Source: Marsupella aquatica (lineage: Eukaryota > Plantae > Marchantiophyta). Taken from it: a stretch of DNA of 64,000 nt. The notes below the pieces were generated by a model that ran no database searches, was not told where the DNA came from, and saw only the letters and a program-made list of their open reading frames with translations. Both the position numbers and the translations under genes were made by a program. The stretch lies in the NCBI GenBank assembly GCA_973895155.1, contig OZ316899.1:12306834-12370833 (forward strand), written 5' to 3'. This document shows positions 1-64,000 of this stretch, in pieces; the first letter of the stretch is position 1; each line of letters starts with the position of its first letter.

Positions 1-727
1 AGGAGCGTGTCCCGGCTTGGTTATCATATGCCGCTTTTGTGCCGGTATGCCTGGAGTCAGATCTTTGCGCCAATACTTCCCCTGCAAGCAAGGGCGCCGG
101 AAGAGGAGTCGGAGCCGAGGCCGGCAGCAAGGAAGCCCAAACCGCTCGGCAGCCCCATGATATCGCAGATCTTTAGGCCAATGCCGGAACCCACGCCGAT
201 GCATCAACCGGCCATGCAGAACCTCTTGCAGATGATCCAAAAGGAGAAGATAGCAACGGTAGCAGAGGCACCGGCCCAGGGCATGGTTGGGGTGGGAAGC
301 ACCGGAAGACCCACCAGAGCAGATCTATTTTCCGAGGCCACAGAGAGAAGGAGGCCAGAAGATAGGCCAGGGGTGCAGACATCCCAGGGGGCCTCAAGAC
401 CGGAACCCAAAGGATAAGGGCCCAGGGTTCCTAGTCATGATGAGGAGAGAAGAAGGCGGGTGTGGGAGTTGGAGGAGAGAATCACACACCTGCACAGTAC
501 CCGGGAGGATGCCGCGTTTGGAGCTAGGCCAAGAGAGGATCCGCAGGCACCAGTACTCCAGGCCGGAAGGGAGGGCATGGAGGAATACAACGAGGATGAC
601 TTTGGCTATGGGTCAGATCATTCGGTACCAGGGGTGCGGACCTGTGGCCATTTCATTCCCACACTTCCAAGAGTGGTGCGTGGGGACCCGCAACAGCAGA
701 GAAGCCCGGAGTCTCCCCCACCAGAGT
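1..727 (+). pseudogene. Fragment of family-A (subfamily A') LTR-borne ORF
   Basis: ORFs 7..417 and 460..768 share motifs with the A ORF elsewhere (SRLGYHMPLLCRYA; GYGSDHSVPGVRTCGHFIPTLPRVVRGDP). Homology stops at about 727. Confidence 0.85.
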
Positions 728-743
728 CCCGCTGCCAAATTAC

Positions 744-1899
744 TGTGGTGTGTCCCATGGCTCCCTAAACCCAAGAACCCGCCTTGAACAAGCCGATTCC
801 CACCGGTTTTGCTCTTGCCAAGGCCGGTTTCACGGCTTATCAGCATGGGACGCTGCTAACTCCTCTTCTACTAACTTTTTAATCACATATACTGGACAGA
901 TCCTTCTTTGGGTCATGAGATATGTACCCGACCTACTCTAGGTCTCTCCTTGGTCTCTTCTATCAGTCTCCCTTCAGGTATGTTTGGATTCTGCCCCCGG
1001 AATAATGCCCAATTGGCTTGGATAGCCGCTAAGATCCCTCTCAACTCAACACATCCAACTCTCCATGCTTCTACACTTCCTCTCTCTTTTGTAGTTGATG
1101 TGGGCAATCTTCACACAAGTTGATGCGACACACAATTAGAAAGATGACTCCTACTGACTAAGTTGTACCATGCCTATTGCCATACAAGGAGTACTTCTCA
1201 TACGCAAGCTCTGCAAACTAAGCCGGAAGGCCAACTCTATTCAGCTCTTAGGCATGAGGAAACATGAACATATACAAGGGTCACTACATAACTAACCAAG
1301 AGGTTCTCTTTACTAATTGATCCCAGCCTTGTTGGTGCACTAAAAACTTGCTTAAGAAGAAAGCCCTCGGGTCCCTGCTGCCCAGGTATTTATCCCGACA
1401 ACGTACCTACCTATTTCCTTGTTGCGTAAGCCAAATCTACCTCTAAGTGGAATCTACCTATGTACAGCAGGGCAAGAGCACAAGTGTTGCTCTTACCAGT
1501 GGATCCACAACATTCTAACAAAGGTCTCCAAGCCCGATCCGACCATGAAGCCTTGATACTTTTTGGTCTGCATGGCTGTGAGCATGCATCATCATCTTGT
1601 GCAAAATGTAGCTGTACTGCCGACGATATTATCGTCGCCCAGCCCTTCCATGTGTCATCTCTGGTAGGGATGGCAGTGACTGGGTCAACTTCTTGTTCCT
1701 CGGCTTCCTCTTGCCTATGCCTCCCTTGCTCGGTCGGCCTCTTGATGTTGCCGACCTTGTCCTTTTAGCCGGTGTGGTTTTTTCGTTGTTGGCCATCCTC
1801 TTCATTGCGGCCGTTCCTGACAATTCTCCCAACAGTGTTGCTTTCGTCCACGCCTCTGTGCAACCCTTCAGGTCCCATTGTTCGTCATTGCAGTTGTTG
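744..1899 (-). mobile_element. Family A' LTR-like unit, 3' terminus with large internal deletion
   Basis: Begins TGTGGTG..CCCATGGCTCCC like the termini at 16311(-), 31140, 42671 and 44058. At about 1510 it jumps from the 3' non-coding part into the ORF N-terminal part (KRTRSA, DDTWKGWA) across CCACAA microhomology. Confidence 0.85.
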
Positions 1900-3170
1900 A
1901 TGACGTACTTGGTATTGCTCATTTAAACGACTGACTATATCATTCAAGAAATGAGTTCCCCTATCACTTACTAATTCTAGGGGTGCTCCATACCTTGTAA
2001 AGATTTGCTCATACATAAAACAAGCCGTGGTGACTGCATTGTCCTTTGTCGTTGGCCTGGCTTCCACCCACTTAGTCGCATAATCCGTAGCTAAGATGAT
2101 GTACTTGTTTCTCCGAGGATGAGTTAAGGGTTTCAGGGGTCCAATGTAATCAATACCCCACTTCTCAAATGGTGCCAGAGGTAGAATGGGGTGTAGTGGA
2201 TGTCTAGTGGCCGCTTGGCCCTCATGCTCTCTGGCAAGGATCACATTGCTTGATGAACTGGTGTACATCCTTGTGTAAGGTTGGCCACCAATAGCCAGCA
2301 TCTAAAATCTTTTTAGACATGGTTACTGGTGCAAAATGTCCCCCGGCTTCTTCTCCATGCATAGCCTATAGGACCCGCTTCACTTTGCCCTGTTCCAAAC
2401 ACCTTTGAATTTTTCCATTGACTCCATGCCTATGTAAGATGCCTTTAATGCACTGATACTGCCTGACCTTTTGTAAAAAAACTGGGGCTTGTTCCCTGCT
2501 TACCCTTGCCTCTAACATTGACGTGCTGAGAAATGGTAATATGTCAGGGTACCAGGTATCCGTTACTTCCACTATGAATAGCTCTTCATCTGGAAATTGA
2601 TCGTCGATTTAGTCAATAGCTGGTTCACCTGCAATTCTTGAAAAGAAGTTGGCATTGGCATGCAGTTTCCCCGGCTTGATTTTTAACTTGTAGTCAAATT
2701 CCTGTAATAGCAGTATCCATCTTGCTACTTTGCCCGTAAGATCTGGTTTATTCACTAGGTACTTTAAACTTTCATGATCGGTATGAAAAATTACCTTATA
2801 ACCTAGTAGATAATGCCTGAACTTTTTGCAAGAGTAAATGACTCCTAAAGCCTCCCTTTTTGTGGTTGATTAGTTTCTCTCGGCATCGGCAAGCCGTCGG
2901 CTTGCATAGTATATGGGATGGTCCCTTCCCTTCTCATCCAGCTGACTTAGTACTGAACCGATACAAAAGCCTGGAACATCTACAAAGACATGAAATTCCT
3001 TGTTCCAGTCTGGTGCTATAATGACTGGGGCCTCAACTAGCATCTATTTCAATTCAATTACTACTGTCACTCTCTTTGGTGTGGGTTCAAAGTCTGCTCC
3101 TGCTTTAAGCATATTTATCAAAGGTAATGCTAGTTTGGCAAAATCTTTGATGAATCTACGATAATAGCCG
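1900..3170 (-). pseudogene. pol: Ty3/gypsy pol fragment (RT thumb, RNase H, integrase N-half), Athila-like non-chromovirus
   Basis: Minus-strand translation gives YYRRFIKDFAKLA, FHVFVD, HPIYYASRRL, TDHESLKYL, RWILLLQEFD, DDQFPDEELF, PFEKWGIDYIGP, TDYATKWVEA and LVSDRGTHF, with several stops. No archaeal-type RNase H seen. Confidence 0.93.
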
Positions 3171-3798
3171 AAAGGGTTTGGCAATCAAAGCGGGCGTACC
3201 ACTCGATGATAATCTCGATGTGGCTTACGAGGTACGCCTTCCCTTTGAGGTACACGGTCTTCCTTTGGCGCTCCATCTCCTCGTGGAACTTCTTGACAAA
3301 GAAGGAGACCCACTTTCTAGGCCGATAGTTCTCAACTTGGATGACTTGGGCGGCAGATATCTCGCCCCATGGCTATATCATGTGGAGGGCGTACCATTGG
3401 AATTCCAGCCGCTCTGCAATCTCTGGGATGAGGCACGTCCTCATCGTGAAGCCGTTGTCTACCAACCCTTGTGCGCAAAGCTTGAGGATCAGTACTTTGC
3501 TCCTTTGCCCCCTGAGGCCCATGACTCCACCCAGTTTTGTCCCTCGGGTAAGCCAAAGATGAGCTTTAGCCGCTCCTCACTCAAAGACATCACCCGTCTG
3601 TGCGTAAGGGTCTGTTGTCGGCCCTCGTTGAAGTTCTAGATGAACTCCATCATGTCTTGCCCGTAGTACCTGCAAGTGTTCCAAGGGAGGGCGGTGAGAT
3701 GTTTGAACCCTTGGGTTTGTAGGTACGTTGCATGCTTTGGATGGAGGATGTTCTTGTGAACGTTCTCTCCCATGCAATGTGTGATGCCGCCAGCACGG

Positions 3799-4618
3799 TG
3801 TCGTGCCAAAAGATTTTGGCTCAGGAATGGCTTTTATAGGGGATGATGGGCGAGGCCTCCTGGTTGGGTTGCGTGCATGCTGACTTGGAGGGGCTGCTTG
3901 GTTGGATGGATTGAGGTTTGGTGATTGGGTGACTCGTTGTCACCAGGCTTGGAGTTTGGATGAGCCTCGCTGATGGCAGCTGGCTCAGGCTGGATGGTTG
4001 GGTTTCCGATGCTACTTAAGACTTGAGCCTCGGCTCATTGAGGTTGGCGGTTGTCTATTGAGATCTGTTGAGTTGCGTTCTGTGAGTTTCGCTCCGTTCT
4101 ACAAAACTCAACTATTGTGCGGCGGTTTTGGAGTTTTGGGCAAGTGTTGGATCCAGGTGTGGAGTTTTCAATCCAGGCAGGGATTTCTAAAGTTTGGAGC
4201 CTCGTCGATCCAGGCGGAAATTTCTCAAGTTTGGAGCCTCGTTGATCCAAGCGGGGATTTCTCGAGTTTGGAGCCTCGTTGGTCCAGGCCCGAGTTTCAT
4301 GTGAGTTGTTTTAGACTAGTGGAGTAGCTAGTCGAGTTTTGGTTTTGTGAGCTGAGGATAGTTTTTCCGTCAAATTTTGAGTAGTTAGTCACTCGAGGAG
4401 TTCTACTTGACAAGTTAGAGGTAACGGCCCGCCGTAGGGCCAGCTACCAGACTCTTGCAGGCAAGCTTACTCAAGGGCACCTATTGTAACCTTTGTGAGA
4501 AAAGTAAAAAATATAAAGGAGTGAGAGTTCGCTCCAAAAAGTGCTTGTCGCCTGTCCCAATTGCAGCCAGAAACGCGCAGTTTGCCCGAGGAGCCCCTAA
4601 CTTTAAGTCCTTGCAGCA
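3799..4618 (+). repeat. 5' LTR (820 bp)
   Basis: Direct repeat of 7887-8670; about 9 substitutions in the first 190 bp by eye; one extra 37-bp unit. Confidence 0.95.
4171..4281 (+). repeat. 37-bp minisatellite in LTR (3 units in 5' LTR, 2 in 3' LTR)
   Basis: ATCCAGGCGGGGATTTCTCGAGTTTGGAGCCTCGTTG units. Confidence 0.9.
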
Positions 4619-4619
4619 T

Positions 4620-4638
4620 TGGCGACCATACTGGGGAT
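4620..4638 (+). promoter_or_regulatory. Primer binding site, probably tRNA-Arg
   Basis: TGGCGACCATACTGGGGAT begins 1 nt after the LTR end; it resembles the complement of plant tRNA-Arg 3' ends (TGGCGAC...CTGGGGA). Confidence 0.75.
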
Positions 4639-4659
4639 TCCTTGGGGCAATTGGATGAG

Positions 4660-7490
4660 ATGGGTGACTATGATGAAGTTGATCGGATCTCGAGCATCGT
4701 CATGTCGATGATGAGAACCATAAGGAAGGAAGAGCTTGAGGCGGAAAGGGCAAACAGGGAAGCCAATAGAACTACTCGGTGTCTCCAAGAGGTTCTGAAG
4801 GAGAATGGGCAGTTCGATGGGAGAAATGTGACAAGCTACCTTAAGTCTTACTTGATAGAAGCAGTTGTCTACAAGTTGGACGAAGGGACGGCGGTGAAAG
4901 AGTTCATGGTGCTGGTTGAGAAGGAGTTGAGTTCGACGGTGCGGACCATCGTTGAGTCAGCTGAGGGCTGGGATGACTTCGACCAGAAGATGAAAGAGGA
5001 GTTCCAAGCAAAGGATGCTAATTGGGTCACGCAGGCTACCTTCTTGGATTGGGTGAATGACAGGAACAAGAAGCTGAAGGGACCGCAAGAGCTCCTAAGG
5101 AAGTTCAAGAGAAGGGTGTCTCAGTTACCAAAGCGGGATGTGGGAATCATCGAGTTGCAGTGCTTGACGCTCTTCTTGAGAGTAGCCGATGAGGACCTTT
5201 GAGAGGAGCTTGAGAACGCGATGGAGATGCTGGAACCTTCGAGAGTTACCTTGTCTAACGACTGGAACCAAGTTGAGAAAGCGATGTCAAAAGTGAGCAA
5301 TCGACACCGGCGGCGAGAGCTAGACAAGGAGGCTACCACTCTTGACCTAAGGCCGTCGGAACCAATATTGAGGAAAGGGAAGCGAGAACCAGCAAAGGAT
5401 GAGATCAAACCATCGATGGATGATCTCACGGAAACAATGCAGAACCTGAAGATCTTGGCGGCACATGCGGTCAAGAATCCAAAATTGAGGGTTGCGAGTG
5501 CTCCCGAGAGGAAGCAAGAGATGTAGAGTTGGCCATGCATGTGGTGCAACAGCAAAGAGCATGACAAACAGGAGTGCCTAGACCTAAGGGAAGCTACGGA
5601 TAAAGGGCTGATCAAGTTCGTCGGTGAAGTTGGTCAGAAAAATATATTGTTTGCCGATACTGAAGAGCCAATTCCATTCAACTCCAACAAGGGAGGCATG
5701 AAGGCTTTGGCTGAGAAGCGAGCTGGGAAGCGAGTTGAAGAGGTGTCCTCTTTGCACCTGGAAGCGAATGTTTACAATGTGGAGTTGGATGGCCCCGTGA
5801 CGGAAATGGAAAAGTTTTACAAGCGCTTGGCGGATCTGGTGCGAGAGAGATCCGGATGGAGTGACCCGGTGCTGATCAATGCAATAACGGTTGAGGTTGG
5901 GGCTAGTTGGGATGCCTCAATCGAGTCAAAAAGGAAGAAAACCGACAAGGATGACACTCCGTCTCAATCAGGGGAACGAGAGAGGCTGGATACTCGAGAC
6001 AAGGAAAGAAGGGTTACATTCAAAGAAGAGGAAATGAGCGAGAAAGAGTCGGAGAAAGGGAAACCGATCAGGAAGGACCCGGGCTGGGTGCTTGGCAGGG
6101 ATGTGGACCAGGCCATGTACCCGGAGGTTGTAGCTGAGAAGTTCTAGAGCCAACAGGCTCAAGGGTTTACCAATGCCGAGTTCTTTGGCAGTATGAGGCG
6201 GGAGATCCAAGAAGCGATCTTGGAGAGATCCAAGAGGAAATGGATTTACAAAGAGGGCCCTCACACCTTGATGGGGGAGGTTGGCAAGATGGAAATTGGG
6301 AGTTTTTGAACTTACACTGCTGGGGCGTCCATGGGTTCAGGTAGTAAGCCTGCTAGCCCCAAAGAGTCAGACTTGGGTAAACCGAAGAGGGTCAAGTCCC
6401 TTGAAGAGGAGCTCATGGACTTGGACGATGAGTTCTTCAATGCGGAAGAGGAGCTCATGGGAACCGAAAGCGAAGCTGAGTCTGTGGCAAACAGGGAATC
6501 GACTGAAGGGAAAGAGCGAGAAGGCATTACCGCGCAGTCGAGGACCATTCATGTTTGGGCTCAATGAAAGGAAACGGTTATGCTTACCGAGATGGATACT
6601 GGGCTCGAGCAAGTCCAAAGAGCGAGTGCCAGTTGGAAGGAATGGAAGGCAAGGTGCGGGCGCTCATTGATACTAGCTCGGAGATCAACTTGATGGATCC
6701 AAAGGTGTTTCAAAAGGGGAATTGGCCGGTGGATAATGAGTTGCTTTGGAGTGTGAACTCGGTGAGTTCAATGAAGGACTATCTTTGGGGTGGATGTCCA
6801 AATGTGATGGTGAAGTTTAGGAATGTCAAGCAGGCTTGTAACACTTTTGTTCATGAGCACTTGTTTCCGGTGATACTAGGCATGCCGTTCATCACTGAAT
6901 GGAGGATGGAGACAAAGGTTCTGGATGATACTACCTTCATGGTGAAGGTACGGGGCAAAGATGATAAGGAGGTGGTTCAGTTTCCGGCAGTTCTACCTGG
7001 AAATGAGAGGAACCGAAAGCAACTGCGAGATCCAACAGCGGCAGAAGTTGGCATTGCTATGGGGGAGAACCAAGATGCTAAGATGGATCTTAGTGCAAAG
7101 TTCAAAGGGGAGCCAATTGCGGACCGAAAGATGGGGAGTCTAGTGTTCAAGGAAGAGTGTTACTCAGGAGAGCTACTGGACATTGGGAAGTATCTGAGTG
7201 ACTTTGGGAAGCGGCTGAAGCAGGATGGTAAAGAGTTCGAAGACATTCGAGTGAATTCTGATAAGTTCATTCTTAGAGAGGGCTACCTTTGGCGGAAACC
7301 TAAGGGCCCCATGCTAGTACTAAGGAGAGTTGTCGATTCTAAGGATGAGCAAAAGCGGATTTTGGAGGAAGTCTATGATGCTGAGGTCAAAGGTGGTTTG
7401 AAAGGAATAAGGGCGAAGGTCTGTGAGCAGATCTGAAAGGAGTATTGGTGGCCAGATTTGTATTGGGATGTTCAGGAGTATGCTGACAAT
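4660..7490 (+). pseudogene. gag: gag-protease pseudogene with integrase Zn-finger remnant
   Basis: Gag-like FDGRNVTSYLKSY; knuckle CMWCNSKEHDKQEC; protease ALIDTSSEINLM ... VILGMPF; then ILEEVYD ... YWWPDLYWDV. Multiple in-frame stops. Confidence 0.85.
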
Positions 7491-7877
7491 CGAGGGATCC
7501 ATCACAACTTGAAGAGGCAGATTCAAGAGCTTGATCGGATTGACTATCGAGTCATTGACATACGGGAGAGAGTGAAGGTTTGCAAGGTGCGAACTAGAGA
7601 TGAAATGGACTCAAGTTCCGACTTGAGCGAGTTTGAAGTCAAGGTGCTGGTCCAGGCGCATCCGTTGGACTTGAGTTTCAAAAGTGGCTTAACTGGTTCT
7701 GATTTGGATGAGTTGGACTTTGAGTTTCTGGAAAGTGGAGTGCCTAAGGCCAAGTCTGAAGGCTTTGGGTTTGAGTTTCTTGAGGAGGAAGTGGTCCAGG
7801 CGCATGGCTTGAGTTTGGACTCAGACTTAGAGGAAATATGATGGATTGGAGCAGACCGGAGGCTGCTCAGGTTTACT

Positions 7878-7886
7878 GGGGGAGGA
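7878..7886 (+). promoter_or_regulatory. Polypurine tract
   Basis: GGGGGAGGA immediately before the 3' LTR TG. Confidence 0.85.
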
Positions 7887-8670
7887 TGTCGTGCCGAAAG
7901 ATTTTGGCTCAGGAATGGCTTTTATAGGGGATGATGGGTGAGGCCTCCTGGTTGAGTTGCGTGCATGCTGACTTGGAGGGGCTGCTTGGTTGGATGGATT
8001 GAGGTTTGGTGATTGGGTGACTCATCGTCACCAGGCGTGGAGTTTGGATGAGCCTCACTAATGGCAGTTGGCTCAGGCTGGATGGTTGGGTTTCCGATGC
8101 TACTTAAGACAATGAGCCTCGGCTCATTGAGGTTGGCGGTTGTCTATTGAGATTTGTTGAGTTGCATTCTGTGGGTTCCGCTCCGTTCTGCGGAACTCGA
8201 CTGTTGTGCGGCGGTTTTGGAGTTATGGGCAAGTGTTGGATCCAGGTGTGGAGTTTTTTATCCAGGCAGGGATTCCTCAAGTTTGGAGCCTTGTCGATCC
8301 AGGCGGGGATTTCTCGAGTTTGGAGCCTCGTTGGTCCAGGCCCGAGTTCCGTGTGAGTTGTTTTAGACTAGTGGAGTAGCTAGTTGAGTTTTGGTTTTGT
8401 GAGCTGAGGATAGTTTTTCTGTCAGATTTTGAGTAGTTAGTCACTCGAGGAGTTATACTCGACAAGTTAGAGGTAATGGCCCACCGTAGGGCCAGCTACC
8501 AGACTCTTGCGGGCAAGCTTAGTCGAGGGCACCTATTGTAACCTTTGTGAGAAAAGTAAAAAATATAAAGGAGTGAGAGTTCACTCCAAAAAGTGCTTGT
8601 CGCCTGTCCCAATCGCAGCTAGAAACGCGCAGTTTGCCCGAGGAGCCCCTAACTTTAAGTCCTCACGACA
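7887..8670 (+). repeat. 3' LTR (784 bp)
   Basis: Direct repeat of 3799-4618 ending CACGACA. Confidence 0.95.
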
Positions 8671-9011
8671 ACGGTGGTTAATGATTGATTTGGCCTAGCC
8701 CGTGCTTAGCACGCGCATTAGGGGCACCGTAGGCTGTAGTTATTAGCATAACGAGACTAAGTAGGTAGTACTTATGACTAGGGAATCATTAGTTAATAAG
8801 GGGCATTTACGTTCAGGATGGCGACGGAGCGCCATTCGTACTCCTGGGTTACGAGCGTGTAAGAGGACCCTTCGGGTCGGTATAACAAATTCTCAGAGGC
8901 GGCTGCTGACACGCTCTAAACCGGACCCACAAGTGGCCAGTACACTATGAGCGTGAAAAGCTTGGCCTATAGGAAGGGAGGAGGGGCCAGTCAAACAATG
9001 AGCTCTCAGAG

Positions 9012-9018
9012 TATAAAA
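9012..9018 (+). promoter_or_regulatory. Candidate TATA box of the family-B ORF
   Basis: TATAAAA about 100 nt upstream of ATG 9118. Conserved in B (39665-39671, minus) and in diverged B' (about 24685, minus). Confidence 0.65.
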
Positions 9019-9134
9019 GGAGGGCCATTCTCTCGCATTCCACCCACACTCCATTCCGCGCGCTAGCTTTGATCTCAGCCACTTTGTCCCTCCTTTGTCG
9101 CCCACCGTCACTCCTGGATGTCTGTCATGATATT

Positions 9135-10925
9135 TGTAATATCACACTAGGGACATAAATAAATATTTAAGATCCAAAACTCGGTATTCGTTCCCATGCA
9201 TGGAAGAACATGTAAGGAATGATTTTCTATGATTTAGCACTTATGAATGAATAAGGTAACAAAAACACAAAGTTGAGCCTTTTACTATGGTTGCTCAGCA
9301 AGGCATAGTTTTAAATGTCTGCTTGACATTGAAAATAAAATTAACAAATGGAAAAAAATTAATAAAACACAATGAAAACCTTGAGGTATGGTGAGGGAGT
9401 TAGGAAACAACCAAGGTGACTCCTCAACATAACTTCATTTGATATGATTTAGGTGGTATATCCGCAAGAACATTTCTGGAAAGGATTACGGTACTAGGAT
9501 GATTACTAAAATGCCATCAACATGTCTCAACTTTTCCTTCCAAGGTACTGAGTGGAGACTAGTAATCAATCACTCTTGTATTCAATCGGTACTTTGTGCC
9601 ACAAATAAGAGACACCATCATAATCAAATTTGAAGCCATAAGTAATTGGTAAGTAACAATCTTTGCATCCCGTGCACAAGCAATGTCACGCCAAAAACTA
9701 TGCATCAAGAACTAAGGAATATGTGAAACATCACCAACAAGGAATCTATTTTCACATACTCAAAAGATTTAACAATCACAATAATTTTACTTCAAGGGTC
9801 CAAATTTCTCATTCATTTAGACTTGAAGGGGGAAGAATTCCTTTGTATTAAGTACTCATATGCAATGGAGTGCTTGCTACAAATGGAGGTAACAAAGTTG
9901 CAATCTTGCAACTGAGCGCTCATGAAATTTCTTCACACAAAAAGTGGCAAAAACTCTACTACATATAGGCTAGCAGAAACTAAAGGGGAAAAGAGATAAT
10001 GAAAGGACATGCCCTATCACATCTTAAGGGTCATAAACTAAAGTTAAAAAGTATGAAAATATGAAAATATGCTACAGGAGTACTCAAGGTTCACTAGAAT
10101 GTTGCTAGAATGAAAAACTAACCAAAAGTTATCCCTAGTGTAAACTGGAGTAAAAGTGTTTTTTTGCACTTTTGTGGTAAAATTAATAAATAGTGAGTTT
10201 ATCATAATTTTAATTTCTAACATAAAAGTCAAAATGGGGTGAAACTTTCATAGGTGGAAGATTTACATACATGCTTCATGTTGGAAAAATTTTAGACTTT
10301 TCTGATGTGTCTAAGTGCCTTAATAAAATCGATAAAAAGTGCTGTTGGATATAAAATATATTATTCCGGAAAATTTTCTAAGTGTCGGAAGCGCCGTTAC
10401 GCCTTTGCGCTTTGGAGCACTAGCGCCGTTGCGCCTTTGCGCACTCACGCTACTGCAAAACTAAAAATGCTATAACTTCTAAACAACATGTCAGTTTTGG
10501 CCGATACTTTCAAGGGAGGGTCTGCTACATAAGAGCTATTTCCTGAAAAATTATGAGACTTTTCTAACTACTTTAACTATTTAACTAAAATTGCAGAGAT
10601 TGACTGATCTTAACTATTGTCGTGGGAGAACTAATCTTCTTGGAGTAGTGCTGTCTGATCTGGTTGCTGAACTCTTGTGTAGGTATTCTCTTGCATAGCT
10701 TCTTGAATTACATCAATGTCTTGAGTGTGATGCCGATGAAAGGTAAAGACTTCCGCTGTCGTTCAATATCCAGAACAGGAAGTAGTCTCCAGTGTAGCAT
10801 GACATTAGGTAAAGTGTTCAGTTGATCTAAATTGCTACAAAAAGTAACTATACTGCACCTTTGAGTTAGAAAAAGTTCAAAATTTATAATTTTTCTATCA
10901 TTTCTAACTAATGTACTGTATTACA
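9135..10925. mobile_element. Solo LTR (family D), 1791 bp, AT-rich, non-coding
   Basis: Perfect TGTAATA...TATTACA termini; TSD ATATT at 9130-9134 and 10926-10930; absent from the homologous B copy (about 39550). Confidence 0.92.
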
Positions 10926-12160
10926 ATATTGTCCAGTTTGGCCCTTCAATTTTGGCTGCAATTCCTATCCGTGGGAAGTCACTTAGCAAAGTCCTTAGCC
11001 AAAGTCAACCCGCGCCGATACGAGACCAAAAGAGCTTACGAGAGAGCCATTCGCTTAGCCGGCCGTAATCACTATAACAGCAATTTCAACCTCCCATTCC
11101 AGAGTGAGCTTTGCCAAGTCGACAAAATCAACAAGTACTTCTTTATCGATGAGAAGTACATCGGTTTTAGGGAAGCGCTCCTTTGGCTTCCGGAGAGGGT
11201 TTACCATCTCCCGGGCATGATAGACTTGCAGCCGCACCACTACGACCATATCCCCGTCTGGGTTCAAGCATCCATAGATTGTCAGTTTGTCCTTGCCCAA
11301 ACAAGTGAGACTCCTATCTTAACGACACTCGACTTCCCCAGGGACTTCTTGAATCTAATGGCGCCTCCTCCAGCTGCAACTGGTGCCAATTTGTCGGTAC
11401 CTACGTCAACACCGCCTTGGCCTCAGCCAAGCCGATCTCCACCACCGGTTGCACCACCTCTCCGAGTGCAATCCGTGGTAAATGCATTAAATATTAGCTA
11501 CAAAGACCAAGAGGCTCACCCTCCCCTGGACCGACGGCCACGGGGTACAAATAAGCGTGCGCCAAGCAACCCGACGCCACTCCAACAAGCCCGAGGGGAT
11601 AACACGGTGACTGTACCAGCCCCGACACTGATACTCATGGCGGTAGCACCACCGCCACCCAACCAGGAGGATGGGGAGATGTCCCCCTCTTCTAGTCACC
11701 CCGGGAATCAGTCGCAGGGTAGGAAGAGAAAGGAACCCGCAGCTATATCCGGGCTGCATTTGGCCACGGTTGTGGTGGCCAACCTGACCCCAAGCATGCA
11801 TGCTACTTGAAGACCCAAGGGTTTGAGCATCTCGCCTCTCTCCCTTGGAATGGAAGTAGGTACTACGGGCAGGATATGACAAAGTTCATTCAGAACTTCA
11901 ACGAGGCCTGCCAACAAACCTGAGCGCATGGGAAAGTGATATGTCTCAATGAGGCACGTCTGAAGATGATGTTTGGCCTACCCAAAGGAATAAACCAGGT
12001 AGAGTTGCGGGCTCCTGGGGGCAAGGGAGCTAAATACCAGTCCTCTAGCTTCCCGACCGAGGGAGCAATGGACAATGGATTCTTGATGAGGATGTGCCTC
12101 ATCCCGGAGGTAGTAGAACGCCTGGAGTTCCAGCGGTATGCCCTCCACATGATGGAACCA

Positions 12161-15100
12161 TGTGATGCATAGACAGGAATCACTCGGCCAGTTAAGTGGG
12201 TAAACCAGGAGGGCACCCTAGGAACACCTTAGTATAGGGACAAAACAAGGAAAATATAAACCATTAGGGGCAACCATGGAACCCGGGCCGAGGCCGGAGG
12301 TAAGGACGCTGAGGGTGAAAACCCGATTAGGGTTAGGGCGCGTTAAGCATCGGCGGCTAGGAAGGATCAACGGGAAGAAGGACCGGCAGAGGAGAGGGGT
12401 AAGGAGCGCTTGCAGGAGATGGTGGCTCATTTGCGAGCACGAACTAGGCAGACGACTACGGGAGGCCAACTACTGTCAGCTGCTTAGGCAAGCACTCGGG
12501 GAGAGAGTAGATACCGACGATCGACCTAAGGAGGGTATGAGCAACGTCAATCAAGCGGCACATTTCTGGGGATGCCTGTTCGAACGGGCAACTGAGTACA
12601 TCAAGACTTACGAAGACGAGGAATCAGAAAGGGCAGCTCGAGAATGGCAGGAGCTCGCTCGATTGTGGGAGCTGCAGAAGACGGCTTTCTTAGGAGGGGA
12701 ACTCATCAAAGACGAGTTCCTGTGGACGCCTACTTCCAATCAACTCGACGATCTTCTGTTTTGCAAAGACAGCGTCGTCGGCATCCGAGAGGCCATCAAG
12801 AACTGCAACGACATACACTGGGAATTAAAGGGAAGCACGGAAAGGTGGACCCAGGCAACGGTGCTAGGAGAAACCTCCACAGCAGCAGAGATGAAGAGGA
12901 AGGGAGCCGTCAACGATGAAGCCACCCCGGCAAAAAGAACGAGGTCGGCGGCACCAAAGAAGCCAGCCGAGCAGCAGAGCAGGAGGCAGGGAGAAGCCGA
13001 AGAGGAGGAGGTCGATCCCATCAAGGCCATTCCAACCAGGGATGACACCTGGAAGGGCTGGGCGGCAACCCTACTGGTGGAGGTGCAACTACATTTTGCA
13101 CGGGAGGAGGATGCATGCTTCACGGCCATGCAGACCAAGAAGTACCAAGGCTTCATGGCCGGATCCGGCTTAGAGGCCTTTGTAAGATTACCATGGCTGA
13201 AGCCGGAGGTACCGGAGTCAGACCTATTAGAATTCGTGGGGTCATGGGAACTCGAGACCAATTGCACGAGGATATATGGGAAGGATTTCTATCTTACTCC
13301 CAAGGTGATTGCCGATGCAGCAACCAGGCATGCAAAATCTGCTGAAACTACTGGAGAAAGAAAAGAAATCGGCATCGGCAACAACAACGGCAACGGCAAC
13401 AATGCAGGACACTACTAGAGGTAGGCCTACACCGGCTCACAAGAGAAAACCCCTTTGCTGGAGACAAGGAGAGAATCAGGCCGGAATCCAAGCCAGGTGT
13501 TCGAATGTACGTGGGAACCTCAAGCTCCGAATCTAAGGCAGAATTGCTTGAAGCTCCTACCGACGAAGAGGAGAGGGAGAAGCCGGACGTCCAAGAGGTA
13601 GAGGAGGCAGTGGAGGACTGCAGCCATGATAATTCCGGCTATGGGTCGGACCATCACGTTCCAGGAGTAAGGACCTGTGGCCGGTTTGTCCCCACACTTC
13701 CAAGGGTAGTGCGAGGGGACCCCAACCAGCAGAGTAGCCCTGAGTCTCCCCCACCAGATGTTGCTCCCCCGAGCTTCGACGGCATAAAACAGACGGTGCA
13801 GGAATTTCAGGAGCGAATCAGGCAGGAAGAGGAGGCAGCCCTGGCTAGGGAAAAGGATTTACCAGGAGGAGATTGGCCGGAGGACATCAGGCGGCTAGCC
13901 GAAAAAGGAAGCAAACCTCTAGCCACGATTGAAGAGATCCGCAGGTCGGCTTGGGAGCAGAGGCCGCGATGGGCGATGCCGATCACTTCTACTTACTCCA
14001 CCTACGCTAAGAATAGAGCCATGGAGTATGGTGAGATGTGTGGGGAACTTGCGCTCGGCATCTTTGGAGAGGAGTTGGAGGTAGGACCCTTTTCCATAGG
14101 GAGCAGTTGGAGAAGCACCAATTAGAAGAAGCGGTGGCTTTAGAGAGAAGCAAGAAGGACGAGGTCATTCGGCGGCTTAGGAGGATGGAAGCCGAGATTG
14201 AAGATCTAAGGGCGGCCAAGAAAGCCCAAGATGAACTACGGATTAAACGACATGAGCTGAACATCATGCAGGGGCAGTTGGACACCGCGCAGGCTGATAA
14301 TCAAAATATCAAGGATAAACTGACTCAGACGCAGGGAGAGTTGGCCGACACAATCAAAGAGAGGGAGAAGTGGAAGCAAGAGCTGAAGAATACAGAGGAG
14401 GCCCATATAACAGCCAACAGCCGGGCCATGGCGGAGACCCAAAGAAAGGAATGGGCGTTGAAGGGGGAGCTCGAGAAAATCCGCGGAGCCCTTGAGCAGA
14501 AGGAGGCCGAGTTAGGGAAATCCTATCAAGGGATTATGGAGTTGCAGCAGGAGCTTGCGTCCCTGACGGCCAGCTTCAAGGCCGACCTAAGGGAGAAGGA
14601 CGAGATGCTCGAACAGACTTACGCCAAGATGAACCAGATGGAGTCTGTCATCATTGCAGAGCTCGACAAGGAGCTAAGAGCAACCCGGGAGGAGAGGACT
14701 ACCTTGAAACAAGAACGGGAGGAAGCCCAGAAGGAACTAGAGGAGGCACGCAAGGACCTGGATGAGACCCAGGAGGAGTTGGAGGAAATCACGAGGAAGA
14801 TGGAGAACCTCCAGCGGCGGGCCGACAACCAAACGGAGCGGCTGAAGAAACAAGCCGCAGTATTTAAGTGCTTGTCTTCATCAGGCCCAACTCCAATTGG
14901 GGCAACCAAGTTACCAGGAGTGGTACTGGCCGAAGAAAAAGCTGCGCCAACTGCACCAGTGCCGGAAGTAAGTGGGAAGGGGAAGGGACCAGCGGCCGAA
15001 CCAGAAAAGAAGAAAAAGCGGAAACCTTCAGGGTCAAGGAGTAATCCGACTCCACAAGCCGTGGTGACCAAAGAGGTAGAACCAGCACCATCCTCCGGCA

Positions 15101-16311
15101 TGAATACAGCAATAGATCCCGCTATCATCACAGGTGGGGGTGGTGCGGCCCAAGCCGAACTACTCAGTAACGAGGCCGGTATTCCAGATCCGCCTCTTGA
15201 GCAGGCCGGGGAGACCGTAGCCGAGGCTGAGGCCGTAACTGATTCCCGAGCCGATGCCAACGCCGATGGTGGACCCAGTCAGGCCGATGGAGAGTTGACT
15301 CAGTCAAGGGCAGGTAATCTGTCAGGGAATGAGCCTACGGCAGTGGCTGAGGAGGAAGCGTTGGGGGCGTCCATTAAGGATCCACCACCGGTGTCGTGAC
15401 GGTGCAAGGGCGCCGTTCCTTTTAGGGAGGGCGGACGTGGAGGGAGGAGGCGTGAGTGGGCAGGGCGGGCGCGGATCTCCAAGTTTAGGATTAGGATCAG
15501 GACCAGGAGCGGCCCTGACACTTAGCTTAGTGGGATTGCGGTCCCACTGGTAGGAGCAACACTTGTGCTCCTGCCTTGCTGTACATAGGTAGATTCGGGC
15601 AAGTAGATTACTGTTAAGTAGATTAGGCTTATGATGCAAAGAATGGTGGATCCACTACCAGGATAAGTACCTGGGCAGCGGGGAGCTCAGGGCCTCTTCT
15701 TTAGCAAGTTTTTAGTTTGCACTAGCCGGGCTGGGATCAAGTAGTACGAGAAGCTCTCGGTTAGTCATACAGTGACCCTTGTGTATATTCATGTTTCCTC
15801 ATGCCTAAGAGCTGAATAGAGTTGGCCTCACGGCTTAGTTCGCAGAGCTTGTGTATGAGATGTACTGTTTGTATGGCAAGTGCATGGTATGACTCAGTCA
15901 GAATGAGTCATTTTGCTATTTGTGTGTCGCATTAACTTGTGTGAAGAGTGCCCACATCAACCAGAAGGAAGGAAAGTAAGCAGGGGAGTGAGAGTTGGAT
16001 GTGTCGAGCTGAGAGAGGTCTTAGCGGCTTAACCAAGCCTATTGGGGATCATTCCGGCGGCGGAATCCAAACATACCTAACAAGACGGAAGGGAAGACAG
16101 GGGAAGGCCTAGATTAGGCCGGCTACGTATCTCATGACCTGATGAAGGATCTGTCCAGTATATGTGTGTAAAATGTTAATAGTAGTAGTAGAAGGTTAGC
16201 AGCGTCCCATGCCGCTAAGCCGCGGAAACGGCCTCGCCAAGCGCAAAACCCACGGGAATCGGCATGAGCTGGGGGGTTTCTTGGGTTTAGGGAGCCATGG
16301 GACGCACCACA
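12161..16311 (+). mobile_element. Family A LTR-like unit (4151 bp) with both termini
   Basis: TGTGATGC...GCACCACA; TSD AACCA at 12156-12160 and 16312-16316; TATAAA at 12255-12260; 509-bp internal deletion at about 13312. Confidence 0.95.
12460..15399 (+). pseudogene. Family-A ORF: helical N-domain, bipartite-NLS-like motif, conserved globular domain, long coiled coil
   Basis: ORFs 12276..13418, 13505..14125 and 14038..15399 are frameshifted pieces of one ORF of about 1150 codons when compared with the copies at 32044-35080 and 44400-47872. Confidence 0.85.
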
Positions 16312-17762
16312 AACCACGGGGCAAAATATCCGCCACCCAGGTCATACAAGTAGAGAACTTTTGGCCTACGAGGTGGGCGTCCTTCTTTGTCAAGAAGTTC
16401 CACGAGGAGATGGAGCGGAGAAGGAAGACCTTATACCTTGGCAGAAAGACGTACTTCGCAAGCCACATCAAGATCATCATCAAGTGGTACGCCCATTTTG
16501 ACCGCCGAAGTCTCCCCCATAGGAACGAGACTGAATTGACCCCGTCAAAGTGGGTATTCCTGGCTCAGGAGAGGCGACCGCAGCCCAAGGCCCAAAGCCT
16601 GGCAACCGCAAGCCCTACTACCCCGGCCCTACAACTAGCCGCTACCGCCCCGCCAAGCGTACCCGTAGATGCAGTTATTGCGACCTTGGACACGATTAAC
16701 CAAATCAACGCGATTGAAGCCAGGCCGGCTGAGGCCAGACCCGAACCCGACATTACGGTGGCCGAGGAGATCCCCCCACCCCCCATGGCTGTGCAGGAGA
16801 ACCGCCCAGCCCCAGTGGAACCAACCCCTTTGATCGACTTACCTCAAGGGCTGTATGTCTCCACTCCAACTCCCGCGCGGGCTGGGGTCTGTCCTTGTCC
16901 GAATCCGGATGGGCATAGTCTGGACCACCCGGAACTCTTTGCGCCAGGCACGTTTCTGAACGGTTGTTGGGAGATTTCTCTCAACAGATCGCACGGGATA
17001 TCGAGGAGTACATGGAATGGAAGGTGGCCTACTTCTTCAACCAAAAGTTGGTTGGGGCCGTAAAGGCAAGACATGCGCAAGCTGAGACGGCGTAGAGAAT
17101 AGAGCAGTATCGGGTTGAGTTTGCCTACCTGAAGGATGAAGTAGTGGCCCTGGAGACTGAACTCCAACAACTGCGACCTTAGGTAACGGCCATGGAGGAT
17201 CAGATTGCCAAAGCCAGGGCCCGGACAGCCTTAGCAGAGCAGGCTGGGTTTGGAAAAGACTCTGAGATCGCACCTAGATTGACGGTTTGAAGGGGCAAGC
17301 TGTCAGTTGGCAAAAGGATGTAGAGGAGGCCGTTGCTCGGGCCGAGCGGGACACGGCCAAGATCGATGCCCTGAAGGCGGAAGTAGCGCGGATTCAAGGA
17401 GAAGCCACAAAGCAGGCCTAGTTGGTGGATAAGCTGACGAGCAACGCCCAACTACTGGAGGAGGCATGCCAGGAGGCCACGGAGGAGATGGACGCGGCAA
17501 AGCAAGAGAATGAATCTCTGCTGGACCAGGTCCAGCTACTCAAACAGGACGCCGACAGACTTAGGAGGCAACGGGATAGCTGCTCCCACTCGAGCGGCTC
17601 TAGCAAGCGTGCCAGGCATTAGCAGTGGAGTAGGATTACAATAGAGTTAGGAGTAGCTAAATCAGGCTAAGTATAGGGACAAGCACCTGCCCTAGTTAAA
17701 ACGACACTGGCAGACTGTCCAGCCTGCGTAGATTAGAATCTACTAATAAGACAAGTCGTTTT

Positions 17763-18700
17763 GGCAAGGGATTGCAGGGAGGGAAGAGATGTGGTGGCTA
17801 AGGCAGATCAAGAGAATAATGATGAGGACCTGGTGGGAACTTTTGAGGAATTGGATGCAGTGGCGGAGGGGGATCCGGAGGAGGTTCTTAGAACCCAACT
17901 TGAAATGAACTTGCGAGTAAGACAAGGAGCGGGGCTGATGGCACTGCGAGGAGAGGACACTGTCACAGCTGATATAGTAGCTATTGAATCGCTGATGAGT
18001 AAGGAAAGGACTTCTTCCCCGGTGCAATTGCGAGAAACACCTTTGGAGATGGGGCAGGGGGAAGATGCGGGCAAGGAGGACTCCTTGCCCTTGGAAGGGC
18101 GGGAGCAGTTGGAAGAAGAGGAAGGGGAAAAAAGAACAAAGCTAATATCTCTGGGGCCAGATGTGGAGGAAAATAGTGCAAATTCAAGGCTTGATGCGGA
18201 GGCACAATGCTATGAACCCTCTGGTTCGAGGATAGCTCCTAAGGAGACTAAAATAAGAAGGGATGCACGCAGCGACAATATGGATTCAGATGCATATTTG
18301 TATCATGGTGACACTGACATGGAAATGTTAGAGTATGAGGCGTATGTATCAACTAAAGGAAAAGAACGGGCGAGAAAGCTAGAGAAGAGAACTCCGCCGG
18401 CCACAAAAAAGGATCGGGCAGTGCATGACTCTAAAAAACAACGGTCTCTAAAGTTCTCACATAGTGTAACGGCTGATGCAGGGGGAGAAGTGGAGATTAA
18501 GGAGATTGGAGGGACTACTAACAGTGCTGCTGGGCAGAGTGTGGATGGCTCGACTGAGCTGTAGGACTCCTTGCTGCTAATAGTAGATTCACAGATGGAG
18601 GAGACCGGAGAGATAGCCATTGGCACACCAAGGTGCCGTAAGGGGGGGAGTGTGAGCTCGGCTACCTCTTCGGGTGGGCGAATGCAGATTTAGCTCATGG
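17763..18700 (+). pseudogene. LINE ORF1 C-terminal remnant
   Basis: Acidic low-complexity ORF 17761..18564 directly upstream of ORF2. Confidence 0.6.
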
Positions 18701-18724
18701 GTGCTGGAGCCGGGGGCGGAGGGG

Positions 18725-21700
18725 ATGGGAGAAATTTTGAGGGTGGTGTCCTGGAATGTATGTGGGCTCTACGAACCAAACCGGAAGAATGTGGTGAAAA
18801 ACTGAATTGCAACAAGGAAGGAACGAATAGATGCATTGGCCCTGCAAGAAATCAAGGCGGGTCAGTTCAGACTGGATATGGCCATGAGAGTAATTTTGCC
18901 AAATTATCAATGCGTTGCATCGACACTGGAGGAAGGTCGGGGAGGCACGGCATTACTAATTCATCCACAATTCAGGATGGTAGCGTCTGGAGTGATGGAT
19001 AGGGGGCGAGCAGTATGGGCGATTGTGGAGTATCAGGATTGTAAATTTGGAACCCTGAGTGTTTACGCACCGAATACTGCTCGACTTAGAGCCATTTTGT
19101 GGCATGAGCTGAAAATGCATCTTCCTCGGGAGAACTGGATTGTATGCGGGGACTTCAATATGACCAAAATTATAGAGGACTCCACATGCGATTCTCCAGT
19201 GATTAAGGGACGAGAAGCAGAGTTTTGGAGATTTTTGAAAGTTAGATGTAATTTGGTGGATGCATTGCTAATTAAGGGGGAGGTACGGGGGGCACGCTAC
19301 ACATGGAGAAGAAACAAGATGGGGTCTCTGGTTCAATCGAGACTGGATAGTTTCTATCTTAGTGCGAATGGGGACTGGATTTATAAACTGGTTGATTTGG
19401 TGCATGACGGGGGATTGGCACTGTCTGATCATGACCCGGTTATGATCTGCATTAGTCTCATGGAAGGAAGGCAGGAAGGAAAATCGGGACTAAGAAGATC
19501 TCTGTTTAAGGCTAATCCTGCCCTGGTCAGGATGGAAGGCATGATCAAAATACTAGAAAGGGCATGGGTGGAGGGAAAGGGTGACTGTATTGAACCTATT
19601 CTAGCCTTTGACAAGGCTTGCAGGAATATGAGAAGCAAATACATTGAGAAGCAAGCAACACCTAAAGAGAAAGATGAAGAAATGCTTTTGTTGAGAAATA
19701 AGCTTCGGGTGTTGAAAATGGAGATCCTGGAGGAATACACAGAAGAGGAGTTGCGGGATTACGTGGATATGGAGGATCAAGTACATGCGGCAGAGTTAGA
19801 GGAGGCCCACAGAGGACGAAGGTTAGCACGAATTAAATGGTTGGGTGAGGGGGAGGAACCTTTGAGGTTTTACTTCGCAACTATAAAGGTGAAAAGAGAA
19901 CGGGAGGCAATGAGGAGCCTCACGGTGGAAGATGGCAGGGTGATCACAGATCCAACGATGATATTGAGAGAAGTAGAGAAGACATGTAAGGAATTATATG
20001 CGCCTAAGGAGCCATCTAGGCATGAACGGATGGAAACTCTGAATGAGCAAAGCAGACTGCTGGAGCACACAAAGTGTGTGTTGACGATTACGGAAATACA
20101 AATGCTGGAAGGGCTGCCAACACAAGAAGAAATCAAAGAAGTCTTGTGGTTGCTTCCTAGAGATAAGGCCCCTGGACCAGACGGGATGACAGCGGAGGTT
20201 TATCAGGCCTGCTAGGTGTTCATGCAGGACGACGTGGTAGCGATGGTGCAGGAATTTTGGCTGACGGGGAACTTGGCAGCAGGGATTAAAGAGGGGATGA
20301 TTAAGTTCTTTCCGAAGAAATCTGATAAGCAGTATCTTAGGGACTGGCGGCCTCTTACTATGCTGAACACAGGCTACAAGCTGATTGCAAAGTTATTGGC
20401 GTTAAGGCTAATTTGAATCCTACCAAAGGTTATTAGTTCTCAACAAACAGGTTTCATTCCAGGAAGAAATATACTGGAGAACATTTCGCTGGCTTGGCTA
20501 ATGTTTGACTGGGTGAAAAATAGGAAGGTTGAATCACTTTTCCTTAAGCTAGATTTTGAGAAAGCGTTTGACAGAGTGGATCAGAGCTATATATGGGAAA
20601 CTATGCACTTGTTGGGGATAAGCGGAACGTTCATAAAACTAGTCAAGGCGCTATTACAACAGGCATCCTCAAGGATTTACGTGAATGGGTTGCTTTCCTC
20701 TGAGATTGGACTGTCGAGGGGTGTTAGGCAAGGTTGCCCTCTTTCACCTCTTTTATTTGTGATATCAACTCAGCCTTTAATGGATTTTATGGATGCTGAG
20801 ATGGAGGCAGGGCGTTTAGATGGCATTCAAGTCTCAGCGGACTTGAGGATATGCTATAGGTTCTTTGCTGATGACTTGGGGATGTTCATCCCGGCTAAGC
20901 AGAGGAGTTTCCTAAAAGCAACAGCAGTGATACAATGCTATGAATTGGCCACGGGGGCCAGACTGAATTTGCATAAATCAATAGTCATCCCGCTAGCACT
21001 GTTGAGTATTCCAGCATGGTTACAAGAGACTGGATGTGTGATTAGCAAGAAAGGAGAGCTACAGAAATATCTGAGTGCTCCTTTGGGGGTGGACCTGAAA
21101 ACGGAACAACTGCATAGCTTTTGTCTGGATAAAATTGGGAAGAGGTTATCTTCTTGGTCGAACAAAATGCTTACCTTTACAGGACGCTCGCTTTTGATTA
21201 GGCACATACTTCAAGCAATTCCCATTTATCATACAATGTTCCTAAAGGCGTCTGCTGGTTTGGCTAGGAAAATGACTGCACTGTGCAGGGATTTTTTATG
21301 GGGTCATAACAAGGAAGGGGGCAAGCGAGTTCCGCTGGTTTCCTGGGCACGTCTCTCGCATCCCAAGTTGGATGGCGGACTGGGGTTTAAAGATTTCCGC
21401 AGTCACTCGGATGCGCTGTTATCAAAATGGTTTACCTGTGCAATGGACTACCCGGATACGGAATGGGCTAGAATGTTTGCTGAAAATCTGAATAGGATTG
21501 GATGGACTAACTATAAAGAGATGCGGAGGAATGGGTATACCTTCCGGGACAAAATGGTACTTGACTGTCCCGGGGGACTCCACGGAATGGCATATACAGG
21601 GGATCTCAGGAAGGCCTGGGAATTGCTGTGAGCCAACCTGATTTTCTGTCCCTCTGAGCGGATACCTGGTAGATGGTCGATTTGTGATGTGCTCCGATGT

Positions 21701-22644
21701 TTAAAGGGAACGCAGGCGTGGAGCAGTGGTGACAGGGAAGCAGTGACAGTCCTTTGTGGATGACTGGGTATCAGGAGCACGCAAGATTTATGGTCAAGTG
21801 AAAGGAATGGATGGCGAGGGCTGGCAGGACGGTAGTTACATCTACGTGGATTCTCAGAGGAACACTTAACACTTGGACGCAGATTCATTGGGCTGTTAGC
21901 TGACATCCCCAGCTGTGAGTGGGGGGTGGAGCCTGGGCCGGAGAGCTGGTGTTGGGCTGACAACCCTACTGCTCTCAGGAGGTTCAGAGTATCAAATAAG
22001 AGAGCATATCAGATGCTGCGAGAGGAGGTGAGAGATTTACAGAGTTGAAATAGGACATGGGGAATAGCAAGCACGGGCGACGAATGGAGGGCAAGGTGGG
22101 CGGGGCTGTGGGGATTGGACTTGTCAATGAGGGCTAAGACATTTATGTGGCGAGTAGTAGCATCGGGGCTCTTCACCGGGGTTAGGGCGGTCAAAATTGG
22201 TAAAGGAAATGGAGAGTGCAAGCTATGTCCTGGAACATTGGAGACTATTTCACACTTGTTCATGACCTGTCAACATGCACAGCGCTGTTGGCAGCTCTGT
22301 GCACAGAGCTTTGAGGGCATATTTGCAGATTATTTTGGGGGGCTGCTTGGGATGATAAATTTGTTGTGGGTAAGGAATATAGGAAGATAGTTAAAATTAT
22401 TGTCTTATACCAGATATTGTGGATGATCTGGTTGGGTTGAAATGAGCATATGTTTGTGATGGGCGGGGCCCAGAGGTTTGATATGCGATTCACTCTCTCG
22501 GAGGCGGTGGACCATGTCATTGCGGTCGGGCTTGCACTGCCAGCAAGCAACAGACGGACTAGGCTGCTGAGAGTGAAAGAGATTATCAATGCAGAGCGGC
22601 TCACTTGGTTGAGGCGTAGAGACTGCTGGATCACATCAGGATAG
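18725..22644 (+). pseudogene. LINE ORF2 (APE endonuclease, reverse transcriptase, zf-RVT)
   Basis: SWNVCGL, LQE, GDFN, SDHDPV; KAPGPDG, WRPLTMLN, LDFEKAFDRV, QGCPLSPLLF, FFADD; CKLC...HLFMTC. Many nonsense codons. Confidence 0.96.
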
Positions 22645-25049
22645 TGTAGGAATGACTGATGGAAGGGTAGTAGGCTGGCTAGGTGGATGGATTGTAGTAG
22701 AATAAGTTTGTTAAGGTTGTTAGGATGGTCTCTGGTGCCGGATGGCTGCTAGGAATACATGCTACCGGTGCTGCTGGTAAGCGGATAGCAGTTGTGTGTG
22801 CTGGGCTGGGATCTGTTGTGCTGGTATTGGTGGTGACTTTTCTGTTTGTTTCCCCCCGGCCATGGGGTTTGCGTGGCCCACAAAAGTTATAAAAATTCTA
22901 AAAATGTTTAAAGGAAGACAAGCCGTTTTCCGGCCTGACAGCCAGCTTAGTTAGGATCTTAGTTAGTGAATATTCAGGCACGAGGCCACTCTGATCCTCA
23001 GCCCTTAGTATTTAGTGCACCCCTCGGTAGAGGTAGGGGGGTTTTAGTCTCAGAGTTGGACGTCCGCGGTATGTGCGGGGAGTCCAGACCTCTATGAGTG
23101 AAAGAGTACCAAGGGGAGGGGGTACGACTAATCTTCCTGGGCGAGTGCGGAGCCGGGCTCCGTTGTAGTGTACGCCCCTCAGCCTTGGACCTGTTCATTC
23201 AAGAGCTGTCGGGTCAACCAAGTGTAAGTGTATGTTGACTCTTGTAGTAAAATCCTTTCCCATTATTTCCTTCGTGTAAATCGAGATTGTATGCTTGTGT
23301 GTGTGTGTGTATGAATCTTGTGTATGGGTGCCAACGCTTGGCTGAACGCACTACCCAAGCCGTGCACGGGGTGCATCTTGCGGATAAGTGGTTGCAAGCC
23401 CGGGTTGAGTGCCTGTATCATTGGATCTGGATCGAAGGCGGACAACACAAAGGCTTAGAAGCCCGTAAGCTGGGGTCAATCTCGCTATCGACTAAAGTAC
23501 GTTCCGGCGGCGGAACACAAATCATACCTAAGAAGTGTTTGTAGGTAACAATAGACACACTTAGCGCTAGTTTACAGGAGTTAGGGGCATTCTGTGCTTC
23601 CCTCCCTGCCCAAACCCTCATACTAACAAAGGAAATGCCTGTCTAAGCCAAACCTCAAGTTAAGACCCACGCTGACAACGTGACACAATGCATGGTCAAT
23701 TTGGCCATGGCAACAGTGGCCACGGGTAGACTAGATACTGCAGCCAATTCCTTCCTCTTCAGTCCTTGAGAGTAGTTCCCGGGATGGCTCGTAGAAGGGG
23801 ACATCTCCCCGTCCTCCCTATCCGGTAGGGGTAGCGCGACCCCCGTCAAAACTGGTGTCGCGGCTACTACGGTTACGGTGTCATCAATCAAAACCATCTC
23901 TTGGGTCCGGGCTTGTGCGGGTGGCGATGTGTTACCCGGCCTGTGTTGGCCTGCCCCTTGTGGTGTCCATTTTAGGGGAGGGTGAGCCTCCTCGTCCTTG
24001 GAACTGATGTTCACCGCGTTTACCACAGATCGTACCCAAAGGGGCGGTGCAACCGATGGTGGAGATCAGCTTGGCTGAGGCCAAGGTGGTGTTTGTGAAG
24101 GTGCCGACGAGTCGGTGACGGTTGTATCTGGAGGAGGCGCCGTAGGATTCAATAAGTCTGAGGGGAAGCTGAGTGATGTCAAGACAAATGACTCACCTGT
24201 ATTTGTACTACCAAATTGATAGTCTATGGAGGCCTGAACTTTGGTGGGGATATGGTCAAAGTGGTGCCGCTGCAAGTCTATCGTGCCTGGGATCGTGAAG
24301 ACCTCGTCCGGAAGCCAAAGAAGTGCTTCCTTGAAGCCAAGGTACTTTGTACCGTTGAAGAAGAATTTGGCAATCTCGTCGTCTCGACAGAACTTGCTCT
24401 CGAACGGGAGGCTCAAGTTGCCATTGTAGTGAGAGGAACTGGCTAGATGGATGAGTCATTCATACTATCTTTTGATTTTGTACCAGCGCAGGTTGAATTT
24501 GGCAAGCAACTTCGCTAGATGATTTCCAATGGATAGAAATTGAAGCCAAAAGCGAAGGGCCAAACCTGACATAATCGTGATAGACATAACGGCGGTGGAT
24601 GAATAAGGAGCAAATGTGCGAGCTGGGATCAAAGCTGGCATGAGGAGTGAAGTGTTGATGCAATGCAAGAGAATGGCTTGCCTTTTATACCCTGAGGACT
24701 TGTCGGCCGATTGGCCCCTCCTCCTTTCTGATAGGCTGATCCTTTCACACTTGCAGTGTACCAGCCACTCCGCAGGTCCGGATCAGGGCGTGTCAGAGAG
24801 CCGCCTCCTTGATCTGTTATATGGACCCAAAGGAGATGTCCATAACACGATCATAACCCGGCGGTACGGGTGGAGCTCCGCCGCCAGCCTGAGCGTGAAT
24901 GCTTCTTATTGACTATTGGTGTCCTATTTATGATTACTACCTCCTTTAGTGTTGTTATGCTAATAACTATGGACTACTAAGTCCATAGCGCGCATGCTAA
25001 GCACGGATTAGGCCAGATTACTCATTACCGCTGTGCTGGCGGTGTCACA

Positions 25050-25312
25050 CTCTTGTCGTAGGTGAGACACATAGTCCTGAAACAATATAGCTTATCCGAC
25101 CTTGACACCGGTTTGGATAGTCTGCAATACAGGGGGAAATGCCTCTTGTTGTCACTATTGTTACTATCCAAACCCTACTTCCTTAACGACAATCTTCACT
25201 GAGCATTCCACAAGGACTGACTTATCAGAATGGGAAAAGAATGTTGCACATCAACGCGGTTCTACTTGCGAGAGTGCACGCCATGTATCTGAGTAATGTT
25301 CTCCCCCCTCCC
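25050..25312 (-). repeat. Putative PPT (25299-25312) and start of 3' LTR of element E
   Basis: Minus strand GGGAGGGGGGAGAA lies just downstream of the extra ORF. The following bases read CATTAC rather than TG.., so the LTR call is tentative. Confidence 0.45.
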
Positions 25313-25399
25313 ACTTCAGTCTGGGGGGTTTAAATATTATACTTTACAATTGTCCTAAGAATGGGGCAATGGCCACCTTGATCCTAACAAACTATCTCC

Positions 25400-27480
25400 T
25401 CTTCCTAACGTAGAGCTATTTGCCGCTCCTACAATCTTCTTCTCACGCAGGCGGCCGCCCTAATTCTCTTTCATGCACGGCCTCCCACTCAACTGCCTCT
25501 ACATCTCTTGCCGCCACTACATTAATTTGACAACAAGCCTAGTGCTGGCAACGCAACTCATTCCACTGCCTTAGGCGTCATTCTTCCCTCTCCCCCGGCG
25601 TCTCGCCCGCGATCACCCACCAGTTGTGGTATTCTTTGTAAACGTTAGTTTCCCACTCCTCTTCCAGCTCGATTTCTTCATCCATAGTGTCAGGATTGGG
25701 TTGGTATACCATTATGTACGCCCGGGTGGGCGCTGGTGGTCCGTCACATCTAATTATGGGGTCTTCCCCCTTCAAGAACTCAATATCTATTAATAGATTG
25801 TACATCCGTGTGGCTGCTGGTCCCGCCCAGCTAAACAGCTTCCACATAATCATCCCTTTACACTTCATCTCTCCATTAAGACCCGCATCGACCTCGCCTG
25901 CTCATTTGGATTGATCCACTACCTCAATTAAGGAACTTGCAAAACATTACCACCGAAAGTAGCAGGGATCCACAAGTGACTGCCCGAAAGGGTATCGGCG
26001 TGTAAGAGCATTTATCCACCGCCAGAGTTGAGCTAGAAGACTTGATGGAGGGTTGTCTTCATGCTAGGGCAGTCTCATCCAAACTCGGGGGTCATGCTGC
26101 CACATTGAATGATATATAGCTATAGGGTTGGTCTCCAAGTGTAGACCAAACCCGTCATCATCTACAAGGTCTCGGAAGAACTGGTGCGGCGTCCGGAAGG
26201 CTATAGGTCCAAAATAATTTCCTAATCTATGATTATGTACACTCGCTTCTAACCACCTAATTATATTCTCCATAGGGGTTACCCTTTCCCAAAATGATGT
26301 CTTCTCCCAAATACCCACACGTAAATCACTCGGATCGAAGGGAAACTCGTCGGTTTGGATAGTATCCCTTGCACAGGCCATTGCGGCCGGATCCCTTCCT
26401 AGCGAATAAAAGTGGGTCATGACAATGTGACTAAATTGGGGTATATAGGACAGGAAGGTCTACAAAGCTCATTCATTCATTGGATACTATAAGATGGGAG
26501 GTGTAGTGGGGATTGAAGATAACCTGCATCCCGTTCCTCTCTGTATTGTGCCACCCTGTCGTCTGGAGAAGAGTAACCAGGCGAGGGAGTGTATACTTCC
26601 CACAATTGGTTTGGATCTCCCTTGCCGCCCAGGACTGCATTACTACCTCTACTAAATTGAAGACTTTCCTATGTAATGCTAAACTATAGAACCAGTGAAG
26701 CTTTCGTACCGAACAGTCGGGATGCGTGGTGTTTGCATCTGCCATGAGTGCTATGTAATGAGGGTGGCCAGCGTGCTCTCTCTCTAGTTTGGATAGCAAG
26801 CTTTGCGTAACTCTGCTATTGGCCCTCCCTCCTAATCTAAAGTATAAGTCTTCGGGGTGGGTGAACTTTATGGCTCCTGACCACTCAAAGAACGACAACA
26901 TAAACCTAATCCAAACCGGGATGTCATACCATATCCGGTCACAATCATTTGGACGAATGGCCCTCTTATTAACTCCGGCTGCCGCCAAAATAATACGAAG
27001 GGTTTCTAAACCCATAGCTTCATCAATCTTGACAGCATTCTGAGATGCTATCCTCTGCCCCGTGAATATCTTCCACAAGTTCACGCTCACCTTTTTGAGT
27101 TGTTCCAGCTTCCTCTTGTGCACCGGATCTGCTAGTGCCTCCTTCAACAATTTAGCCGTCGTGGCAGCTTTGTCTCTCAAACTCTGTACTTCCAGATCCC
27201 AGGCCTCATAGGTGTCCTTTGGAATCCAAACCACCTTACTGCATTGCTAGATGAGCTCCTTACCAGCGATGTCTTGCAGCCATTTTGTCCTCTCTCTTTC
27301 TCTCCTTCCTTCTTCTTTCTCCAACGCAGCAACGTATGCCTATTTCTCCTCTAGTTGCTCTTGTAGCCTGCAATTTGTTTTCTCCGCTTCTTGGAGCCTC
27401 TTCTCCCACTCCAAAGCCCCAGTCTGGCTGATGCCTCTTTCTCAGCAAGCACTTTTGTTGTCTTCCCTTGCACAGCCGGC
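25400..27480 (-). pseudogene. Duplicated C-terminal half of the element-E extra ORF
   Basis: ORFs 26473..27234, 26064..26420 and 25578..25868 match 28921..29376, 28444..28641 and 27766..28143. Confidence 0.85.
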
Positions 27481-27482
27481 TA

Positions 27483-27559
27483 GTCGGACAGTCGGATTGT
27501 CGGACAGTCGGATTGTCGGACAGTCGGATTGTCGGATAGTCGGATTGTCAGACAGTCGG
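27483..27559 (+). repeat. 16-bp minisatellite (GTCGGACAGTCGGATT) x about 5 at the duplication junction
   Basis: Directly visible. Confidence 0.95.
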
Positions 27560-27639
27560 TTTAAATACTTTACAATCGGTCCTAAGAATGGGGCAATGGC
27601 CACCTTGATCCTAAACAACTATTTCTTCTTTCTAACCTA

Positions 27640-30600
27640 GTTCTACTCGCCAATCCTTCAATCTTCTCTTCAAGCAGGCGACGGCCCTAATCCTCTCTCA
27701 TGTGTGGCCTCCCACTCGACTGCCTCTGCATCTCTTGCCGCCAATGCATCAATTTGATGGCGAGCCTAGCGCTGGTGACGCAACTCATTCCGCTGCCTTA
27801 GGCGTCGTTCTTCCCTTTCCCCCGGCGTCTTGCCCGCGATCACCCACCACCTGTGGTACTCTTTGAAAACATTAGTCTCCCATTCCTCCTCCAGCTTGAT
27901 ATCTTTGTCCACGGTGTCAGGGTTGGGTTGGTATACCATGATGTACACCCGAGTGGGCGCTGGTGGTCCTTCGCATCTAATTATGGGGTCCTCCCCTTTC
28001 AAGAACTCAACGTCTATCAATAAATTGTACATCCGCACAGCTGCTGGTCTCGCCCGACTAAACAACTTCCACATAATCATACCTTTACATTGCATTTCCC
28101 CATTAAACATGTCAACCTCGCCTGCTTGTCCGGATTGATCCACTACCTCAATTAAAGAACACGCAAAACAGTACCACCAAAAGTAGCGGGGGTTTGCATG
28201 TGAATGCCCAGAAGGATATCAACATGTCAGGGCATTTATCCATTGCTTGAGTTGAGCCAGAAGGCTTAATGGTGGATCGTCCTCATGCTGGGGCAGTCGC
28301 ATCCAAACCCGGGGATCATGCTGCCATGTCGAGTGATATACAGCTATAGGATTGGTCTAAGTATAGACCAAACATGTCCTCATCTACAAGTTCCTGGAAG
28401 AACTCGTGTGGAGTCTAGAAGGCCGCAGGTCCAAAGTAATTTCCTAATCTATAATATGTACACTTGTTTCTAGCCATCTAATTACATTCTCCGTAGGGGT
28501 TACCCTTTCCCAAAATGATGTCTTCTCCCAAATACCCACACGTAAATCAGCCGGATCAAAGGGAAACTTGTCAGTTCGGATAGTATCCACTGCACAGGCC
28601 ACTGCGGCCGGATCCCTACCTAGCGAATAGAAGTGAGTCACGAAAAGGTGACTGAACTAGGGTAAGACAGGAAGGTCTATGAAGCTCATCCACTCATTGG
28701 ATACTATAAGGTGGGAGGTGAAGTAGGGACTGAAGATAACCCGCCTCCCATTCCTCTCTATATTGTGCCATCCTGCCGTTTGGAGAAAAGTAACCAGACA
28801 AGGGAGTGTATACTTCCCACAGTTGGTTTGGATCTCCCTTGTCGCCCAAGACTTCATAATTATTTCTACTAAATCAAAGACTTTCCCATGTAATGCTAAA
28901 CTATAGAACCAATGAAGCTTCTATGCCGGACAATCGGGTTGCATGGTGTTTGCATCCGCCATCAGCGCTATGTAATGAGGGTGGCCAGCGTGCTCTCTCT
29001 CTAGTTTGGATAGCAAGATTTGTGTGACTCTGCTGTTGGTCCCCCTTCCTAATCTAAAGTACAAGTCTTTGGGTTGGGTGAACCTTATAGCTCCTGACCA
29101 CTTGAAGAACGACAACATAAACCTGATCCGGACCGGGATGTCATACCATACTTGCTCACAATCGTCCGGATGAATGGCCCTCTTGTTAATCCCTACTGCA
29201 GCTAAAATAATACAAAGGGTTTCTAAACCCATAGCTTCATCAATCTCAATAGCATTTTGGGATGCTATCTTCTGTCCTGTGAATATTTTCCATGAGTTCA
29301 CGCTCACCTTCTTAAGTTGTTCCAGCTTTCTCTTATGCACCGGATCTGCTAGTGCTTCTTTAAACAATTTAGCCACGTACCATGGCAGCTTTGTCTCTCA
29401 AGCTTTGTACTTCCAAATCCCAGGCCTTGTAGGTGTCCTTCGGGATCCAAACCGCCTTAATGCATTGTTGGATGAGCTCCTTACCAGCTACATTTTGCAG
29501 CCATCTTGTCCTCTCCCTCTCTCTTCTTTCTTCTTCTTTTTCTAACGTAGCAACGTATGCCTGCTTCTCTTCTAATTGCCCTTGTAGCTCACAATTTATT
29601 TTCTCCGCTTCTTGGAGCTTCTTCTCACACTCCAAAGCCCCCAGTCTGGCTGACGCCTCCTTCTTGGCGAGTACTTTTGCAGCTTTCCCTTGCGCAGCCA
29701 GCTGGTCAGACAATCGGATTGCCAACTGTTCTCCTTCTCCTACCCTTTGCTCCAACCCTTCAATTTCTCTCTGCAGCTCGTCGGCCTTCTATTGGGATAC
29801 AAAGCCACAATGCATGTTGGGCGGTCACCTCCTTCAACTCTTCACAGAGTTTCCGCCGGATGCTCTATTCATGTCGTAGCTACTGGCCCATTTGCTCGAG
29901 GGTTGCTTTTGTCTTCCGGACCTCAGTTTGTAGGTCCGCCTCCCCTTCTTTAGAGGTGGCCATGCGGTGGCCCCATTCTTCCTCCTTATCGGCCAGTAGC
30001 TTTTGCAGCTTCTCTCTCTTGTTGGGCCCTTCCTAGCTTGATCTTTAGAGCTTGTGTCCTAACCTCTCTGTCCGGACCTCCTCCTGGGCCTGCTGTAGGG
30101 TTGTGGTTGCTTCTTCATATTTCTGCCTCTCCTGATCCAGTAATCCTTTTGTTTCTGTCATCTACTTCATATATCATAATTTTGTTGGACGCGGATTTCT
30201 TCTGTACTTTCTCGAGGAGTTGTGCAACCTTCTCTTCCAATTTGCTCATCTTCTCTGTGTTACGAGTCTTGCCCTCAAACTCCACGACTATTATCCTTGC
30301 CATTGTCTTGGCCTCTTTCAAATCCCTCAACCAGTAGCGTAGGTCCTTGGTGTTGGGGACTGGCTTCCCGATAAAAGCCAGGCGTTGAGCAAAAGTCTTC
30401 AATATATTCTGCCAGGTTGGTAGTGTCTGGGAGTTTAGATAGCGAGGGTTGTTGGAAGGTGGCTTCCCTCCTTTCTTCTTCTTCTTCTTCTTCTTCATCT
30501 GGGAGATTCACCGCCCTCCTCTTTCTCTTGAGGCTCTTACGACATTGTTCGGCTTGCTCGCTCAGGTTCCGGAGGTCCTCTACTCCTCCTTTGCTTCCTG

Positions 30601-31139
30601 CATCCAAATTTAGGGGTGCTTCCCCCTCTTCTTCCTCTTCATCGTCCTCATCGTCCTCCTTGTTGTACTTCGGTGAATCTACATTGACATTGGCTGTGGA
30701 TCCCAACGCTGTCCCAACCTGCGGTATCCCCGGGGCCTCTACTCGATCCTCTGGCTCTGATTCATCTGAGTCTGAATTGTCCTGTGGAGCCCTACTGATT
30801 GTCTCCTTGACACCAAACACATTGTGCACTATAACTCCCAACTGATATGCTAATAGCGATGGGAACTTTGGACAGCCCTTTGAATTGATCATAGCGGATA
30901 CACTTGCCTTCCATAACTAAAGTGGGTGGAGGCATCCCACAAACAGAGCTCTTGCGATGGCAATTTTTGGAAAGGTGGCATGATGGTATCCACTCTTAAC
31001 CATCACCCACTTGATGCAAAATTCTATAAAGTTCTGATACTCCTTGTGCTGGATGGCCCCATAGTGCATGTTTTTGCGGTTTATCCGGACCTCCGTCTGT
31101 TGCAAGAAGGCCGCCACACCCTCTTTCTTGATTGGGTCT
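27640..31139 (-). pseudogene. Element-E extra ORF (>1100 codons, N-terminus lost): globular domain, acidic linker, coiled coil, unknown domain of about 600 aa
   Basis: Consecutive minus-strand ORF fragments from 30917..31139 through 27766..28143, separated by stops and frameshifts. Confidence 0.75.
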
Positions 31140-34100
31140 TGTGGTGCGTCCCATGGCTCCCCAAACCCAAGAAACCCCCCCCGCACAAGCCAATTCCCGC
31201 AGGTTTCGTCCTTGACGAGGCCATTAGCGGCATGGGACGCTGCTAATCTCCTCTACTACTACTATTAACATTTTACACACATATACTGGACAGATCCTTC
31301 ATCGGGTCATGAGATACTTAGCCGACCTATTCTAGGCCCTCCCTTGTATTCCTCTCCTGGTCTTCCATTAGGTATGTTTGGATTCGCCGCCAGAATGATC
31401 CCCAATTGGCTTGGTTAAGCCGCTAAGACCTCTCTCAACTCGACACATCCAACTCTCACTCCCTTGCTACTTCCCTTCATTGATGTGGGCACTCTTCACA
31501 CAAGTTAATGCGACACACAAATAGGAAAATGACTCCTTCTGACCGAGTTATACCATGCACTTGCCATACAAACAGTACATCTCATACACAAGCTCTGCGA
31601 ACTAAGCCGTGAGGCCAACTCTATTCAGTTCTTAGGCATGAGGAAACATGAATATACACAAGGGTCACTATATAACTAACCGAGAGCTTCTCTTACTACT
31701 TGATCCCAGCCCTGCTAGTGCAACTAAAAACTTGCTAAAGAAGAGGCCCTGAACTCCCCGCAGCCCAGGTACTTATCCTGGTTGTGGATCCGCCTGATTC
31801 CTTGCAGCGTAAGCCTGATCTACTTATCTATAATCTACCTAACTGTAATCTACCTATGTACAGCGAGGCAGGAGCACAAGTGTCGCCCTTACTTGTGGAT
31901 CCGCAATCCCACTAATCTAAGTGTCAGGGCCGTCTCCTGGTCCTGATCCTTAGTCTAAACTTGGAGATCAACGCCCACCCTGCCCACTCATGCCTCCTAC
32001 CTCCACGTCTACCCTCCCTAAAAGGGATGGCTCCCTTACACCGTCACAACCCCGGTGGCTGGTCCTCAATGGACGCCCCCAATGCTTCCTCCGCAGCCAC
32101 TGCCGTTGGTCCGTCCTCTGACAGATTACCTACCCCGGACCGAGTCAACTCTTCATCGGCGTGACTGGGTCCACATTCGGCTTCGGTCTCAGCATTGGCC
32201 ACGGCCTCCCCGGCATGTTCTAGTGGAGGATCTGGTACCTCGGCTTCATTACTGGTTGTCCCGGCCTTGGACTTGCATCCCCACTTCCTAGGACTGGTGG
32301 ATCCACCGCCTTGTCGATGCCGGAGGTTGGTGCCGGGTTTATCTTCTTGGTCACAATGGCTTGAGAAGCCGTATAACTCCCAGACCCAAAAGGTTTCCGC
32401 TTCTTCTTCTTCCCTATTTCGACAACTGGTCCCTTCCCCTTGCTGCCTACCTCCGGCACCGGGGCGTGTGTCTCGGCTTGTCTTTCGGCCAGTACCCCTC
32501 CTGGTAACGGAGTTCCCACAATTGGAGTTGGACCAGATGAAGCTAAGCACTTAAATACTGCGGCCTGTTTCTTCAGCCGCTCCGTTTGGTTGTCGGCCCG
32601 CCGTTGTAAGTTCTCCATCTTCCTGGTGGTTTCTTCCAACTCCTCCTGGGCTTCCTCCAGGTCCTTCCGTCCCTCCTGCAGCTCCTTTTTGGCTTCTTCC
32701 AATTCCAATTTTAAGGTAGCCCTCTCCTCCTGGGTTGCTCTTAGCTCCTTGTCGAGCTCTGCTACAACCTCAGACTCCATCTTATTCATCTTGGCATAAG
32801 TCTGGTCGAGTTGGTCGTCCTTTTCACGCAGGTCGGCCTTGAAGCTGGCCGTCAGGGATGCAAGCTCCTGCTGCAGCGCAATAATCCCTTGATAGGATTT
32901 CCCTAACTCAGCTTCCTTCTGTTCAAGGGCTCCGCGGATATCTTCGAGCTCTCCTTTCAACACCCTCTCCCTTCTCTGAGTCTCCGCCATGGCCTGGTTG
33001 TTGGCGGTTATGTGGACCTCCTCTGCGTCCCTCAGCCCCTGCTTCCACTTTTCCCTGTCCTTGACCGCGTTGGCCAACTCTCCTTGGGTCCGAGTCAGTT
33101 TATCCTTGATAATCTGATTGCCAGACTGAGCGGCATCCAATTGTCCTTGCATGATGTTTAGCTCATGCCGCTTAATCCGCAGCTCATCTTGGGCTTTCTT
33201 GGCCGCCTGCAGGACTTCCACCTTGGCTTCCTTCTCCCTAAGCCGCCAGATGACCTCGTCCTTCTTGCTTCTCTCCAAAGCCACCGCTTCTTCTAATCGG
33301 TGCTTCTCCAACATCTCCCTCTGGAAAAAAGGTCCCTGCTCCAACTCCTCTCCAAAGATGCTGAGCGCCAGGTCCCCACACATCTCCCCGTACTCCATGG
33401 CTCTATCTTTAGCATAGGTGGAGTAAGTAGAAGTCATTGGCATCAACCACCTCGACCTCTGTTCCCAAGCCGCCTTGCAGATTTCTTCTACGGTGGCAAG
33501 AGGGTTGCTTCTTTTTTTGGCAAGCCGCCTGATGTCCTCCGGCCAATCTCCTCCTGGTAAATCTTTCTCCCTAGCCAGGGCTGCTTTCACTTCCTCCCTA
33601 AGTTGCTCCTGAAATTCTTGTGCCGTCTGCTTTATGCCGTCAAAGCTCGGGGGAGCAACCTCTGGTGGGGGAGACTTGGGGCTACTCTGCTGGGTGGGGT
33701 CCCCTCGAACTACACTTGGAAGCATGGGGATAAACCGGCCACAGGTCCTTACTCTTGGAACATGATGATCCGACCCATAGCCGGAGTTATCATTGCTGTA
33801 GTCCTCCACCGCCTCCTCCACTGCTTGGACTCCCGGCTTCCCCCTCTATTCCCCTGGTCCTGCCGTGAAAACGGCCTCACAGATCATGGGCTCTTGTTCT
33901 TCCTCTGGGTTCCAGGTTGTCCTCTCCCTCTGCTCTCCGCGGGAAGGAGCCTTAGGCTGCTCTGCCTCCGATTCGGGGCTTGAGGCTCCCACATACATTT
34001 GCACTCCCGGCTTGTGTTCCGGCCTCCTTCTCTCCTTGGCTCCGGTAAAGGGGTTTTCCCTCCTGAGTCGGCTTAGGCCGGCCTCTAGGGCAGTGTCCTG

Positions 34101-35080
34101 TACCGGTGTCGTTGTCATTGCTGGTGCCGTTCTCTCCTTCTCCAGCAGTTTCAGTAGATTCTACATGCCTGATTGCTGCATCGGCAAGTCTTCTTTCCTT
34201 GGCCGAAACACCTGCTCGATCGTAGGACTGGCAGGCTGGTTGGGCTCTTCTGTTGCCGGCCTCTGCTCCGGAACCTCCTCTGGTGCCCTTGCCGATAGGG
34301 GAAGTACTGGGGCAAAGATTTGACTTTTGGCATATCGGCACAACAGCGGCATGTGATAGCCAAGCCGAGACACGCTTCCCACGCCGATCACCTGCTGTTC
34401 CTCCTTCAAGATCTTCTTCAGTTGGTTGAGGAGGTACCCGTTGTAATCCCGGCTTGGGTCTGGCCTTTCTGCCAGGTAGACTTGAGCCTTGCCGATCTCT
34501 GCCCTTGGCAAGTTACAATGCATGGTCACCCGCAAGAAATCGATCATCTCTCCGATGTGTGGGTTGGTGTAGGTGTTCCGAAAGAAGCCATTCTTTGTTG
34601 ATGGTCTTGGGAACGACCGGAACTCCTTGTCAGGTAAGGTCTTCCTGGTATCAACCTTGGTCTTATTACCCATCGGCAAGCCAAACACCTTGGCAATCAC
34701 CCGGGGAGTGAGATAGAAATCCTTCCCATACACCCTCGTGGAATTGGTCTCGGGTTCCCATGATCCCATGAATTCTAATAAGTCTGAGTCTGGCACCTCC
34801 GGCTTCAGCCATGGTAATCTTACAAAGGTTTCCAAGCCGGATCCGGCCATGAAGCCCTGGTACTTCTTGGTTTGCATGGCCGTAAAGCATGCATCCTCCT
34901 CCCGTGCAAAATGTAATTGCACTTCCTCTGGTAGGGTCGCCGCCCAGCCTTTCCAGGTGTCATCCCTTGTTGGAATGGCATTGATGGGATCGACCTCCTC
35001 CTCTTTGGCTTCTCCTTGCCTCCTGTTCTGCTGCTCTGCTGGTTTCCTTGGTGCCGCCGACCTCGTTCTTTTTGCCGGGG
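31140..35080 (-). mobile_element. Family A unit, 5'-truncated
   Basis: Terminus TGTGGTGCG at 31140; 533-aa coiled-coil ORF 32220..33821; no second terminus or TSD. Confidence 0.92.
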
Positions 35081-35888
35081 TGGGTCCCAACGTCGGCCTA
35101 AAGATCTGCGCTATTGTGGGGTTGTTGGGCAGTTTGGGCTTCCTTACTGCCGGCCTCGGCTCCAACTCCTCTTCCGGCACCCATGCCTTTAGAGGGAGTA
35201 ATGGCGCAAAGATCTGACTCCGGGCATACCGACACAACAGCGGCATGTGATAACCAATCTGGGACGCACTCCCCTGGCTTATCACTTGTTGTTTCTCCTT
35301 TAGTATTTTCTTCAGTTGGTTAAGGAGGTACCCGTTGTAGTCCCGGCTTGGGTCTGGCCTCTCTGGCAGGTAAACCTGTGCTTTGTCGATCTCCGGCCTT
35401 GGTAGGTTGCAATGCATTGTCACCTACAAGAAATTGATCATTTCTCCAATGTGCGGGTTGGTGCAGGTATTTTGGAAGAAGCCGTTCTTTGTTGATGGCC
35501 CGGGGAACGATCTAAACTCCTTGTTCGGTAAGTTCTTCCGGGTTTCTACCTTGGTCTTGTTGCCCATTGGCAAGCCAAATACTTTGGGAATCACATTGGG
35601 AGTGAGATAGAAGTCCCTCCCATAGATCTTGGTTGAGCTGGAGTTGTGGTCCCATGATCCCACGAATTCTAGCAAGTTTGAGTCCGGCACCTCCGGCTTC
35701 AGCCACAACAATCTAACAAAGTTCTCCAAGCCCGATCCGGCCATGAAGCCTTGATACTTTTTGGTCTGCATGGCTGTAAAGTATGCATCCTCATCTTGTG
35801 CAAAATGCAATTGTATTGCCTGCGGTATTATTGTTGCCCAACCCTTCCATGTGTTGTCTCTAGTAGGGATGGCATTGACTGGGTCAAG
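35081..35888 (-). pseudogene. Family A' ORF fragment fused in frame to the A ORF
   Basis: Closer to 1-200 and 1510-1690 than to the A copies; junction at CCGGGGTGG. Confidence 0.8.
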
Positions 35889-36081
35889 AGTAAAACTAGA
35901 TCTCCTGTCTAGATACTAACTGATTTCAGCTTTTTGTCGTATTGTTGCTTCATGGTGTTCTGCCTATGTTCTACTCTTTATGCTGAAATCATTCTTTCGT
36001 CTTCTAAGGCCTCTAATTTATATTCTTGCTCTCTTAGAGTTTCTTCCTGTGACAATCTCTCCTTAATTGTAACTTGAAATG

Positions 36082-39000
36082 TGTCACGTCGTCAGCCTAG
36101 GCCTTAACCCAAGCTTTGGCTTAGACAGGCATATCCTCCGTTAGTATGAGGGTTCGGACAAGGAGGGACGCACAGACTGCACCTAACTCCCGTAATCTAG
36201 CGCTAAGTGCGACTACTATCACTTACATACACTTCCTAGGTATGATTTGTGTTCCGCTGCCGGAACATACCTTAGTCGATAGTGGGATCGACCTCGGCTT
36301 AGGGCTTCTAAGCCTTTGTGCTATCCGCCTTCAATCCGGATCCAATGATACGAGCATTCAACCCGGACTCATAGCCACTCCTCCACGACCTGCAGTCCAT
36401 GCACGGCTCGGGTAGTGTGCTCGGCCAAGCATTGGCACCCATACATGAGATTAATACATGAACACACACACACAAGCATACAATCTTGGTTTACACGAAG
36501 GAAATAATGGGAAAGGATTTTACTTCACAAGTCAACACACACTTATACTTGGTTGACCCAATAGCTCTTGAATGAACAGGTCCAAGGCCGAGGGGCGCAC
36601 ACTACAACGGAGCCCGACTCCGCACTCGCCCAACAAGCTTAGTCGTACCCCCTCCCCTCGGTACTCTTTCACTCACAGAGATCAGGACTCCCCGCACATA
36701 CTGCGGATGTCCAACTCTGAGACTAAACCCCCCCCCCCCCTTGGCTCTACCAAGGGGTGCACTAAATACTAAGGGCTGAGGACCGGAGTGGCCTTGTGCC
36801 CAAATATTCACTAACTAAGATCCTAACTAAGCTGGCTGTGAGGCCGGAAAAGGGTTTGTCTTATTAGAAGATTCTAATCTACGCAGGCCAGACAGCATGG
36901 CAACACCGCTTTAACTAGGGCAGGCGCTTGTCCCTATAGCCTGATTTAGCTACACCTAACTCTATTTTAATCTTACTCCACCGCTAATGCCTGGCACGCT
37001 TGCCAGAGCCGCCCGAGTGGGAGCGGCTATCCCGCTGCCTTTTGAGTCTGTCGGCGTCCTGCTTGAGTAGCTCTACCTGGTCCAACATAGATTTGTTCTC
37101 TTGCTTTGCCGTTTCCTCCGCGGCTTCCTGGGATGCCTCCTCTAGTTGCTGTGCATCGCTCGTCAGCTTATCCACCAACTGGGCTTCTTTGTGGCTTCTC
37201 CTTGGATCCGTGCCACTTCCGCCTTCAGGGCGTCTATCTTGGTTGCGTCTTGTTGGGACCGAGCATCGGCCTCCTCTACATCCTTTTGTCAGCTAACAAC
37301 TTGCCCCTTCAAACCGTCAATCTGGGTCCGAAGCAATCTTGGAGTCTTTTCCAAACCCGACCTACTCTGCTAAGGCTGCCTGGGCCCTGGCCTTGGCAAC
37401 TTGATCCTCCGTGGCTGATACCTGAGGTCATAGTTGTTGGAGTTGAGTCTCTAGGGCCACCACTTTGTCCTTCAGGTACGCTGACTCAACCCGGTACCGC
37501 TCTATTCTTTGCATCATCTCAGCCTGCGCATGTCCTGCCTTTACAACGGCAACCAACTCCTAGTTGAAGAAGTAGGCCACCTTCCGTGCCATGTATTCCC
37601 CGGTATCCCGTGCAATTTGTTGAGAGAAATCTCCCAACAACCCGTTCAGAAATGTGCTTGGCGCAAAGAGTTTCGGGTGGTCCAGACTATGCCCTCTAGA
37701 TTTGGGCAAGGACAGACCCCAGCCCGTGCGGGAGTTGGAGTGGAAACGTCCAGCCCTTGAGGTAAGTTGGTCGAAGGGGCTGGTTTCACTGGAGCTGGGC
37801 GGTTCTCCTGCATAGCCGTGGGGGGTGGCGGGATCTCCTTGGCCACCGTAGTGTCGGGTTTGGGTCTGGTCTCAGCCGGCCCGACATCAATCGCGTTGAT
37901 CTGGTTAATTGCATCCAGGGTCGCAATAACTGTGTCTACGGGTATGCTTGGCGGGGCGGTAGCAACTGGTTGCGGGGCCGGGGTAGCAGGGCTTGCGGCT
38001 GCCAGGCTTTGGGCCTCGGCTGCGGTCGCTTCTCCTGAGCTGGGAATACCTACTTTGATGGGGTCAATTCAGTCTCATTGCTACGGGGAAGGCTTCGGCG
38101 GTTGAAACGGGCATACCACTCGATGATGATCTCGATGTGGCTTGCAAAGTACGCCTTTTCGCCAAGGTATAAGGTCTTCCTTCTCCGCTCCATCTCCTCA
38201 TGGAACTTCTTGACAAAGAAGGATGCCCACCTCCTAGGCCAAAAGTTATCTACTTGTATGACCTGGGCGGCGGATATTTCACCCCGTGGTTCCATCATGT
38301 GGAGGGCATACCGCTGGAACTCTAGGCGTTCTGCTACCTCCGGGATGAGGCACGTCCTCATCAAGAATCTGTTGTCCACTGCTCCCTTGGTCGGGAAGCT
38401 AGAAGACTGGTATTTAGCTCCCTTGCCCCCAGGAGCCCGCAACTCTACCCGGTTTATTCCTTCAGGTAGCCCTAAAATCATCTTCAAACGTGCCTCATTG
38501 AGACACATCACTCTCCTGTGCGCTCGGGTTTGTTGGCGGGCCTCGTCAAAGTTCTCTCAATGAACTGCGTCATATCCTGCCCGTAGTACCTGCTTCCATT
38601 CCAAGGGAGAGAGGCGAGATGCTCAAACCCTTGAGTCTTCAGGTAGCATGCATGCTTGGGGTGGAGGATGTTCTTGTGAACATTCTCCCCCATGCAATGC
38701 ATGGCCAGGTTGGCCATTGCAACCGTGGCCAAAGGCAGCCCGGATACAGCTACGGGTTCCTTTCTCTTCCTAACCTGAGATTGATTCCCGGGGTGGCTAG
38801 AAGAGGGGCACATCTCCCCATCCTCCCAGTTGGGTGGCGGTAGCGCTACCGCCGTGCGTATTGGTGCGGGGGCCGCTACAGTTACTGTGTTATCCCCTCG
38901 GGCTTGTTGGAGTGGCACCGGGTTGCTTGGAGCATGCTGATTTGTATCCCGCGGCCGTCGGTTCAGGGGAGGGTGAGCCTCCTCGTCTTCAGAGCTAATA

Positions 39001-40026
39001 TTTACCGCATTTACCATGGATCGCACCCGAAGAGGTGGTTCAACAGGTGGTGGAGATTGGCTTGACTGAGGCCGAGGTGGTGGTGGTGCAAGTACCAACG
39101 GATTGGCGCCAATTGCAGCTAGGGGAGGTGCCATTAGATTCAAGAAGTCCCTGGGGAAGTCGAGTGTCATTAAGATAGGAGTCTCGGTTGTTTGGGCAGG
39201 GCCAAACTGACAATCTATGGATGCTTGAACTCGAGCGAGGATATGGTCGTAGTGGTGCGGCTGCAAGTCTATTGTGCCCAGGAGACGATAAACCCTGTCC
39301 GAAAGCCAAAGGAGCGCTTCCCAAAAACCAACGTACTTCTTGTCGACAAAGAAGTACTCGCTGATTTTGTTGACTCGGCAAAGCTCACTCTGGAATGGGA
39401 GGTCAAAATTTCCGTTATAGTGATTATGGCCGGCTAAGTGAATGGCTCTCTCATAAGCTTGTTTGGTCTCGTTCGGCGCGGCTTGACCTTGGCTAAGTGA
39501 CTTCCCACGGATAGGAATTGCAGCCAAAATTGAAGGGCCAAACTAGACAATATCGTGATAAACACCCAGGAGTGACGGTGGGCGACCAAGGATGGACAAA
39601 GTGGCTGAGATCAAAGCTGGCGCGCGGAATGGAGTGTGGGTGTAATACGAGAGAATGGCCCTCCTTTTATACTCTGAGAGCGCATCATTTGACAGGCCCC
39701 TCCTCCTTCCCTATAGGTCAAGCTTTTCACGCTCATAGTGTATTGGCCACTCGCAGGTCCGGTTCAGAGCGTGTCAGTGGCCGCCTCCGAGAATTTGTTA
39801 TACAGACCCGAAGGGTCCCTTACACGCTTGTAACCCGGAAGTACAAATGGCGCTCCGCCGCCATCCCGAACATAAATGCACCTTATTAACTAATGATTCC
39901 CTAGTCATAAGTACTACCTAATTAGTGTTGTTATGCTAATAACTATGGCCTACGATGCCCCTAATGCGCGTGTTAAGCATGGGCTAGGCCAAATCAATCA
40001 TTAACCGTCGTGCTGGCGGCGTCACA
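36082..40026 (-). mobile_element. Family B LTR-like unit, uninterrupted (3945 bp)
   Basis: TGTCACG...CGTCACA; TSD AAATG at 36077-36081 and 40027-40031; integrase sequence on both sides. Confidence 0.96.
36984..39565 (-). pseudogene. Family-B ORF (about 860 codons, frameshifted)
   Basis: ORFs 38508..39527, 38050..38511, 37646..37846 and 36984..37178 are collinear with the plus-strand copy. Confidence 0.85.
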
Positions 40027-40422
40027 AAATGTAGGAATCTCAAGTTGTATGGGTACTAAAGCTTCCTATCCGAAGGTTAAGAAGAAAGGTGTGTGGCTGA
40101 TGGTTGACTTGTAGGCTAAATTGTAAGCAAAGACAGCAGCAAAAAATTTGTCATCCCAATCGATTTTGTTTTGGGCCACTGTCTTGTTTTAAGATCTTAG
40201 CAATGATGCCATTTGCTTGTTTGGTCAGCCCATTTTCTTTTGGGTGGTAAGGGGTGGTAGGCCAATGACATACTAGGTACTACTCATTTAAACGGTTGAC
40301 TATATCATTCAAGAAATGAGGTCCTCTATCACTCACTAATTCTAGGGGTGCTCCATACCTGGTAAAGATTTGCTCATATACAAAACAAGTCGTGGTGACG
40401 TCATCATCCTTTGGCGTTGGCC

Positions 40423-42670
40423 TGGCAGACAGACTTGGCATTTGAACAGCCTAGCAGAGGACTTGGCGTTTGAAATGCTTCTCAATGGCATACCTTCGCG
40501 GATTGGTATCAGCGAGAAAAGCTGCAAGATGGCTTCCTATCAAAAGAAATTGATACCAAAACCGGACAGCTGAACTGGAAAGGATAGGGCCGGTCATATG
40601 GCAAGGTGTGTTGGGTTGCTAAGGGGGAGATGGAGGAGCTGATAAGTTGCAAAACTCAACTACCTTAACACTTAGCTCCAACGTCGTTGACTCCAACGCC
40701 AAGCTCCCTTATGGTCTAGGCCCGGATAGGCCATTTGGGGAGGACTTAGCATGAGGAGACTTGTGGGCAATGGAATGTGGCACTAGCGAAGGCAAGGCGC
40801 CAAGATGGTGACACACACTAAGGACTTTGACTAGCTGAGAGCTGGTTGGGTCAAGGGGAAAGGGGCGGGCTCAAGGTTGACCGTCCGGACTCTCGGACAG
40901 ACTTTGAGTTCAAAGGGCTTGAGTGAGAGCTCCTCTTGGGCCCAAGGCCAATGGAGTTGACGCCATGAGCAACGGATGCTTGGGGCGCGAGTTATGGCCT
41001 GATCCAGGTTTGGCTGATTGGGGGCCCCGAGCGGCAATGAGACCTGAGGGCCTAGGCATGAGCACTGGATTGGCCTGGTCATAACGGGCTAAGGCACTCC
41101 GCTTGCAGACGCCTAACTAGGAAGTTATGGGCGTTGCTAGTTGGTGGTGCACCCAGACATGCGTGATAGAATCCGGGTTGTGGCCCAAAAAGTTGAGGAC
41201 CAAAGTTTGTTTGAGGGTGGAAGGTCCCCAGAATCATATATGAGGGGAGTGGTGTCTCCCTGGGGGCTAAGGGCGAGCCAAAATTGTGAGCCGCAGCGGT
41301 TGCGACACTAAGGGAAAACGCCAAATTAACTGAAACAACGATAACTTCCCAACGGAAAGTCTGTTGGAAGACTCCTTGGATGCTTGGAAAGCTCTCAAGG
41401 AGGACTACATCCTCCTGAGCTTATCTGGGTCTGGGGGCGCCATAGGTTCTCAAGGTTTGCGGATGTTATCATGCCCGCGTGCCAAATCCTGCCGAAACAG
41501 TAGCCAAGCTGAGTTCAGTCTCTCAAGGGAGCTTGCATTGGGGAGACAAGGCCAAGTAGGCATGGAGGTTAAGTTCCAAGGGCACTTGGCCCCTAGAACA
41601 TCAGCAGGGCAAGAACCGGGAGTTGGTTGCTAGAGTCGGGGCCATTCTGGTCCCGATGCGTTGGGACAATCTTGGGACAAGCTACGCTATTTGGGCCATG
41701 AACATGTCTTGGGGCCAGGGCGGTCAGTTGGTGATGGATAGGTACTATGACGGGGTCCTCGACCCCGAAGACCAACATTAACTGTCTACCGAAGGTGTTT
41801 TTTGGTAAATAAACCAGATGTGAATTTTCTTTAATTTTCATTTCCTTAGCACAACTACGTTAATTATGTTATTATGAGTCATGGCGGGCCAAGGGGCAGA
41901 TGAGGGAATAAAATTAGGCATCTCAAGGGGATACCACCAATTAATATTTGGAGACCCCGACAGTTTTCTAGGCCCCGATGTAATATTGGGGAGCAGTTAG
42001 TTTTTTTTTGGGGGGGGCGGCTATGGGGACCCTTTGTGGAGGCCCATTTTAGTGGGGAGGTTTTTAAGGGGGGTTTAAAACCCCTCTATTGGAGGACGGG
42101 AGGCGCGAGCCAAAGCCCACCTATGGAGCGAGCCGGGAGTCGAGCCCTACATAGGGCCGCAAGCCGGGGGGCATTATGTGTCCTGGGAGGCGCCAGAGCC
42201 CACGAGAGGGAGCCGGGGCAGGTGGGCGCAGCAGCCGCAAGCAGGAGGGGCAAGCCATAAGGGCAGTCGCGAGCTGGGAGGTCAGTGAGTTAAGGAGCTG
42301 GGAGGCAGGAGGCAGGTGGCAGCCGGATAGGCATTAAGGCTCCCGAGAGCCAGGAGCAAGAAAGGGCAAGAGGGAGGGGGGAGACGGGCACAAACCTCTA
42401 CACTATGAGCCAGGAGCAGGAGGAGCGCGCCAGGTGGAAGCCATGCAGGAGGGCCGCGAGCCAGGAGGGTGCGGGCCCAAGGTGGGAAGTACGCGTGTGT
42501 GTGTGAGGGGGTTAAATCCCCCAATCCTGGGGGGTAGGTACAGGGCCGGTGGGAAGCAGGGCAAACCATCCCCCCCGGGGAAGCAGCTAGACAAGGGCGA
42601 GGCACCAGGGTGACCCCCTCATGTTTTTTTCCCTCATTCTAGCCATTCCCTTAGAGTGCTGAAAGCTTCA
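40423..42670. other. Unassigned, probably retroelement leader/LTR (possible terminus TGTCTACCG at 41783)
   Basis: No convincing ORF; composition shifts at about 41783; flanked by TE junctions. No partner copy in the window. Confidence 0.3.
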
Positions 42671-45600
42671 TGTGGTGCGTCCCATGGCTCCCTGAACCCA
42701 AGAAACCCCCCTGCACAAGCCGATTCCCGCAGGTTTTGCTCTTGCCGAGGCCGGTTTTGCGGCTTAGCGGCATGGGACGCTGCTAACTTTGACTAACATT
42801 TTACACACATATACTGGACAGATCCTTCATCGGGTCATGAGATGTGAAGCCGGCCTCTTCTATGCCTTCCATTGTCCTCCTCTCCTGGTCTCCCTTTAGG
42901 TATGTTTGGATTCCGCCATCGGAATTATCCCCAACTGGCTTGGGTAAGCCGCTAAGACCTCTCTCAGCTCGACACATCCAACTCTTACTACCTTGCTTAC
43001 TCCCTTCTTGGTTGATGTGGGCATCTTCAAACAAGTTAATGCGACACACAAATAGCAAAATGACTCCTTCTGACTGAGTTATACCATGCACTTGCCATAC
43101 AAATAGTACTTCTCATACACAAGATCTGCGAACTAAGCCGTGAGGCCAACTCTATTCATCTCTTAAGTATGAGGAAACATGAATATACACACGGGTCACA
43201 ACATAACTAACCGAGAGCTTCTTTAACTACTTGATCCCAGCCCTGCTGGTGCACTAAAAACTTGCTAAGGAAGAAGGCTCTAAACCTCCCCACTGCCCAG
43301 GTACTTATCCTGGCAGTGGATCCGCCCAATTCCTTGCAACGTAAGCCTAATCTAACCTGACCGTAATCTACCTATGTACAGCAAGGCAGGAGCACAAGTG
43401 TTGCTCTTACCAATGGATCCGCAATCCCACTAAGCTAAGTGTCAGGGCCGCCTCCTGGTCCTGATCCTAATTCTAAACTTGGAGATCTGAGCCCGCCTTG
43501 CCCACTCACGCCTCCTCCCTCCACGTCCGCCCTCCTTAAAAGGAGCGGCCCTCCACCACCGTCATGGTAGTGGTGGCTGATCCTCAATGGACGCCCCCAA
43601 CACTTCCTCCGTAGCCACTACCGTAGGTCCATCATCTAACAGATTACCTGCTCTGGACCGAGTCAACTCTCCATCGGCCTGACTGGGTCCACCCTCAGCT
43701 TCGGCCTCAGCATCGGCCATGGCCTCCAATATGGTTCCGGCTTCCCCGGCCTGTTCAAGTGGTGGATTTGGTACACCGGCCTCATCACTGAGCATTCCGG
43801 CTTCGCCCTTGCCATCCCGGCCTTGTAGGACAGTTGGATCCTCTGTCGTGACCCTGCCTGAGGTTGGTGCCGGGTTTACCTCCTTGGTCACGATGGCTTG
43901 AGAAGCCGTGTTACTCCCCGACCCAAAAGGTTTTCGCTTTTTCTTCTTCCTTGTTTCGGCAACTAGTCCCTTCCCCTTGCCACTTACCTCCGGCACCGGT
44001 GCGAGTGTCTCGGCTTGTCCTTCGGCCAGTACTACTTCTGGCAACTTGGTTTCCCCTTGTGGTGCGTCCCATGGCGCCCCATACCCAAGAAACTCCCCCG
44101 CACAAGCCGATTCCCGTAGGTTTCGTCCTCGACGAGGCCGTTTCCACGGCTTAGCGGCATGGGACGCTGCTAATCTCTTCTACTACTACAATTAACATCT
44201 TACACACATATACTGGACAGATCCTTCATCGGGTCATGAGATACTTAGCCGGCCTATTCTAGGCCCTCCCTTGTATTCCTCTCCTGGTCTTCCATTAGGT
44301 ATGTTTGGATTCCGCTGCCGGAATGATCCCCAATTTGGCTTGGTTAAGCCACTAAGACCTCTCTCAGCTCGACACATCCATCTCTCACTCCCTTGCTACC
44401 TGCCCCGGACCGAGTCAACTCTTCATCGGCCTGACTGGGTCCACCCTCGGCTTCGGCCTCAGCATCGGCCACGGCCTCCTCGACATGTTTTAGTAGAGGA
44501 TCTGGTACCTCGGTTTCATTATTGGTTGTCCCGGCCTCGGCCTTGCCATCCCCACTTCCTAGGACTGGTGGATCCACCGCCGTGCCGATGTCGGAGGTTG
44601 GTGCCGGGTTTATCTTCTCGGTCACAACAGCTTGAGAAGCCGTATAACTCCCAGACCTAGAAGGTTTTCGCTTCTTCTTCTTCCCTATTTCAACAGCCAG
44701 TTCCTTCCCCTTGCCACTTACCTTCGACACCAGGGTGAGTGTCTCGGCTTGTCCTTCGGCCAATACTACCCCTGGTAACTGGGTTGCCCCAATTGGAGTT
44801 GGACCGGATGAAGCCAAGCATTTAAATACTGCGGCTTGTTTCTTCAGTCGCTCCGTTTGGTTGTCGGCCCGCCGCTGTAGGTTCTCCATCTTCCTCGTGA
44901 TTTCCTCCAACTCCTCCTGGGTCTCGTCCAGGTCCTTGCGTGCCTCCTCCAGCTCCTTTCTGGCTTCCTCCAATTCTTTCTTTACGGTAGCCCTCTCCTC
45001 CTGGGTTGCTCTTAGCTCCTTGTCCAGCTCTGCTACGACCACAGACTCCATCTTATTCATCTTGGCATAAGTCTGGTCGAGCTGGTCGTCCTTTTCATGC
45101 AGGTCGGCCTTGAAGCTGGCCGTCAGGGATGCAAGCTCCTGCTGCAGCGCAATAATCCCTTGATAGGATTTCCCTAACTCTGCTTCCTTCTGCTCAAGGG
45201 CTCCGCGGATATCTTCGAGCTCTCCTTTCAATGCCCTCTCCCTTCTCTGAGTCTCCGCCATGGCCCGGTTGTTGGCGGTTAAGTGGGCCTCCTCTGCGTC
45301 CCTTAGCTCCCGCTTCCATTTCTCTCTTTCCTTGACTACGCCGGCCAACTCTCCTTGGGTCCGAGTCAGTTTATCTTTGATAATCTGATTGTCAGACTGA
45401 GCGGTATCCAACTGCCCCTGCATGATGTTTAGCTCATGTCGCTTAATCCGCAGCTCATCTTGGGCTTTCTTGGCCGCCTGCAGGACTTCCACCTCGGCTT
45501 CCTTCTCCCTAAGCCGTCGGATGACCTCGTCCTTCTTGCTTCTCTCCAAAGCCACCGCTTCTTCTAATCGGTGCTTCTCCAACCTCTCCCTCTGGAAGAA

Positions 45601-48600
45601 AAGTCCCTGCTCCAACTCCTCCCCAAAGATGCTGAGCGCCAGGTCCCCACACATCTCCCTGTACTCCATGGCTCTATCCTTAGCATAGGTGGAGTAAGTA
45701 GAAGTCATCGGCAACAACCACCTCGGCCTCTATTCCCAAGCCGCCTTGTGGATTTCTTCTACGGTGGCAAGAGGGTTGCTTCTTTTTTTGGCAAGCCGCT
45801 TGATGTCCTCCGGCCAATCTCCTCCTAGTAAATCTTTCTCCCTAGCCAGGGCTGCCCTCTCTTCCTCCCTGAGTCGCTCCTGAAAGTCTTGTGCCGTCTG
45901 CTTTATGCCATCAAAGCTCGGGGGAGCAACCTCTAGTGGGGGAGACTCGGGGCTATTCTGCTGGGTGGGGTCCCCTTGAACTACTCTTGGAAGCGTGGGG
46001 ATAAATTGGCCACAGGTCCTTACTCCTGGAACATGATGATCCGACCCATAGCCGGAGTTATCATTGCTGTAGTCCTCCACCGCCTCCTCCACTCCTTGGA
46101 CTCCCTCCTTCCCCCTCTGTTCCCCTGGTCCTGCCGTGAAACCGGCCTCACAGATCACGGGCCCTTGTTCCTCCTCTCGGTTCCAGGCTGTCCTCTCCCT
46201 CTGCTCTCCTGGGGAAGGAGCCTTAGGCTGCTCTGCCTCCGATTCGGGGTTGAGGCTCCCATATACATTCGCACTCCCGGCTTGTGTTCCGGCCTCCTTC
46301 TCTCCTTCTCTCCTTGGCTCCGGTAAAGGGGTTTTCCCTCCTGAGTCGGCTTAGGCCGGCCTCTGGGGCAATGTCCTGTACCGGTGCCGTTGCCGTTGCC
46401 GTTGCCGTTGCTGGTGCCGTTCTCTCCTTCTCCAGCATTTTCAGCAGATTCTGCATGCCTGATTGCTGCATCGGCAAGTCCTCTTTCCTTGGCCGAAACA
46501 CCTGCTCTATCATAGGACTGACAGGCTGGTTGGGCTCTTTTGTTGTCGGCCTCTGCTCCGGAACCTCCTCCGATGCCCTTGCCGATAGGGGAAGTACTGG
46601 GGCAAAGATTTGACTTCTGGCATACCGGCACAACAGCGGCATGTGATAGCCAAGCCGGGACACGCTTCCCACGCCGACCACTTGCTGTTCCTCCTTCAAG
46701 ATTTTCTTCAGTTGGTTGAGGAGGTACCCGTTGTAATCCCGGCTTGGGTCTGGCCTTTCTGCCAGGTAGACCTAAGGCTTGCCGATCTCTGCCCTCGGCA
46801 AGTTACAATGCATGGTCACTCGCAAGAAATCGATCATCTCTCCGATGTGCGGGTTGGTGCAGGTGTTCCGGAAGAAGCCATTCTTCATTGATGGTCCTGG
46901 GAACAACCGGAACTCCTTGTCAGGTAAGGTCTTCCTGGTATCAACCTTGGTCTTATTACCCATCAGCAAGCCAAATACCTCGGCAATCACCTGGGGAGTG
47001 AGATAGAAATCCTTCCCATACACCCTTGTGGAATTGGTCTCGGGTTCCCATGATCCCACGAATTCTAATAAGTCTGAGTCCGGCACCTCCGGCTTCAGCC
47101 ATGGTAATCTTACGAAGGCTTCCAAGCTGGATCCGGCCATGAAGCCCTGGTACTTCTTGGTCTGCATGGCCGTAAAACATGCATCTTCCTCCCGTGCAAA
47201 ATGTAATTGCACTTCCTCTGGTAGGGTCGCCGCCCAGCCTTTCCAGGTGTCATCATTTGTTGGAATGGCATTGATGGGATTGACCTCATCCTCTTCGGCT
47301 TCTCCCTGCCTCCTGTTCTGCTGCTCTACTGGTTTCCTTGGTGCCGCCGACCTCGTTCTTTTTGCCGGGGTGGCCTCTTCGTTGTTGTTTCCTTTCCTCT
47401 TCATCTCGGCTGTCGTGGATGTTTCTCCTAGCACAGTTACCTTTGTCCACTCTTCCGTGCTACCCTTCAACTCCCAGTGCGCGTCGTTGCAGCGGTTGAT
47501 GGCTTCCCGAATGCCGACGATTCTCTCTTCGCAAAACTGAAGGTCATCGAGCTGATTGGCAGTAGGAGTCCACAAGAACTGGGCCTTGATGAGTTCTCCT
47601 CCTAAGAAGGTAGACTTTTGCAGCTCCCACAGTCGAGCGAGCTCCTGCCGTTCTCGAGCTACTCTCTCTGATTCTTCGTCCTCGTAAGTCCCAATGTACT
47701 CAGTTGCCCGTTCGAACAGGCATCCCCAAAAATGTGCCACTTGATTGATGTTGCTCATACCCTCCTTGACTCGATCGTTGGTATCTGTTCCCACCCAGAG
47801 TGCTTGCCTAAGTAGCTGATTGTATTTGGCCTCCATAGTCGTCTGCTCAGTTCGTGCTTGCAAATGAGCCACTATTCCTCGCGAGCGGTCCTTACCCCTC
47901 TCCTCCTCTGGTCTTCCCTTCCGTTGGTCACCCCTAGCCGTTGACGCTTAGCGCGCCCTAACCCTAATCGTGTTCTCTCCCCCAACGTCCTTACTTCCGG
48001 CCTCGGCCCGGGTTCCATAGTCACCCTTAATTGTTTATATTTTCCTTGTCTTGTTACTATACTAAGGTGTTTCCAGGGTACACTCCTGCTTTTACCATGT
48101 AAACCGGCCTAGTGATTCCTGGCTAGGCATCACACCCCTATTGGAGTTGGACTTGAGGAAGCCAAACACTTAAATACTGCGGCCTGTTTCTTCAGCCGCT
48201 CCGTTTGGTTGTCGGCTCGCCGCTGTAAGTTCTCCATCTTCCGCGTGCTCTCCTCCAACTCCTCCTGCAATTTGTCCAGGTCCTTGCGCGCCTCCTCCCG
48301 CTCCTTTTGGGCTTCCTCCAACTCTCTCTGGGCTTCCTCAAACTTCTTTTTTAAGGTAGCCCTCTCAACCTGGGTTGCTCTTAGCTCCTTGTCGAGCTCC
48401 GTTACAACCTCAGACTCCATTTTATTCATCTTGGCATAAGTCTGGTCGAGCTGGTTGTCTTTCTCACGGAGGTTGGCCTTGAAGCTGGCCGTCATGGATG
48501 CGAGCTCCTGTCGTAGCACAATGATCGCCTGATAGGATTTTCCTAACTCGGCCTCCTTCTGCTCAAGGGCTCCGCGGATATCCTCGAGCTCCCCCTTCAA

Positions 48601-50244
48601 CGCCCTCTCCCTTCTCTAGGTCTCCACCATGGCCCAGTTGTTGGCTGCTATGTGGGCCTCCTCTGCGTCTCTCAGATCTTGCTTCCACTTCTCCTTCTCC
48701 TTGATCGTATCGGCCAACTCTCCTTGGGTCCGAGTCAGTTTATCCTTGATAATCTGATTATTAGACTGCGCGGTATCCAATTGCCCCTGCATGATGTTTA
48801 GCTCATGCCGCTTAATCCGCAGCTCATCTTGGGCTTTCTTGGTCGCCTTCAGGTCTTCTACCTCGGCTTCCCTTGCCCTAAGCCGACGGATGACCTTGTC
48901 CTTCTTGCTTCTCTCCAAAGCCCCCGCTTCTTTTAATCGGTGCTTCTCCAACATCTCCCTCTGGAAAAAGGGTCCCTACTCCAACTCCTCCCCAAAGATG
49001 CTGAGCGCAAGTTCCCTACACATCTCCTCGTACTCCATGGCTCTTTCTTTAGCATAGGCGGAGTGAGTAGAAGTCATCGACATCAACCATTGCGGCCTTT
49101 GTTCCCAAGCCGCCTTGCGGATTTCTTCTATCGTGGCTGGAGAGCTGCTTTGTTTTTCTGCAAGCCGCCTGATGTGCTCTGGCCATTCTCCCCCTGGTAA
49201 ATCTTTCTCCCTAGCCAGGGCTGCCTTCTCTTCCTCCCTGAGTTGCTCCTGAAACTCTTGTGCCATCTGTTTTATGCCGTCAAAGCTCGGGGGAGCGATA
49301 TCTGGTGGGGGAGACTCGGGGCTGCTCTGTTGGGTGGGGTCCCCTCAAACTACTCTTGGAAGAGTGGGGATGAACTTGCCACAGGTCCTTACTCCTGGAG
49401 CATGATGGTCCGACCCGTAGCCGGAGTCATCATGTTCGTAGCCTTCTATCGCCTCCTCTACGGCTTGGACTACCGGCTCCCCCCGCTGCTCTCCTGGTTT
49501 TGCCGTGAACACGGCCTCACAGATCACGGGTCCTGGTTCCTCCGGCTTCCACGTTGATCTCTTCTTCTCCCTGTCGCGACCAGGAGCTTCGGGTTGTTTT
49601 TCCTCGGCTTTGGGACTTGAGGCTCCTACATACATTCGGACTCCCGACTCGTGTTCCGGCCTCCTTCTCTCCTTGACCCTGGTAAAGCGGTTTTCCCTGG
49701 TAATTGGCTTAGGCCGACTTTGGGACCAGTATTATGTACCGGTCCCGTTGCCGTTGTCGTTGCCGTTCTTCTTTCCTTCTCCAGCAATTTCAGCAGATTC
49801 TGCATGCCTGGTTGCTGCATCGGCAAGTCCTCCTTCCTCGGCCTAAACACCTGCTCGATTGTAGGACTGTCGGGCTGGGTCGGTTTCTCTGTTGCCAACC
49901 TTGGTTCCGGAACCTCCTCTGGTGCTCTTGCCTGCAAGGGAAGTACCGGGGCAAATATCTGACTTTGGGCATACCGGCACAACAACAGCATATGATAGCC
50001 AAGCTGGGACACGCTTCCCTTGCCGATCACCTGCTGTTCCTCCTTCAAGATTTTCTTCAATTGGGTGAGGGAGGAGGTATCCGTTGTAATCCCGACTGGG
50101 GTCTGGCCTCTCCGCCAGGTAAACCTGTGCCTTGCCGATCTCTGGCCTTGGCAAGTTGTAGTGCATGGTTACCCGGAAGAAATCAATGATCTCTCCTATG
50201 TGCGAGTTGGTGCAGGTGTTTCGAAAGAAGCCATTCTTTGTTGA
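42671..50244 (-). mobile_element. Family A unit (outer; 42671-44057 and 48140-50244), 5'-truncated
   Basis: Terminus TGTGGTGCG at 42671; the ORF rejoins across the CCCCT TSD; homology ends at about 50244. Confidence 0.92.
44058..48134 (-). mobile_element. Family A unit (inner, 4077 bp) with both termini
   Basis: TGTGGTGC...GCATCACA; TSD CCCCT at 44053-44057 and 48135-48139; deletion of about 0.65 kb at about 44400; ORF pieces 46772..47872, 45730..46699 and 44344..45717. Confidence 0.96.
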
Positions 50245-50349
50245 ATACAACAATTACAAAATATGGGCTACAGGAAGTATATGAAGAGAATATATTTCAA
50301 AGTCATATGAAGAGATTGTAGAAATTCATTGTAGTAGTATGGAGTCTTA

Positions 50350-52208
50350 CATTCCAATAGGGCAACTTGTACAGACCAGTAGCCCTCTTCACTCCATGCA
50401 CCTTTATGGGGCATTTCTCATCCTCAACCTTGGTTCCTCCCTTCTTCAAGTATTATGTTGTCTCGTCTCCCACTTCTTTCTATCAGAGCTTGTCATTCTA
50501 CACGGTGCAGGTCAACTCTCAATTGCACCATCAAAGTATTGTGCACTGTCTGGTCTACAAAAAAGATGCCTTGCTGCTAACCATCGACGGTGGCCACTGT
50601 ACTCTAATTTCTGCAAGTGCTTAGAACCACGTGCCACACATTTTGGCCCACAGATGACACATCCTTTGTATCTAGAGTGTTGTTGTCCAGATATTAAACC
50701 ATATGCAGGGTAATCATTGATTGTCCACAATAGCACAGCCCTAAGGTTGAAGTGTTGAGACAATCCTGGGCGTGGCAATTTGTCAAAGCAGGGCACTCCT
50801 TTCTTCCACAACAGCTCCAGCTCCTCATAGAATGGACCCAATATTATGTCCAGCTGTTCCTCTGTTACTGAATCAGGTCCTGGAATCAGCATAGCTAGCA
50901 TGACAAAGAACTTCTTGGTGGTAAGCCAAGGAGGTAAATTGTAATTCAACAATAGTATTGGCCAGGTAGACCAAGCTGTGGAATTATTCCCAAAGGGATT
51001 CACCCCATCAAGTGCCAACCCAAATCGCACATTCCTTGGTTCAACTGCAAAGTTCCGATCAATATTTGTATCCACATGCTTCCAAACCTTCGAATCTGCT
51101 GCATGCCAAACCATGTTGTCTGTGCTTCTATTCTCATGATGCCAAGTCATGAGTTTAGATGTACCAGCAGTGGCATACAATCTCTTCAACCTGGGAATTA
51201 TAGGGAAATACCGCACCACCTTCCTTGCCTGTAATGAATTCCCCACTCCCTTCATCTTGGGCTGCTGACACACTGAACAGTTTTCTAACTTGGCATTCTC
51301 ACCCCTAAAGAGCATGCAACCTTTCTCACAAATAGGGATTCTCTCATAATCCAAGCCAAGCTTTCTCAATAGCTGCTTTGTAGCATATAAGTTCTTGGGC
51401 AGATTATGCTCTGCAGGCATACCATGCTCCCCCATCAAAGACAACAATGCATTCACTCCTTTGTTTGAGAATCCATGGCCATGACAGATGTTCAGTAGAA
51501 GCAACATGAATGACACAACATCTATTTTGTTGCCTGAGAACAAAGGTTGCATTGCTGCATCTAAAGATAACTGTGCAGGATCAGTCTCCACATGAGTTTT
51601 GGAGGTTTCAAGGGGGTTTACAGGATGGGCACCTCCTTCACTCTCATCATCCCCAAGTACAAAATCCAAGTCAAAACGGTCTTGATCATCTAGTTCATGC
51701 TCAGGGGATTCTTCACTGGTTCTCAACAACGTTTCTTCTAGTAGAGCCCTGATATGTTCTTCGACATCTATAGTTGGATGTTCTTGAACATCCACAGTTG
51801 GATACTCTGGAACATCTACAAATAAATGTTCTTCAACATCTACAGTTGGCTGTTGTGCACAGGTTGCCTGTTGAAGGTTTGCTACCCTCAATGCCTCAGG
51901 GCCATGTTGTGACATGTAGTCAGCACCCACTCTTCATTAGAAGAGTCTTGTCCCTCTCCCACCCACACTCGACATGCAGGGTACCGACCATGTTTAATAA
52001 GGTGCAGTCTAGCAGTATTCCGATTAGTCCTATAATTCCCTTTGCAGTTCACACAAGGGCAGTACATCTTATGGTCCCCACTCTTGTGGCAGGCCTTCTG
52101 TTCTTGAACCCACAGAGCATCATCATGATGTTGTACTCTAGCTGGATGGAAGAGCGACAACTTTGGAGTTCTACCCACACCTAACGTATTCTGTGGCAAT
52201 TGTGCCAT
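50350..52208 (-). pseudogene. CACTA/EnSpm TnpD (Tnp2, Transposase_21) N-terminal exon
   Basis: MYCPCVNC..RLHLIKHG; LGLDYERIPICEKGCMLF; YFPIIPRLKRLY; EPRNVRFGLALDGVNPF; STWPILLLNYNLPPWL; WTINDYPAYG; LYKLPYW followed by GT. Frameshifts near 51900 and 50500. Confidence 0.95.
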
Positions 52209-52804
52209 GCTAGCTTGATTGAAATTGTATTCAAACTATGATTTTCAAACTGAATCAGTGTGACATGCATACAAAATTGGGCCTACCATCACAGTTGTAC
52301 AACCGATGCCAACCACAGTCCAATTGCTCAAACCCACAGAGCCCAGTTTCTCAAATCCACTGTAGTGGGGCACCTTCTCCTTCTTGCATACAAATAGAGC
52401 ATCACATACAGTGTCATCAAAATGATACTATGAACATAAATCTCTGTGCCTTCATCATTTCCAGTATTTGTTTGCCTATTAGGAATGTGAGCAGACAGGT
52501 CTGGAATAAGTAACGTTTGTGACACCAGTGACAAATTTACAAGTGAAGTTTAGACATCAATATGGAGGAAAGTCACACTCAAAGCACATGCTTGAAAATC
52601 AGAATCCTACCCTGGAAAAGATAATAAAGTTGATTTCTCAAAATTAATTGCCTCAATCTGCAATGCACTGTTGTAGAGTGTGTATACATGAGGAGTTCAT
52701 CAGACTGCATATAAATAGTCCACATGTTTTAGCACTCTGAAAATTGTTTAAGTCCACGTGAAACCATCAAAAAGCTCTATCTCAAGTTTGTGTTCCAGCC
52801 TCAA

Positions 52805-53476
52805 TCAAATCCAAGATATGTGGCTCCTAGCAGGAGTGCCTAGTGTAGGGTCAATGTCATGGTCAGGACAGTAAAACATCCCCTTCTTGGGCTGCCCATG
52901 CGCTGAGTGATCCCAAATTGTTCGATCATCGGCAAATCCCCTCTGCTGGATAAACAGCAGGCAGTCCTTGTGCCATGCCTTAGGACACCTCATGCACTGA
53001 ACCAAAAAGCCATTAGCCCCATCATTGGGTCCCTGTCCACAAGTAAGACAAATATGGAGTCCACGTGATGTTGTGCCAGGAACCAAACACTGCCGACAGT
53101 AAAACCGGGCATAGAGAGGGTCTGGACATTTTCTTACCTCTTCACCAATTTTTCCAGACACATGGCACTTAAAGCAAGAATGTTCCTCATTCTTGCAATC
53201 AACACAAAGCCATTCTCCAACATGGCCATCAGCCAGGGATATAGTTGGGCATAGCCATTGCTAACCCAAAGGACAGGAAACATTCTTATGGAAATGTCGG
53301 TGACAAGGCCCATCACAAACAATGAGATCCCCTCCCTCATCACAAATCGCACATACATGTGGACTATTCTGGTTAATCTCAATGTTTGAATATAAGGACA
53401 ATTGAGGTGCTTGAGAGGATTCACCTCTGCAATGATTCATGGCCTTCTGCTTATTGCGAGCCATGGTCCTGCACAC
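52805..53476 (-). pseudogene. EDM2/NSD-like tandem PHD-finger ORF (224 codons, one internal TAG at 53261-53263)
   Basis: ORFs 53261..53476 and 52805..53161 are in the same frame: CAICDEGGDLIVCDGPCHRHFH..WLCVDC..HSCFKC..RFYCRQC..LHICLTC..QCMRCPKAWHKDCL..FYCPDHDIDPTLGTPARSHI. Confidence 0.85.
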
Positions 53477-56139
53477 TCAGACCCTACATCAGATTGTGAA
53501 ACACGAAGGAATAACAGGGTGCAGCATGACACAAAAGAATGAGGGTGCAACATAAAATATGGCATGTAACCACAAGGGTGCAACATAAACCAATGCTTTA
53601 TGGATGGCAAAGCACTAGGACTGAGCAGCGCAAATAACCTTGGCCTATGATTGGAAGCAATCACAAATATTGCAACCTGTATGCCTTTGCCTGCTGTCCA
53701 GCAGTGCTCACTCACCCTGCCTTTTTAAAATCTGTAAGGGCAACATAGAACAAATAGCAATTGAGTTTCAGCAAAGCATTGGTTCTCAAGTTTTAAAATG
53801 GACAGACTTGTTTCATTGCCTGCCTTGTGCGCAGCAGGCTAAGACCGATCAGGGCAAATTTATATATTCAAGTAGTGAGAGCTACAAATTTAAATTTGCT
53901 GGGACAGTTTTCCAGTTCTGGATCCTGCTGCGCTTTATATATAGCAGCAACCTGAATTTGTTTTTTATAGACCAGCTTTTGACCACGGCTACTACTTCAA
54001 AACAATCACACAATCAAATCATGACAAATGATAAATGCAACAACTAGCAAAGGAGAAAAATGCAGTGGCCCTGAAGTAAACCTGGGTCAAGGCTGTGAAT
54101 AAAGTTCTCACCTTGTCCCTGCATAGGATCGGGAAATTCTACCCAGAGTCTAAAGCGGGAGATAACCAGGCGATGATCCATCCCAAGTTGCGTCAGGTCT
54201 AGGAAGGTTAGTACTCTCCTAACGTGACAAGACTTCTTCTGGATCATTCTCTGTAACAAAATTTATTCGTTTGAAGTAAAAGACTGAAATCATTTGATGG
54301 CAAATTCTCCCCTTAGTTAATCAAACCTCGCTTGGGGTGGACAGATTTTGCTAGAACTAGCGATAAAGCTTGTTCAAGATAGTTAAATTTCTTAGGTCTT
54401 TCTGAACGAGGACTTTTCCAGCACACTCAAAAAAGATTGGCAAAACATCAGGCTGACTTTCATGGTCAGACACTGCCAATAAAGTTTTCAACACAACAAA
54501 CAGAGCAAACATTGCCAAAAGAATTTTTGGGTACAAGGGTGCTGCATCCTGATTTGCCTAAACTCCATGAACTTACTAGCAGATTCTTATTGTTCAATTA
54601 GGCAGCATTAAACAGACCAGCCTTCCACTCAGGCAGAAACAATCCTGGCCCACTCAGGCATTAAATAGGGTCGAGCCAAAAACTTTTGGCATCAGCCGCA
54701 TAAACACCAAATGTTGCCAATGCTAACACGATGAAATACTGGAAGAGATAGAAAAAGATACAGCAGCATTTGAGGCAATAATTGCCAGACAACAAAAAGA
54801 CAACACAATAACTTATCAAAACTGAACACAGCAGACACAAAAAATTTATGCTAAGGAAGAACTACAGGAGACATACACAAAGTGGGCGCAGTTACATCCG
54901 TAGGATGGCATTCACCATGGGTTGGTTGGCTACATTTAATCACGAGCTCATTTTACCAGACAGAGGCCCAGGTCCCTATTTACTCTTCTCGTACAAGGGC
55001 ATTATGTTCCACAGGTCCCTGAAGTGCTCATTAGCGATCTATGAGGTATAATCATCTCTCTTGCTTGGACTGTAGGCAATATATTGATCAGAATGATGAC
55101 ACGGTTGCTAAGGAAGGGAGATCCTCAGACCACAACAGAAGTTTAATGTTCCACTATAACAAAATCAGAAATCAGAAATCAGCAAATCAATAGCAGACAA
55201 AAAGGAACACTGTCATTTGGAGACAGTAAGCTTTATTTTCTTTTTGCAATTATAAGCTTGAGGTGTATGGTGTTCAATTGTTCTGCAGGGCGGTCCTCGC
55301 ACGAATAGTTTTTAAGACTAATAACATTCAATCTGTCTGGATCCTTTAAGACAACACATATATTGCAGGCACATGTAAAGCTCCATGAACATTGAGACAA
55401 GGTCGGAAAGAGGGTCCAGGTTGTGATTAAGACAAAAAAAACAGAGAGAAACCCCAACTCCAACCATCGCATGATCACACATGCGCTTACCCTTAAAGCC
55501 CAAACTTGCTCCCACAAATGGAAGTCCTTAGTTCCTCCCACCACCGTCCGACAATGGCTGTTGCACTGCAAAGACAGTGCAATGAAGCTCCCACTTCCAA
55601 CAATGGACAGCTACCGTAGCTCCTCAGCTCCCGCAGCTCCTCAACTCCCGTAAGTCCTCCACTCTGGAACCTCCTATAGTTGATTGCCGATTGCAGCTCG
55701 TCCTCACCCGCTCCTCACCACTCCTCAATCACCAGTAGCTTGTTGCCGATTGCAGGTTGTCACGGATTGCCTTGAGCCCTTGAACTCCCGCAGCTCCTTC
55801 CGTGACGGCAGCTCAGTGATAATCTTAGCTGTGCAACCCAAGCCTTGAGCATGCCTCATGCCTCATCTGACCAAGCTACCAAGGCACAATGCAGCCAGGA
55901 ACGATGGCCATGTAATCCGCGTGAGGGGGCCGTCGACGCTACGCAACCCTCACCAATGTGCCAAGCACCCTGAAGCAACGAGCGCTCAGTAACGTGGTGT
56001 GCCAAGAAAGCCAAACATTGAACGTCAAGTCTTGACGGAAGCACAGAGGGGAGGGAGCAGGCGCATGCGCAAGTAAAAGGAACAAATGGATGTGCTTATG
56101 ATGATAACCTAGGCACTTGGGACCGCGCGCAAAACTCCC

Positions 56140-56690
56140 CTACATTGAACTCCCCACCTCCTAGCAACGAGACCTCACCTCTGCTCAGCTCACCTCTGGG
56201 AAAAAATCAAGCTACAACCGGAAATGTAGCAGCGAATGCGGAGCACACAAACGACATAGCACAAAATGTGGCAAGCAAAGGATCATAGTAGCGTATTGGA
56301 GCATTACCTGTGACCTCCGCCTTGAACTTGCAAGCAGCAGCTTGCGCTCTGTTGCCCCCCACACACTGAAAAAAGCACACTGAAAAAAGCGCAGGCTCCC
56401 GGGGCAGGCTCACAGTGAAAAGAGTCGCAGACCCAATTGAAGCTCCTCCCCAACAAGTCTTCTTTGACCGCGCAGCACACTTCTCCGCCAACTCGCAGCA
56501 CAATGAACAGAAATGGCAACTAAAAAACCCTTGCAGCCCGGATGGGTCGGAGCTCCACGGAGGCTTGCAATGTGCACACAAAGGTGCTCCAAGAAATGAG
56601 CACATTCAACAAAAGACTCAATGTTTTTTCAGGAAAGAGGGCTCCTGCAAATACGGGAGAACACCTGTGTGAGAGAAAGCATACCATTGG
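56140..56690 (+). pseudogene. Decayed ORF ending in a possible CCCH zinc finger
   Basis: CFFRKEGSCKYG, then after a 1-nt shift EHLCERKH (C-x7-C-x6-C-x3-H). Confidence 0.35.
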
Positions 56691-57999
56691 ATTGGCCTCG
56701 TCCGCTTCGTTCAAATGACCCAGAACGTCCGTTCAAATGACCCAAAACATACACCCTTCTTCTTGCTCCTTACTTCACACAAGAAGTGAAGTCCCCCCCC
56801 TAAGGCCCTAGGGAAGGCAAGGTTAAATTTAATTTCAGGCTCCCCCGAAAGGCCAACACACTTACCAAACCCCATAAGGCCAAGGCACTTACCAACATGA
56901 ATGACTTAACATCAATGGTCCCTTGCAAGTGCCAAGATGAGTAAAGTGTCCATATCTATACACCAATTTGGGCACTTTCCTTGAAACAAAACGGTTAAGA
57001 ATGTTAAGGACCAATGTTATATATAAAAAAAGGACCAATGTTATATATAAAAAAGGATGCCCATGATATAAAAGGTCCATTTGGACCAAGGGGAAACCTA
57101 TTTGGACCCTAAACCCATAACCCACCCCTCATTTAAACAAATTAATCCTTCATGGGAGGTGAGGATGTTGTGCATTACACTAGTGTAATTAACTATGCAA
57201 CGACCATGTTTTTTGGGTGATAGGTTATGTCCGCAGTCATATATGCATGCATCAATGACCTCCAATATGACAAGATTAATGGCTTCCAATATGACCGCAT
57301 GAATGACCCTAAACTTTTAGACTCAATGAGCTCCCTTGTAACTCCAAAGAGAACCCCCCCAATATGCTTTGAAATGACCACATTTCCTGTCATTTGGTAC
57401 TTTTGACCTCTAGTATGACAGCCAAGATGACCCTAATTTGAGGTGTTTGAATTAATGACACACCATTGTTCCAAAATGACCCAATGAAGATTACACTACC
57501 TCTAGGAGTGGCCCCTTACAATTCCTTTGCAATTTAATAGAAAATACCCTAAATCCAAATATCGGCAAAAACATGACATACATATATAGAAGGACGACAG
57601 CCTTCCACTAGTATTGCACTATATATCTCTTGGAGAGACAAAAACAATATTTCTTTGCCTTTGGATAGGATGGTATGCGTGATGGTGACACTTTTGGCAA
57701 ATCACTCCAAAGTTGTATGACTTGGGAGTGATTTTCCCAAAGTTCCATCATGCCTTAACAATACGCCAAAACACGACATCAAAGTGCTAATAGTGCAACT
57801 AGTGGTTGGAGAATAGTAAATATAGTATTTGGCACCTAGTGGAGGGGTTGCGAGCTCTATGTGGGGCCACATGGCACTCTAGGGCCCACCTTCAGCCCTT
57901 AGCCCCAAATTGGTCATTTATGCTTGTCTTCAATGACTGCACTAGGGACACCTCAAATGACCACAAATCCAGTCATTTGACTTATGTGACAGTCCATAT

Positions 58000-58191
58000 T
58001 GTTGTAATACAAATATTATCCCAAACACAATGGATAGGGAGACCTGAAAGGGTATGAATTAGTAGAAGGGAGATGAATAGGATCATAACTACCCTAACTA
58101 ACATTGTATATATATGACCATGAATTGGTCATACTTTAATTGGAGTTGTTGATGGATTGATTGAGATCTTGATAGAATTAATGTCACAACA
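58000..58191 (+). repeat. Copia 5' LTR
   Basis: TGTTGT...ACAACA. Confidence 0.98.
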
Positions 58192-58204
58192 CGTTATCAG
58201 CACC
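58192..58204 (+). promoter_or_regulatory. PBS complementary to the anticodon arm of tRNA-Ile (half-tRNA priming)
   Basis: CGTTATCAGCACC is the reverse complement of GGTGCT-GAT-AACG; no TGG start. Confidence 0.75.
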
Positions 58205-58347
58205 TGATGCCTCAGATTTTTTTCTCGAGCTAAAAGAGACCAGACGCGTTGAACTCTGATAATTTCAATACACACCTATCCTCTGAAAGACAAACAATCG
58301 GGAAGACAGACAATTTCCTCTGAATCCCCCGAGCCACTTTATTATAC

Positions 58348-61300
58348 ATGGAGAAATTACAATTCCCAGTATTGAAGATCGATGGATCAAATTTCCTATC
58401 CTGGTCACAAAACGCCGAGATCGTCCTCAATGCGAAGGGACTCGGGGACATAATAATTGCAGATCACCATGGAAACCTACAGACCAAGGCTCAAGCCATA
58501 TTCATCCTTAGACATCACCTAGACCAAGACTTACAGGCCCAATATCTCGACGAATACAATCCGAGGGCGCTATGGGATGCACTCAAGCGGAGATACGACC
58601 ACCTCCGACTGATTTCCCTACCGGCAGCACGAAACGATTGGATACACCTCCGAGTCCTCGATCACCCAACAATAGCAAGCTACAACAGCGCACTATTCCG
58701 GATCACCTCCCAATTGAAGGTATGCGGACAACAAATCTTGGAAGCCGACCAGATAGAGAAGACGCTGTCGACCTTCCCTGCAGCAAACATGACATTAGCC
58801 CAACAGTATCGACAGATGCACTTCACCGAATACTCAGACCTCATTGCCGTAATGCTCCTGGCAGAGAAGAACGACCTACTCTTGATGCAAAACTCTAAAA
58901 CGAGACCACCAGGAACTATCCCGAAACTGGAAATACAATATAACTCCACAAAAGCGGCCGACACATTCAAAGGCAAGGGACGATTCCAGGGACACCACGC
59001 CAAACAATACCCACGATATACGAAGACCAGATTCCAGAGAGGACGATATAACAAACCCCCGATGACACAATCTCCACGAAGGAAGACCTCTTGGCAACGA
59101 GACCCCCAGAAACCACCCATCCAATGCTTTCGATGCGGCGGCCCCGGACATATCAAGCGCGACTGCCGAGCCCAACCACACTTAGTCAAATTATATCAGG
59201 CAAGCTTGCCCACAGCGCAAACAATGACGGTAGCAAACTACCTAGAAATCGATGCAGACCTCAGCAAGTATGTGAACTCTGAGCCACCCCCAGAGATACA
59301 TCTCGCCACAGATGAGAAATTGGCCCCCTCCCTCTCTGACGACAACATATGTATCCTGGACAGTGGCACATCACATACTATATTAAGAGACAAACGTTAC
59401 TTCCAAAAGATATCACCATCGAATCGGCTAGTGACGACCATAACGGGAACCAACAACTTAGAGGAAGGCCACGGCCCTGCAAGAATTCTACTCCCAAACA
59501 AAACACTGATCAACATACATTCTGCAATATACGCACCCAACGCGACCAGGAACCTATTGAGTTTTCAAGACGTCCACGAAAATGGCTACCAGATTCGCTC
59601 AACTTCAGGCCCAAATAATAACTCACTACAGATACTGACAGAAACTGGCGAAGACCCAATTATACATGAATCATTACCATACCACCCACCAGGACTATAT
59701 GCCACCCCGATACACACATACAAGGTGGAAGCAGAGACACCCACAATTACTGAGCTGTGGCACCGTCGCCTGGGCCACCCAGGCACCTCAATGTACCATC
59801 GAATTCTCAAGGACACCCGCGGAATACCCCATACGGTAAAGCCCACATCTATGAAGGAAATCTGCCCAGCATGCGCACAAGGAAAACTCCAGATCAGACC
59901 ATCAGCCTCGAAGACAGTACACAGGATCCCGGCGTTCCTCGAACAACTGAACATTGACGTATGTGGCCCCATCGACCCCCCAAGTGGACCCTTTCGATTC
60001 TTTTTAGTGATGATCTGCTCCTCAACAAAATGGTCCCAAGTATCACTTATCTCAACCCGTAACTTGGTCCTAGCGCGCCTACTTACTCAGATCCTCAGGC
60101 TGAGAGCGCAATTCCCGAACTCACCCATTCGCACAATCCGGATAGATAACGCCGGCGAGTTTACATCCCCGGCCTTCGACGATATCTGCACTACACTAGG
60201 TATAATAGTCCAATACTCAGTGGCTTACGTCCACTTTCAGAACGGCACGGCAGAATCATTCATTAAAAGCATACAAATGATCTCGAGACCAATGCTCATG
60301 CAGACAAAACTTCCCATTACAGCTTGGGGACACGCCATCCTGCATGGAGCGGAACTACTGAAATTCAGACCGTCAGCATTTAATTCATATTCACCATACC
60401 ACATGGCATACGGAACCATCCCAGATGTATCACACCTTAAGACATTCGGATGCTTAGTAATGGTTCCTATACTAGGCCCCAAGAGGACGAAGATGGGACC
60501 ACAGCGCCAGAACGGTATATATGTTGGATTTGATTCCCCCTCGATAATAAGATATCTAGAACCAACGACTGCGGACATATTCCGAGCAAGATACAATGAC
60601 TGTCAATTCCGCGAGGAGATATTCCCTACATTGAGCACCACCGACATACAAGACATACTCAAGCCTACCCAACTAAAGTGGCAAACTACGGACCAGTTTT
60701 GGAATGACCCCAGGACCAAATTAGCCAATGATGAAGTAAAACGCATATTACACCTGCATCAAATGATGGAGAAATTACCCGATGCCTTCAATGACGCCGC
60801 GAATGCAACCAAATCCCACATAGAGGCAGCAAATACCCCTGCCCGGATCTCCATCAACGAACGGCCAGCAACTGCAGCAGCACCCAAAGCAAAAAGAGGA
60901 CGCCCACCAGGTTCCAAGGATCGGACACTAAGGAACAAACGCCCAACTACTACCTTACTCTCAACTATACCGGAACCATGTGCCGACAATGAAGAAATTT
61001 CCCTGAACTATGCACACACAGGGAACGTCTGGATCCGCCAAGACACCGCGATTAATGAGAACTTTTCATTTCTCATATCAGAGACAATTTCCTCCGATCC
61101 AACCGAGCCACACACAGTCAGTGAAGCACGAAAACGAGACGATTGGCCCCTATGGGAAAAAGCCATAAATTCAGAAATCGACTCACTTATCTCCCGTCAG
61201 GTGTTTGGCAAACTTTGTCCAGCTCCACCCGACATGAACCTGACAGGATATAGAATTACACTGGTAAGAAAGCGTAACGCAAAAGGTGAAGTCATTAGAC

Positions 61301-62910
61301 ACAAGGCACGATTGGTTGCAAAGGGATACACACAAATTTGGGGAAAGGACTATGACCTCACCTATGCCCCGGTTATGGACGCCATCACATACAGGTACCT
61401 GATTGCTTTCTCACTGATTCATAAACTTAAGCTGCACCTGATGGACGTCGTCACAGCATATCTCTATGGAGTTTTAGACACAGAGATCTATATGCAGGCC
61501 CCGCCTGAACTCATTAACAGAGTTAAATTCCATATTCAGGGGGAGAAACTTCTCCCATTATCCCCAGATCTAAAGTCTGGCGTAGACCAGATTGTACCTA
61601 CAGAAATGCAGACGAACTTGATCAACCACAGATCAACCCCCACTGTTTTCGAGAAACAGACAGAGCTTGATGCTATACCATCTTGTCCCACCAAGGTTAA
61701 GATACCTGTGAACAAGACTGTCAGCAAAGAGAAATCCAAGAACAAGATTGCTGTACAGGTCCTCCGCTCTCTTTATGGCCTTAAACAGAGCGGGAGGATT
61801 TGGTATCAAAGATTTAAGGCAGAAATGCTCGCTCTTGGGTTCGTGAATCACGATATAGCTCCATGCTTATTTATCAAGCATATGGGAGATGAGTTCATTA
61901 TTATCGCGATCTACGTCGACGACATAAGTATTTTTGGTACACCTGAACTCACTGCCACCATGATAGCAACTCTAAAAGCAGCATTCGAAATGAAAGACAT
62001 AGGCACACCAAATTACTGCCTTGGTATACAGATCGAGACATTACCGGAAGGCATCTTTATCCACCAGTCTACTTACACACGCAAGGTATTAGCGCAGTTC
62101 AATATGGACAAGTCATATCCGGTTACTACACCGATGGACCTTCGATCATTAGACCCTACAAAGGATATATTTCATAAGAGAACAGACTCAGAGCTACTTC
62201 TCGGCCCAGAAAAACCTTACCTCTCCGCCATTGGAGCATTGATGTACCTTGCGAACCAGACCAGACCCGACATAGCGTTCGCAGTGAACTTACTTGCAAG
62301 ACATAGCTCCCAACCCACAATCCGCCACTGGAACGGCATCAAGCGAGTCCTCAGGTACCTGCAAGGCACAATAGATATGGGACTATACTATGCTAATACG
62401 ATTCCTAACAAACTCGTGGGCTATGCCGATGCAGGTTATCTATCCGACCCTGACGATTCTAAATCCCAGACGGGATATGTGTTCCTTCAAGGCGGGACTG
62501 CAGTATCGTGGAAAAGCACCAAGCAGACACTCACCACTACCTCATCGAACCATGCTGAAGTGATCGCACTTTACGAAGCGTGTAGAGAATGTGTTTGGCT
62601 TCGACAACTAGTCAACCACATCCATACCTCTGCCGGAAGACCTAACCTGACAGCTCCAACAACGATCTTTGAAGACAACCGACCCTGCGTCAATCAAATC
62701 ACCAAGGGCTTCATAAAAGGAGACAGAATTAAACATATAGCACCGAAATTTTTCTACACCGCAGAACAACACGGGGATCACATCAACATAGTCTGGATCC
62801 CTTCCAAAGAAAACAGAGCTGACCTTTTCACGAAACCATTACCTAGAATCCTGCACAATGAACACTGCGAGGGCATCGGCATGCGTCGACTCTCAATCCT
62901 GAAACCTTGA
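58348..62910 (+). CDS. gag-pol: Copia Gag-Pol polyprotein (1520 aa)
   Basis: Bianca-type Gag start (FPVLKIDGSNFLSW..ILRHHLD); knuckle CFRCGGPGHIKRDC; protease LDSGTSH; integrase WHRRLGHP, DNAGEF; KMGPQR; RT SLYGLKQSG, YVDD; RNase H YADA, EDN, ADLFTKPL. Confidence 0.98.
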   Translation: MEKLQFPVLKIDGSNFLSWSQNAEIVLNAKGLGDIIIADHHGNLQTKAQAIFILRHHLDQDLQAQYLDEYNPRALWDALKRRYDHLRLISLPAARNDWIHLRVLDHPTIASYNSALFRITSQLKVCGQQILEADQIEKTLSTFPAANMTLAQQYRQMHFTEYSDLIAVMLLAEKNDLLLMQNSKTRPPGTIPKLEIQYNSTKAADTFKGKGRFQGHHAKQYPRYTKTRFQRGRYNKPPMTQSPRRKTSWQRDPQKPPIQCFRCGGPGHIKRDCRAQPHLVKLYQASLPTAQTMTVANYLEIDADLSKYVNSEPPPEIHLATDEKLAPSLSDDNICILDSGTSHTILRDKRYFQKISPSNRLVTTITGTNNLEEGHGPARILLPNKTLINIHSAIYAPNATRNLLSFQDVHENGYQIRSTSGPNNNSLQILTETGEDPIIHESLPYHPPGLYATPIHTYKVEAETPTITELWHRRLGHPGTSMYHRILKDTRGIPHTVKPTSMKEICPACAQGKLQIRPSASKTVHRIPAFLEQLNIDVCGPIDPPSGPFRFFLVMICSSTKWSQVSLISTRNLVLARLLTQILRLRAQFPNSPIRTIRIDNAGEFTSPAFDDICTTLGIIVQYSVAYVHFQNGTAESFIKSIQMISRPMLMQTKLPITAWGHAILHGAELLKFRPSAFNSYSPYHMAYGTIPDVSHLKTFGCLVMVPILGPKRTKMGPQRQNGIYVGFDSPSIIRYLEPTTADIFRARYNDCQFREEIFPTLSTTDIQDILKPTQLKWQTTDQFWNDPRTKLANDEVKRILHLHQMMEKLPDAFNDAANATKSHIEAANTPARISINERPATAAAPKAKRGRPPGSKDRTLRNKRPTTTLLSTIPEPCADNEEISLNYAHTGNVWIRQDTAINENFSFLISETISSDPTEPHTVSEARKRDDWPLWEKAINSEIDSLISRQVFGKLCPAPPDMNLTGYRITLVRKRNAKGEVIRHKARLVAKGYTQIWGKDYDLTYAPVMDAITYRYLIAFSLIHKLKLHLMDVVTAYLYGVLDTEIYMQAPPELINRVKFHIQGEKLLPLSPDLKSGVDQIVPTEMQTNLINHRSTPTVFEKQTELDAIPSCPTKVKIPVNKTVSKEKSKNKIAVQVLRSLYGLKQSGRIWYQRFKAEMLALGFVNHDIAPCLFIKHMGDEFIIIAIYVDDISIFGTPELTATMIATLKAAFEMKDIGTPNYCLGIQIETLPEGIFIHQSTYTRKVLAQFNMDKSYPVTTPMDLRSLDPTKDIFHKRTDSELLLGPEKPYLSAIGALMYLANQTRPDIAFAVNLLARHSSQPTIRHWNGIKRVLRYLQGTIDMGLYYANTIPNKLVGYADAGYLSDPDDSKSQTGYVFLQGGTAVSWKSTKQTLTTTSSNHAEVIALYEACRECVWLRQLVNHIHTSAGRPNLTAPTTIFEDNRPCVNQITKGFIKGDRIKHIAPKFFYTAEQHGDHINIVWIPSKENRADLFTKPLPRILHNEHCEGIGMRRLSILKP

Positions 62911-63232
62911 CTACAGTACCCACAATAAGTCGACTCACCAACCAACATGACCTAAACCATAATACACCACAAGCAGGAAAGCACAAAGCCTGAAACACAT
63001 ATTTTTCAATACTCGAGAACTTCCATTACCTCTATTTACAAAATAGAGAACACATACATTATAAATTTTTCTGGCCCATCATTGTGGGTGGTAACACTCT
63101 TTTTATCCCTAGAAGAAAGCAGAGGGTTTTTAATGAGGTTACACCTGATGGCAAATCAGATTAGAAATACCACATTTGGATAACTATTTATTACCCATTA
63201 GATTGCACCAAATGATACATTATTAGCAATCT

Positions 63233-63240
63233 AGGGGGAG
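63233..63240 (+). promoter_or_regulatory. Copia polypurine tract
   Basis: AGGGGGAG abutting the 3' LTR. Confidence 0.93.
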
Positions 63241-63432
63241 TGTTGTAATACAAATATTATCCCAAACACAGTGGATAGGGAGACCTGAAAGGGTACGAAT
63301 TAGTAGAAGGGAGATGAATAGGATCATAACTACCCTAACTAACATTGTATATATATGACCATGAATTGGTCATACTTTAATTGGAGTTGTTGATGGATTG
63401 ATTGAGATCTTGATAGAATTAATGTCACAACA
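63241..63432 (+). repeat. Copia 3' LTR
   Basis: Direct repeat of 58000-58191. Confidence 0.98.
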
Positions 63433-64000
63433 CATATGATATATGTAATGACCCTATTTGTGGTCATTGGTACTTATGACACAACTTTGTGCAAAAATGA
63501 CCCAATGAAGGTCCTAGTACCTCCCGAGAGAGCCCACTCTAGGTTCGTTGCAAAAATAGAATATTCCTATACCTTTAACCAGCACACACACCATAGAGGG
63601 AAGCGCCACTACCACGCCCATTCCATTGGCGTTGCACTACCTCTTGGAGGAACAAACAAATTGCTCCATTTGCCTTTGGAACATAACATATTCATCCATG
63701 ATGGTGCTTTTGGAAAATCACTCCAATGTTATATGACTTGGGAGTGATTTCCCCAAGGTTGCATCATCCCTTTAGTAATTGCGAAAACATGGCTCCAAAG
63801 TGCTCATGGTGCAACTAGTGGTTGGAGAATAGTAAGTATAGTGTCCTGCACCTATTGGAAAGGTTGCCAGCTCCATGTAGGGCCCCATGGCAGTCTAGGG
63901 CCCACTTCCAGCCCTTATCCCCAAACTGGTCATTTAGGTTGGTCCATAATGACACCATGAGGGACCTCTGTAATGACCAGCTATGCAGTTATTTGGTCCA

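What the first reader, a model, noticed from the sequence alone, without database searches (positions are those of the whole stretch)
12161..16311. Giant gene-carrying 'solo LTR' units (family A, about 4.7 kb) encoding a nuclear-like coiled-coil protein of about 1150 aa
Seen: two copies (12161-16311 with TSD AACCA; 44058-48134 with TSD CCCCT) have TG...CA ends and 5-bp TSDs but no internal LTR pair, PBS, PPT, gag or pol. Instead they hold a TATA about 95 bp from the 5' end, one long ORF and about 900 bp of 3' sequence. Three further termini occur at 744, 31140 and 42671. Known: TG..CA plus a 5-bp TSD is the LTR-integrase footprint, and plant extra ORFs (Athila env-like, Ogre, Retand) normally lie in the internal region, not in the LTR. 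Inference: a whole accessory gene sits inside the LTR, so it would be doubled in each full element and survive solo-LTR formation as a self-contained expression cassette. Alternatively the unit is a new non-autonomous element mobilised by a gypsy integrase. I do not know this architecture from plants, but I cannot check the literature.
Basis: partly seen in the sequence, partly recalled or inferred. Interest (0 to 1): 0.9.

Follow-up and report, generated by a model that had tools for sequence, protein, structure and literature searches.

The report
Giant gene-carrying retrotransposon terminal repeats
In a plant genome, probably a liverwort, 4-5 kb mobile units with retrotransposon-type ends each carry one large gene that was conserved by selection, and they are likely the leftover terminal repeats of a bigger retrotransposon, which would put a whole accessory gene in a place where no plant example turned up in our searches.

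Summary
Both units have TG...CA ends and 5-bp target duplications (TSDs), each confirmed by an uninterrupted homologous site in the window. They show no terminal direct repeat, PBS, PPT, gag or pol. The family is about 4.73 kb with a 1,141-codon frame. No copy is intact: all carry stops, frameshifts or deletions. The gene evolved under purifying selection (dN/dS about 0.3, and 0.11 in the central domain against subfamily A'). It has an N-terminal domain, a central domain that resembles plant-transposon accessory domains (PMD, DUF1985/VANC, Athila ORF1; leads only), and a coiled coil. A second family (B, 3.95 kb) has the same layout. At two loci a gypsy integrase fragment lies directly upstream of A' in the same orientation, with matching divergence (88.9% for both). 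Best reading: solo LTRs of a non-chromovirus gypsy lineage whose LTR contains the accessory gene (0.7), with an anti-silencing role inferred. No full element with two such LTRs was seen, and no genome was available, so the decisive test is open.

The parts
12161..16311 (+). Unit A1, complete ends TG...CA, inserted in the ORF of unit B1
12156..12160 (+). A1 left TSD AACCA (right copy 16312-16316)
   Evidence: uninterrupted site at 38287-38291
12255..12260 (+). TATAAA, 95 bp from the 5' end; promoter role inferred
12537..15399 (+). Accessory gene of A1, broken (5 frame breaks, including 513-bp and 84-bp deletions); family frame 1,141 codons
14100..14870 (+). Coiled-coil-like segment (E/K/R/Q/L/A-rich, nearly no Pro/Gly); dN/dS 0.17-0.23
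   Evidence: only sub-threshold Pfam coiled-coil matches
15400..16311 (+). Non-coding 3' region, 88-90% identical between A copies, more conserved than synonymous sites
16052..16079 (+). 28-bp motif shared by A and B 3' regions, their best DNA match (E 0.004)
   Evidence: regex finds it in A1-A4, B1, B2
16202..16305 (+). Predicted long hairpin closing 6 nt before the 3' end
   Evidence: z -1.4 to -4.2 in 5 copies; little covariation
44058..48134 (-). Unit A2, complete ends, TSD CCCCT, nested in the ORF of A4; 669-bp deletion near the 3' end
42671..50244 (-). Unit A4 (42671-44057 and 48135-50244), 5' part lost next to a CACTA transposase remnant
31140..35083 (-). Unit A3, 5' 762 bp lost; holds the full central domain at 34287-34997
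35095..35883 (-). Fragment of diverged subfamily A', joined directly to an integrase fragment
744..1902 (-). A0: A'-type unit with intact 3' end and large internal deletion, joined directly to an integrase fragment
2..743 (+). A' fragment into which A0 is inserted
1900..3172 (-). Gypsy pol remnant (RT end, RNase H, integrase) upstream of A0; candidate autonomous partner
   Evidence: RT_RNaseH E 1e-16, rve E 3e-9
35884..40426 (-). Integrase remnant of the same family (35884-36081 and 40027-40426), split by B2, upstream of the A' fragment
36082..40026 (-). Unit B2, 3,945 bp, TG...CA, TSD CATTT, TATAAAA at +356, related ORF (broken)
3780..23685 (+). Unit B1, TG...CA, TSD CAATG, split by four nested insertions including A1
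3172..25049 (-). B' (23691-25049 and 3172-3774): diverged B unit, 5' end intact, host of B1

Best explanation
The units are likely solo LTRs, about 4.7 kb (family A) and 3.9 kb (family B), of a non-chromovirus gypsy lineage whose LTR contains a complete accessory gene that was kept under purifying selection. Shown: integrase-type ends and 5-bp TSDs, no internal retroelement parts, one conserved reading frame, and a constrained 3' region. Inferred: the full element would be LTR(gene)-PBS-gag-pol-PPT-LTR(gene). It would be copied by reverse transcription, and recombination between two very long LTRs would leave one gene-bearing LTR inside the original TSD. With the TATA near the 5' end the gene would sit in R/U5 and be the first cistron of the genomic RNA, like an Ogre-type 5' extra ORF moved to the other side of the PBS. 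A U3 position, with a second promoter in the 3' 900 bp, is not excluded. The protein is predicted to be a nuclear, coiled-coil oligomer whose central domain binds the element's own DNA and counters silencing, in the manner of VANC or PMD proteins. The 28-bp motif shared by A and B is a candidate site. This function is a resemblance only (about 0.4).
For: (1) TG...CA, 7-of-8-bp imperfect terminal inverted repeats in A, and a 5-bp TSD in 4 of 4 complete units; 3 of the 4 have an uninterrupted homologous site in the window. 5-bp TSDs are the rule for Athila and Ogre, and LTRs up to about 5 kb occur in non-chromoviruses (PMC6317226, section 13 and supplementary table). (2) No terminal direct repeats. 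By established retrotransposon mechanism a unit without them cannot regenerate its own ends from RNA. (3) Both fragments of one gypsy integrase family that the self-BLAST found lie directly upstream of A' in the same orientation, with different breakpoints. The integrase copies are 88.9% identical over 162 bp and the A' copies 88.9% over 171 bp, as expected of decayed pol plus 3' LTR. (4) dN/dS is 0.28-0.32 in 5 of 6 copy pairs and 0.50 in the closest pair. It is 0.11 (CI 0.07-0.18) for A versus A' in the central domain, while shifted frames give 1.79 and 1.29. (5) Atlas neighbours of the central domain include DUF1985, PMD, ATHILA ORF-1 and Transposase_32 clusters at scores 0.85-0.90. PMD resembles the DUF1985 domain of VANC (10.1101/2024.09.27.615353, passage). 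VANC and the Athila domain are modelled as coiled-coil oligomers (PMC13547354, passage). (6) A and B share the 5' end TGTGAYGC and a 28-bp 3' motif.
Against: No full element with two such LTRs was seen. 0 of 7 3' termini has a convincing PBS and 0 of 5 intact 5' termini has a PPT; the one TGG near A0 reads better as host A' sequence. All 4 complete units are solitary. The integrase linkage rests on two loci, short overlaps and subfamily A', not A itself. These units often insert into each other and B2 sits inside an integrase, so nesting plus deletion could mimic the linkage. A promoter at +95 would need a strong-stop DNA of about 4.6 kb. Pfam finds no PMD, ATHILA, DUF1985 or Transposase_32 match. 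The best Atlas clusters are unnamed, the named ones score 0.90 or less, and flags its top family as probably wrong (4 of 10 agree). Both structure models failed (pLDDT 42 and 40). In run X6 the 3 contigs passing the 3' end disagree (agreement 0.5); only 24 of 1,529 loose-end rows were shown.
Confidence: 0.7

Rival explanations
1. The units are stand-alone non-autonomous elements with no full-length parent: single TG...CA gene cassettes moved in trans by a gypsy integrase through a route that needs no terminal direct repeat.
For: 4 of 4 complete units are solitary with their own TSD, and no PBS or PPT borders any of 12 termini. The unit is a self-contained promoter-gene-3' cassette with a terminal hairpin. 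The family is represented by thousands of variant contigs in runs X1 and X2.
Against: There is no known way to rebuild both ends from RNA without a repeat, and LTR integrases do not excise (established knowledge). The inverted repeats are only about 8 bp. The two integrase-A' junctions fit a linked parent. Twelve termini in one window is a small sample.
Confidence: 0.17
2. The units are DNA transposons with integrase-like ends (Ginger-like or MITE/Pack-like) that carry a VANC-type anti-silencing gene, as VANDAL elements do, and use a DDE transposase in trans.
For: TG...CA ends with a fixed TSD also occur in Ginger elements (recalled). DNA transposons carry PMD and VANC genes (PMC5418596, passage). 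DUF1985 is the best named Atlas cluster.
Against: Terminal inverted repeats are 7-8 bp, with no subterminal repeats among those shown. The units hold no transposase. Mutator TSDs are about 9 bp (recalled). B has an LTR-like 355-bp region before its TATA.
Confidence: 0.06
3. The parent is an ordinary Athila-like element with the extra ORF between pol and a short 3' LTR, and the units are a rearranged derivative that fused an LTR 5' end to the ORF and the 3' LTR and then spread.
For: Integrase upstream of the ORF in sense is also the Athila layout. A purine-rich run follows the stop codon in A.
Against: The 5' ends of A1 and A2 have no counterpart in the 3' region. Families A, A', B and B' would each need the same rearrangement. 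Once formed, such a unit could again spread only as an LTR or by an unknown route.
Confidence: 0.07

Closest known systems
Ogre/Athila/Tat (OTA) non-chromovirus gypsy elements and their extra ORFs (PMC6317226; PMC7264820; PMC11963269)
   Same: 5-bp TSD, LTRs up to about 5 kb, long extra ORFs with PMD, Athila ORF-1 or Transposase_28 domains, coiled-coil/SMC-like parts and a suspected nuclear role.
   Different: In the texts read, the extra ORFs lie in the internal region, before gag or after pol. Here the ORF lies between the TG and CA ends of a unit with its own TSD. There is no Pfam-level match to those domains.
Solo LTRs
   Same: TG...CA, short imperfect inverted repeat, 5-bp TSD, TATA, no internal region.
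   Different: About three quarters of the unit is one protein-coding frame under purifying selection; the parent element was not seen.
VANC (DUF1985) of VANDAL transposons and PMD proteins MAIN/MAIL1
   Same: Transposon-borne accessory protein with a helical domain and a coiled coil; nearest named Atlas clusters.
   Different: Those are DNA-transposon or host genes of angiosperms. Homology here is a lead only, and DNA binding was not tested.
Retroviral genes inside LTRs: MMTV sag, HIV nef (recalled, not checked here)
   Same: Coding sequence inside an LTR.
   Different: Those are about 200-320 codons, in U3 of animal retroviruses; this is about 1,150 codons in a plant element.
TRIM and LARD non-autonomous elements
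   Same: No gag-pol, 5-bp TSD.
   Different: They have two terminal direct repeats with PBS and PPT; none is present here.

Membership tests
Solo LTR | TG...CA ends with short imperfect inverted repeat | tested here: met
   4 of 4 complete units
Solo LTR | 4-6 bp TSD directly flanking the unit | tested here: met
   5 bp in 4 of 4; uninterrupted sites seen for 3
Solo LTR | No gag or pol inside the unit | tested here: met
   no such Pfam family in any A or B frame scanned
Solo LTR | Same sequence forms both LTRs of a full-length element with PBS and PPT | tested here: inconclusive
   No pair in the window; 0 of 7 PBS, 0 of 5 PPT; two integrase-A' junctions; no genome held
Solo LTR | U3-R-U5 organisation with mapped start and polyA sites | not testable with these tools
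   Only TATA-like boxes located
TRIM / LARD | Two terminal direct repeats | tested here: not met
OTA extra ORF (Athila, Ogre, Retand) | Position in the internal region between the LTRs | tested here: not met
   ORF lies inside TG...CA units with their own TSD
OTA extra ORF (Athila, Ogre, Retand) | PF10536, PF03078, PF20167 or PF04195 domain | tested here: inconclusive
   No Pfam match; Atlas leads at 0.85-0.90
env-like ORF | Transmembrane segment | tested here: not met
   Best 19-residue Kyte-Doolittle mean 0.89 in four open pieces
Athila-like (non-Tat) pol, neighbouring remnant | RT-RH-INT order without an extra RNase H between RH and INT | tested here: met
   other aRH positions are not covered by the remnant
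Athila-like (non-Tat) pol, neighbouring remnant | Phylogenetic placement of RT/RH/INT against REXdb | not testable with these tools
   Reference file too large to read
PMD / DUF1985 (VANC) proteins | Shared fold | tested here: inconclusive
   Models at pLDDT 42 and 40; no match
PMD / DUF1985 (VANC) proteins | Sequence-specific chromatin binding and anti-silencing | not testable with these tools
   Needs experiments
TIR DNA transposon (Ginger, Mutator, MITE) | Terminal inverted repeats of tens of bp and a transposase | tested here: not met
   7-8 bp only; no transposase in the units

The most novel reading that the evidence does not exclude
The units have no full-length parent. They are a class of single-module TG...CA elements, each a mobile anti-silencing gene cassette, that borrow a gypsy integrase and copy themselves without terminal direct repeats, perhaps using the 3' hairpin and the shared 28-bp motif, and that have diversified into at least two high-copy families.
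Probability: 0.15. Interest if true: 0.9.

Novelty: new variant of a known kind. Interest (0 to 1): 0.66.

Why it matters
Solo-LTR formation is normally how a genome strips a retrotransposon of its genes. An LTR that contains the accessory gene would leave an expressible copy behind at every such event and double the gene in every full element. If the protein counters silencing, solo LTRs would act as helpers for the family rather than as scars. It would also make the open question of what plant extra ORFs do testable, because gene, promoter and a candidate binding motif sit in one unit of under 5 kb. In practice such units would be annotated as orphan host genes in bryophyte genomes; two Calypogeia fissa 'unnamed protein products' are weak hits to the domain. 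LTR finders with a short maximum LTR length would miss the parents.

Tried and rejected
No whole genome is held. Word-index protein searches found no relative in 3 of 3 tries. No related locus was found in metagenome or viral contigs with the central domain or in viral contigs with the integrase fragment. An 18-nt terminus pattern gave 30 metagenome loci, none matching beyond 25 bp, so all were dropped as chance. The read-level test for a shared PBS or PPT at the termini has no result beyond. Structure: two models under pLDDT 42 and no fold or sequence match to solved structures; the histone H2A row (E 0.066) was taken as chance. Rfam gave 0 matches at gathering thresholds, so no known ribozyme or RNA family was found. 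Of the 16 HMMER hits, P0008 (named a bacterial gliding protein) and P0014 (helicase-associated repeats) were dropped as chance. The TGG 7 nt after the A0 terminus was considered as a PBS and judged more likely host A' sequence, because it continues the homologous frame after a 1-bp gap (by eye). Family B lacks the terminal hairpin (z 0.2 and 0.6), so it is not a shared feature. The A N-terminal domain matches B only weakly (z 0.7-2.7) and the Calypogeia protein modestly (z 3.0-4.2). Four look-ups of earlier scan findings returned nothing.
Full report
Setting. The window is a nest of transposons with no recognisable host gene among the frames scanned: a LINE, a copia element, a CACTA remnant and gypsy remnants. 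No whole genome is held. The host is probably a liverwort. Of 10 HMMER hits looked up, the only plant-named ones are two Calypogeia fissa proteins (E 1.7e-4 and 4.2e-4); seven are unnamed and one is a chance bacterial hit. This is an inference from weak hits.

The observation. A1 (12161-16311, +) and A2 (48134-44058, -) begin TGTGATGC and end GCACCACA. They are flanked by AACCA and by CCCCT. A1 interrupts family B unit B1, and the paralogous unit B2 shows the site with one AACCA. A2 interrupts another A copy (A4), and the other A copies show that site uninterrupted. Contigs of runs X1 and X2 also join across the A1 site. Further 3' ends lie at 744, 31140 and 42671. A word-7 self-BLAST and the repeat finder show no terminal direct repeat (20 of 38 and 20 of 37 families shown). 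The four A copies align to about 4,730 columns at 84-86% identity, and 93% for A2/A3. A1 lacks 513 and 84 bp of the frame; A2 lacks 669 bp near the 3' end. Contigs from 4 of 4 runs laid (of 13 holders listed) cover all 30 bins, with 12,668, 22,761, 587 and 84 records. This fits a large repeat family but is not a copy number.

The gene. In the family frame the ORF runs 1,141 codons from the ATG at 12537 to the stop at 15399, and probably about 39 codons more upstream. No copy is intact. Nei-Gojobori dN/dS is 0.28-0.32 in five pairs and 0.50 for the closest pair. It is 0.12-0.29 in the central domain, 0.17-0.23 in the coiled coil, 0.20 in the N-terminal domain, and higher in the linkers and tail (0.26-1.24). 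Against subfamily A' the central domain gives 0.11 (CI 0.07-0.18). Shifted frames give 1.79 and 1.29, and the 3' region 0.65-0.73 with intervals spanning 1. The 3' region differs by about 10% while synonymous sites differ by 0.36-0.46, so it is itself constrained. No transmembrane segment was found. Basic clusters that look like nuclear signals are visible in the translation; that label is recalled, not tested.

What the domain resembles. Pfam finds nothing for the central domain or its relatives. HMMER over 1.84 billion representatives gave 16 hits, 4 at E 1e-10 or better; two were dropped as chance. The Atlas ranks unnamed streptophyte clusters first (0.90-0.91), then DUF1985 (0.90) and PMD (0.88). 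With a filter for named clusters it gives ATHILA ORF-1 (0.87) and Transposase_32 (0.85), with a warning that the top family is probably wrong. All four are accessory domains of plant transposons, which is suggestive as a set but remains a lead. Both AlphaFold models failed and fold and sequence searches of solved structures were empty.

A second family. B2 (40026-36082, 3,945 bp, TSD CATTT) and B1 (3780-23685 with four nested insertions, TSD CAATG) are TG...CA units with TATAAAA at +356 in B2. Each has a broken ORF with the same central domain and about 900 bp of 3' sequence. B' is a 73%-identical relative; dN/dS is 0.27 for B1/B' and 0.41-0.63 for B1/B2. The B N-terminal domain matches Calypogeia CAM6122807.1 (z 10-12), which also carries the central domain. 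A and B share the 5' end TGTGAYGC and one 28-bp motif in the 3' region (E 0.004; 6 copies by regex). A, but not B, ends in a predicted hairpin of about 105 nt (z -1.4 to -4.2 in five copies; 3 of 35 pairs with two-sided change).

Is it an LTR? No terminus borders a clear PBS (0 of 7) or PPT (0 of 5), whereas the control gypsy in the window shows both. All 4 complete units are solitary. However, two remnants of one gypsy pol family (1900-3172; 35884-40426) each run directly into A' sequence in the same orientation, at different breakpoints. The integrase copies are 88.9% identical over 162 bp and the A' copies 88.9% over 171 bp. That is what two decayed copies of pol plus 3' LTR would look like. 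Nested insertion followed by deletion could also produce it, and the overlaps are short. RNase H is followed by integrase with no extra RNase H, as in Athila-like elements; the lineage was not placed on a tree. The mechanistic argument carries most weight: integrase-type ends and TSD, with no repeat that would let the unit rebuild its own ends, is what a solo LTR is. I put the LTR model at 0.7, a parentless unit at 0.17, a rearranged Athila-type derivative at 0.07 and a DNA transposon at 0.06. The read-level test at the termini gave only the weak X6 row (3 contigs, agreement 0.5; 24 of 1,529 rows shown).

How it would work. Shown: ends, TSDs, frame, selection, constrained 3' region. Inferred: a parent LTR(gene)-PBS-gag-pol-PPT-LTR(gene); copying by reverse transcription; solo formation by recombination between long LTRs; transcription of the gene from the 5' TATA in both full and solo copies. 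If that TATA starts the genomic RNA, the gene is in R/U5 and strong-stop DNA is about 4.6 kb; otherwise the gene is in U3 with a second promoter. The protein's likeliest role is DNA binding and anti-silencing (about 0.4); a role in integration targeting or particle transport is not excluded.

Comparison with print. PMC6317226 (passages, section 13, supplementary table 5) records extra ORFs by 5' or 3' position and LTRs up to about 5 kb in non-chromoviruses. Its Additional files 1 and 3 could not be read and may bear on ORF positions. PMC7264820 (parts 1-2 of 3, the whole main text) and PMC11963269 (passages) place additional ORFs in the internal region. PMC5418596, 10.1101/2024.09.27.615353 and PMC13547354 (passages) link PMD, VANC/DUF1985 and Athila domains; preprint supplements were not seen. 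Passages of PMC12885004, PMC10508981, PMC2844528, PMC13317346 and 10.64898/2026.09.17.752431 mention no such unit. Ten full-text searches (listings only for most papers) surfaced no plant LTR containing a whole gene. Subscription journals and Repbase are not covered, and Steinbauerova 2011 was not seen. MMTV sag, HIV nef and Ginger ends are recalled.

Verdict. A real feature, broader than reported (two families, four subfamilies), with a selected gene inside integrase-type ends. It works like a solo LTR carrying an OTA-type accessory gene. Membership as a solo LTR is likely but unproven until a parent is found. New variant of a known kind; interest 0.66.

Noticed in passing
window 25339-31139 (-): Another long decayed coding stretch with acidic linker and coiled-coil-like part, a 2.2-kb tandem duplication (85% identical), and a PPT-like purine run near 25300. 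It may be a conventional internal extra ORF; A3 is inserted in it.
   Followed up: partly
window 3801-8667 (+): Gypsy-like element with about 810-bp LTRs (90% identical), 4-bp TSD ACGG (fits the NCGN preference reported for Phygy), PBS and PPT. Pfam found no domain in its three longest frames.
   Followed up: partly
window 58000-63433 (+): Copia element with an intact 1,528-codon frame and 193-bp LTRs 99% identical: a recent insertion.
   Followed up: no
window 50512-53260 (-): CACTA tnp2 transposase remnant with a neighbouring PHD-finger fragment; it abuts the truncated 5' side of A4.
   Followed up: no
window 17763-22914 (+): LINE with endonuclease and RT frames inserted in the 3' region of B1.
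   Followed up: no
window 9135-10918: AT-rich 1.8-kb insertion (35% GC) near the start of the B1 ORF, not identified.
   Followed up: no
window, all A and B insertion sites: 4 of 8 sites lie in the ORF of another A- or B-type unit, a fifth in a similar extra ORF, and contigs of run X2 join the A 3' end to A-internal places. These families fill about 28 kb of the window, so targeting is possible but not shown.
   Followed up: partly
runs X5 and X6: Some contigs are 98-99% identical to A1 although A1 is 84-86% identical to the other window copies, so A1 belongs to a young subfamily also held by runs with other organism labels.
   Followed up: no
window 40430-42670: Unidentified GC-rich repeat-like stretch between the integrase remnant and A4, with a PBS-like sequence on the + strand near 40500.
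   Followed up: no
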